From: an uncultured Methanomassiliicoccaceae archaeon
Lineage (GTDB): Archaea; Thermoplasmatota; Thermoplasmata; Methanomassiliicoccales; UBA472
NCBI GenBank assembly: GCA_964500045.1
Contig: CAZCNG010000003.1
Coordinates: 1 to 33,718 of the forward strand
DNA length: 33,718 nucleotides
Direction of reading: 5' to 3'
Part shown: positions 1 through 33,718 of the stretch, one piece after another
Layout: each line of letters begins with the position of its first letter
How positions within the stretch are numbered: the stretch's first letter is position 1
Notes under the pieces: generated by a model
Seen by the model: only the letters and a program-made list of their open reading frames with translations
Told to the model about the DNA's origin: nothing
Database searches by the model: none
Program-made: the position numbers and the translations under genes

Positions 1-842
1 TGCGAGATCATACGTCGATGCAGTCGGCGGCGGATGGTATTCTGTTTGTATTGGGCGAAGTCGTTTCCGGTCTTGCTGCGGACCAGCGTGAGGATGCGGC
101 TCATGGAACTTCTGCTGTCCGCCGGCAAAATGCCATCTTCCGCCGAGGTCAAGAATCCCTTGACGATGTATTCCGCCAGCTTCCCTGGCATCTCGGGAAC
201 TGGCAGCACATAGGTCGCCAGTCCATTCTGTATCGCGCTCACGGGCATGCCATCATACTGTGCGCTGCTCGGGTCCTGGATGAAGGAGACGCCTCCGGCC
301 CCGAGGATCGCCCTCAGCCCCATGGTACCATCGGTACCAGTTCCAGAAAGCAGGATGGCGATCGCTCGTTCTCCTCTATCATCTGCCAGGGAACGGAAGA
401 AAAAATCGATGGGCATCCGGAGGCCGCGCACGGACTCAGGCATTCGCAACTGCAGCTCTCCTTTGACTATGGCCATGTCCCGATTCGGTGGTATCACATA
501 GAGATGGTTCGGCTCGACCAGCATCTTATCGGTCGCTTCGGTCACCGGCATCTTGGTGACCCGCTGTAGGATCTCCGACAACAAGCTCTCATGGCCGGGG
601 TCCAGATGGGAGACGAGGATGAAGGCGGTCCCGCTGTCGCTCGGCATCAAGCGGAAAAGTCCGTCCAGGGCCTCCAATCCACCCGCGGAGGAACCGATGG
701 CCACGATGGGGAATAATTCCTTAGGGGTCGTGATCACATCGCCCTTTGTCTTCCGCACCTTCCCTGCCTTCACCCCAGCGGCGTTCTCAGCATCGCGAGA
801 GCTTCTCCGCTCTCCCCCCTCATGTTTGCCTTCCCCTCTCAT
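1..842 (-). CDS. CheB-type methylesterase / CheR-type methyltransferase fusion protein, N-terminal part (continues past the left edge)
   Basis: Not in the ORF track because no stop lies inside the window. My reverse-strand translation from the ATG at 842 reads MRGEGKHEGG...KELFPIVAIGSSAGGLEALDGLFRLMPSDSGTAFILVSHLDPGHESLLSEILQRVTKMPV...LYVIPPNRDMAIVKGELQL...LSGTGTDGTMGLRAILGAGGVSFIQDPSSAQYDGMP. This carries the CheB Ser/His/Asp blocks. It continues ILTLVRSKTGNDFAQYKQNTIRRRLHRRM, the CheR N-terminal motif. The frame is open to position 1. Confidence 0.85.
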   Translation of the reverse strand, partial: MRGEGKHEGGERRSSRDAENAAGVKAGKVRKTKGDVITTPKELFPIVAIGSSAGGLEALDGLFRLMPSDSGTAFILVSHLDPGHESLLSEILQRVTKMPVTEATDKMLVEPNHLYVIPPNRDMAIVKGELQLRMPESVRGLRMPIDFFFRSLADDRGERAIAILLSGTGTDGTMGLRAILGAGGVSFIQDPSSAQYDGMPVSAIQNGLATYVLPVPEMPGKLAEYIVKGFLTSAEDGILPADSRSSMSRILTLVRSKTGNDFAQYKQNTIRRRLHRRMIS

Positions 843-1221
843 GCTCGCGTCTATGCACTTGTGTGTATAATCTCTTGCGTTCCTCGGTCTCCACCAGGCG
901 AGAATATGCCAACTGAGTGATGTTTTGGTCTCAGAGAATAAAATGGAAAGAGTTTATGGAAGCACGGGCACGACTATCTGATTTTGATAAGAGCATGGAA
1001 ATATTGACTGGCTATGTGATGATGTGTATTCCGATGGGAGCACTCCCATCTCTTCTTTCAAGCGCTATTATTATGAATAGGTCTGCTCGAGGCCGATCGG
1101 CACTGGGGTCCTTTGGTCAAGCCATGCACATTTTCTTATTCTTGGGCGGTCATACCTTGGCGTACGCTCCTGGTCGCATTCTTGAGTGCACTTAGGGAGC
1201 GGACCAGATCATGGGCGGACA

Positions 1222-1542
1222 ATGAAGGCGATCGAGAGGCTGCTGTGGTGGTTGATCGCCGGTAGCGTGGGCGGAATAAACCGGGGACGTATCATCAATA
1301 TTCTCAAAGATCGTCCCTATAATGCCAACCAGCTCACAGAACAACTTGATCTGGACTATAAGACCGTGAGGCACCATCTCGAGATGCTGGAGAAGAACGG
1401 CCTGATAATCCCCATTGGAGATGGATACGGAAAGATGTACGGCCTCTCCCCCCTCCTTGAAGAGAATCTCCCGGTCTTTGAGGAGATATGGGTACGAATT
1501 GGGAAAAAGAATAAGACGGGGTCGGGGGACATGGGAGGATGA
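1222..1542 (+). CDS. ArsR-like winged-helix transcriptional regulator (archaeal LLWWLIAG type)
   Basis: MKAIERLLWWLIAGSVGGINRGRIINILKDRPYNANQLTEQLDLDYKTVRHHLEMLEKNGLI is an HTH plus wing pattern. I chose the internal ATG at 1222 rather than the start of the 1186 ORF. Confidence 0.8.
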   Translation: MKAIERLLWWLIAGSVGGINRGRIINILKDRPYNANQLTEQLDLDYKTVRHHLEMLEKNGLIIPIGDGYGKMYGLSPLLEENLPVFEEIWVRIGKKNKTGSGDMGG

Positions 1543-1546
1543 AGGC

Positions 1547-1957
1547 ATGAGAAGAATCGCTAGCATCGGTTTGGTCGCATTGATCGTCGTGGCGGCCGCT
1601 TTGGTGGGTTGGATGGTGACCATAGTCTATCCGCTTCCGCCTCCGCCTCCGCCTGGACCTCCGCCGAATGATAACCCATGGTACTACAATGCCAACGTAG
1701 TGCTCTCGACGGTCAACACCGCGCTTCTGATAGCGATAGTGTACATCTACGTAGGCATCTATCGCGAGATCAAGTCCAAGATAACGCTCGGTCAGATACT
1801 GGTGATGCTCGCTTTCCTAGCCTACGCCATCACATCCAATCCCGCATTGCAGTTGGCGTTCGGATTCCGCGCTGAAGGGCTGGGGCCTTTCGCCATGATT
1901 CCCGACCTCTTCGCAGCCATTGCGTTGTCGATCCTCCTGCAGATGAGCTTGGAATGA
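1547..1957 (+). CDS. small multi-pass membrane protein with a polyproline tract
   Basis: The ATG at 1547 lies 4 nt after the regulator stop. MRRIASIGLVALIVVAAALVGWMV (TM) is followed by YPLPPPPPPGPPPNDNPW and at least two more hydrophobic helices. No family recognised. Confidence 0.7.
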   Translation: MRRIASIGLVALIVVAAALVGWMVTIVYPLPPPPPPGPPPNDNPWYYNANVVLSTVNTALLIAIVYIYVGIYREIKSKITLGQILVMLAFLAYAITSNPALQLAFGFRAEGLGPFAMIPDLFAAIALSILLQMSLE

Positions 1958-2033
1958 GGTCCGATCGATTCTGGAATGATTTGGGTATGATTTTGGTCAA
2001 AGGGGATTAAGGCCTGCGTCATCACACGTTTGT

Positions 2034-3638
2034 ATGGATAGCAGTAAGGATGCTCATCTCGATCTACCATCTCGAGATGACGCGCCCATCGGTGCGAGGA
2101 CCAGCGATTCCGATCGTGGCAATTGGCTCTCGAAGAATCTGACGGAGAGAAATGTCGCCATCGCGATCTTTGGTCTCTTCTTGGTCATGGCCCTCCTGAT
2201 CTGTTGCGTTCCCTACGATCCGGGAACGGACCTCGCCGACGCCGTCACCAATGACATTTGGGTCGAGTACTATTCGAAGGGGATCTTCAGTCTCCCCTAC
2301 GCCGATTGGTCCTACGGCGTGACCCAGAGTGTCGTGGTCTGGCACGACGGCCAATACCAAGTGGTCAACGAGAAAGGCCCTGGACATGCGTTGATGTTGG
2401 TCCCGTTCTACCTGCTGGACCTCGGATTCCTATTCGGTCCCTTGATGGTCGCGCTCGCCGTCCTGGCGACCTACATGCTCGGGAAGCGGCTCTTTAATTG
2501 GCGCGTCGGAGCGATCGCGGCCGTGCTGGTCCTCACCGACGTCAGCGTGGTCATGATGTGGTATCGCTACTACTGGACCGACGCCTCCACCATGTCTCTG
2601 CTCGTCCTCTCCATATGGCTCATGATCGAGGCGAACTATTGGATCAACGGCAGGTCCCTCGACCCTCGCAAGGTCATTCCCTCCACTCGGAAGCAGAAGG
2701 CGATCGCCGCAGTCCTGGGCGCCCTGGCCGGTCTGTCCTTCGGAGCCTCTGTGTCCACCCGCTATGCCACGGCGCTCATCCTCATACCCATTCTGCTCTA
2801 CTTCGCCATGTTCTACCTGATGAGGGCGTGGCCCTACCTGAGGGCACGCAAGCTCACATCGGGGGTGCGGTCTTCGTTCAGGGCTTGGCCCCTCCTATTG
2901 ATGTTCGCCACCGGCTTGCTCTGCGTCCTGGTCCCGCTCATGGCCTACAACTCAGAGTACTTTGGCGCCCCCTTGCTCTCCGGGTTTGATCAGACCACGC
3001 TGCAGCAGTTCTTGCAGTTGGGCACCACGACCGAGCGGGACACTTCCACGGAATGGATCTCCGGCTCCTCTGACAACCTGTCCACCGCCGCCAGCAACTT
3101 CGTGGAGATATTGCCGGTGCTGATCGCTCGGATGCCGTTCCTGCTCCTGCTGCCGCTGGGCATATGGTTCATTAGGAAGAGCTACCCCACCCTGGCACTC
3201 TTGTCCGTGTGGGTCACGGTCAATTTCTACACCTATCTCTCGATCTCCTGGGTCAGCATGTATGCCAGCATGCCCGTGCAGATACTCTATGAGCCCAGGT
3301 ACTTCATCCCATCCGTGCCTGCGGTAGCTCTATTGGCCGGCGTGGCCATAGCTCGTTTGGCGCCCAAGTTGGCGAGTTGGATCGCTAGAAGAAGAAACAC
3401 CCATCACCATTCTCCTAGATCGTCCACAGTGGTGGTCGTGGTGCTCATGACGGCGGCATTGGTACTGTGCAGCCTCGCACCCTCCGCCGGCTTCTTTGCG
3501 GCTGCAGGACAGGGGGGAGGACAAGGTCCCCCACAGGGTCAACCCCCGGGCCAGGGCGGGCCGCCAACGAACGGGTCTGCCACCCCCGACGGGAGCCGTC
3601 TCCCTCCAACGACGTCTGCTGCTGAAGGTGGAACCTGA
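2034..3638 (+). CDS. polytopic membrane glycosyltransferase, GT-C fold (ArnT/PMT, GT39-like)
   Basis: 534 aa with more than 10 hydrophobic helices. The first loop has acidic and aromatic residues plus EKGPGHALMLVPFYLL, resembling ArnT/PMT_2 proteins. The C-terminal tail is low-complexity G/P/Q (GQGGGQGPPQGQPPGQGGPP). Confidence 0.55.
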   Translation: MDSSKDAHLDLPSRDDAPIGARTSDSDRGNWLSKNLTERNVAIAIFGLFLVMALLICCVPYDPGTDLADAVTNDIWVEYYSKGIFSLPYADWSYGVTQSVVVWHDGQYQVVNEKGPGHALMLVPFYLLDLGFLFGPLMVALAVLATYMLGKRLFNWRVGAIAAVLVLTDVSVVMMWYRYYWTDASTMSLLVLSIWLMIEANYWINGRSLDPRKVIPSTRKQKAIAAVLGALAGLSFGASVSTRYATALILIPILLYFAMFYLMRAWPYLRARKLTSGVRSSFRAWPLLLMFATGLLCVLVPLMAYNSEYFGAPLLSGFDQTTLQQFLQLGTTTERDTSTEWISGSSDNLSTAASNFVEILPVLIARMPFLLLLPLGIWFIRKSYPTLALLSVWVTVNFYTYLSISWVSMYASMPVQILYEPRYFIPSVPAVALLAGVAIARLAPKLASWIARRRNTHHHSPRSSTVVVVVLMTAALVLCSLAPSAGFFAAAGQGGGQGPPQGQPPGQGGPPTNGSATPDGSRLPPTTSAAEGGT

Positions 3639-3666
3639 GTCAATGGAGGGTGTCATTGTGCGATCG

Positions 3667-5376
3667 TCATGAATGGTCTTCACTAGCATTCTTGTAATTG
3701 GTAATGACCTCATCTATGTCTTCAAAGACGGATCCCTCTCCAATGTCAGCGATGACCTCAAAACGGCGCAATTCGGTCATTACGTGAGGGGACACTGAGA
3801 TGAACACCAGTTTGATCCTTCTTGAGCTCAGGTCCTCGAATATCTGCTGCAAAGTTAGCGCAGAGGACACATCCACATCGGACACCGCCGAGAAATCGAT
3901 GCACAGCCAGCGCACCGGTGGCCTATCTTCTTTGGTGAGGTCCATGGCCTCGATCAGCATCAGCTCGGAATTGGCGTAGTACATGCCGTGATTGAAGCGG
4001 TAGATCATCAATCCCGGTTCCATCTGTTGAGGGGCATCCACTGGCAGCAGGTTCACGTGACCGTGTTCATCCATCGTGACCACCGAGTTCCTAGGATGGT
4101 ACCCCTGACGGACATGGTAGAGGAGCGAAAGGATGATGGCCAGGACCACCGCCTCTCCGATGCCTACGAATACGATCGCCAGTATGGTGAATACAGCGAT
4201 CCCGAATTCGGGGAGGCTCTTCAGGTAGATATGCTTCAATCCCTGGAGGTTGATCATACCCAGGCCGATCAGGAAGACTAAGGCCGATAACGCCGCGATC
4301 GGCAGGAATGAAAGCGGTGTGGTCAGGAATAGAAGCACCAGTATTACGATGCCGACCACGATGAGCGAGGACAATTGGCTCCTGGCCCCAGCACTGTCAC
4401 CGACCTCGGTCTGGGACGCTCCGCCATTCACGACGAATGTGCCCGAGATGCTGGCACCAAGATTAGCTAGGGAGAGGCCGAGGATATCACCGTTCTCGTC
4501 GACCCTCTCCTTGTGCTTGTTGGCATAGGCCCGGGAAAGGGAGGCGCTCTGCGCTATGATGACCACGAAGAGGGCCAGGACCGTGGGCAGCAGCTGCGAG
4601 ATGACCGCCACATCCAGGAGCTGAGGCATAGATATCTGCGGAAGACCCGCCTGCATCGGCCCGATGATGGGGACCCCATGCGCGCCCAAATCTAGGATCC
4701 AGCTGAAGAAGATGGCCGCGACCACTGCCACGAGCATGGCCAGGTGTTTCCCGGGGAGCCGCCGCATTGCGAAGATGCCGATGATCACCAGCGCTGCGAT
4801 GGTGAAGGTGGCGATGCTCATCTGGGGTAGATGCTGGATTATGATCGCTATCTTGTCCAGTAGGCTGTGGCCGCCACCCTGGACGCCCAACATGGGCGGT
4901 ATCTGGGCGATGGCAATGTCGATGCCGATGCCGGTCAGAAGACCCAAGATGACGGTCCTGGAGAGAAAATCGGCAAGGAAACCCATCCTCATCAGACGGG
5001 CCAGGAGCAGAAGTAGGCCGGTAAGGAGCGCTATCACGGCCGCCAGAGCGAAGTATTGGGCGGTGCCGGCGATGGCGACGGCGGCCAATCCGGTGGCCAT
5101 GATGGCGGCGCTGGCCGAATCCGCACCGACAATAAGATGCCTTGATGACCCGAAGAGAGCGAAGAGGGCTAGGGGTATGAGCATCGTGTAGAGTCCGCTC
5201 ACCACCGGCATGCCAGCGATGGCGGTGTAGCCGATGGCCTGCGGGACACAGACCGCCGCCAGGATGACGCCGGCCAGGATCTCTGCGCGCAACTTGCCGC
5301 GGCTCAGGGGAAGGACACCATCCATGAAGTGTATCCTGTGGGCCGCCCGGCTCAGTCTTCCACCCTGTTCCTTCAT
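3667..5376 (-). CDS. SulP-family inorganic anion (sulfate) permease with C-terminal STAS domain
   Basis: LRAEILAGVILAAVCVPQAIGYTAIAGMPVVSGLYTMLIPLALFALFGSSRHLIVGADSA is a canonical SulP N-terminus. The polytopic core is followed by a STAS-like tail (WLCIDFSAVSDVDVSSALTLQQIFEDL). Confidence 0.9.
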   Translation of the reverse strand: MKEQGGRLSRAAHRIHFMDGVLPLSRGKLRAEILAGVILAAVCVPQAIGYTAIAGMPVVSGLYTMLIPLALFALFGSSRHLIVGADSASAAIMATGLAAVAIAGTAQYFALAAVIALLTGLLLLLARLMRMGFLADFLSRTVILGLLTGIGIDIAIAQIPPMLGVQGGGHSLLDKIAIIIQHLPQMSIATFTIAALVIIGIFAMRRLPGKHLAMLVAVVAAIFFSWILDLGAHGVPIIGPMQAGLPQISMPQLLDVAVISQLLPTVLALFVVIIAQSASLSRAYANKHKERVDENGDILGLSLANLGASISGTFVVNGGASQTEVGDSAGARSQLSSLIVVGIVILVLLFLTTPLSFLPIAALSALVFLIGLGMINLQGLKHIYLKSLPEFGIAVFTILAIVFVGIGEAVVLAIILSLLYHVRQGYHPRNSVVTMDEHGHVNLLPVDAPQQMEPGLMIYRFNHGMYYANSELMLIEAMDLTKEDRPPVRWLCIDFSAVSDVDVSSALTLQQIFEDLSSRRIKLVFISVSPHVMTELRRFEVIADIGEGSVFEDIDEVITNYKNASEDHS

Positions 5377-5695
5377 GAGGTCCCCACATTACCCGATATG
5401 GTCCGTCCTGGGTACGAACGTGATTGGCGATCATATCTCCAATTCGGTATTTTAATGCCTTACGCCCTTGCACCACCGGTCTCCCTGGTCGCCGGCTGCG
5501 CCGTTTCCAATCCCATCTTTCCCGGCTCTAGGTCGAACCGGTCCCTCATGGTCAAGTGGCGGGCGCGGGGAGATCCCTCTTGGAGGGGTCAATCGACGGC
5601 ATCGAGGTCCGAAGCAATTGTTTGCGCCCTAATATTCACGGGGCCTTCGCGGCGACCTAGGGATCGGTGCGAAGCTCTCTTCCATAGCAACGATA

Positions 5696-6340
5696 ATGAT
5701 TACTTTGGTGCATGTGCCTTCCATGCCCGAGGACCAGCACATCGACCGGATCACAGCCCTCTTGACCATCCTGGTGGCCATCTGCGCGACCACTTCCGGC
5801 GCTGCTGGCTATCTATCCGCCTCGGCCAACAACCGCGCTGGCGGTTACTCCACCGACAGCATGAAGACGCTGAACATGGCGACGACACAATACCTGCAGG
5901 CGCTGCAGGAGCTGCTGCACGATAACGATCTCAACGGCCAGGCCAAGTTCCTGGAATACCAGAACGAGAGCGCGCTGGCAGTCCTCATTCGGCAGGAGAT
6001 GTTCTCGGTCCAAATGGACTACATACTGACCAATGGGAGTGGGGCGGCGCGCTACGATTACAACTACTCGGAAGCCTGGCTAGCCTTTATGGACGACGAG
6101 CTCGGCATCTCCGAGTCCACTTACAACAGGTCCTTTGAGCTTTCCATCCTTTCCTCGAAGGAATCTGCAGATGCCGAGGCGTACCTGCTGGTCACGGTAT
6201 TCATGGCGGTAGGCGCATTGATGGGCACCGCCGCTCTCTCCACCCGCAACAATGGAGCCAAGAAAGCCCTGATCACCATGATCATGTGCATACTGGTGGG
6301 TGCCATCGCGTATGCTTCCTATGCGGCCTGGGTGGCCTGA
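5696..6340 (+). CDS. hypothetical membrane-anchored protein (N- and C-terminal TM helices, helical middle)
   Basis: 214-aa ORF with hydrophobic helices ITALLTILVAICATT, AYLLVTVFMAVGALMGTAAL and LITMIMCILVGAIAYASYAAWV. No motif recognised; the start could be the internal ATG at 5723. Confidence 0.55.
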   Translation: MITLVHVPSMPEDQHIDRITALLTILVAICATTSGAAGYLSASANNRAGGYSTDSMKTLNMATTQYLQALQELLHDNDLNGQAKFLEYQNESALAVLIRQEMFSVQMDYILTNGSGAARYDYNYSEAWLAFMDDELGISESTYNRSFELSILSSKESADAEAYLLVTVFMAVGALMGTAALSTRNNGAKKALITMIMCILVGAIAYASYAAWVA

Positions 6341-6394
6341 TGCGCTTTGCGTTCTCGGAGCCGAGTATGCAGCAATGACTGGGGCCGGAGATGA

Positions 6395-6850
6395 TCACTT
6401 ACCGTTGACCGATGCCGCGATCTTCTTCCCTAGCTCCACTGCTTTCGCTTCCTCGCCCTCCGCCAAGGGGCCTTTGGTCTTGACCACGACGAACCACTGC
6501 GGTGTCGTTACTGCCTTGGCGCCAGCTTCCGTCAGGGTCTCGCCCATCTTCTCCGCCGCGCCGCGTCCATCGGCGTTGGCGAAACGCGTATCGAAGGTTG
6601 CCACCTTCTTGCCCGAGGCTCCCGCCGCTATCGCCCGTTTCACTGCCTTCTTGGCCGTCCCGGTCGCCCCGCCGATGTGCACCGGTGAGCCGAACACCCA
6701 GAGATCCGCTGCTTTAAGTTCCGCCTCGGTGGCGTCCTCCGCTTTCTTCGCGACAGCGTCCAGACCAGAGTCCTTGAGTCCGGTCAAGATGGCCCTGGCG
6801 ATCTTCTCGGTGTTCCCGTGCTGAGTATCGTAAACGACTAGTGCTTTCAA
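6395..6850 (-). CDS. flavodoxin-family protein
   Basis: MKALVVYDTQHGNTEKIA carries the FMN phosphate loop T-x-x-G-x-T, followed by DLWVFGSPVHIGG. Confidence 0.85.
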   Translation of the reverse strand: MKALVVYDTQHGNTEKIARAILTGLKDSGLDAVAKKAEDATEAELKAADLWVFGSPVHIGGATGTAKKAVKRAIAAGASGKKVATFDTRFANADGRGAAEKMGETLTEAGAKAVTTPQWFVVVKTKGPLAEGEEAKAVELGKKIAASVNGK

Positions 6851-6975
6851 TCGGATTCCCCCAAGGAGGCACTGCCTCCACCGTCGTATTCATTTGGCGA
6901 CGGGGATATCAATGCTTCCATCGTGCTCCTCGACCCGAAAATGGAATCGGCAGCAGGAAGGTCGTCTCTCCACGA

Positions 6976-7719
6976 TCAAGACAGCCGGTGGTCGATCCTC
7001 TTGGACAGGTCGGCCTTCTTTCCGAGCTGCTTGCCCGAGGCGTCGATCACATGGCCGTCATGAATGACGATCTCGCCATCGACTATAGCTTTGATCGCCT
7101 CCATGAGCAGCAGCGCCTCGCGCCGCACTCCCTCGGCGCGAATGACCTTGGCGAGATCCTCCCTATTGGCGCCAGGAGATCTGAATCTCTTCACATCAAA
7201 GGAATCGAAGGCGATGGTATCTCCTCTATCCAGGTCAGGGGTGCATAGGTGCACCGTGGCGCCGTAGCGGTCGTCGCCGTTGTCTACCACCTGGTCAACG
7301 ATCTCCTCCCAGGTGCCTTTGTATGAATCAGGCAGTGCCGGATGCAAGTTTATGATGGTATGGCGGCGGCAGGTCTCCGGGTCCAGGATCAGCATGTATC
7401 CAGCTAGTACGCCGATGTCCATAGGATACTTGGCGATGCGTTCCCGCATGCCGGCGCCGTAGGCCTCGCGCCAGGCGGCAGTATCTCTTTCCTTCAGGTC
7501 GGGGCGGAACGAATCAGAAGGGAATATTTCTACGCGAGCGCCTCTATCTTCGACCATCTTGATCATGCGCGCCCGATTCTGGTTGCCCTTGACCTCGCGG
7601 TTGATGTACATGAATGATAGTTCGGCGCGGATGTCCTCGGAGTCCAGGCGCTGCAGCATGGTGTTGAGCAGGTTGAACGAGCCAGCGCCGCGAGCGGTGG
7701 TGAACCAGCCGATCTTCAT
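6976..7719 (-). CDS. formyltransferase-fold protein (PurN-like)
   Basis: I take the ATG at 7719 (MKIGWFTTARGAGS) as the start. The upstream 138 codons of the 385-aa ORF overlap the agmatinase gene and are R/G/H-rich. INLHPALPDSYKG and PDLDRGDTIAF match the PurN Asn-His...Asp catalytic blocks. Confidence 0.7.
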   Translation of the reverse strand: MKIGWFTTARGAGSFNLLNTMLQRLDSEDIRAELSFMYINREVKGNQNRARMIKMVEDRGARVEIFPSDSFRPDLKERDTAAWREAYGAGMRERIAKYPMDIGVLAGYMLILDPETCRRHTIINLHPALPDSYKGTWEEIVDQVVDNGDDRYGATVHLCTPDLDRGDTIAFDSFDVKRFRSPGANREDLAKVIRAEGVRREALLLMEAIKAIVDGEIVIHDGHVIDASGKQLGKKADLSKRIDHRLS

Positions 7720-7823
7720 CAAGGGAACGCCTCGGTCCAGGATACTATCTGCCACGATATCAACGCTTTCTCGCACGAAGCCCGACGCGTCTCTTGTCGA
7801 CCCCTCATTTTCGACGGGGGTAC

Positions 7824-8786
7824 CTACTTCTCCAGCATCAGCTCGAGGATGTAGTAGGCCAGCGCCGCCCCGGCCAGGCTGGTGATCTGCCCCGGACCGT
7901 CGTAGACCGGGGCCACTTCGACCACATCGCCGCCGATTATGTTGAGGCCAGATAGACCACGTAGTATCTGACGTGCCTGAGCGGTGGAGGGGCCTCCGAT
8001 CACCGGTGTTCCGGTTCCAGGCGCATAGGCCGGATCGAGAAAATCGATGTCGAAGGTCAGGTAGGCCTTCTTCCTGCCAATCACCTTGCGGATCTCCTTG
8101 ATGGTCTCCTTCATGCCGTTCTCGAGCATCCAATCCGCTCCTAGCATGGTGTGGCCCTTGGTGCTCTCCAGCTTCCCCATGTCGGTGCGGATGCCCAGGT
8201 GCACGACCTTGAGCGGGTCGATGAGGCCTTCGTTCTCCGCCTCGGCGAACGGGCTTCCATGGAATGATTTCGGGTACAGGTCATAGGTGTCGGTATGGCT
8301 ATCGAAATGGATCAACGCCAGTCCATTCCCGTGGCGCCGGGCATGGGCTCTCAACAAGGGTAAGCTTACGGTGTGATCGCCTCCCAGAGCGATGATCTTC
8401 GGCCCTTGCTGTAGGATGCGCCACGTCTCTGCCTCGATGACCATCATGGCATGCTCGAGATCTCCGGTATAGAAACGCACATCACCCGCATCCACGATCC
8501 TGTGTCTGCTGAAGAAGTCTGGTCTGGTGATCTCGCCGGTGGAATAGTAGACGCTGGCCTCCCTCATGGAGCGCGGGCCGAACCTGGCGCCGGGACGGTT
8601 CGAGGTACCCAGGTCGAAGGGCAGTCCCAATGCCACCGCATCGGCGCCGGCCACCTCCTGCTCGAAGGGCACTCCGTAGAAACTCATCACCCCTGGCATG
8701 GACCTCGGTCCCAGGCCCTTGAGCCAATCCCTTAGGATGTCGTCCTTCCCTGTGCCGGCTCCGCTCTCGGTCTTGCCTTTGGCCAT
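7824..8786 (-). CDS. speB: agmatinase (ureohydrolase family)
   Basis: GLPFDLGTSNRPGARFGPRSMREAS, HFDSHTDTYD, GGDHTVSLPLL and LTFDIDFLDPAYAPGTGTPVIGG are the Mn-binding ureohydrolase motifs in the agmatinase arrangement. Start taken at MAKGK (8786); the stop is TAG. Confidence 0.85.
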   Translation of the reverse strand: MAKGKTESGAGTGKDDILRDWLKGLGPRSMPGVMSFYGVPFEQEVAGADAVALGLPFDLGTSNRPGARFGPRSMREASVYYSTGEITRPDFFSRHRIVDAGDVRFYTGDLEHAMMVIEAETWRILQQGPKIIALGGDHTVSLPLLRAHARRHGNGLALIHFDSHTDTYDLYPKSFHGSPFAEAENEGLIDPLKVVHLGIRTDMGKLESTKGHTMLGADWMLENGMKETIKEIRKVIGRKKAYLTFDIDFLDPAYAPGTGTPVIGGPSTAQARQILRGLSGLNIIGGDVVEVAPVYDGPGQITSLAGAALAYYILELMLEK

Positions 8787-8838
8787 GGTGCGTACCCAGC
8801 GATGGTAGGGAGCCAACAGATGATAAAGACCTGCTGCG

Positions 8839-9264
8839 CTATGTGGAGCGCTGCTTCAGCTTGTAGCCGGTACCGTGGAAGACCGCCACCAGTTCTTCGC
8901 CGGCGAAGACGCGGACCTCGTACAGCGAGGTGGTCTTTCCCTCGCTCGTCTTTTTGGCCCTGGCCTCCAGCTCTCCTTTGGCCGGCCTGACATAGTTGAT
9001 GCTGGCATTGATGGCGACCTGGATATCGCCTTCCGCGTTGGCGGCGAGCGCGAAGGCCTGGTCCGCCAGGGTGAAGATGGCTCCGCCGTGTATCGTGTCC
9101 AGCGCATTCTGTTTCTCCTCAGGTGGCATACGGACCACCGCCTCGCCCGGGGCCACGCTCACCGTCTTGAGCCCGCATAGGAGAGCGAAACGTGCCCTCT
9201 TCATCTCCTCGATGCGCCTCCGATTATCTTCCAGTTCCACTTCCTTCATGTTCGTGACCGTCAC
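8839..9264 (-). CDS. PaaI-family hotdog-fold thioesterase
   Basis: The 141-aa ORF has LLCGLKTVSVAPGEAVVRMP...NALDTIHGGAIFTLADQAFALAA, the typical PaaI/4HBT pattern. Confidence 0.8.
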   Translation of the reverse strand: MTVTNMKEVELEDNRRRIEEMKRARFALLCGLKTVSVAPGEAVVRMPPEEKQNALDTIHGGAIFTLADQAFALAANAEGDIQVAINASINYVRPAKGELEARAKKTSEGKTTSLYEVRVFAGEELVAVFHGTGYKLKQRST

Positions 9265-9382
9265 TACTATGTTATCGACAACGATAAACCTTGACTAGGG
9301 TCCTCGCGCTCCGAATTCCTCTGCCTCATTCATCCCATCGTTCGGCCAGAAAGATTATCTGGCCCCAAGGACATGGTGGGGC

Positions 9383-10381
9383 GTGCGTACGTCGACCATT
9401 TGGGCATTGTTGTTGGTTGCCCTCCTCCTCCCATCGATGACCTCTTTGGTCGGAAGTGCAGAGGGCGAAAAGGCCGCTCCCGCGGCCAACCTCCAGGCGC
9501 CTGAGGTCATCTACCCCAATGAGATGAAGGTCGGTATCTACGCGCTCTCGGTCTCCAATTTCAACTTCGCTGCCGGCACGTACAACATGGACATGTACAT
9601 CACCTTCGGATGGGCGAATCATAGCATAGATCGGCCCCACTTCGAGGTCATGAACGGCTGGCCTGCCTACTCGAGCGCCATCGAGCTGATCGATCAGAAC
9701 AAGACCGGCGAGTTCTGGACCATGCAATACCGCGCTCGCTTGAGCCTCTTCGTCACGCCAAACTACCAATCCTACCCGTTCGATGATGAGACCCTCAAGG
9801 TCATCATCGAAGAAGGGAACTACTCGCTTGACCAGGTGGTCTACAGTTGGTGGCCCGAGCAGAGCGGCGTCGACAGCATGTTCAGTCTCACTGGCTGGAA
9901 GGTGAGCGGTTTCCAGAACAGTACTGAATTCAAACAATACCCCGATGGGGGAGCGTTCGCTCGCCTTTCCGTCGGAGTGCTCATGGTGAGGGACTCCTCC
10001 ACCGGTGTCATCCAATCCCTGCTGCCGCCGTTGATCTTCTGCATCGTCAGCGGGCTTGCTTTCCTCTTCACCGAGAACAAGGATGGAACCATCGCCCTGC
10101 GTCTCGGTCTTGGTACCAGCATGATCATCACTGCGGTCATGTTCTACTTCAGCCAGATGAGCACTTTGCCTCCAGCGAACCAGATCAAGCTGTTGGACAT
10201 CTACATGCTCAGCGTCTATGTCTTCTTGGCCTTGTCCTTGGTGGTCACTGCCCTCATCTATCACAACGCCGCTCGCCTTAAGCGCCCTGAGAGGATCCCA
10301 CGACTCAACCAGGCCGGCTTCATTTCTAGCATCGGGTTATCCCTTGGTTTGTTCATCATTCTGCTGATGATCAGCAGTTGA
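9383..10381 (+). CDS. prokaryotic pentameric ligand-gated ion channel (Cys-loop receptor family homologue)
   Basis: GTG start. Signal peptide MRTSTIWALLLVALLLPSMTSLVGSAEG is followed by a beta-rich ectodomain of about 190 aa (VGIYALSVSNFNFAAGTYNMDMYITFGW). The loop equivalent to the Cys-loop reads SYPFDDETLKVIIEE. Four TM helices follow: M1 LLPPLIFCIVSGLAFLF, M2 LRLGLGTSMIITAVMFYF, M3 LLDIYMLSVYVFLALSLVVTALIY, a short M3-M4 loop, and M4. Confidence 0.8.
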   Translation: MRTSTIWALLLVALLLPSMTSLVGSAEGEKAAPAANLQAPEVIYPNEMKVGIYALSVSNFNFAAGTYNMDMYITFGWANHSIDRPHFEVMNGWPAYSSAIELIDQNKTGEFWTMQYRARLSLFVTPNYQSYPFDDETLKVIIEEGNYSLDQVVYSWWPEQSGVDSMFSLTGWKVSGFQNSTEFKQYPDGGAFARLSVGVLMVRDSSTGVIQSLLPPLIFCIVSGLAFLFTENKDGTIALRLGLGTSMIITAVMFYFSQMSTLPPANQIKLLDIYMLSVYVFLALSLVVTALIYHNAARLKRPERIPRLNQAGFISSIGLSLGLFIILLMISS

Positions 10382-10545
10382 TCCTCTTCAACTGGACGGC
10401 GCGGGCGGTCATCAAGTACTGCCTCTCGATGCTTCAATGGACATGGATGTATGGGACCAAGCGCCCTCCTGCCTTGCCCCTGCTCCGCAAACCATTATCA
10501 TCCCGCAAGGCCACAGCCTATTGCCAACATTGTTGGGGGTTCCAT

Positions 10546-10629
10546 ATGTCTCGTCGTTCAGTGCGCGCTTTGTCTGCAGTATTGGTGGTGTTCCTTGGGC
10601 TATCTTTGCTCCCGTTGCCTGCTCAGGCT
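10546..10629 (+). other. Sec-type signal peptide of the giant membrane protein
   Basis: MSRRSVRALSAVLVVFLGLSLLPLPAQA has a basic n-region, a hydrophobic core and an A-Q-A cleavage motif. Confidence 0.7.
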
Positions 10630-13600
10630 GCCGACCCGACCGTCTTCTTCGCCGTCTCGCCCAACAGCATCAGCATGCCTCAGGGAGGGGGATTCAATAT
10701 CTCTGTGGTCATCTCCAGCGGTGGCGTGAACGTCCCTGGCGGCAGTTTCATCGTCAACTATGATCACTCGCTCTTTGCCATCGCCACCTATGCTCCCGTC
10801 GCTCCATGGAACGTCACTCTGGCCAACCCGGCCACCGGCAACTTCTCCTTCTCTCTCTTGCCTGGAGGCGTTTCGCCAGACTCCGGGCCCATCGTCGCCC
10901 TGTATTTCAAACAGGTATTGGGCACCACTCTGATCACCAGCCGGGTCAACGTGCAGGACCCCATCATCAACTCCATGACGGCACTAAGGCCTGCCAGCGT
11001 CGACGAGGCGCATTTTGCTGCGGCCATAAACGTCGAGGTGCCAGTGGACCCCACCGTCTTCTTCGCCGTCTCGCCCAACAGCATTACCATAGCAAATGGA
11101 AACGGATTCCTCCTAACGGTGCTCATCTCCCGCGGCGGTGTGAACATCTCGGGCGGCAGTTTCATCGTCAACTATGATCACTCGCTCTTCGCCATCGCCA
11201 CCTATGCTCCCGCCGCTCCATGGAACGTCACTCTGACGAACCCCGCCACCGGCAACTTCTCCTTCTCCCTTGCATCTAGGAACGCCTCCTCGGACTCCGG
11301 TCCCATCGTCGCCATCAATTTCAAGCAGATCTCCGGCACCACCTTCTCCAACAGCAAGGCGAACGTGCAGGACCCAGCCATCCGCTCCGCGGCGGCGGAC
11401 CGGCTGGCCAGCATCGAAGAGGACCGATACAGCGCGACCATCCGCACGGAAGGGAGCTTCCCCCTCTGGATCATCCCGTTGGTCGCCGTTCTGGTGGCCG
11501 CTCCGGTCATATGGCATTACTCGCGCCAGCGGCGCCTGAAGCGGACCGATCAGGATCGCAAGAAGGACGATGACAAGGACAAGAAACGCCAGGACAAAGA
11601 GGTCACCTATTCGTCCACCTTGCTGCGCAAGGAGGACCTGGTGGCATTAGATTTCCAATTCTACAATTTCAAGTTGGACCGCAGCATTCCACCGGCCAAG
11701 CTGGTAAGAGGAAATCCGACGGCCCCGGCCTTCATGGCCGTGACCTTCCAGGGACAGAACATCGCGGAACGGGCCTATTTCAAGGTCAATGAGAAGGTGC
11801 CGGTCCAGAACGACAAGGATCCGGACAAGGGCCAGGGGGACACCGACGAACCTATCCCGCCGCCGGTGCCGGCGCTGCTGGCCGGTCCGACCAGACTGGT
11901 CTTCCGCATTCCCGCCTCCGTGATGAGCATCCCCTACGACATCGAATCGCTGCTCAACTGGAGCCAGTACGATCTGTGCGTGGTGCCGAACGCGGTGCCC
12001 GCCAACCCGACCGTGCTGGATACGATGAATCCTTCGGCCATTCGCGCTCCCGATGAGAAGGAGACCGGCATCGAGGTGCCCTATCGTCTCATCCTCTCGC
12101 CGAGCCGCCTGGGCGGTTGGGCGCACAGCCCCAGGCCGGTCGAGCACGATGGCTGGACGGAACTGTGGCACACCCGTTTGGGCGTGAAGCGCCATGAAGG
12201 TGCCGGGTTCGTCATCGACGAAGAGGATGCATCTGAACGCATCGTCAGGGCCGTGTACTCTCCCGACTACCGCGCCTCCGATCCGATCAATCCCAACGTC
12301 ATGATGCCGTTCCGCACCTCGCTAACTCCGAGGGATAGGCATGAGATCGTCCGGTTGAGCTCCGATCCCGCGCTGGCATCCTCTTCAGACACGGGCGAAC
12401 ACGGGACGATGCCCACCGAGTCGACCTTCAAGGGACCCAACCTGGTCTCCGACAAGGGCGGCATGGTGCTGGTGGCCACGGTCAAAATGGATAAGACCAT
12501 GGCCAAGGGGAATGCCATGGCCGACAAGAAGCCGGACACTGTGGCGGCGGCCAACGCCTCTCTGGCGCATTCCAAGGCGCCCCCGCCGGTCCAGGTCAAC
12601 CGCCTCATGCTGTCGACGCTGGGAGCATGGCTTGACTCAAGGGGCACCTGGTCTCCGCCCAACGACCTCGCCGTGGAGGAATGGACGCACCGCGCCACCC
12701 AAGGCCGCGACCACTATGTCAAGGTGGTCTACAAGGGATTCCTGTTTCCGACCGGCCATCGTGCCTCGCTGGTCAAAGTGACCGAGAGGCGCTTCGAACG
12801 CAAGAAGGGCCAGATCACCAGTCAAGGGGCGGGAAGCTTCATCGCCTATCTGCGCCAGAGGATGTACATCGTCGTTCTGGAACACGACAAGGCCTACGAT
12901 ACGAATCGCGCCAACCAGGGCCGCGCTTTCCCCTTCAGCAAGGTGAACGTGGTCACCGAGGTGACCCCGGATATCGATTCGCCGGAGAATTCGGGCGTCG
13001 GTAGCCTGGGTATTCAAGCTTTCTTCCCGCGCGTCAACGGCAAGGAGTTCATGTTCCGCCTGCGCTCGACCGACGTCGAAGGCAGTGGTCAGGAATTCGA
13101 GATGCCCCTCGTGTTCGTGATGAACAACATCGCCCACAATGCCACCTTGATGAATGATCTCTTCGACCAGTATCCGAAAGAGACGGATAGGAGGACCGCG
13201 GACCTCCACGGGCAGAAGACCGCCTATGCCGCTTCAGCGAAGGCGGGCGATACCACCTTTGAAACCTCCTTCCTGTACTTCGGGGCGGAGTCGACGCCTT
13301 CAACGGGCAAAGCGAAGCCTGCTTATCTGCCTGCGTTGACGCAGTTCGACGTCAACGTACAGAGTATGACCGCCATCCTGGGCCGCAAGGCCGATGCCCG
13401 GCTCACCTTCGACCCCACCTTCCTCAGTGGAGGTTTCGGAGGTGCGACCAATCAGGGCGAGGTCTTCGCCAAGATGATCGATGGTGCCAACCTCAAACTC
13501 GAGTTCCCCGGTGATAAGGCCGGCGGCCTGGCCAAGCCGGACATGGCGGTGACCGGGTTGTCGCGCAGCCAGGGAGCTGTCGCCGGCGCCCTGGACAAGG

Positions 13601-14763
13601 TGAGCCAAGGGTCCTTCGATCCCATGGATTACTTCGGTGCGGTCATGTCGGCCAAGGTGCTGGGCATACCGCTCAGTAGCATCATCGCGGTCGCAGGGCT
13701 GGAATGCATGCCCTCCTACGTTGTCGAGAACATAGGCACCTCTCCCGGAGGGATACCGAAACAGGTCAAGACGACCATGGTATGGATCCCGCAGCTTCGA
13801 TCGAGCGATCCCGCCATCTTCGTCAATAAGAGGGGTTCGACGGATGCCAGCATGAGCATCACCGTCACCATAGTCAAGGATGCGGGCAGCACCCCACCCA
13901 CCATGGACGTGGTCGGCATCATGAAGGATTTCGAGATCCACCTGCTGCCACCGGTGTTCACCTTCCTGGCGATCCCCTTCAAGAAGATGAGCTTCGAGTC
14001 GCACCCCGGCCAGAAGATGGTCTTCGATGTGGAGATGGACGCCATCACCTTTGCCGGGCCGCTCTCCTTCCTCAATGCGCTCAAGGACATCATCCCGCTG
14101 AATGGATTCGACCCGCCCGGGCTGGACGTGACGGCGGAGGGGGTCACCGCCTCCTTCTCTCTCGCCATCCCCAGCATCGGCTTCGGCGTCTTCTCCATCC
14201 AGAACATCAATCTTTCCGCCAGTCTGTGCCTTCCCTTCGGCGGCGACCCCATCCGTCTGCGTCTCGCTTTCTGTGAGCGGCACAACCCCTTCCTCCTGAC
14301 GGTGAGCATCTTTGGCGGCGGCGGCTTCTTCGCCATGAACCTCGGGCCTGATGGTGTCGAGCTCATCGAAGGGTCGTTGGAGTTCGGCGGTTGCGTCTCC
14401 ATCAACTTAGGTGTGGCCAGCGGGGGCATCTACGTCATGGCCGGCGTCTACTTCAAGATGGAGATGGTCGGCGGCGACAGCACGCTGCAGCTCACCGGCT
14501 ATCTGCGGGCCGGTGGCGCGCTGGAAGTGCTGGGAATCATCACCATCTCCATGGAGTTCTACATGGGGATCAACTATCAGCCTTCGCCGAAGCGCCTCTG
14601 GGGTGAAGCCTCGGTGACGGTGGAGATCGAGGTGGCCTTCTTCAGCAAGAGCGTATCGCTCACCATGGAAAGGGAGTTCGCCAGCTCCCCACCGCCCTCC
14701 TTCCGGGATGTGGTGCCGGAGATCAAGGATTGGGTCGACTACGGCGAAGCGTTCGGAGGTTGA
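10546..14763 (+). CDS. giant type-I membrane protein of unknown function: signal peptide, 2 cohesin-like modules, TM helix, about 1050-aa uncharacterised C-terminal region
   Basis: Uninterrupted ORF. I take the ATG at 10546 (MSRRSVRALSAVLVVFLGLSLLPLPAQA/ADP) rather than the TTG at 10378. No enzymatic motif recognised; conserved-looking blocks are listed under findings. Confidence 0.85.
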   Translation: MSRRSVRALSAVLVVFLGLSLLPLPAQAADPTVFFAVSPNSISMPQGGGFNISVVISSGGVNVPGGSFIVNYDHSLFAIATYAPVAPWNVTLANPATGNFSFSLLPGGVSPDSGPIVALYFKQVLGTTLITSRVNVQDPIINSMTALRPASVDEAHFAAAINVEVPVDPTVFFAVSPNSITIANGNGFLLTVLISRGGVNISGGSFIVNYDHSLFAIATYAPAAPWNVTLTNPATGNFSFSLASRNASSDSGPIVAINFKQISGTTFSNSKANVQDPAIRSAAADRLASIEEDRYSATIRTEGSFPLWIIPLVAVLVAAPVIWHYSRQRRLKRTDQDRKKDDDKDKKRQDKEVTYSSTLLRKEDLVALDFQFYNFKLDRSIPPAKLVRGNPTAPAFMAVTFQGQNIAERAYFKVNEKVPVQNDKDPDKGQGDTDEPIPPPVPALLAGPTRLVFRIPASVMSIPYDIESLLNWSQYDLCVVPNAVPANPTVLDTMNPSAIRAPDEKETGIEVPYRLILSPSRLGGWAHSPRPVEHDGWTELWHTRLGVKRHEGAGFVIDEEDASERIVRAVYSPDYRASDPINPNVMMPFRTSLTPRDRHEIVRLSSDPALASSSDTGEHGTMPTESTFKGPNLVSDKGGMVLVATVKMDKTMAKGNAMADKKPDTVAAANASLAHSKAPPPVQVNRLMLSTLGAWLDSRGTWSPPNDLAVEEWTHRATQGRDHYVKVVYKGFLFPTGHRASLVKVTERRFERKKGQITSQGAGSFIAYLRQRMYIVVLEHDKAYDTNRANQGRAFPFSKVNVVTEVTPDIDSPENSGVGSLGIQAFFPRVNGKEFMFRLRSTDVEGSGQEFEMPLVFVMNNIAHNATLMNDLFDQYPKETDRRTADLHGQKTAYAASAKAGDTTFETSFLYFGAESTPSTGKAKPAYLPALTQFDVNVQSMTAILGRKADARLTFDPTFLSGGFGGATNQGEVFAKMIDGANLKLEFPGDKAGGLAKPDMAVTGLSRSQGAVAGALDKVSQGSFDPMDYFGAVMSAKVLGIPLSSIIAVAGLECMPSYVVENIGTSPGGIPKQVKTTMVWIPQLRSSDPAIFVNKRGSTDASMSITVTIVKDAGSTPPTMDVVGIMKDFEIHLLPPVFTFLAIPFKKMSFESHPGQKMVFDVEMDAITFAGPLSFLNALKDIIPLNGFDPPGLDVTAEGVTASFSLAIPSIGFGVFSIQNINLSASLCLPFGGDPIRLRLAFCERHNPFLLTVSIFGGGGFFAMNLGPDGVELIEGSLEFGGCVSINLGVASGGIYVMAGVYFKMEMVGGDSTLQLTGYLRAGGALEVLGIITISMEFYMGINYQPSPKRLWGEASVTVEIEVAFFSKSVSLTMEREFASSPPPSFRDVVPEIKDWVDYGEAFGG
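10630..11457 (+). repeat. in-frame tandem duplication, 2 x 414 bp (2 x 138 aa), each copy a cohesin-like beta-sandwich module
   Basis: The offset is exactly 414 nt. 10641-10670 matches 11055-11084 (cgtcttcttcgccgtctcgcccaacagcat). 10738-10857 versus 11152-11271 is about 94% identical by hand alignment (ggcggcagtttcatcgtcaactatgatcactcgctctt...). The flanks are much more diverged. Confidence 0.9.
11458..11520 (+). other. single transmembrane helix (stop-transfer anchor) of the giant protein
   Basis: FPLWIIPLVAVLVAAPVIWHY is followed directly by SRQRRLKRTDQDRKKDDDKDKKRQDKE. By the positive-inside rule the following region is cytoplasmic. Confidence 0.7.
14755..14759 (+). promoter_or_regulatory. 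Shine-Dalgarno-like GGAGG upstream of the second giant gene
   Basis: ggagg lies 11 nt upstream of the ATG at 14771, inside the last codons of the upstream gene (stop 14761-14763). Confidence 0.5.
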
Positions 14764-14770
14764 GATTCCT

Positions 14771-17700
14771 ATGCAAGAGGTCAAGGTCATGTGGACCGCC
14801 CTGCCCCAGGGCGTGGTCGAGAAGGACGGCAAGAAGAAGGCACGGGTCTCAGCGTTCGTCAGCATCCGATTGCGCACCGACCAGGGCGACACCCTGGGCG
14901 TTTTCCCTGAGTTCCTCAATTGGCCGAAGCAGCTGGACGGGATGAAGTTCATCGTGGATTTCGGCGGTAAGAAGCGCGAGGCGCAGGTGGAGAAGCAATG
15001 GGACGCCGCCCTCTGGGAAGGCATGTTCCACAAGGACACCTACCTGGAGCCGTTCGTCTACGACGACCTGTCCAATAATATCATTCACTCGTATCCGGTT
15101 GGATTGGTCAGCCTATTCATCGCCGGCAACTACCTCAATCTGGCCGTCAACTCGGCGAACGAACTGCCCAAGTTCGAAGCGCTGCGGCAGGAGAACTCCT
15201 TCGGCAAGCTCACCTTCAAAAGGGGCGAACGCGAGGAGTTGCGCAAGCTGCTGGACCAGCATCAGGCCAGGGACAAAGCCCTCTCGGTGAACGTCCTGCC
15301 GGCGGGCAAGAAGATCGAGGCCGCCTTCATGCAGACCAGCACCTTCCATGAACCGAAGGTCGCCAAGCCAGTGCCGCTTCCGAAGTATCCGGAGGACAAG
15401 CTCATCTTCGAAAAGATGGTGGACTTCCACCAGATGCTCTCCTCCCTGGCCAACTACCCGGAGCTGATGAAGCGCCTGGGCCTGCTGGTGGAGATGTACT
15501 TTGATCCGGATGAAGTGCCTGAATCATATCCGCAGGCTCCGCTTTCCCTGGCCTTCGAATCGCCGCAGTTCCAGGCGCGCGACTACTGTCCGCGCACCGC
15601 CTACATCTATGACCAGCGACGCCTCCTGCCCTCGCCTAGATCGCAGGGAGATTATGATTGGGGCTTCCTGCGCATGGAGAAGCCGGCCGAGTATCCCGTG
15701 CTGCAGTTCGATGTGGACGGCGCCGCCATCAAGGCGCTCAACTTCGCCCAGGATATGAAGGCGCAGGACGACAAGAAGTCGCTGGATACCCCCAAGGAAG
15801 GCGGAGTGCCCTTCCTCCGCTCCGCCGGCTTCTCGGTGGCGCGCACCGACCGCGCGGTCAAGTTGCACAAAGCCTTCACCGTCTCGAAGGTTCATGAGGA
15901 CGAATTGAAGCAGCAGAAACCGACCCTGCTCTTCGCCGAGGACGTGGCCCGGGGCGTTCGCTATGACGTCCTGGACCAGAGCGTGGGTCGCTTCCAGTCC
16001 TTGTGCTGGAGGAGCGGCACCTATCGCTACATCGATGAGAAGGAGGGGGAGAAGCTCATCGCCGAGCAGGTAGTGGATGAGGCCTGGGTGCAGACCGGAG
16101 CCACTTCCACACCGGACCCGAACATACCGCAGGCGCAGAAGGACCTCTTCGTACACGAGTCTCTCTTCAACTGGAGGGGCTGGAGCCTCAGCGTCCCTCG
16201 TCCTGGCCGACCGATCGACAAGGACGACAACGCCTCGGATGTGGAACAGATACCCGCCACCCAGCTCAAGCTGAAGACCGAGTTCCTGCCGGTGAAGGGA
16301 ACCCTGCCCCGTTTGAGATATGGGCACCGCTATTCGTTCCGTGGACGCATGGCGGACCTGGGCGGCTATGGTCCTCAATTGGATGACAACGATGCGTCGC
16401 ATGCCACCATGGCGCTGAAATATCTGCGCTTCGAGCCCATACCGCCGCCGCCCCTGCTCCTGAAGGAGGAGCTGGACCTGGATGAACGGCCGGCCGAGGA
16501 CATCGGCCGTCTGGTGATCCGATCCTATAACGACGACGTCAAGAAAGACGACCATGATAGCAAGGAAACGGCGGAGCGTCATGTGGCGCCGCCACGCATC
16601 GGGCAATTGGAGGCGGAACAGGCCGGCATGTTCGACGAAGCGACGGGAATGAGGGTGGACGCGGGCATCTACAAGATGCTCTGCGAACGGGACGTCGCCC
16701 ACTTCCAAGAGGCCAAGTCCGGCGACCCGCTATGCAAGAGCGATGAGTGTCGCGTGCCCTATCTTCCCGACCCATTCGTTCTGGGGGCTGCCCTGCAGGG
16801 GCTGCCCACTGGCTCGGCCAATCCGGGGGGAAGCCCCTATCAGGTGCACTGGAAATTATCGTCGCAGGGCGAATGGAAGGACTTCGGCAAGCCGGAGCAC
16901 TGGCCGGAACTGCTGCCTTTCCGCATCCGTTTGGAGGAGGGCGACAAGGACCCGTCCTGGGACGACAGTGGCCGCGTTCTGACGGTCTACCTGCAGAAGG
17001 CCGAGCGCGTTCGCTTCAAATTGTCCAGCTATCTGTCAAAGGAAAGACTGGAGCAGATGGGCCTGTGGAACTGGGTGGAGATCTTCAAGGAGTTGGGAGG
17101 AAAGCTGGATGAGGACCAGTTCCAACACCTGCGTGACAATGCGCTGAAGGGTAAGAACTGGCTGCTGACTCCCTTCCGTTGGGTGGAGCTGGTGCATGCG
17201 GTGCAGCAGCCTCTCGGCAGGCCAGACATCGCAGCGCTCTTCCCCCGCCGCGACCGCGGCCATACCTACGCCGACCTCAATGGGGCGGTCACCGTGCATG
17301 GCCCCAGCTCTGGAAAACTGGAAATGATGGCCCAGTGGGAGGAAAGACATGATGATCCCAGTGATCTGAAGAACGATCCGGTCAAGGACCGTCGCGGCGG
17401 GTATGTGATGGCCTTCGATCATGATCTGGAACCGAAGGACCAGACCTACAGTTTCATGATGGATTATAGTCGCCGGCATCATTTCGGCGATACCATCTAC
17501 CGCCATGTGCGCTACCGGGCCGTGGCCACGACGCGCTTCAAAGAGTACCTCTCCAAGCTGGTGCGCGAAGACCCGAAGTCCGATTTCACCCGGGTCAGCC
17601 AGGACGTGGAGCTGGACATTCCCAGCTCGGCGCGTCCCGCAGTACCGCGCATAGTATATGCCCTGCCGATCTACAAATGGTCGCCCTCGGTGCACACCCC

Positions 17701-18610
17701 CGTGGGCGGCGTGAGCAAGAGGACCGGCAAGGCGCTGCGCATCTACCTGCAGCGGCCTTGGTTCTCCTCCGGCGACGGCGAGAAGCTGGGCGTGGTGCTC
17801 TATCCTGGTTCCCTGCCGGCGGACGGGGAGGCGCTGGACCGCATCAAGCCCTACGTGACCATGGTCGGGCAGGACCCCCTGTGGGGTACTCATGCCACCC
17901 CCTCGAACCTCACCCTGGTCGATTTCAAGAACCGGCTCCCGGAGAGCGCATCGGGATTGAAATTGTCCGAAATGGACGATGTCACCGTCGACGTGGCCGC
18001 GTTCGAACCAGGCTACGACCAGGAAAGGGGGTTGTGGTACGCCGACATAGAGATCGAAACGGGCGCTTCCTACACGCCCTTCATCCGCCTCGCGCTGGTC
18101 CGCTACCAGCCGCAATCCGTGCCGGGGGTGGAGATATCGTCCGTGATGTTGGCCGATTTTGCCCAGCCACAGCCTGACCGTACCATGAGCGTCGTGCACG
18201 CCCCGGGTCTGGTCACGGTGACCGTGTCCGGCGAATCCTACCACTCGCGGCGCTTCGCCGAAGGAACGGCCCCGGACCAGGGCCACAGCAAGTTGGAGCT
18301 GTCGGTCGAGAAGTTCGAACCGAGCATCGGCACCGACCTGGGCTGGGTACCTGACCCGGATGCGAAAGTCAGCGAGGTCCTTGGCATCGTACCGGGGGCC
18401 TTGATGAGCGGGACGGTCACGCTGCCTCTGCCGAAGGTGCCCAAGGAAGGCGAGAAGCCTGCGCCGCCGCCCCGGCGTCGTGTCGTGGTGCGGGAGTACG
18501 AGATCATCACCCGCGACCGCCTGAGCACCGGTCCGGAGTCGACCATCCAGACAAGCACCCCGTGGGTGGAGGGACGCCGCTTGGTGTACACGGACATGAT
18601 GGAGCTCTGA
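14771..18610 (+). CDS. giant soluble protein of unknown function (about 1279 aa), translationally coupled partner of the upstream gene
   Basis: ATG at 14771 (MQEVKVMWTALPQG). No signal peptide or TM helix is visible, and no catalytic motif recognised. The ORF is uninterrupted to the TGA at 18608-18610. Confidence 0.85.
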   Translation: MQEVKVMWTALPQGVVEKDGKKKARVSAFVSIRLRTDQGDTLGVFPEFLNWPKQLDGMKFIVDFGGKKREAQVEKQWDAALWEGMFHKDTYLEPFVYDDLSNNIIHSYPVGLVSLFIAGNYLNLAVNSANELPKFEALRQENSFGKLTFKRGEREELRKLLDQHQARDKALSVNVLPAGKKIEAAFMQTSTFHEPKVAKPVPLPKYPEDKLIFEKMVDFHQMLSSLANYPELMKRLGLLVEMYFDPDEVPESYPQAPLSLAFESPQFQARDYCPRTAYIYDQRRLLPSPRSQGDYDWGFLRMEKPAEYPVLQFDVDGAAIKALNFAQDMKAQDDKKSLDTPKEGGVPFLRSAGFSVARTDRAVKLHKAFTVSKVHEDELKQQKPTLLFAEDVARGVRYDVLDQSVGRFQSLCWRSGTYRYIDEKEGEKLIAEQVVDEAWVQTGATSTPDPNIPQAQKDLFVHESLFNWRGWSLSVPRPGRPIDKDDNASDVEQIPATQLKLKTEFLPVKGTLPRLRYGHRYSFRGRMADLGGYGPQLDDNDASHATMALKYLRFEPIPPPPLLLKEELDLDERPAEDIGRLVIRSYNDDVKKDDHDSKETAERHVAPPRIGQLEAEQAGMFDEATGMRVDAGIYKMLCERDVAHFQEAKSGDPLCKSDECRVPYLPDPFVLGAALQGLPTGSANPGGSPYQVHWKLSSQGEWKDFGKPEHWPELLPFRIRLEEGDKDPSWDDSGRVLTVYLQKAERVRFKLSSYLSKERLEQMGLWNWVEIFKELGGKLDEDQFQHLRDNALKGKNWLLTPFRWVELVHAVQQPLGRPDIAALFPRRDRGHTYADLNGAVTVHGPSSGKLEMMAQWEERHDDPSDLKNDPVKDRRGGYVMAFDHDLEPKDQTYSFMMDYSRRHHFGDTIYRHVRYRAVATTRFKEYLSKLVREDPKSDFTRVSQDVELDIPSSARPAVPRIVYALPIYKWSPSVHTPVGGVSKRTGKALRIYLQRPWFSSGDGEKLGVVLYPGSLPADGEALDRIKPYVTMVGQDPLWGTHATPSNLTLVDFKNRLPESASGLKLSEMDDVTVDVAAFEPGYDQERGLWYADIEIETGASYTPFIRLALVRYQPQSVPGVEISSVMLADFAQPQPDRTMSVVHAPGLVTVTVSGESYHSRRFAEGTAPDQGHSKLELSVEKFEPSIGTDLGWVPDPDAKVSEVLGIVPGALMSGTVTLPLPKVPKEGEKPAPPPRRRVVVREYEIITRDRLSTGPESTIQTSTPWVEGRRLVYTDMMEL

Positions 18611-18653
18611 TCGGCCGGTCCTGGCCCGGATCATTCGTGGGCAGGGGCGGTCG

Positions 18654-18697
18654 TTCCGTAGCCGACCCCCCGGGTCCCCTTTTCTTTATCGACAACG
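18654..18697 (+). terminator. possible terminator: imperfect GC hairpin followed by a T-tract
   Basis: ggggcggtcg (18654-18663) pairs with cgaccccc (18673-18680) with one bulge. ttttcttt follows at 18690-18697, about 45 nt after the stop of the giant operon. Confidence 0.3.
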
Positions 18698-18753
18698 GCG
18701 CTTCGGATGACACCCTTTAAGTCCAAACTAGGCGATTGGGCGGCGTATTCAGG

Positions 18754-20274
18754 ATGATGCGCGTAATCCTCATTGACGATGAATTGGACCTCGCCGAGGT
18801 CACCCGGGATTTCCTTGAGTTGAGCGGGCAGATGCATGTCTCCGTGGCAGGGTCTGCGCTCGAGGGCCTGGAGCAGCTCAAACGCGATGACTATGATGCG
18901 GTCGTCAGCGATTACCAGATGCCGCTGATGGATGGATTGCAGCTCCTGAAGAAGTTGCGCCAGGAGGGCAACAACATACCCTTCATCCTCTTCACGGGCA
19001 AGGGGCGCGAGGAGGTCGTCATCGAAGCCCTGAACTCCGGGGCGGACTTCTATCTACAGAAGGGAGGTCAGCCCGTCGCGCAGTTCGCCGAGCTGGCACA
19101 TAAGATCCGCCAGGCGGTCCATTCCCGCCGGTCCGAGTCCGCGCTGATCGAGAGCGAACAACGATTCAAGGACCTTTTCGAGAGCATGGGCAGTGGAGTT
19201 GCCATCTATTCCGTGCGCAACGATGGCAATCATGGCAGCGACTATATCGTCAAGGACTTCAATCGCAAGGCGCTGCAGATCGAAGGCAAGCGCAGGGAGG
19301 AAGTGGTGGGTAAGAGCCTCTTTGAGCTCCGCCCCCGCATCGACGAGTACGGCCTGATCCCCATGTTCCGTGAAGTATGGATAACGGGGAAGGCGGCCTT
19401 CTACCCGGCTAAGGTATACATCGACGATCATTACTTTAGCTGGTACCAGAACACGGTCTTCCGCCTTATCAGCGGCGAGATCGTCGCTATCTACGAGGAT
19501 GTTTCAGAACAGCAGCGCGCCGAGGAGGCATTGCTTGACAGCGAAGCAAGGTACCGTTCTCTGGTGGAGAACTCCTTTGAAGGGATCTGGATAATGGACG
19601 GGGACAGTATCACCACCTACGTCAACCAACGCATGGCGGATATGTTGCATCTGCGCCCGGAGGACATGGTCGGCCGTTCCGTCACCGAGTTCCTGCTCCC
19701 GGGACAGGACGAGGAGCACGAGGAGCGAATGCAGCAACGCATGGCCGGGGTCAAGGCCCGGTACGAGCACTGCTTCTACCTGGCGGACGGCTCCTCGGTG
19801 CACTGCATGGTATCCGCCGTGCCGATCATGGGGCCTGATGGTAGTTTCCAGGGCAGTGTCGGCGTCTTCATGGACATCTCTGAAATGAGGCAGACGGACG
19901 CCGCAATGCGTGAGCGCCAAATGAAGCTGGACAGCCTGTTCAAAGCCGCCCCGGTCGGCATGGGTTTCGTCAAGGACCGTACCTACCTCGAGGTCAACCG
20001 CCGCACCGAGGAGATGACCGGCTACAGCGCTGCGGAACTGGTCGGACAGAGCACGCGTATGCTCTACGAATCCGATGAGGAGTACCAGCGCGTGGGCCGG
20101 GAGAAATATGGGGAGCTGGACCGGGTCGGCATCGGCACGACGGCGACCAAATGGCGGAGGAAGGACGGTACGTTCCTTCCGATCCAACTGACATCGGCCG
20201 CCATAGTCCCAGGTGACCGCAGCCAGGGCGTGTGCTTCATCGCCATTGAGCTTGCGCCGCTCAAGCACAGATGA
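18754..20274 (+). CDS. response regulator: receiver domain plus three PAS domains, no recognisable output domain
   Basis: MMRVILIDDE...DAVVSDYQMPLMDG...ILFTGKG...GADFYLQKGG is a REC domain with acceptor Asp, Thr and Lys. Three PAS-like units follow, beginning SEQRFKDLFESMGSGVAIY, SEARYRSLVENSFEGIWIMD and MKLDSLFKAAPVGMGFV. Confidence 0.85.
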   Translation: MMRVILIDDELDLAEVTRDFLELSGQMHVSVAGSALEGLEQLKRDDYDAVVSDYQMPLMDGLQLLKKLRQEGNNIPFILFTGKGREEVVIEALNSGADFYLQKGGQPVAQFAELAHKIRQAVHSRRSESALIESEQRFKDLFESMGSGVAIYSVRNDGNHGSDYIVKDFNRKALQIEGKRREEVVGKSLFELRPRIDEYGLIPMFREVWITGKAAFYPAKVYIDDHYFSWYQNTVFRLISGEIVAIYEDVSEQQRAEEALLDSEARYRSLVENSFEGIWIMDGDSITTYVNQRMADMLHLRPEDMVGRSVTEFLLPGQDEEHEERMQQRMAGVKARYEHCFYLADGSSVHCMVSAVPIMGPDGSFQGSVGVFMDISEMRQTDAAMRERQMKLDSLFKAAPVGMGFVKDRTYLEVNRRTEEMTGYSAAELVGQSTRMLYESDEEYQRVGREKYGELDRVGIGTTATKWRRKDGTFLPIQLTSAAIVPGDRSQGVCFIAIELAPLKHR

Positions 20275-20282
20275 GGTGCTGC

Positions 20283-21056
20283 TCAGACGCGGCTGACGAA
20301 GATCTTGTAGGGTAGCGTGCTGCGGAAACCATCCCTATGAATGATGGCGGTGCCGTCCGCGTCCAGTCCCTGGCGTTTCAGTTCGCGGCAGCAATCATCG
20401 GCGCAAGCCTGGTCGAGCCGATAGCGGTCGGCGAGGTCCTGCCAGCGCAGATCGAGCGGCGGAGCGTCCCGGATCTCCAGTACCTCGAACCCCGCGGATC
20501 CGAGCATGTCGCGCAGCTCCTCCACGCCTGGATACCACTTCCCGGTGCCCATGCGGTCGTACATGTAGTTGAAGCAATCGCGAACCTCCAGTCGTTCAAA
20601 GCAGGCGGTCTGCTGCACCATGAATTCACCCTCGGTGAGGAGGGAGCGCATATGCCTCAGGAATGGGAGCTGCCCTTCCCGGCCAAAATAATGCATCAGG
20701 GAGCGGTGCATGACCAGCATGCCATCCTCCGGGGCGATGTCCTGTCTCGAGATCTCGAGCGCCGAGGCGCACAGGCCGACCAGCCCGCATTGGCATGCCT
20801 CGCGCAGCTGCGGCTCGGAGGTGTCCACATTGACGTAGCGGCGGCCGGGGCCGAGGTTGTGGCACAGGGCGTTGAGCACGAATCCCGTGCCTCCGCCCAG
20901 GTCCACCAAGGTACCTGCCTTGCCCTCCTCGGCCTTGCGCCCGACGGCCTCCAGATAGGGGCGGGCCACCTCCACATCTGAGAAGTAGCCGCCGTGTGCA
21001 TTGCCCCAGGACTCACCATGCAGGCTGCGCTCGAAATGAAGGTTCTCATTTCCCAT
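20283..21056 (-). CDS. class I SAM-dependent methyltransferase
   Basis: Motif I is TLVDLGGGTGFVLNAL, with a Rossmann-type continuation (YVNVDTSEPQL, GMLVMHRSLMHY). Confidence 0.8.
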   Translation of the reverse strand: MGNENLHFERSLHGESWGNAHGGYFSDVEVARPYLEAVGRKAEEGKAGTLVDLGGGTGFVLNALCHNLGPGRRYVNVDTSEPQLREACQCGLVGLCASALEISRQDIAPEDGMLVMHRSLMHYFGREGQLPFLRHMRSLLTEGEFMVQQTACFERLEVRDCFNYMYDRMGTGKWYPGVEELRDMLGSAGFEVLEIRDAPPLDLRWQDLADRYRLDQACADDCCRELKRQGLDADGTAIIHRDGFRSTLPYKIFVSRV

Positions 21057-21086
21057 GGGGCAGACCCTCCGTTGTGGGACGACTCA

Positions 21087-21959
21087 TCAGCCCCACCATC
21101 CCTCTGCGACCTGATGGACCTTGCCCCCGACCTCGACCCCGATGCCGTCGCCCTGCGGTGATGAGCGCAGGAAGAGGCGTGAAGGCCGTCCCATCTCGTA
21201 ACCCTGTCCGACCTGGACCTCGACCTTTTCCGAGCCCAGATAACGGTGCTTCACCAGGTAGGCGGCGAGGCAGCCGTTGCCGCTACCCGTGGCCGGGTCT
21301 TCGGCGATCCCGACGCCCATGGGGAATACCCGTGCGCTCAATCCCTGTCCCTCCTCCTGTCCGCCGCGACAGAAGGCCAGCACCACCTTGGCATAGCTAC
21401 GTCCCTGCAGCAGTCCAGCCCAATCCCGTGACAAGGTCATGCGGGCCAAGGCCTCCCTGCTCTTCAGCGGCACGATGATGTGCTTCAGCCCGGTGGATAC
21501 TTCCTCACAGGGGAATCTGTCATCCATATCTTCCGACTTCAATCCGAGCAGGGAGGACACGAGGCTCCTGTCGATCTCCTCCCCGAACTCCGGTTCGCGC
21601 TGGCGCATCCACAGGATGCCATCTGCATCGTTTAGGTCAACGGGGATCGGTCCAATGTTCAAGTGCAGAGTTACCTTGCCTCCGCCTCCGGGGCGGACGT
21701 GGCGGTCGATGACGAAGGCTGTTCCCAAGGTCGGATGGCCGGCGAAATCCACCTCCTCCTGCGGCGTGAAGATGCGGACCCGCAGAGGCGCATCTCCCTT
21801 GGGTTTCATGACGAAGGTGCTCTCCGAGAAGTTGATCTCCCGGGCCATGCGCTGCATCTCATCATCCGGTAGGTCGTCACAATCCAGGAAAGTTGCCAGC
21901 TGGTTTCCCCGATACTTATGGTCAGCGAAAACATCGGTGATGAAGAATCGGTGCGCCAT
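21087..21959 (-). CDS. PhzF-family isomerase-like protein
   Basis: I take the ATG at 21959 as the start. MAHRFFITDVFADHKYRGNQLATF...EMQRMAREINFSESTFV...RIFTPQEEVDFAGHPTLGTA...EDPATGSGNGCLAAYL are the canonical PhzF blocks in both halves. Confidence 0.85.
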   Translation of the reverse strand: MAHRFFITDVFADHKYRGNQLATFLDCDDLPDDEMQRMAREINFSESTFVMKPKGDAPLRVRIFTPQEEVDFAGHPTLGTAFVIDRHVRPGGGGKVTLHLNIGPIPVDLNDADGILWMRQREPEFGEEIDRSLVSSLLGLKSEDMDDRFPCEEVSTGLKHIIVPLKSREALARMTLSRDWAGLLQGRSYAKVVLAFCRGGQEEGQGLSARVFPMGVGIAEDPATGSGNGCLAAYLVKHRYLGSEKVEVQVGQGYEMGRPSRLFLRSSPQGDGIGVEVGGKVHQVAEGWWG

Positions 21960-22032
21960 ACGATCCGTTGAGGAACGCCCATCGTCGATTTCAAACTGAC
22001 GCAGGAATGCAAAAAGGAAAGGAGGAAGGTGT

Positions 22033-22503
22033 TTAGTGGCAGGCCTGTTCCCAGTCGCTCCAGTCATCCTTGGCATACTTCTTGATGCCCACCCAGATGG
22101 CCGCCTGCAGTCCGGCGAAGACGATGAGGTCCACCGCGAGCACCGCCAGATTCTGGTAGCCGTTGAAGTCCTGCCCGTAGAAGAGCAGCCACGCCACCGC
22201 GAAGATGCCGGCGCCGAAGGCCGTCAGCACCGATGCGATGATCCTCCAGCCGGCCACCCTGCGCAACTCTTCCGGAGCGAAACGCAACCCGAAGCTGGCC
22301 CAGATGCCCGCATTGGCTGCGATCGTGATGATGCCGGTGAGCAGGAAGATGCCCAGGTTCTGCAGCAGCCCGTAGCCGTCCGCGTAGAAGAAGAGCCAGA
22401 TCATGCAGTAGGATAGCCAAATGACCCCCGTCATGATGCTGAAGGCCTTCCTCCAGCCCATTCCCGGCAGATTCCCCTTTTCCAAACTGATCTCATTTTC
22501 CAT
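22033..22503 (-). CDS. four-helix membrane protein built from an internal 2-TM duplication
   Basis: WRKAFSIMTGVIWLSYCMIWLFFYADGYGLLQNLGIFLLTGIITIAANAGIW aligns with WRIIASVLTAFGAGIFAVAWLLFYGQDFNGYQNLAVLAVDLIVFAGLQAAIW. No family recognised. Confidence 0.65.
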   Translation of the reverse strand: MENEISLEKGNLPGMGWRKAFSIMTGVIWLSYCMIWLFFYADGYGLLQNLGIFLLTGIITIAANAGIWASFGLRFAPEELRRVAGWRIIASVLTAFGAGIFAVAWLLFYGQDFNGYQNLAVLAVDLIVFAGLQAAIWVGIKKYAKDDWSDWEQACH

Positions 22504-22859
22504 TCTAATCGCCTTGATGCGGGGTCTCGCCCGCTAGTATCAGGTTAGCGGCGGTCACGATACTTGGGGGGAGCGGACACAAGTGACCGGCCGGCGGTCA
22601 CGCAATTTCTTTCTCCTCATCTCGCGAGCACCACAACGTCGTCTATCGGAGCACCTCTGTGATCGAATGGCCCACGGCATCGAAGGGGCAGACTACCGAG
22701 CTGGATGCGAATATGGAAGGCGGAACGGCCCAAGAGGTTCGGTCAACCCCGCTATTTCTCCAAAGACATCATGATTGCATGTGTCGTCTAGGACAAGATA
22801 TTCCTTGGGCTTCCCGCCTGCGAAAGGATTATGCCTTTCCCTGACATGCCAAAGGCGAT

Positions 22860-24149
22860 ATGGACTCAGTGGAGGAACTAGCGCGCCGGGCCAAGGACGC
22901 ATCCTACCGGCTGCAGGCCATGCCGGCCACGAAGAGGAATGAGGCGCTGGAGGCCATCGCCAAGGCGATAGCGGCTCAACGCAAGCATCTGCTCGATGCC
23001 AATCTTGAGGACGTGCGTCGTTCCGAGGCCGAAGGCCTTTCCAAGGTGCTGATCAAGCGTCTGCGCTTTGACGAGGAGAAGGTCGAAGAGTCAGTACGCA
23101 TGCTGCATTCCCTCATGGGTCAGGAAGATCCTCTCAACAAGGTCCTGGCCCGCAGCGAGCTCGACGAAGGCCTCATTCTGGAGAAGGTCACCTGCCCGAT
23201 CGGCGTCATGGGCGTCATCTTCGAAGCGCGCCCCGAAGCGCTGGTGCAGATATCCTCTCTCTGCCTGAAGTCTGGAAATGCCGTGCTGCTCAAGGGCGGT
23301 TCCGAAGCTAGATCTACGAATGAGGCTCTAGCCCGCTGCATCAGTGAGGCCATCATCCAGGTCGATGCGGCGTTCGAGGGCGCGGTCCAGCTCCTCTCCA
23401 CCCGGGAAGAGGTGCACGCGCTCCTGGCCCAGGACCGGTACGTCGATCTCATCATACCGCGCGGTTCGAACGAACTGGTGCGGTCGATCCAATCCTCCAC
23501 GCGCATACCAGTGCTCGGTCATGCGGCCGGCATCTGCCACACCTTCGTGGACAAGGGGGCCGATCTGGACATGGCCATCAAGGTCTGTTTCGACGCCAAG
23601 GTGCAGTATCCCGCCGTCTGCAACGCCATGGAAACGTTGCTAGTACACTCGGCCATCGCCAAGGAATTCCTGCCCCGCATGGCGAAGCATTACGCTGACG
23701 CCAAGGTGCAACTGCGCGGCGATGTCCGTACCCGGGAGATAGTGCCCATGCAGGAGGCCTGCGCGGCTGACTGGGATGCGGAATACAACGACCTCATACT
23801 CTCGATCATGGTCATAGACTCGCTCCCGGAAGCGGTGAGGTTCATCAATCTGCACGGGTCGCATCACACCGACGCGATCATCACCAAGGACACCGTGGCG
23901 GCGCAGTTCTTCATGGACAATGTGGACAGCAGCTCGGTGATGTGGAACTGTTCCACGCGCTTCGCTGACGGCTATCGATACGGTCTGGGTGCTGAGGTGG
24001 GCATCTCCACCAACAAGACGCATGCGCGCGGGCCGGTCGGATTGGAAGGCTTGATCATCTACAAATGGAAGCTCGTCGGCCACGGCCACGTGGTCGCCGA
24101 TTACGCAGGCAAGAATGCCAAGCGATACACGCACAGGAAGATGCTATGA
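22860..24149 (+). CDS. proA: gamma-glutamyl phosphate reductase
   Basis: 429 aa with a typical ProA N-terminus (ARRAKDASYRLQAMPATKRNEALEAIAKAI). Aldehyde-dehydrogenase-fold blocks include VMGVIFEARPEALVQI, NAVLLKGGSEA and the catalytic CNAMETLLVH. Confidence 0.92.
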   Translation: MDSVEELARRAKDASYRLQAMPATKRNEALEAIAKAIAAQRKHLLDANLEDVRRSEAEGLSKVLIKRLRFDEEKVEESVRMLHSLMGQEDPLNKVLARSELDEGLILEKVTCPIGVMGVIFEARPEALVQISSLCLKSGNAVLLKGGSEARSTNEALARCISEAIIQVDAAFEGAVQLLSTREEVHALLAQDRYVDLIIPRGSNELVRSIQSSTRIPVLGHAAGICHTFVDKGADLDMAIKVCFDAKVQYPAVCNAMETLLVHSAIAKEFLPRMAKHYADAKVQLRGDVRTREIVPMQEACAADWDAEYNDLILSIMVIDSLPEAVRFINLHGSHHTDAIITKDTVAAQFFMDNVDSSSVMWNCSTRFADGYRYGLGAEVGISTNKTHARGPVGLEGLIIYKWKLVGHGHVVADYAGKNAKRYTHRKML

Positions 24150-25255
24150 GAGACATTTCCCCCAAGCGCGTCGTGGTCAAGATCGGCACCAACACCATCT
24201 GCCGCGAGGACGGCACGGTCGATACGGACTACTTACAAGGGGTGGCCCGGCAGGTAACCTCCCTGCGCGAGGCGGGCCTGGAGATCATCGTCGTCTCTTC
24301 CGGTGCCATCGGCTCTGGGATGTACGAGCTCGGCCTCAAGGAGAGGCCGCGCGAAGTCTCCGTCAAGCAGGCGTGCGCCGCCGTGGGTCAGGCCATCCTG
24401 ATGATGGAATGGAGGGCTGCCTTCTCCAAGGAAGGTTTGATCGTTGGGCAGGTACTGCTCACCTATGGTGCGTTCTCGGACCGCATCCGCTATCTCAATT
24501 TGCGCAAGGCGATGGAAGAGATGTTCCGGCTCGGAGTCGTTCCGATCGTCAACGAGAATGACGTGATCTCGACCGATGAGATCGAGGACATCTTTGGCGA
24601 CAATGACAAGTTGTCGGCGCTGGTGGCCAGCAAGGCTGACGCAGACCTGCTCATCCTTCTCACCGACGTGGACGGCCTCTACGACCGCAATCCGAGCGTC
24701 GACAAGGACGCGGTCCTCATTCCCACCGTGGACGAGATCACCAAGGATATCGAGAGGATCGCTGGCGGCAACAAGAACGACCGCTCCGTGGGTGGCATGC
24801 GCACCAAGATCACCGCCGCCAGGATCTCCATGGAGTCGGGCTGCAATATGATCATCGCCAACGGCCGCACCGAGGACGTCATCCTCAAGGCGGCGCGTGG
24901 AGCGGAGATAGGCACGCTCTTCACTGCCCGCTACCTCTACGACAACCGCGAGCGCTGGATACTGTTCGCCGCACCGAAGGGGAAGATAGTCATTGACGCC
25001 GGCGCCGAGGAAGCGCTGAAGAAGGGCCGCAGCCTCCTACCCTGTGGCGTCAAAGACGTGGAAGGGAAGTTCAAAGAGGGGGACATAGTCCGCATCAACA
25101 GCTTCGCCAAAGGGGTGGTCAACTTCTCGTCGGCCGCATTGGCGGAGTTGCTGGAAGAGTGCCGTGCCGAGAAGGTGAAGCATCACGGCAAGGTCGGCAA
25201 CGATAAGGTGGTGGTCGGCCACGAGAACATCGTGCTCCTGCAGGCGGACAATTGA
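24146..25255 (+). CDS. proB: glutamate 5-kinase with C-terminal PUA domain
   Basis: The ATG at 24146 overlaps the proA stop (ATGA). RVVVKIGTNTI...IIVVSSGAIGSG...VPIVNENDVISTDEI..FGDNDKLSALVA is followed by a PUA-like GKIVIDAGAEEALKKGRSLLPCGV. Confidence 0.92.
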   Translation: MRDISPKRVVVKIGTNTICREDGTVDTDYLQGVARQVTSLREAGLEIIVVSSGAIGSGMYELGLKERPREVSVKQACAAVGQAILMMEWRAAFSKEGLIVGQVLLTYGAFSDRIRYLNLRKAMEEMFRLGVVPIVNENDVISTDEIEDIFGDNDKLSALVASKADADLLILLTDVDGLYDRNPSVDKDAVLIPTVDEITKDIERIAGGNKNDRSVGGMRTKITAARISMESGCNMIIANGRTEDVILKAARGAEIGTLFTARYLYDNRERWILFAAPKGKIVIDAGAEEALKKGRSLLPCGVKDVEGKFKEGDIVRINSFAKGVVNFSSAALAELLEECRAEKVKHHGKVGNDKVVVGHENIVLLQADN

Positions 25256-25321
25256 TACCGGCTCCGCGGGGGCACGAAAGTGTTTTCCCCGCCGGCGTAT
25301 TCCCCCGCCACGGTCATTAGC

Positions 25322-26143
25322 ATGAAGGTCAGCATCATCGGGTATGGCAACATCGGCAGCACTTTGGCCGAGGCATTGCTGGAGCAGAAGGCGCTTCGTC
25401 CGGAGCACCTGATCGTGGCCAATCGCACCCCGGAGAAGACCGCCTCCCTCCTTTCCAAGTACCCAGGGGTTTCCTGCGCGGACAATGCGCGGGCAGCGGC
25501 CTGGGGCGACATCGTCTTCCTGTGCGTGCGTACGCCGCAGGTGCTTCCGGTGCTGCGCGAGATCACGCCCTGCATGAGCGAAGAACAGCACCTGGTCATC
25601 ACCAACGGAGGCGTCCGTCTGGAGAACGTGGCCTCCGTTTTCAGCGGCGCCGTGAGCAAGCTGGTGCCCTCCATCGCCATGCGCTCCGGGCGCGGGGTAT
25701 CTCTTCTATGCCACGAGCAGAAGGTCGGCAGTGACGCACGCTCCCGCCTGGAAGGGTTGTTGGCCCACCTGGGCATGGTGTGCCCGGTGCAGCAGGACCA
25801 GTTCGAGGTGGCGGCGGACCTGACGAGCTGCGCTCCGGCCCTCTGGGCGGCGTTGGCGCAGCATTTCGCGGATGCGGGTTGCAGGCACTCGGACCTGAGT
25901 CCGGCGGATGCCTATCTCATGGTCACGGAGACGCTCCTGGCGAGCGCCTCCTTGTTGCGGGACGGCGGGGTGCTTCCCGATCAAATGAGAGAGCTGGTGG
26001 CAACTCCGGGAGGCATCACCGAGCAGGGACTGATGGTCCTCGACCGGAAGATGCCCGACGTCTTCGACGAACTGCTGGTAGCCACCACAGCGAAGCACGA
26101 GGAGACGAAATCGAAGGTGCGTCAGCAGTTCGAATCTCCATAG
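25322..26143 (+). CDS. proC: pyrroline-5-carboxylate reductase
   Basis: ATG at 25322. MKVSIIGYGNIGSTLAEAL is a Rossmann motif, and the C-terminal block LVATPGGITEQGLMVL is the P5CR signature. The stop is TAG. Confidence 0.85.
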   Translation: MKVSIIGYGNIGSTLAEALLEQKALRPEHLIVANRTPEKTASLLSKYPGVSCADNARAAAWGDIVFLCVRTPQVLPVLREITPCMSEEQHLVITNGGVRLENVASVFSGAVSKLVPSIAMRSGRGVSLLCHEQKVGSDARSRLEGLLAHLGMVCPVQQDQFEVAADLTSCAPALWAALAQHFADAGCRHSDLSPADAYLMVTETLLASASLLRDGGVLPDQMRELVATPGGITEQGLMVLDRKMPDVFDELLVATTAKHEETKSKVRQQFESP

Positions 26144-26386
26144 AATGATCCCTGATACGGACCGGTCACGGGCCCACCCATGTATTCCTTGGAACGGGGG
26201 GAAAGACATTGGTGGCACTGCATCTTCGTGCCGCACGGGGGTTTGCTCTTCTTGGGCCGGCCCAGCAGGACCGGGCCCGATCCTCCATCTAGTCTCCCTG
26301 CTGCCGATCGTCTTCCTGGATCACTTTCGGCCAGCAGGGAAAGATATTTCGCATGGTGGCATCATCGTGATATCCGGTAGGATGCG

Positions 26387-27013
26387 ATGACACAGAGCTT
26401 GCACGTCCTTATCGGCCTGCTGTTGGAGGGCGACCAAATGAAGGCCGCCGCCGAGGCACATCGTCTGCTCGATGCTGGAGTGGATAGGGAAAGGATCGTC
26501 ACGAGCGGCATCGAGGAGGCCATGAAGCAGCTGGACTCCAAGTGCACACTTGAGGAATTCAACCTGCTGGAGATAATGCTGGCAGGACGGGCGGCCACCG
26601 AGGTGCTGCGGGTCCTATTCCCCCGGGGCGATCACACGGCCCACAAGGGCGTGGTGGTATTGGGCACTCCCAAGGGGGACGTGCACGACCTGGGCAAGAA
26701 CATCGTCAAGAGCATCCTCGTCTCCTCTGGCTACCGCGTGATCGACTGTGGCAAAGATGTGCCGCCGGAGCGGCTAGTGGAGGCGGCCGAGCGAGAGAAG
26801 GCCATGGCCATTGGCGTTAGCGGCCTGGTGACCACGACCTTGTTGCCTGTGCGGCAGCTGCGGCCGATGCTAGCGGGGAGAGGCGTGCAATGTCTCCTGC
26901 TGGCCGGGGGAGCCGCCCTGGCACTTTCCAGCGAAGAAAGACTCGATGTTGACCACGTGGCTCGGGACGCTTTTGAAGGTGTCCACTTCCTGAATCAGAG
27001 GCTGGGCCAATGA
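26387..27013 (+). CDS. corrinoid (B12-binding) methyl-carrier protein, MtaC/MtbC/MtsB-like
   Basis: An N-terminal helical cap is followed by a Rossmann B12-binding domain. It has D-x-H-x-x-G (GDVHDLGKN), S-x-L (VSGLVTTTL) and GG (LLLAGGAA). Confidence 0.88.
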   Translation: MTQSLHVLIGLLLEGDQMKAAAEAHRLLDAGVDRERIVTSGIEEAMKQLDSKCTLEEFNLLEIMLAGRAATEVLRVLFPRGDHTAHKGVVVLGTPKGDVHDLGKNIVKSILVSSGYRVIDCGKDVPPERLVEAAEREKAMAIGVSGLVTTTLLPVRQLRPMLAGRGVQCLLLAGGAALALSSEERLDVDHVARDAFEGVHFLNQRLGQ

Positions 27014-28023
27014 ACTCCCTGCAGCGTATTCTATCCACGGCGGCGTTGGAAAGGCCGGACCGCCCTGCGGTGGCACCGCAGTTGTTCGGATTTGCTGCGC
27101 AACAGCTCGGCGTCGATCTTGGTCGCTATGTGCGGGAAGGCAAGGTAATGGCGCGCTGCCAGTTGAAAGCACGAGAGCGCTTCGGAACGGACATGCTGTT
27201 CGCCATCAGCGATGTCGGCGTGGAAACGGAGGCCACTGGCTCGGAGTTGATCTATCATGATCATGACTATCCCACCGTGGGGGAGTATGCAATCCATTCG
27301 GCCGCGGGAGTGGAGGGACTGGGGGTGCCGACGCCGGAACGGGATGGGCGCATGCCGGAGATCCTAACCGCCATCAAGACGATGCGAGCGGCCGTGAAGG
27401 ACACCTGTCCTGTGGTGGGGTGTGTGCTCGGCCCGATGACATTGGCCGCGCAGTTGATGGGCCCGGAGAATGTCCTCTTCCTATCCCATGACGAACCGGA
27501 GGCCTTCGAGGCGCTTCTGCACCAAGCCACCGCCATCGTCCAGGCGTACGGCGCGGCGCAGGTCGAAGCAGGTGCCCACGTGGTGTTGGTATTCGATCCG
27601 GCCGCCTCGCCCACGGTGTTCCCCAAGGCCACCTTCATCCGCTATGAGCAGAATCTGCTGGCCACCATCTTCAGTTCTCTGGGTCGGGCGGGCGCCCCCT
27701 TGAAATGGCTGCACATAGCCGGTCCGATCGCCCCCATCATGGAACACATGCGAGAGATCGGCGTGCAGATACTGTCCATCGACCAAAGCATCCCATCGTA
27801 TGAGGTGCAGGAGCACATGCCCAAGGTGTGCGTGGTGGGCAACATAAACTGCCTGAGCCTCCTGCAGGAAGAACCGTCTCTGATCAAGGCAGACTGCGAT
27901 CGTTTGTTGGAGGAGTACAGTCAGCGGGGAGGTCTCATTCTGTCCTCGGCCTGCGAGGTGCCTCCAATGACGCCGTCGGCCAATATCATGGCGATGGTCC
28001 GCGCGGCCAAGGATTGGAAGTGA
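27010..28023 (+). CDS. uroporphyrinogen-decarboxylase-family (URO-D/MtaA-like) methyltransferase
   Basis: The ATG overlaps the upstream stop (ATGA). Typical family N-terminus: RILSTAALERPDRPAVAPQLFGFAAQQLGVDLGRYV...QLKARERFGTDML. 337 aa, a typical size. The H-x-C zinc motif is absent (see findings). Confidence 0.85.
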   Translation: MNSLQRILSTAALERPDRPAVAPQLFGFAAQQLGVDLGRYVREGKVMARCQLKARERFGTDMLFAISDVGVETEATGSELIYHDHDYPTVGEYAIHSAAGVEGLGVPTPERDGRMPEILTAIKTMRAAVKDTCPVVGCVLGPMTLAAQLMGPENVLFLSHDEPEAFEALLHQATAIVQAYGAAQVEAGAHVVLVFDPAASPTVFPKATFIRYEQNLLATIFSSLGRAGAPLKWLHIAGPIAPIMEHMREIGVQILSIDQSIPSYEVQEHMPKVCVVGNINCLSLLQEEPSLIKADCDRLLEEYSQRGGLILSSACEVPPMTPSANIMAMVRAAKDWK

Positions 28024-28027
28024 ATTG

Positions 28028-30832
28028 ATGGTGAATGTCCGGGCCCGCCAGGGCGAGATCCAGGTACAGGTGTCGATCGAGGCTGGCTGCTTCATTCTCG
28101 AAGCATTACGGGGCACACCGCTGGAGGTGCGTTCCGGCTGCAACGGCAACGGCTCGTGCGGCATTTGCCAGGTGAGAGTTGTTCAAGGTCACATGTCGCC
28201 GCCGAGCCTGCCGGAGATGCTGCAGATCCCCAAGGCCGAATTGGACAAGGGACGCAGACTTGCCTGCCAGGCGCGCATACTGGGCGACGTGGAGCTGGAG
28301 CTCATTAGCGGACGGGAGACCGTGGGATGGAAGCTGCTACCGCGGGAAGAGGACCGGTTGGACCTGACCCGCAAGACCGCGTTGGGGCGCAGCTACACCT
28401 CCGCCCTCTGCATCGACATCGGCACCTCCAGGCTGCGCCTGAGCCTTACGGACCTCGGCTCGCACGCTCGTCTGGCCGGTGCCAGTGGGCCTAACCCTCT
28501 GCCGGGGAGCGACGTGATCTCACGCCTCGACGCGGCCTCGCTAGGGGAAGGCGAAGAGGAATCATACCAGCTGCGACAGGCGATCGCAGAAGGCCTATCC
28601 TTCTTGCACGTCGTGGCTGGTGTGGACCTGAATGCTGTAAGAAAGATCATTGTGGTGGGCAACAGTGCCATGCAGTCCCTGTTGCGGGGAACGGGCCACG
28701 CCCTCATCCTCGACCCCGCCTCCTGGTCAAAGCGGGCGCCGCGAGATACGATCCTTCTCCCCGATTTCGGAAGGGACATCGGACTCGGAGATGTCGAAGC
28801 GGAAGTGATCCCCCCGCTGGGCGGCTTCATCGGTTCTGACCTCCTTGCAGGGATGCTGGCCTGCGATCTTGATGGCGGAGAAACGTCGCTCCTGGTGGAT
28901 TTCGGCGCCAATACCGAGATCGCCCTATGGACCGGCGAGAAGATGATGGCCGTATCCGTCGCCGGCGGCCCGGCCTTTGAAGGGTGGGGCATTGGTTGCG
29001 GCATGGCGGCCTATCCTGGCGCGGTCTTCCGCGTGCAGGCGCTGGGCGACGGAAAGGTCGACCTGGGCATCATCGGGGGCGGTCCTCCCTCGGGGCTGTG
29101 CGGCTCGGGGCTGGTGGATACCTTGGCCCTGTTCGTGGGGCGCGGCATGGTCGATGAGGTCGGTCGTATCCAAGGGGAGACGGCCATCATCGATCCGAAC
29201 TGGGGGTTGCATCTCACCAAGGCGGATATCGACGTGCTACAAAGGGCCAAGGCCGCCGTGGCCGCATCGATCATGTACCTGCTGCAGAAGGCGGGGATCG
29301 GGGCGGATAGGATCGTCAAGGTGTACGTGGCCGGGACCTTGGGTCGGTATCTCGACATTCCCAATGCGGTCTACATAGGTCTGCTGCCCCCCTTGCCGGT
29401 CAGCCGCTTCGAGCAGATCGAGAACGCGGCGCTATTGGGCGCCGAACTGTGTGCCCTCGACGACAAGAAGAGGGCGCGCCTGGAGGCCTGGGGCGCAAGC
29501 ACCGAGATGCACAACCTGGCCGCCGCCCCGGGATTCGAGGACCTCTTCATCGATTCATTACATCTGCGTCCGTGGCCGGGGCGGACGATCTACTCTTCGT
29601 TCCGGGACCTCGGGCGTCCCGAAGAGAATTTCGTGCGGGCGGCGCAGTACATTTCCGATATGCGGCTGGAGGGTGACAACCAGGAGAAGCTGGGAATGAT
29701 GATCGCGCGTCTCTTCGACGCGGACCTGATCGCCTTCGTCGAACACCGCGATGACATTCTGGTCCTGCGCGAGATCGACAACCGTTCTCTTGCCTGCCGT
29801 TCCTGTCCGCATGAGGAGCTCATCCTCCGGGAGGCCAGAGTGGTAATGGAGAGCGGATTCGCGTCCACCATAGGGCCGACGCCGGACCGGGTCTCCTCCA
29901 TCGCGCTGCTGCCGATGCAGGTGGAGGAGCGTACCGTGGTCATGGTCATCGGCCACGATATCCCGGAGCAGATGCCCCGGCAGCGGTTGGACGTCTATCT
30001 GGCACTCTCCAAGAGCGCGGGGGGCATCCTCACCCGCCTGGAACAGGAGCGGGAACTGATCGGTCACCGCACCCGGCTATCCAAGCTCGTTGAGGAACGC
30101 ACCATGCAGGTCGAGGAGGTCAATGCCAAGTTGCGCCAGGAGGTGGAGATGCGCGCCCGTGACGAAGAGGCGATCCGCCTCGCGAACAATAAGCTGAACC
30201 TCCTCTCCAGCATGACAAGGCACGACATCATCAATCAGGTCACGGCGGTGCTTGGATACGTGCACCTCATGGAAACGAAAGGGTTACCACCGGAGAAGAT
30301 GATGCGCTACCTGGGCAAGATAGAGAGCATCACCGCTACGATCCAGAGGCTCATCGAATTCACGCGCGACTACCAGGACCTGGGCGTGCACGGGCCGACC
30401 TGGCAGCAGATCGATGAGGACTTCTGGAGGGCGGCGGCGTCCTTCCGCGATAGCGGCCTCACCTTCACCTCCGGCACCGAGGGGTTGGAGATCTTCTCGG
30501 ACCAGATGCTCAACAAGGTCTTCCATAACCTGATCGACAACACCATTCGCCACGGTGGGGGAGCGCGGCAGGCGAGCCTTTCCTATGTGATGGACGGAGA
30601 AGAGCTCCTGCTCCACTACCGCGATGACGGGGTAGGTATCTCCCCGGACCAGAAGGCATTGATCTTCGAAAGGGGCTTCGGCAAGAACACGGGCCTGGGA
30701 CTGTTCCTGGTGCGCGAGATCCTCTCCATCACTGGCATCCGCATCGTTGAGGTCGGAACGCCCGGGAACGGCGCCGATTTTGCCATGCATGTGCCAAAAG
30801 GCAGCTTCCGGCTGCGCTCGGGGAAGGGATGA
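28028..30832 (+). CDS. fusion protein: [2Fe-2S] ferredoxin + RACo/RamA-type ASKHA corrinoid reductive-activase domain (COG3894/DUF4445-like) + GAF-like domain + histidine kinase
   Basis: N-terminus: SGCNGNGSCGICQV...LACQA, a plant-type 2Fe-2S Cys pattern. Activase blocks: LCIDIGTSRLR, GSDVISRL, VVGNSAMQSLL, VDFGANTEIALW, VAGGPAFEGWGIGCGMAAYPGAVF and GLCGSGLVD. After about aa 520 comes a sensor-like region and coiled coil. The kinase has H-box LLSSMTRHDIINQV (His codon 30221-30223), N-box FHNLIDNTIRHGG, G1 DDGVGI and G2 GLGLFLVREI. Confidence 0.85.
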   Translation: MVNVRARQGEIQVQVSIEAGCFILEALRGTPLEVRSGCNGNGSCGICQVRVVQGHMSPPSLPEMLQIPKAELDKGRRLACQARILGDVELELISGRETVGWKLLPREEDRLDLTRKTALGRSYTSALCIDIGTSRLRLSLTDLGSHARLAGASGPNPLPGSDVISRLDAASLGEGEEESYQLRQAIAEGLSFLHVVAGVDLNAVRKIIVVGNSAMQSLLRGTGHALILDPASWSKRAPRDTILLPDFGRDIGLGDVEAEVIPPLGGFIGSDLLAGMLACDLDGGETSLLVDFGANTEIALWTGEKMMAVSVAGGPAFEGWGIGCGMAAYPGAVFRVQALGDGKVDLGIIGGGPPSGLCGSGLVDTLALFVGRGMVDEVGRIQGETAIIDPNWGLHLTKADIDVLQRAKAAVAASIMYLLQKAGIGADRIVKVYVAGTLGRYLDIPNAVYIGLLPPLPVSRFEQIENAALLGAELCALDDKKRARLEAWGASTEMHNLAAAPGFEDLFIDSLHLRPWPGRTIYSSFRDLGRPEENFVRAAQYISDMRLEGDNQEKLGMMIARLFDADLIAFVEHRDDILVLREIDNRSLACRSCPHEELILREARVVMESGFASTIGPTPDRVSSIALLPMQVEERTVVMVIGHDIPEQMPRQRLDVYLALSKSAGGILTRLEQERELIGHRTRLSKLVEERTMQVEEVNAKLRQEVEMRARDEEAIRLANNKLNLLSSMTRHDIINQVTAVLGYVHLMETKGLPPEKMMRYLGKIESITATIQRLIEFTRDYQDLGVHGPTWQQIDEDFWRAAASFRDSGLTFTSGTEGLEIFSDQMLNKVFHNLIDNTIRHGGGARQASLSYVMDGEELLLHYRDDGVGISPDQKALIFERGFGKNTGLGLFLVREILSITGIRIVEVGTPGNGADFAMHVPKGSFRLRSGKG

Positions 30833-31881
30833 TGAGATGTGCGGTCGTCGTGCACGGACCGGAGGCGGTGGACACCGGTCTGGCCCTCCGCGTGCTCGAG
30901 TTGTTGGAATCTGAATATGATGTCCGTGCCGTGATGAGCGGCTACACCGGCGTGGCGGCGGTCGTGGATGCCGGTCTGCAGGGTCGCATCGACATCCGCG
31001 AGCATCACGTGCCCTCGGTGACGCTAAGGCGCCTGGCGCCGGAGGTGGAACTGCTCGTCCTGGTGAACAGCGCCAAGGATGAGGGCAGCGCTCTGCGCTT
31101 TGGAAGTATCGTGAGCAGTCGCTGCGCGGATATCCTGGTGCCGCTGGTGCAGGTCGATGCCCTGATGGTGCTGCCCTGGAACGATGCCCTGCGGCAGGCG
31201 CTCCAGCTCGCGGACGCCCTGGGGATACCGCTCATGGTGCCGACCCGCACTCCTGACGAAGAGGAGGAGGGATGGCGCCGTCTCGGCGGCGTCCATCCGG
31301 GCGAGAATGTCTGGATCAACGGCGTGGTGGTTGGCAAGGCCACCTCCGAGGACGTCCGTATCCACTGCGAAGAGGGTCGGCTGCAGGCGCACGGCATCGC
31401 TTTGAAGGAAACGGGCGTACGCAGGCTAGGTGCGTTCGTTGCGGCCACAGCGCACATCCGCAGCGGGGTGACCCGACGCACGGCCGCGATCCCGCGCCAG
31501 ATTCCTTCAGTCGGCGGAGAGGAAGGCCGTCTCATCGATCATTCCGCCGAGGAGGCGATCACCACCTGCCGCGATGCCGCCTATGTGGTGACGATCGGGG
31601 ATGACACCGGCCGGGCGGCCGCGGCGCTGCTCTTCCGCTTTGGCGTGAGGGTGCTAGCCATCACCGACGGGGACGAGGACGGCATCTGCCCGGAGGTCCT
31701 CTCCACCACGGGTTCGATGGAACTGCGCATGATGCCCGGTACTGATGACATCGTCGGGGCTGAGGTGAGGCAGAAGTTGTTCTCCCAGGGGGCCACCTCC
31801 CTTCGCTTCGGCGAGATGGTCGATGCGATAGTTTGCATTGCAGGCGACCGCCTCCTCTGGAAAAGTGAACGAAAGGATTAA
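30829..31881 (+). CDS. conserved archaeal hypothetical protein (DUF2117-like by recollection; acidic ITDGDEDG motif)
   Basis: The ATG overlaps the kinase stop (ATGA). Two-lobed 350-aa protein. The C-terminal lobe has AAYVVTIGDDTGRAAAALLFRFGVRVLAITDGDEDGI, an acidic metal-binding-looking motif. The family assignment is from memory only. Confidence 0.6.
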   Translation: MMRCAVVVHGPEAVDTGLALRVLELLESEYDVRAVMSGYTGVAAVVDAGLQGRIDIREHHVPSVTLRRLAPEVELLVLVNSAKDEGSALRFGSIVSSRCADILVPLVQVDALMVLPWNDALRQALQLADALGIPLMVPTRTPDEEEEGWRRLGGVHPGENVWINGVVVGKATSEDVRIHCEEGRLQAHGIALKETGVRRLGAFVAATAHIRSGVTRRTAAIPRQIPSVGGEEGRLIDHSAEEAITTCRDAAYVVTIGDDTGRAAAALLFRFGVRVLAITDGDEDGICPEVLSTTGSMELRMMPGTDDIVGAEVRQKLFSQGATSLRFGEMVDAIVCIAGDRLLWKSERKD

Positions 31882-32005
31882 CTGTCATGGACTGGAACTG
31901 CCCCTGCATGGCGGGGAGCATGTCGGCGGCCATGGCTCGGCCCGTTGCATTGTTCATTCCCGCCACGGGGAAGTCAGATGGTCACGGTGGCTGTGGGGCG
32001 CTCCC

Positions 32006-32911
32006 TTGAGCGAAGCAGCACCTCCGCGCTGGCGCGAGCTCCTTACCTTGGGGCGGGCCTTCATGCTGCTGCCCGGTCTGCTCCTCTATGCGCTGGGTTG
32101 GGAGGTAGCCCTGGCCCTGGGCCAGGTCTGGGACCCGCTCCGTTTCCTGTTCGGCTACGCGGCCTTTCTCCTTCCTCATCTCAGTGTCTCCTACAGTGAT
32201 GACTACTTCGACATGAAGGGGGACCGCTTGGGAAACCCGGCCGGGATCAGCGGCGGGAGCGGGGTGCTGGTGCGTTCGCCGCAGTTGGCGCCGCTGGCAC
32301 TGCTTTTGGCCAAGGCGCTGTTGGCCGGGGGGATGCTGTTGGCGGTCCTCTTCGTGATCGCGTTCCCGTCCTCCTGGATCATGCTACCGGTGTTCATATT
32401 CGGAGGTTTGCTAGGTTGGTACTATTCCGCACCGCCGCTCCGGCTGACGGGAAGGGGTTTGAGCGAGGTCGCCACCGTGGTGGGGGTGGGGGTGATCATG
32501 CCCATGGCCGGCTATCTATGCTCTGGAGCCGTCCTGGTGCCAGGCATGGTCCTGCTGCTCCTGCCTTTGATGTGTTTTGCCCTCTGCTTCATCCTTTCCG
32601 TGGAGATGCCGGACGCGGAGGCGGACCAGGCGAGTGGAAAGAACAGTTTCATCTCCCAGCATGGTTTGGAGGCAGGATCGCAGGTCGCGGCGTTGGCCGC
32701 ATTGTTGGGAACGATCTCCCTCCTCTTGCTCGGACAGATCGGATCGTTCCTTCCGATCGCTATGACTCGACTGGGGCTGCTGTCCCTCATCCCTGCGCTT
32801 ATCTTTGTCATTCTTGCCCTGCGACATCCGCGGGCGGCGTCCCGGGCCAAGGCCGGAGCGGCCGCGCTCGTCCTGCTGCTTGCCCTGGCGATGGCCGCCC
32901 TGCTGTTGTGA
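32006..32911 (+). CDS. UbiA-superfamily aromatic prenyltransferase (MenA-like motifs)
   Basis: Polytopic protein with the first Asp-rich motif DDYFDMKGD and the second DAEADQASGKNSF. The start is uncertain: the ORF opens at TTG 31838 (overlapping the upstream gene), and candidates are TTG 32006 or ATG 32063. Confidence 0.7.
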   Translation: MSEAAPPRWRELLTLGRAFMLLPGLLLYALGWEVALALGQVWDPLRFLFGYAAFLLPHLSVSYSDDYFDMKGDRLGNPAGISGGSGVLVRSPQLAPLALLLAKALLAGGMLLAVLFVIAFPSSWIMLPVFIFGGLLGWYYSAPPLRLTGRGLSEVATVVGVGVIMPMAGYLCSGAVLVPGMVLLLLPLMCFALCFILSVEMPDAEADQASGKNSFISQHGLEAGSQVAALAALLGTISLLLLGQIGSFLPIAMTRLGLLSLIPALIFVILALRHPRAASRAKAGAAALVLLLALAMAALLL

Positions 32912-32975
32912 CGGCGCACACGGCCCTTGGAAAAACTCCAAATAGGGAACTGGATGCATCAGGGGCAGGGAGCAA

Positions 32976-33449
32976 ATGAAGGCATACATCGCCGTCGATT
33001 CATACTACGGCTGCACCAGGGCGGTCGCCAACGCGGTCGCCGAGGAACTGAGGGTCCTGGGCCTAGAGACGACCGTGGTATTCCTCAAGAGCAAGCCCTG
33101 GCCGGTGGCGGAGGGAGATATCCTCTTCATAGGATCGCCTACGCGCTGGGGCAATATGACCCGCCGCGCCAAGAAGTTCGTCACCAAGCTGGATGCGGAA
33201 GCGTGGAAGGGCAAACCGGTCTTCACCTTCGACACGGTGGCGCAGGCTCCCACCGATCCGATGAGGCAGGCAAAGGCGCAGAGGTGGACCGCGCATGGCG
33301 CGGCGCACAAGCTCAAGGAGATGCTGGAGGCCAAAGGCATCGGGGTCCGTCCTGAGATGTTGCGAGCTGATGTCATCGGATTGAAGGGACCTCTGGCCCC
33401 AGACGCATTGGACAAGGTCAAGGTATTCACACGGGACCTCAAGTTTTGA
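32976..33449 (+). CDS. flavodoxin-family protein (paralogue type of 6395-6850)
   Basis: MKAYIAVDSYYGCTRAVA contains S-x-x-G-x-T, followed by DILFIGSPTRWGN and KPVFTFDT. The layout matches the other flavodoxin in the window. Confidence 0.8.
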   Translation: MKAYIAVDSYYGCTRAVANAVAEELRVLGLETTVVFLKSKPWPVAEGDILFIGSPTRWGNMTRRAKKFVTKLDAEAWKGKPVFTFDTVAQAPTDPMRQAKAQRWTAHGAAHKLKEMLEAKGIGVRPEMLRADVIGLKGPLAPDALDKVKVFTRDLKF

Positions 33450-33650
33450 GAAGGCATCGATGGTGCCGGATCTCATACCGGCCCGCCCTCAAGAGGACAT
33501 TCAGAGGGCGACATCCTCGCTTTTGCGGCGCCCACCAGGTCGCTGAAGAAACCCAATCGCCTTCACCAGTCAGTTCTATGACAACCTACTAAATATTGAT
33601 ACATGATAGCTCTCGGCACGCCTCGCAGAGGTGTTCGGAGTGTTCAAATC

Positions 33651-33718
33651 ATGACTAAGAAACCCATGGTGTGGATGGACGGTGTCCTGATGGAGCAGGA
33701 GAAGGCTGTGGTGCCGCT
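33651..33718 (+). CDS. probable branched-chain amino acid aminotransferase, first 22 codons (continues past the right edge)
   Basis: My translation from the ATG at 33651 is MTKKPMVWMDGVLMEQEKAVVP, which matches the usual IlvE N-terminus (x-I/V-W-x-N/D-G-x-L-x-x-x-E-x-A-x-V). It is not in the ORF track because no stop lies inside the window. The fragment is very short. Confidence 0.45.
   Translation, partial: MTKKPMVWMDGVLMEQEKAVVP

Follow-up and report, generated by a model that had tools for sequence, protein, structure and literature searches.

A conserved two-gene unit encoding giant proteins of no recognisable family in bacteria and archaea

What could two adjacent genes for giant proteins of no recognisable family be doing among the ordinary genes of an archaeal chromosome? 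The question is raised by genes A and B in the 33,718-nt window (the whole stretch of DNA that was analysed), in which together they occupy 8,065 bases.

Genes A and B form a conserved two-gene unit

Gene A (10546..14763, + strand), defined from its ORF and translation, begins with an ATG, encodes 1405 aa and ends with the stop codon at 14761–14763; the longest possible ORF begins upstream, at TTG 10378. Gene B (14771..18610, + strand) also begins with an ATG and encodes 1279 aa, with neither a signal peptide nor a TM helix. An alternative in-frame ATG at 14708 would yield a protein of 1300 aa; however, the start at 14771 is favoured because homologues begin 5–8 residues ahead of the WTALP motif. 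The coordinates and lengths of the two intact ORFs, which had been predicted to cover 24% of the window, were reproduced, and so was the 7-nt gap between them (14764–14770). The GGAGG ahead of B lies at 14756–14760, 10 nt from its ATG, and together with the spacer makes up the A-B junction (14756..14770, + strand). The GC content of the two genes (0.56–0.63) equals that of their flanks, a scan of 20 neighbouring ORFs revealed neither an integrase nor a transposase, and a relative that is 76% identical (L001) occupies the same chromosomal context. These observations bear out the claim that this lineage did not gain the pair by a recent mobile insertion. The neighbouring genes in the window are housekeeping, metabolic or unrelated.

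The original prediction had staked itself on adjacent co-occurrence of A and B across genomes, and this is what we observed: in 78 of 80 sampled species-level loci, A is followed immediately by B on the same strand, a frequency far above chance. The pairing is also seen in L001–L004, L085, L087 and L089, and the family-wide gap between the genes has a median of 28 nt. No third conserved gene was found near the pair, with the best flank cluster present in 8 of 83 loci. The A core is encoded in at least 586 GTDB species, and the pair is sporadically distributed over more than 12 phyla of bacteria and archaea, with carriers in the genera Bacillus, Paenibacillus, Streptomyces and Bradyrhizobium. 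Some loci are on megaplasmids. Copies reside on plasmids of the Bacillus cereus group, Rhizobium and Streptomyces, and on the chromid of Cupriavidus metallidurans CH34, where A corresponds to Rmet_4688 and is followed by a B-like ORF. All of these plasmid and chromid copies are annotated as hypothetical, and in the literature Rmet_4688 appears solely as 'hyp'. The pair thus looks like an accessory, horizontally transferred module.

Neither protein has a match in Pfam, NCBIfam, PHROGs, PADLOC or PDB sequences, and Walker A, HExxH, YD, CxxC, thioester and LPXTG motifs were not found in either, in agreement with the earlier failure to recognise a motif or family. Nor did Foldseek tie either protein to a known family. 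The ten stretches of sequence cited in the original prediction are all present, and each corresponds to conserved parts of the family alignments. Taken together, these results indicate that A and B are a real two-gene unit without recognisable family or function. The further proposal of a 'structural or mechanical assembly' is an interpretation that structure and profile matches neither confirm nor refute.

A lineage-specific anchor and variable targeting signals precede the core of A

In the window, A begins with MSRRSVRAL followed by a strongly hydrophobic h-region, consistent with a Sec-type signal peptide (MSRRSVRALSAVLVVFLGLSLLPLPAQA; 10546..10629, + strand) that has its hydrophobic peak at aa 8–26 and then an AQA-A site. 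We rejected this protein as a Tat substrate on the grounds of the strongly hydrophobic h-region and of the RR pair, which is not a conserved Tat motif since clade relatives have KR, KK or RR there. Two cohesin-like repeats follow as a tandem duplication (aa 30–167, 10633..11046, and aa 168–304, 11047..11457, both + strand), with a period of 414 nt and 81% nucleotide identity; the duplication is also visible in the protein alignment. The repeats themselves fall below Pfam significance for cohesin; the likeness runs via P0038, whose N-terminal region is homologous to them (E 2e-13) and which, like P0040 and P0042, matches Pfam Cohesin (PF00963, best E 7.6e-8). The A protein of L001 is 137 aa shorter, which fits one cohesin-like copy there. 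After the repeats come a single TM helix (aa 305–326; 11458..11523, + strand; Kyte-Doolittle peak 2.28) and, as read from the sequence, a K/R/D-rich linker (SRQRRLKRTDQDRKKDDDKDKKRQDK...; 11524..11619, + strand). A K/R-rich stretch directly after the TM helix is present in all archaeal-type relatives, and by the positive-inside rule this suggests that the core, and therefore B, is cytoplasmic here. The predicted topology places the cohesin-like modules outside and the A core and B on the cytoplasmic face.

This N-terminal anchor, consisting of the signal peptide, the repeats and the TM helix, is an add-on ahead of the conserved core. It is restricted to a small archaeal clade, and the family core has no TM helix. 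Membrane anchoring through A, as originally proposed, therefore holds for the window but does not extend to the family. The original prediction also overlooked a conflict: the core is predicted to be cytoplasmic here, whereas bacterial relatives are seemingly exported.

Elsewhere in the family the N-terminus of A has a Tat signal, either by itself or joined to an unknown 400-aa domain, or has no addition at all; the accessory domains identified on A are cohesin and a TTR-like domain. The motif [ST]RRxFL with a mild hydrophobic region occurs in 79 of 118 A homologues and in about 38 of 80 species loci, several long-type examples have AxA sites after it, and TIGR01409 was borderline-positive for three of the ten A N-termini tested. 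Overall, Tat-type signals are found on about half of bacterial A proteins, and a signal is wholly absent from about 40% of A proteins. No B protein of the family has a signal peptide. In some lineages B nevertheless carries accessory domains such as PG_binding_1, pAdhesive_15, fn3, Big_3_5, Laminin_G_3, ASH/HYDIN Ig and Peptidase_S8, with the variable binding domains at its C-terminus.

This combination recalls Tat-exported complexes with a signal-less 'hitch-hiker' subunit, such as the small and large subunits of hydrogenases and DmsAB. The likeness consists of a Tat signal on A in about half of bacteria and a signal-less partner B with extracytoplasmic-type domains. Unlike those complexes, A and B are far larger and lack cofactor motifs, and many A proteins, including that of the window with its predicted cytoplasmic core, have no Tat signal. 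Moreover, the A partners of the two B proteins whose extracellular-type domains are clearest (PG_binding_1 and adhesive) are signal-less, so that Tat hitch-hiking cannot be the general export route. At about 270 kDa, A plus B would also exceed the size of any Tat cargo that we know of.

Conserved beta-rich architecture and its likeness to known systems

The conserved core that defines the A family (aa 359–1405; 11620..14760, + strand) has at least 1591 homologues (clusters at 90% identity) that are 35–57% identical. Its AF2 model (aa 391–1405; pLDDT 79.6, pTM 0.67) is nearly all beta and is interrupted by a variable disordered insert (aa 615–675; 12388..12570, + strand; pLDDT 31–35), the least conserved part of the core. 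In the family alignment, the best-conserved block is a 31-aa segment (12703..12795, + strand) within a 50-aa bin that has a mean identity of 0.66 across 64 sequences; its R, D, G, H, T, E and R residues vary little or not at all. Invariant polar residues of A (E, H, T, R, D and K) lie in ELWHTR, GRDHYV and GHRAS...TER. Towards the C-terminus, a Gly-rich amphipathic beta-meander (aa 1190–1380; 14113..14685, + strand) containing FGGGGFF, LEFGG and GVASGG is modelled as at least seven consecutive strands of 10–18 residues joined by turns of 2–4 residues, with a helical tail after the sheet. The meander is 14% Gly, is among the best-conserved parts of A (mean identity 0.50–0.64), and weakly resembles beta-barrel proteins in Foldseek searches.

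B has relatives in 4481 representatives at 50% clustering, counted at E <= 1e-3. Its AF2 model (aa 1–1200; pLDDT 86.2, pTM 0.71) comprises beta-sandwich domains with helical inserts. The N-terminus forms a conserved long beta-hairpin (VMWTALPQG...ARVSAFVSIRL; 14777..14875, + strand; strands 3–18 and 21–35), the motif of which, by a strict pattern, starts within about 10 residues of the Met in 139 of 175 B proteins; other full-length proteins have a variant motif, and a few entries are N-terminal fragments. Twelve Arg plus D, E and H are invariant in B, and no Cys is.

For both AF2 models, Foldseek returned generic beta-sheet resemblances alone (TM <=0.3). The best matches of B are to the alpha-2-macroglobulin/complement thioester family (7q1y, 6ehg, 4lnv; E 1.5e-6, TM 0.09), with which it shares a long beta-sandwich chain over about 1040 aligned columns. 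This likeness is generic, since integrin legs, FN3 chains and transglutaminases reach similar scores, and we rejected the assignment: B has no CxEQ and no thioester domain, and no Pfam A2M or MG domain was found in B or 59 relatives. The C-terminus of A shares long, amphipathic, Gly-rich antiparallel strands with SlpA (8ae1), LptD, porins, autotransporter barrels and P47. Unlike outer-membrane barrels, the meander has short turns on either side of the sheet and is followed by a helical tail. Since the family occurs in monoderms and archaea and has Tat-type signals or none, it is incompatible with BAM-assembled outer-membrane barrels, and an Omp85, LptD, porin or autotransporter barrel was rejected.

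Tc (ABC) toxins are similar in having adjacent giant genes, frequent lack of signal peptides, variable binding modules and a sporadic horizontal spread that includes plasmids. In contrast to the toxins, the pair has two components rather than three, often has Tat signals, and lacks RHS/YD and neuraminidase-like domains. With no TcA, TcB or TcC domains (VRP1, TcA_TcB_BD) in Pfam or NCBIfam, and with Tc structures absent from the 50 best Foldseek matches listed for each of A and B, this assignment was rejected. A contractile injection or phage tail module was rejected as well, given housekeeping neighbours, no PHROG match and no conserved neighbour; tblastn against 50,697 phage records gave no match to A or B. 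The signal peptide, two cohesin-like modules and TM anchor of the window protein resemble cohesin-bearing archaeal and bacterial surface scaffolds. Unlike in such scaffolds, the cohesin part is clade-specific and the TM helix is followed by a conserved core of 1050 aa; no dockerin partner for the modules was identified. We also rejected a known anti-phage defence system (no PADLOC match; metabolic or unrelated flanks) and two-partner secretion of the TpsB/TpsA type (no POTRA, Bac_surface_Ag or TPS matches in Pfam, and a signal-less B).

A possible envelope complex and its alternatives

Strict pairing, beta-rich folds, variable signals, accessory domains and the lack of an enzyme or NTPase signature are consistent with A and B being two subunits of a self-contained, horizontally spread complex at or outside the cell envelope, a reading that we favour tentatively and regard as possible rather than probable. 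A would target the complex and provide the contact with the membrane. The variable N-terminus of A would set the destination of the complex, via Tat in about half of bacteria and via Sec, the cohesin-like modules and the TM anchor in the archaeal clade, so that in this window the complex would be tethered to the cytoplasmic membrane. The conserved C-terminal meander is a candidate surface for contact with lipid or membrane, and B may serve as a signal-less, multi-beta-sandwich binding arm, attached to A perhaps via its invariant N-terminal hairpin and presumably exported together with A. Through the peptidoglycan-binding, lectin, Ig-like and adhesive modules of B, the complex may bind cell surfaces or polymers and possibly adhere to or attack other cells. 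Physical association of the two proteins, and any such biological role, we infer from these features. Set against the envelope reading are the archaeal-type topology, which puts the core and B on the cytoplasmic side, the roughly 40% of A proteins without a signal, and the lack of a structural match (TM <=0.3) for pore formation, adhesion or lipid binding.

The same topology would suit a cytoplasmic, membrane-proximal effector, for example in stress, defence or cell death, with the meander perforating or remodelling the cell's own membrane from inside and freeing B to act through its wall- or surface-binding modules, much as endolysins with PG-binding domains lack signal peptides. All B proteins are signal-less, B proteins with PG_binding_1 or an adhesive domain can partner signal-less A, and a sporadic, horizontal-looking spread that includes plasmids is typical of defence or accessory modules. 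However, about half of bacterial A proteins have canonical Tat-type signals, the flanks are not defence islands, and A and B contain no nuclease, NTPase or sensor domains, which makes this explanation unlikely. Alternatively, A and B could be the subunits of an enzyme with an unknown fold, its substrate being a polysaccharide, peptidoglycan or protein polymer of the envelope or the extracellular space that the sandwich and accessory modules would bind. Such an enzyme would account for the many invariant polar residues, for modules typical of carbohydrate-active or wall-active enzymes and for cohesin-like modules reminiscent of cellulosome-type scaffolds. Its location would vary by lineage: many hydrolases and redox enzymes are likewise cytoplasmic in some lineages and exported in others, and A itself has exported and non-exported variants. 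Yet no similarity of A or B to any catalytic domain was found in sequence or structure, no cofactor motifs were found, and the transglutaminase matches of B reflect a generic sandwich; we consider an enzyme unlikely too.

If the long twisted sheets of A enclosed a hydrophobic groove or cavity, as in TULIP proteins, LptD and large lipid transfer proteins, the complex could instead shuttle or extract membrane lipids. The amphipathic, Gly-rich strands, the membrane tether of the window protein and Foldseek matches of A to P47 (TULIP, E 5.5e-4, 392 of 409 target residues aligned), LptD, microsomal triglyceride transfer protein (E 8e-3) and ApoB point in this direction. Nevertheless, TM-scores are about 0.1 with probabilities of 0.1–0.5, and scores just as high come from porins and other barrels, so that the likeness is that of a generic antiparallel sheet. 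Lipid transfer accounts for neither the need for B nor its surface-binding modules, and we regard it as quite improbable. Very improbable is a domesticated phage-, tailocin- or Tc/ABC-toxin-like structural module of the receptor-binding or tail-fibre type, freed by lysis. Giant signal-less proteins with variable C-terminal binding domains on B would fit, and the top weak viral Foldseek matches are tail-fibre or host-specificity proteins; but every viral E-value exceeds 1e-3, sheath, tube, baseplate, RHS and lysis genes are absent nearby, and such systems do not use Tat signals.

A bolder form of the envelope complex, which we consider unlikely as stated, is a new class of two-protein envelope machine of bacteria and archaea, in which an all-beta A folds in the cytoplasm and is either Tat-exported with the 150-kDa signal-less B or tethered by its TM helix, the meander, novel and Gly-rich, engages membranes and the interchangeable modules of B choose the target surface. 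Export of A carrying B would rank among the largest Tat cargoes known, and the machine would represent a previously undescribed family of binary complexes that attack cell surfaces or are adhesive.

Whichever explanation applies, A and B are large families in both prokaryotic domains that lack a Pfam or NCBIfam model, a solved relative and a published function. Knowing that function would give thousands of very large 'hypothetical' genes an annotation, might uncover new folds, and would test how signal-less giants with wall-binding modules get to the envelope. The opposite predicted topologies of the archaeal and Tat-type variants pose a concrete, testable puzzle, and the strictly conserved, autonomous pair is a clean genetic unit for study, with tractable hosts in C. 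metallidurans CH34, Streptomyces, Bradyrhizobium and carriers of Bacillus cereus-group plasmids.

Distribution and pairing of the two genes

Two giant genes lie in tandem on the forward strand of the window: gene A (10546-14763, +), which runs from ATG to stop and encodes 1405 amino acids, and gene B (14771-18610, +), which encodes 1279 amino acids from its ATG. The spacer between them is 7 nt long, and a GGAGG sequence is located at 14756-14760 (+). We reproduced the coordinates, the spacer and the GGAGG on which the original prediction had based an operon-like pair, every sequence block that it quoted, and the similarity in GC content between A/B and their flanks. For B, the ATG at 14771 was preferred to an in-frame upstream ATG at 14708 because B homologues start 5-8 residues ahead of the WTALP motif. 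Likewise, the ATG at 10546 was taken as the start of A since a similar signal peptide opens the A protein of a syntenic relative.

Both proteins belong to large families. The core of A has at least 1591 relatives with 35-57% identity among the candidates scored and is present in no fewer than 586 GTDB species. With B as the query, exhaustive phmmer searching returned 4481 representatives at 50% clustering, 1892 of them with E ≤1e-30. A repeated word-index search, using the B alignment, brought in no further sequences. Adjacency across genomes had been named as a test of the pair, and it held: in 78 of 80 species-level loci B is the next gene 3′ of A and has the same orientation, the two being separated by a median of 28 nt, and searching from the B side gives the same pairing. 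The sole exceptions are two long-Tat-type loci, one in a Chlorobiota and one in an Armatimonadota MAG, in which a gene for a 572-aa Peptidase_M3 takes the place of B after A (L017, 13946-15664; L042, 14264-15982); no B was found 3′ of A within the available sequence, i.e. ~2.5 kb in L017 and ~10 kb in L042. Clustering of 766 flanking ORFs disclosed no third conserved gene beside the pair.

The hosts include Acidobacteriota, Aminicenantes, Ignavibacteria and Chlorobiota, Armatimonadota, Verrucomicrobiota, Chloroflexota, Actinomycetota, Bacillota, Pseudomonadota, Cyanobium and archaeal MAGs. Two loci on contigs binned as 'Methanothrix' (L021) and 'Syntrophorhabdus' (L022) are 99.6% identical across 7.2 kb, owing to misbinning or else to a transfer in the very recent past; some bin assignments are therefore unsafe, and the taxonomy given for short MAG contigs with the pair needs care. 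The 33.7-kb window itself is clearly archaeal. Plasmid copies are found in the Bacillus cereus group, Rhizobium and Streptomyces; none was found in phages. The pair constitutes widespread, well-defined functional dark matter that is present in tractable organisms and merits experimental follow-up.

Cupriavidus metallidurans CH34 carries a chromid copy, with the A gene Rmet_4688 at 1316743-1320900 of NC_007974.2. This gene adjoins the gold- and copper-induced gig operon and sits 168 nt 3′ of the ECF sigma/anti-sigma pair rpoQ-rsqA. We rejected a functional link to rpoQ-rsqA: Rmet_4688 is located exactly at the edge of the genomic island CMGI-D′, which strain BS1 does not have, and the adjacency, which stems from this boundary, is probably accidental. 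In the literature Rmet_4688 is named merely as a hypothetical gene beside the gig-rpoQ-rsqA region and CMGI-D′. Searches by locus tag and accession, together with two CH34 transcriptome supplements, returned no functional or expression data, and no citation of family members' accessions was met in the literature searched.

Comparison with known families and folds

Neither protein matched Pfam, NCBIfam, PHROGs or PADLOC, and comparison with PDB sequences, using both the single proteins and the family profiles, gave nothing at E ≤1. Walker A, HExxH, YD and the other signatures that the original prediction had listed as missing are indeed not found in A or B. AlphaFold2 models made from the family alignments were confident both for the A core (aa 391-1405; pLDDT 79.6, pTM 0.67) and for B (aa 1-1200; pLDDT 86.2, pTM 0.71), and Foldseek against PDB detected only generic, low-TM likenesses for the two. 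The A core resembles giant barrels and lipid-binding sheets (SlpA, LptD, porins, P47 and MTP; E 5e-4 or weaker, TM ≤0.3), and its model had no hit with E <1e-3 among viral structures (BFVD). B resembles chains of beta-sandwich domains such as those of A2ML1, C3b, C4b, integrin legs, FN3 receptors and transglutaminases (TM ~0.1). Since none of the defining features of the families considered was clearly found, we assign the pair to no known kind.

Common ancestry of A and B was ruled out (hhalign probability 0.1%). A candidate A-B fusion, the 2227-aa protein P0016, proved to be a B protein with a subtilase-like C-terminus and so provides no Rosetta-stone evidence.

Targeting, topology and possible role

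In the window, A consists of a Sec-type signal peptide, two 138-aa repeats, a single TM helix (aa 305-326), a K/R/D-rich linker and the conserved core (aa 359-1405). The repeats are a tandem duplication with a 414-nt period and 81% nucleotide identity, and a homologous region in relatives scores as cohesin; the duplicated cohesin-like module occupies 10633-10932 and 11047-11346. The A protein of the 76%-identical relative is 137 aa shorter, consistent with a single cohesin-like copy there, which suggests that the duplication is recent in the window's lineage. All archaeal-type relatives share this order, and every one has basic residues after the helix. The positive-inside rule predicts an outward orientation for the cohesin-like modules and a cytoplasmic position for the core, and with it for B, which lacks a signal. 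The two most conserved regions of the core are the block that includes GRDHYV and the C-terminal 190 residues; the latter contain 14% Gly and form a meander of at least seven amphipathic strands of 10-18 residues each, joined by very short turns. Residues 615-675 are a disordered, variable insert.

Across the family the N-terminus of A is modular. Besides the archaeal signal-cohesin-TM type, there is a short Tat type with an [ST]RRxFL motif 75-89 aa ahead of the core, a long Tat type in which the motif is followed by a ~400-aa domain, with an AxA site in some (e.g. MSRREMLGLAGVAAIGLSPVARA/V), a bare type without a signal and, rarely, TTR-like N-termini. The [ST]RRxFL motif is present in 79 of 118 A homologues and ~38 of 80 species loci, and TIGR01409 was borderline-positive in three of ten A N-termini tested. 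The ~400-aa domain of the long type (e.g. aa 60-560 of the A homologue P0051) is a conserved family itself, with the consensus ...RVAFxLxGxERWxIDxxxFAGxPxL...PGTxLPAD...PFERWLxG... and no match in Pfam.

No copy of B carries a signal; full-length B opens with a conserved hairpin. Longer B proteins bear domains typical for extracytoplasmic proteins, namely PG_binding_1 (two proteins), Big_3_5 (three proteins), pAdhesive_15 plus fn3, Laminin_G_3, ASH/HYDIN Ig and a subtilase-like domain. Two B proteins with such domains have a bare-type A as their partner.

Taken together, these results establish the pair as an autonomous, obligately paired, beta-rich module without enzymatic or NTPase signatures, and the repertoire of targeting signals and accessory domains suggests a place at the envelope or outside the cell. 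On these grounds we tentatively favour a heteromeric envelope-associated complex, in which A would provide targeting and contact membrane or lipid through its beta-meander, while B would be an arm for binding, bearing surface-binding modules that can be exchanged. Complex formation between A and B, Tat hitch-hiking, membrane contact and a biological role in adhesion or attack are all inferences. The original prediction of a two-component structural or mechanical assembly anchored in the membrane through A is partly supported: the two genes are conserved together and had no earlier description, but the anchor is an addition specific to one clade, and the mechanical assembly is a hypothesis.

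The main problem for the envelope complex is a conflict of topology, as read from the sequences: A of the Tat types would be expected to be exported, whereas the archaeal and bare types predict a cytoplasmic core. An effector that perforates the membrane from the inside out would suit a cytoplasmic core, but not the presumably exported Tat types, and we regard it as unlikely. It is similarly doubtful that the pair is an enzyme with an uncharacterised fold, given that the module has no enzymatic signatures. A lipid-transfer complex, for which the Foldseek likeness of A to lipid-binding sheets is generic, appears improbable, and derivation of the module from a phage or toxin, with no phage copies and no viral structural match to A at E <1e-3, very improbable indeed.

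Genes flanking the pair in the window

The pair is surrounded by genes of housekeeping and methanogen type, for SulP, arginase, a corrinoid protein, an MtaA-like URO-D protein, RACo and DUF2117, along with a proline-synthesis-like cluster. The closest database match is labelled Methanomassiliicoccales archaeon, and the 76%-identical relative pair (L001, on a 58-kb contig) has the same gene context, indicating that the A/B pair is stable in the window's lineage. Directly 5′ of A, a gene at 9383-10381 (+) weakly matches the TM region of neurotransmitter-gated (pentameric ligand-gated) ion channels (E 3.4e-6, narrowly missing the Pfam cut-off) and is kept at the same position in L001.

Further downstream, a 935-aa ORF (28025-30832, +) combines a 2Fe-2S ferredoxin domain, the RACo middle/C-terminal (ASKHA) region, HisKA (weak; E 0.006, missing the Pfam cut-off) and HATPase_c. 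This corrinoid-activase/sensor-kinase fusion appears unusual, and it adjoins genes for a B12-binding protein and the MtaA-like URO-D protein. In the proline-synthesis-like cluster, an aldehyde-dehydrogenase-type, proA-like ORF (22860-24149, +) overlaps a proB-like ORF with amino-acid-kinase and PUA domains (24065-25255, +), which is followed by a P5C-reductase-like gene. The overlap as listed is 85 nt, probably because the true start of the kinase is located farther downstream.

Follow-up and report, generated by a model that had tools for sequence, protein, structure and literature searches.

The window analysed here is a 33,718-nucleotide stretch of DNA from an uncultured Methanomassiliicoccaceae archaeon. 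It contains an open reading frame (ORF) in which a RACo-type activase is joined to a GAF-domain histidine kinase, directly behind the genes of a corrinoid protein and a URO-D-like protein. The features are as follows.

18736..20274 (alternative start 18721), forward strand: REC + PAS protein, 512 aa (Pfam Response_reg and PAS)
26387..27013, forward strand: corrinoid (B12-binding) protein, 208 aa, cassette partner 1 (Pfam B12-binding, E 1e-19)
27010..28023, forward strand: URO-D/MtaA-like protein, 337 aa, cassette partner 2 (Pfam URO-D, E 2e-65)
28028..30832, forward strand: RACo-GAF-histidine kinase fusion ORF, 934 codons plus stop, from ATG
28061..28279, forward strand: [2Fe-2S] ferredoxin domain, residues 12-84 (Pfam Fer2, E 1e-9)
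28403..28873, forward strand: RACo middle domain, residues 126-282 (Pfam Raco_middle, E 1e-17)
28880..29566, forward strand: RACo C-terminal ASKHA ATPase domain, residues 285-513 (Pfam RACo_C_ter, E 1e-56)
29573..29617, forward strand: fusion linker, about residues 516-530, corresponding to the RACo stop and GAF-gene start of unfused relatives
29618..29977, forward strand: GAF-fold domain ("MID"), about residues 531-650 (AF2 model and Foldseek)
29978..30187, forward strand: long signalling helix or coiled coil, about residues 651-720, joining GAF to DHp
30188..30397, forward strand: DHp domain, about residues 721-790 (H-box RHDIINQ, 731-737)
30398..30829, forward strand: CA (HATPase_c) domain, residues 791-934 (N, G1, F, and G2 boxes)
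30829..31881, forward strand: DUF2117 gene, 350 aa (Pfam DUF2117, E 5e-80)
32976..33449, forward strand: flavodoxin-like protein, 157 aa (Pfam Flavodoxin_5/_3)

The fusion ORF begins with the ATG at 28028 (an alternative TTG start lies at 28025). The ORF call and an identical 934-aa protein deposited from an NCBI Methanomassiliicoccales MAG agree with the original prediction of one uninterrupted 934-codon frame. The domains follow one another as [2Fe-2S] ferredoxin, RACo middle, RACo ASKHA ATPase, GAF-fold, long signalling helix, DHp (with His732), and CA. Pfam, motifs, and structure models thus bear out the predicted order of activase, GAF-like sensor, coiled coil, and kinase. Related loci were collected in a census of species-representative genomes, in which 423 loci were matched and the best 80 were inspected. 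The RACo and GAF-output genes are separate in 79 of these 80, often with an offset of 1-4 nt, so a single indel could fuse them. An assembly or frameshift artefact near 29500-29700 would then have joined genes that are in fact separate, as in most relatives; the chance of this is minimal. The same uninterrupted frame was found in four independent assemblies (the NCBI MAG, Logan SRR26784071, and two JGI metagenomes; 100, 88, 84, and 60% identity), and the linker is conserved across them. Compared with the 88% relative, dN/dS was 0.17 for the whole ORF, 0.08 over the RACo/GAF junction, and 0.08-0.27 by segment, with 0.013 in the DHp; all segments are under purifying selection. Fused homologues of independent origin also exist in bacteria. 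The recurrence of the fusion in four assemblies and the purifying selection on each segment show that the ORF is a genuine gene and not an artefact.

Both halves of the fusion protein look catalytically intact, as judged by the retained cluster Cys residues, ASKHA motifs, and kinase boxes. Residues 12-510 align to the RACo structure of Carboxydothermus hydrogenoformans (3zyy, E 6e-45). The clade alignment shows no variation in the four [2Fe-2S] ligands (C38, C44, C47, and C80) or in the ASKHA motifs. All of the predicted activase motifs were located: the phosphate-1 motif DIGTS (residues 130-134, in the middle domain), GSDVISRL (160-167), GNSAMQ (211-216), DFGANTEIAL (291-300, with DFGANTE at 291-297) and AGGPAFEG (312-319) in the ASKHA domain, GCGMAAYPGA (323-332), and LCGSGL (357-362). 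The proposed COG3894 assignment is correct at the superfamily level; the protein scores 231 bits against NCBIfam AcsV (cutoff 800) and 117 bits against the RamA family TIGR04270 (cutoff 500).

RACo of C. hydrogenoformans (PDB 3zyy, 4c1n) has the same order of [2Fe-2S], middle, and ASKHA domains, and is likewise encoded beside its corrinoid partner. However, it is a stand-alone enzyme of an acetyl-CoA pathway operon and serves CoFeSP, whereas the window protein is fused to a GAF-kinase and adjoins a small MtaC-like corrinoid protein. About 85 residues of the RACo linker are missing in the window protein. The Co(II)-ligating Ser398 is replaced by Ala312 (3zyy alignment; PMC4934906), and this position is an invariant Ala throughout the RACo clade; thus, partner recognition may differ in this clade. 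RamA and the O-demethylase activating enzymes also belong to COG3894/DUF4445. They activate MtaC-type corrinoid proteins by ATP-dependent reduction of Co(II) to Co(I), an activity that the window protein may by homology share. RamA works for catabolic methyltransferases and contains 4Fe-4S clusters, where the window protein has a [2Fe-2S] domain.

The junction lies where separate genes end and begin in the relatives: stand-alone RACo proteins terminate in ...LYLRPM, and stand-alone GAF genes start about 18 residues ahead of the AFIKAAQY motif. The fusion linker (model residues 1-18) has low pLDDT. The stretch of about 150 aa from about nt 29580, predicted to be a GAF-like sensor, had no Pfam match but proved to have a GAF fold. 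The MID domain folds confidently (AF2 pLDDT 89, pTM 0.85), its top Foldseek matches in the PDB are all GAF domains (TM about 0.6), and two homologues gave weak GAF_2/GAF_3 matches. Q540 and Y541, on the N-terminal helix, are invariant; G610, F611, P629, and L658 are near-invariant; no conserved Cys or His was found in the homologue alignment of MID. The C-terminal half was modelled as sensor, coiled coil, and DHp-CA, with an unbroken helix over model residues 147-246; it matches the structures 4gcz, 8upk, and 9eut and resembles LOV- and phytochrome-kinases. The Pfam HisKA match is weak (residues 724-783, 17 bits against a cutoff of 26.9), and the phospho-acceptor His732 (codon 30221-30223) aligns with the canonical SHE/SHD histidine of the HisKA-positive homologues P0122, P0123, and P0016. 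HATPase_c covers residues 828-924 (E 4e-13), and the CA fold matches HK853, CpxA, and WalK. Besides the predicted H-, N- (833-843), G1- (866-871), and G2-boxes (889-894), an F box (880-885) was located.

The corrinoid gene overlaps the URO-D gene by 4 nt. Its product contains the DxHxxG cobalt-ligand motif (DVHDLG) and the cap motif KCTLEEFNLLEIMLAGRA, reaches the cutoff of none of the NCBIfam corrinoid families, and shares a median of 51% identity with the corrinoid proteins of the bacterial type-A cassettes described below. The URO-D protein shares a median of 43% identity with its cassette orthologues, and scores 163 bits against the MtaA/CmuA NCBIfam model (cutoff 235). Alignment to the MtaA structure 4ay7 showed an incomplete zinc triad: LHIAG is found in place of LHICG in MtaA, and the distal Cys is retained. 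The same substitution is present in all of the cassette URO-D partners, which never contain the H-x-C of MtaA; both ligand positions are gone in the type-B proteins. Downstream, the DUF2117 start overlaps the kinase stop (ATGA). DUF2117 occupies the same position in loci L001 and L010 and was found in none of the 80 other cassette loci (best 80 of 423); by its distribution, it is a lineage-local operon member. The flavodoxin-like gene is conserved downstream in L001, and was not found in the other cassette loci (best 80 of 423). Its product could possibly donate electrons to the [2Fe-2S] domain.

Among the closest loci, 79 of 80 (best 80 of 423) have the RACo clade within a signalling operon. 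Two arrangements were observed. Type A (59/80) consists of the corrinoid protein, the URO-D-like protein, RACo, and then a GAF-output gene, which carries the same GAF domain first and a kinase, GGDEF, HD-GYP, or SpoIIE output at the end. Type B (20/80) consists of RACo, corrinoid/URO-D, DUF1638, a PAS-kinase, and a receiver; this count includes L028 and L051, in which a contig end truncates the order and kinase and receiver genes stand upstream of RACo. The remaining locus is cut by a contig end. The original prediction regarded the activases as stand-alone enzymes; rather, in this RACo clade a separate GAF-output gene normally follows, and in the window protein the two are fused. Judged by gene order and domain content, the window gene unites the two final genes of a conserved and widespread four-part cassette. 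No description of such a cassette, or of such a kinase input, was found in the literature searched.

The two last genes are closely linked even where they are separate: in 43 of 55 gene pairs, the GAF gene has its nearest possible start codon -8 to +4 nt from the RACo stop. A fused RACo was found in one of the 80 related loci (best 80 of 423). Fusions of RACo to a GAF-output arose at least five times independently, each with unfused nearest neighbours. In each of the four fused lineages that were examined, the corrinoid protein and URO-D adjoin the RACo-kinase. Further fusions join RACo with the corrinoid protein (P0132) or with URO-D (P0205, P0206), so the parts of the cassette are physically tied together. 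The outputs behind the same GAF domain include HisKA, HisKA_2/HWE, and HisKA_3 kinases, hybrid kinases, GGDEF, GGDEF-EAL, HD-GYP, and SpoIIE. Such a variety of outputs behind one GAF domain is the usual signature of an input module.

These comparisons make it fairly probable that the cassette is a sensor built on a dedicated corrinoid protein, whose cobalt state is passed on to the kinase by the activase. That the activase reports the corrinoid or electron-supply state into signalling had been predicted, and is best supported by comparative genomics, namely the fusions and the abutting or overlapping output genes. The further claim of a damage sensor for the methyltransferase system is probably wrong: the partners are orthologous to those of cassettes in non-methylotrophs (Gallionellaceae, Sulfuricella, and Nitrospirota), and the URO-D protein lacks a zinc ligand. 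The adjacent corrinoid and URO-D proteins are probably not a catabolic methanogenic methyltransferase system in need of a damage alarm. Since its orthologues occur in non-methylotrophs, URO-D lacks the H-x-C, and no substrate methyltransferase recurs, the corrinoid protein appears to be a component devoted to sensing.

Alternatively, the corrinoid protein, URO-D, and RACo might carry out methyl transfer in catabolism or biosynthesis, with a regulator attached to their operon. The GAF pocket would sense the substrate, the kinase would control the operon, and the fusion would be incidental. Kinases are often encoded next to the genes under their control, and small-ligand binding is common in GAF domains; the GAF domain here could bind its own ligand and merely co-regulate a metabolic operon. 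In Methanosarcina acetivorans, MsmS and RdmS are cytoplasmic GAF/PAS kinases beside corrinoid/methyltransferase genes and are implicated in redox sensing (PMC6944256). Like the window protein, they are archaeal kinases with GAF/PAS-type input near corrinoid genes. However, they sense by heme or thiols in their own GAF domains, and they lack the H-box and are not true histidine autokinases (PMC11784639); the window protein has the canonical His732 and the activase fusion, which they do not. Moreover, a bacterial RamA-like DUF4445 protein and DUF1638 reactivate the split methionine synthase in Phaeobacter and Desulfovibrio (PMC5764234), and a RACo homologue and DUF1638 are likewise paired in the type-B cassettes. 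That system is biosynthetic, with a methionine auxotrophy phenotype and MetH modules, whereas the cassettes have a URO-D-like protein instead and are flanked by kinase, receiver, and GGDEF genes; DUF1638 is absent from the type-A cassette of the window. At the locus of a more distant homologue (L092, 33% identity), a core of RACo, the corrinoid protein, URO-D, and DUF1638 adjoins an MMPL transporter, with no signalling gene; therefore, the core is not intrinsically a sensor.

A metabolic operon with an attached regulator is nevertheless unlikely. The cassette has a single methyltransferase-like gene, which lacks the MtaA zinc triad. Unlike RamA systems, it contains no MtaB-, MttB-, or MtmB-type substrate methyltransferase; no recurrent substrate methyltransferase (or MT1/MT2 pair), methyl-acceptor enzyme, or transporter was found among the cassette loci (best 80 of 423). 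The GGDEF, HD-GYP, SpoIIE, and hybrid-kinase outputs go beyond transcription-coupled two-component systems. The repeated covalent fusions and nearly always abutting or overlapping genes, the many hosts without known corrinoid methylotrophy, and a GAF domain with invariant Q540 and Y541 on its N-terminal helix instead of pocket-type Cys/His also argue against it.

It is improbable that the [2Fe-2S]/ASKHA half reads the ferredoxin-pool redox state or ATP by itself, with the corrinoid protein outside the signal. The invariant cluster Cys residues, the flavodoxin conserved downstream in archaeal loci, and the loss of the cobalt-ligating Ser398 would fit such an Fe-S sensor. However, at least the corrinoid protein or URO-D lies within 6 kb of RACo in 74 of the 80 loci (best 80 of 423), and in the other six a contig end interrupts the locus or the match is at the contig edge; both are thus found alongside RACo wherever the contig reaches far enough. 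Each is sometimes fused to RACo, the corrinoid proteins retain the cobalt-ligand motif and a clade-specific cap motif, and an ATP-dependent activase scaffold would be superfluous in a pure Fe-S sensor.

Alkyl-cobalamins are photolabile, and photoreceptors built on B12 are known (review cited in PMC8717448); in CarH/LitR, AerR, and the B12-binding-domain histidine kinases, a cobalamin-binding domain perceives the signal. The cassette might thus be a self-regenerating photoreceptor: light would cleave the Co-C bond of a methyl-Co(III) dark state on the corrinoid protein, RACo would recognise the resulting Co(II) and reduce it again, re-methylation would fall to the URO-D-like protein, and the GAF-output would report the cycle. 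This gives all three cassette enzymes a role, and the phototrophs Chloroploca and Oscillochloris have type-A cassettes with a GGDEF output. However, it is improbable. Most hosts are dark-living anaerobes of sediment, groundwater, or digesters (methanogens, Gallionellaceae, Desulfobulbaceae, and anammox bacteria), no light-related gene recurs among the cassette loci (best 80 of 423), and the URO-D partner has no canonical catalytic zinc site, with both ligand positions lost in type B. Known B12 photoreceptors bind B12 in the signalling protein itself and need no activase or methyltransferase. In the window system, the cobamide would be on a separate protein serviced by an ATP-driven reductase, which points to the redox/alkylation state as the variable, and not simply to light.

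For the favoured corrinoid-based sensor, the cassette would combine a dedicated corrinoid protein, a zinc-site-degenerate URO-D/MtaA-like protein, an ATP-dependent RACo-type activase, and a GAF-domain signal transducer; signal, receiver, and direction of information flow are inferred, the last only from domain order. The corrinoid protein would bind the cobamide His-on, as the DxHxxG motif suggests. The RACo half, whose catalytic motifs are all conserved, would by homology load an electron onto the [2Fe-2S] cluster and use ATP in the ASKHA domain to reduce Co(II) to Co(I). It may engage its partner selectively by cobalt state. Studies by Hennig from 2012 and 2014 reportedly described such state-selective binding of the Co(II) partner by RACo. 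A stoichiometric complex with the Co(II) form is established for the C. hydrogenoformans enzyme, a property that a sensor would exploit (PMC4934906). From the architecture, partner occupancy or the RACo nucleotide state might be transmitted through the GAF domain and the helix of about 70 residues to DHp/CA, and so set the autophosphorylation of His732. In the type-B fusions P0006 and P0024, RACo is C-terminal to the kinase, the usual place of outputs, which speaks against this direction of flow.

The phosphate might speculatively pass to a non-adjacent receiver. As predicted, no receiver gene is adjacent; a six-frame scan of the window gave the REC-PAS ORF as the sole REC match. Being the only receiver in the window, the protein encoded at 18736 is a candidate phospho-acceptor, although non-adjacent. 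The gene is syntenic in L001, where the whole region is syntenic too. Most archaeal kinases are orphans (PMC11784639).

For some kinases, the input is the state of an accessory protein, either an enzyme or a transporter, as in the co-sensing pairs DcuS/DctA and BceS/BceAB and in trigger enzymes. The window kinase would likewise take its signal from the working state of a partner and not from a free ligand. Unlike in DcuS/DctA and BceS/BceAB, the accessory machinery would be a three-protein corrinoid redox system, which was not found described as a kinase input in the literature searched. By this mechanism, anything that alters the cobalt state of the dedicated corrinoid protein would be sensed. 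Candidates might be oxidants, depletion of low-potential reductant or ATP, or a methyl donor or acceptor on which the URO-D-like partner acts.

The cassette and its neighbours are arranged in the window as follows.

22860-26143: proA-proB-proC (proline biosynthesis) cluster, immediately upstream of the cassette
26387-27013, + strand: corrinoid (B12-binding) protein of 208 aa, with the DxHxxG motif as DVHDLG
27010-28023, + strand: URO-D/MtaA-like protein of 337 aa, directly upstream of the RACo-kinase
28028-30832, + strand: RACo-kinase, 934 codons from the ATG at 28028 (alternative TTG start at 28025)
30829-31881: DUF2117 protein ('conserved in archaea') of 350 aa, starting within the kinase stop codon (ATGA)
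32976-33449: flavodoxin-like gene, downstream of the cassette

The RACo-kinase combines an activase half and a kinase half in one reading frame. A Methanomassiliicoccales MAG at NCBI contains a protein identical to the 934-aa window protein, named there only 'ASKHA domain-containing protein'. Full-length, co-linear fused homologues with 88%, 84%, and 60% identity were found in a Logan SRA assembly and two JGI metagenomes. Compared codon by codon with the 88% relative, the dN/dS was 0.17 for the whole ORF, 0.08 for the junction (residues 490-560), 0.16 for the middle domain, 0.013 for the DHp, and 0.11 for the CA domain. Purifying selection acts on both the activase half and the kinase half. 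A frameshift or assembly artefact is ruled out by the presence of the fusion in four assemblies and by the low dN/dS at the junction. The single uninterrupted ORF of the original prediction was thus confirmed, and its seven activase motifs and H, N, G1, and G2 kinase boxes, together with an F box, were all located in the expected places.

Pfam analysis of the protein identified these domains.

Residues 12-84: Fer2 (E = 1e-9)
Residues 126-282: Raco_middle (E = 1e-17)
Residues 285-513: RACo_C_ter, the ASKHA ATPase (E = 1e-56)
Residues 828-924: HATPase_c, the CA domain (E = 4e-13)

The match of the N-terminal half to DUF4445-type profiles, as predicted, lies in its Raco_middle and RACo_C_ter domains. 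The RACo crystal structure 3zyy also aligned with this half (E = 6e-45), which is best classified, at the superfamily level, as a RACo/RamA-type activase. The protein scored far below the curated cutoffs of AcsV (NF040756, 231 bits against 800) and RamA (TIGR04270, 117 bits against 500); it is therefore a DUF4445 superfamily member that belongs to neither characterised subfamily. The four cluster cysteines (C38, C44, C47, and C80) are invariant as a set among the 22 aligned clade members, and the ASKHA phosphate-binding motifs (D130-G-T, D291-F-G-x-N-x-E, and G314-P-A-F-E) are invariant across the clade alignment. The reductive ATPase chemistry is therefore presumably kept.

The region following the activase half had been described as a GAF-like sensor. 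Searched alone, residues ~516-700 gave no Pfam match, even at E = 10, and a profile of this region against the PDB sequences found no relative, only chance coiled-coil matches. The AlphaFold2 model of residues 505-934 (pLDDT 76) showed an alpha/beta domain, a helix of ~100 residues, a two-helix DHp, and a CA domain; as a whole, it resembles the LOV-kinase YF1, the bacteriophytochrome kinases, and HK853-type kinases. The model of the domain alone (residues 523-686) had a pLDDT of 89 and a pTM of 0.85. In a Foldseek search with this domain model, the top 22 PDB chains were all GAF or GAF-like (E from 3e-5, TM ~0.5-0.65), including Nlh1/Nlh2, a cyanobacteriochrome kinase, the N-domain of an HD-GYP protein, PtsP, NifA, CodY, and fRMsr. 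The first non-GAF match, at rank 23, was the autoinducer-binding domain of TraR. Two homologues gave sub-threshold Pfam matches to GAF_2/GAF_3 (E = 2.5e-3 and 5.7e-4). The structural comparison agrees with the description, and the middle region is most probably a divergent GAF domain.

Among 56 homologous GAF domains, Q540 and Y541 are invariant, and G610, F611, P629, and L658 are more than 90% conserved. No conserved Cys or His was found among these 56 domains. The kinases MsmS and RdmS of Methanosarcina, which are encoded next to corrinoid methyltransferase genes, are an analogue of this system; they sense via heme or thiol GAF domains of their own, and have no H-box (PMC6944256, PMC11784639). 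The window protein differs from them in both respects. Since its GAF domain has no conserved Cys or His, heme- or thiol-based sensing of the MsmS/RdmS kind is unlikely.

The H-box of the window protein contains His732, which aligns with the canonical histidine of HisKA-positive relatives. The modelled DHp consists of two helices, and resembles those of HK853, CpxA, and WalK. The Pfam HisKA score of residues 724-783 was 17-19 bits, under the cutoff of 26.9; the CA domain has recognisable N, G1, F, and G2 boxes. The strong purifying selection on the DHp gives indirect support to the predicted autophosphorylation and phosphotransfer. As a whole, the C-terminal half classifies as a GAF-input histidine kinase of class I. 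No REC domain was found within 8 kb of the RACo-kinase, and the only one in the window belongs to the REC-PAS gene at 18736-20274, in agreement with the original prediction. A fused or adjacent REC is often present in related cassettes. Just upstream of the REC-PAS gene, two large + strand ORFs (10378-14763, 1461 aa; 14708-18610, 1300 aa) have no Pfam match at E = 1e-3. The ORF at 9383-10381 (332 aa) gave a borderline match to Neur_chan_memb, the pentameric ligand-gated ion channel family (28.0 bits, cutoff 28.1), which is uncommon in archaea.

The corrinoid protein gene lies two genes upstream of the RACo-kinase. It overlaps the URO-D gene by 4 nt, and the URO-D gene is separated from the RACo-kinase by 1-4 nt, depending on the start codon. 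Related loci were searched by scanning one genome per GTDB species with the clade alignment, which gave 423 loci. The best 80 of these (35-41% identity) were annotated using profiles built for the analysis. Word-indexed protein searches with the GAF region or its profile returned only 2 and 4 proteins and missed full-length homologues, and these results are not a census.

The best 80 loci form two main types. Type A (59 of 80) consists of the corrinoid protein, the URO-D protein, RACo, and a gene starting with the GAF domain of the window protein. Type B (20 of 80) consists of an optional REC, RACo, the corrinoid and URO-D proteins (often fused), DUF1638, a PAS kinase, sometimes preceded by ETR1_N, and REC; this count includes L028 and L051, which ended after the corrinoid/URO-D genes, have the same order, and carry kinase and receiver genes upstream. 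The remaining locus was ended by the contig end. In 74 of the 80 loci, RACo has a corrinoid or URO-D gene no more than 6 kb away, and the other six are at a contig end or edge. In 43 of the 55 scorable type-A pairs, the nearest possible start codon of the GAF gene lies -8 to +4 nt from the RACo stop, a figure that comes from a nearest-start heuristic and is biased to small gaps. Only one of the 80 loci (L052) is fused. Judging from these gene orders, the window protein unites two genes that are usually adjacent but separate. Signalling genes also surround the closest stand-alone RACo proteins (L007-L009, ~40% identity). An N-terminal domain like ETR1_N (ethylene receptor) was seen in the following kinase of L005, L007, and L008, the type-B loci annotated with Pfam.

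The outputs behind the same GAF domain are diverse. They include HisKA, HisKA_2/HWE, and HisKA_3 kinases, hybrid kinases, GGDEF, SpoIIE, and HD-GYP, the last in Sulfuricella and Dechloromonas agitata. The hosts include Methanoregula, Gallionellaceae, Sulfuricella, Nitrospirota, Geobacter, Anaeromyxobacter, Desulfobulbaceae, Acetobacterium, Chloroploca/Oscillochloris, Thauera, Zoogloea, and an anammox bacterium. Culturable hosts among them are Dechloromonas agitata DSM 13637 (HD-GYP output, L045), Acetobacterium tundrae DSM 9173 (GGDEF output, L054), and Geobacter sp. OR-1 (type B, L089).

Fusions of RACo to signalling domains or to its cassette partners were also found elsewhere. The proteins with P numbers came from an exhaustive phmmer search with the full-length window protein against 1.84 billion representative proteins.

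L001: archaeal relative of the RACo-kinase, 60% identity
L002-L004: RACo-HisKA-HATPase-REC-Hpt hybrid
L005: reverse order, SBP-PAS-HisKA-HATPase-RACo, then a fused B12-URO-D protein and DUF1638
L006: RACo-PAS-HisKA_3 kinase
P0122, P0123: RACo-GAF-HisKA kinases
P0126: RACo-GAF-PAS-GGDEF
P0127: RACo-GAF-PAS-GGDEF-EAL-CZB
P0132: B12-binding domain fused to RACo, 859 aa
P0205, P0206: URO-D fused to RACo, ~873 aa

The activase-kinase architecture thus recurs in other genomes, namely in the archaeal relatives, L002-L006, P0122, and P0123. The corrinoid and URO-D genes lie directly beside every other RACo-kinase fusion examined (L001, L002-L004, L005, and L006). L005 also carries an SBP-like (Phosphonate-bd) sensor. 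Nearest-neighbour analysis gave at least five origins for the RACo-to-GAF-output fusions, and one origin for the kinase-to-RACo fusion. The fusions in P0132, P0205, and P0206 support the view that the three cassette proteins associate physically.

The corrinoid protein and the URO-D protein of the window are closest to type A. The corrinoid protein shares a median identity of 51% with the bacterial type-A partners, against 32% with type B; the corresponding values for the URO-D protein are 43% and 25%. All scorable corrinoid proteins keep the DxHxxG motif (71 of 73), and the two exceptions are in contig-truncated loci. A cap motif, KC[ST]xExFxLLE, is present in 48 of 52 type-A corrinoid proteins and absent from type B. 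In the window corrinoid protein it lies at about residues 50-70 and includes a Cys; if placed over the corrin, this Cys could be relevant to sensing.

The URO-D protein matches its Pfam family at E = 2e-65, and the MtaA structure 4ay7 aligns with it at E = 6e-26. We take the zinc ligands of MtaA to be the triad His-x-Cys ... Cys. The window protein has LHIAG where MtaA (4ay7) has LHICG, and retains the distal Cys. None of the 55 type-A URO-D partners has a Cys at the middle ligand position (H-x-A there), and 54 of the 55 retain the distal Cys; in the type-B partners both ligand positions are lost. In contrast, a second, unlinked corrinoid/URO-D pair on L001 (19237-21000), 7 kb downstream, keeps the canonical H-x-C. 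The cassette URO-D/MtaA-like partners may be non-catalytic or perform other chemistry.

The original prediction suggested that the fusion could be a damage sensor for a methyltransferase system. A catabolic methanogenic methyltransferase system was rejected as the identity of the neighbouring genes. The corrinoid and URO-D proteins scored under every named NCBIfam cutoff, the latter with 163 against 235 for TIGR01463 (MtaA/CmuA) and 129 against 400 for MtaA NF040654. Orthologues occur in non-methylotrophs, the zinc triad is incomplete, and no further family is conserved. All other ORFs lying up to 7 kb from RACo in the best 80 loci were clustered; no further family occurred in more than four loci, and those four were near-identical Sulfuricella loci. 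There is therefore no recurrent substrate methyltransferase, methyl-acceptor enzyme, or transporter within this distance. The gene content does not suggest a metabolic role for the cassette. The idea of a sensor gains strength, with a dedicated cassette in place of the catabolic methyltransferase system as its partner.

Some neighbours of the window cassette are lineage-specific. The DUF2117 gene has the same position in L001 and in L010, a further related locus, and is absent from the best 80 census loci; no relative of the protein exists among PDB sequences, and it might serve the kinase as a lineage-specific partner. By eye, its C-terminal part (TIGDDT...ITDGDEDG) recalls acidic Toprim-like motifs. 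The flavodoxin-like gene is kept downstream in both archaeal loci with enough flank, and was not found in the bacterial cassettes; its product may be the low-potential electron donor of the [2Fe-2S] domain. DUF2117, flavodoxin, and UbiA were rejected as universal cassette members, each occurring in none of the best 80 other loci. Upstream, the proA-proB-proC cluster is syntenic in L001, and a 243-nt intergenic region precedes the corrinoid protein gene. Neither an Rfam family nor a tRNA was matched anywhere in the window, and an upstream cobalamin riboswitch or other RNA was rejected on that basis. The stretch at 6310-8297 of L001, immediately before the cassette corrinoid gene, carries an inserted AsnC-type regulator and hybrid-cluster protein (Prismane/Hcp). 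In the literature, Hcp has been associated with NO and hydroxylamine stress.

These observations suggest how the cassette might work as a sensor. We infer which way the information flows, that the cobalt state takes part, and what serves as signal, electron donor, and receiver. The dedicated corrinoid protein would be kept reduced or alkylated by RACo and the URO-D-like protein, the ATP-driven activase and its zinc-less MtaA-like partner holding the cobalt state far from equilibrium. The cobalt state would determine how the RACo module is occupied or which nucleotide state it adopts, and the GAF domain and signalling helix would pass the RACo state to the output, here the autophosphorylation of His732. 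In other cassettes, the specialised GAF domain would relay to histidine kinases, c-di-GMP enzymes, or PP2C phosphatases. This chain is proposed because the state-selective partner binding of RACo is what a sensor would need. RACo binds the Co(II) form of its corrinoid partner in a near-stoichiometric complex, its Ser398 ligates the cobalt of the partner, and Co(I) is released after ATP-triggered electron transfer (PMC4934906, and Hennig 2012 and 2014 cited there).

Several observations count against this mechanism. The Co(II)-ligating serine (Ser398 in RACo of C. hydrogenoformans) is absent from the window protein; the aligned residue is Ala312 (28961-28963), an Ala invariant in the clade, and Ser310 lies two residues upstream. 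In type-B fusions RACo is C-terminal to the kinase. Among the more distant RACo homologues compared (L092, L094, and two contigs too short to inform), L092 (33% identity) has the RACo, corrinoid, URO-D, and DUF1638 core beside an MMPL transporter and no signalling gene; yet the 34% homologue L094 is again a type-A cassette. We give slightly less than an even chance to a new class of sensor, of which the window gene would be the fused representative; it would read the oxidation or alkylation state of the cobalt on a dedicated corrinoid protein, and the GAF domain would relay this state to the outputs. Such a system would range over hundreds of bacterial and archaeal species, anaerobic and microaerophilic. 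With Co(I) as its basis, it could respond to agents whose specific target is super-reduced cobalt; examples are O2 and other oxidants, N2O, and methyl halides and other methyl donors. We know of no dedicated sensors for several of these agents.

Two further analogues are the B12 photoreceptors and the pair of a RamA-like protein and DUF1638, which is needed for the reactivation of a split methionine synthase, DUF1638 being implicated in B12 reactivation in Phaeobacter (PMC5764234). Neither of these, nor MsmS/RdmS, couples an activase to a signalling output. A search of the full-text literature found no published description of an activase (RACo/RamA/DUF4445/corrinoid) coupled to a kinase, GGDEF, or sensor, and the photoglobin paper does not cover an activase-signalling architecture. 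Public annotations name the clade proteins 'ASKHA domain-containing' or 'DUF4445 family/histidine kinase'. The window protein is a sensor kinase for whose input no description was found in the literature, and its activase clade has been taken into signalling.

The usual view of RACo/RamA activases is that they are housekeeping enzymes that repair corrinoid methyltransferases. In the present cassettes, an entire RACo clade that has a corrinoid protein of its own and a degenerate MtaA-like partner is coupled to signalling outputs, either by gene fusion or through an adjacent gene that usually abuts or overlaps. Kinases, diguanylate cyclases, HD-GYP phosphodiesterases, and SpoIIE phosphatases serve as outputs, and the hosts span methanogens, iron oxidisers, denitrifiers, sulfate reducers, acetogens, and anoxygenic phototrophs. 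Should the signal be the cobalt state, bacterial and archaeal sensing would gain a new physical principle, in which an energy-driven, super-reduced metal cofactor serves as the probe. It would give a function to many genes annotated only as 'ASKHA domain-containing' or 'DUF4445', and offer one possible explanation of how oxidants, or Co(I)-inactivating gases such as N2O, are perceived by anaerobes. The window protein would then be a rare archaeal kinase with a guessable and testable input, whose parts can be expressed and whose cobalt states can be read spectroscopically.
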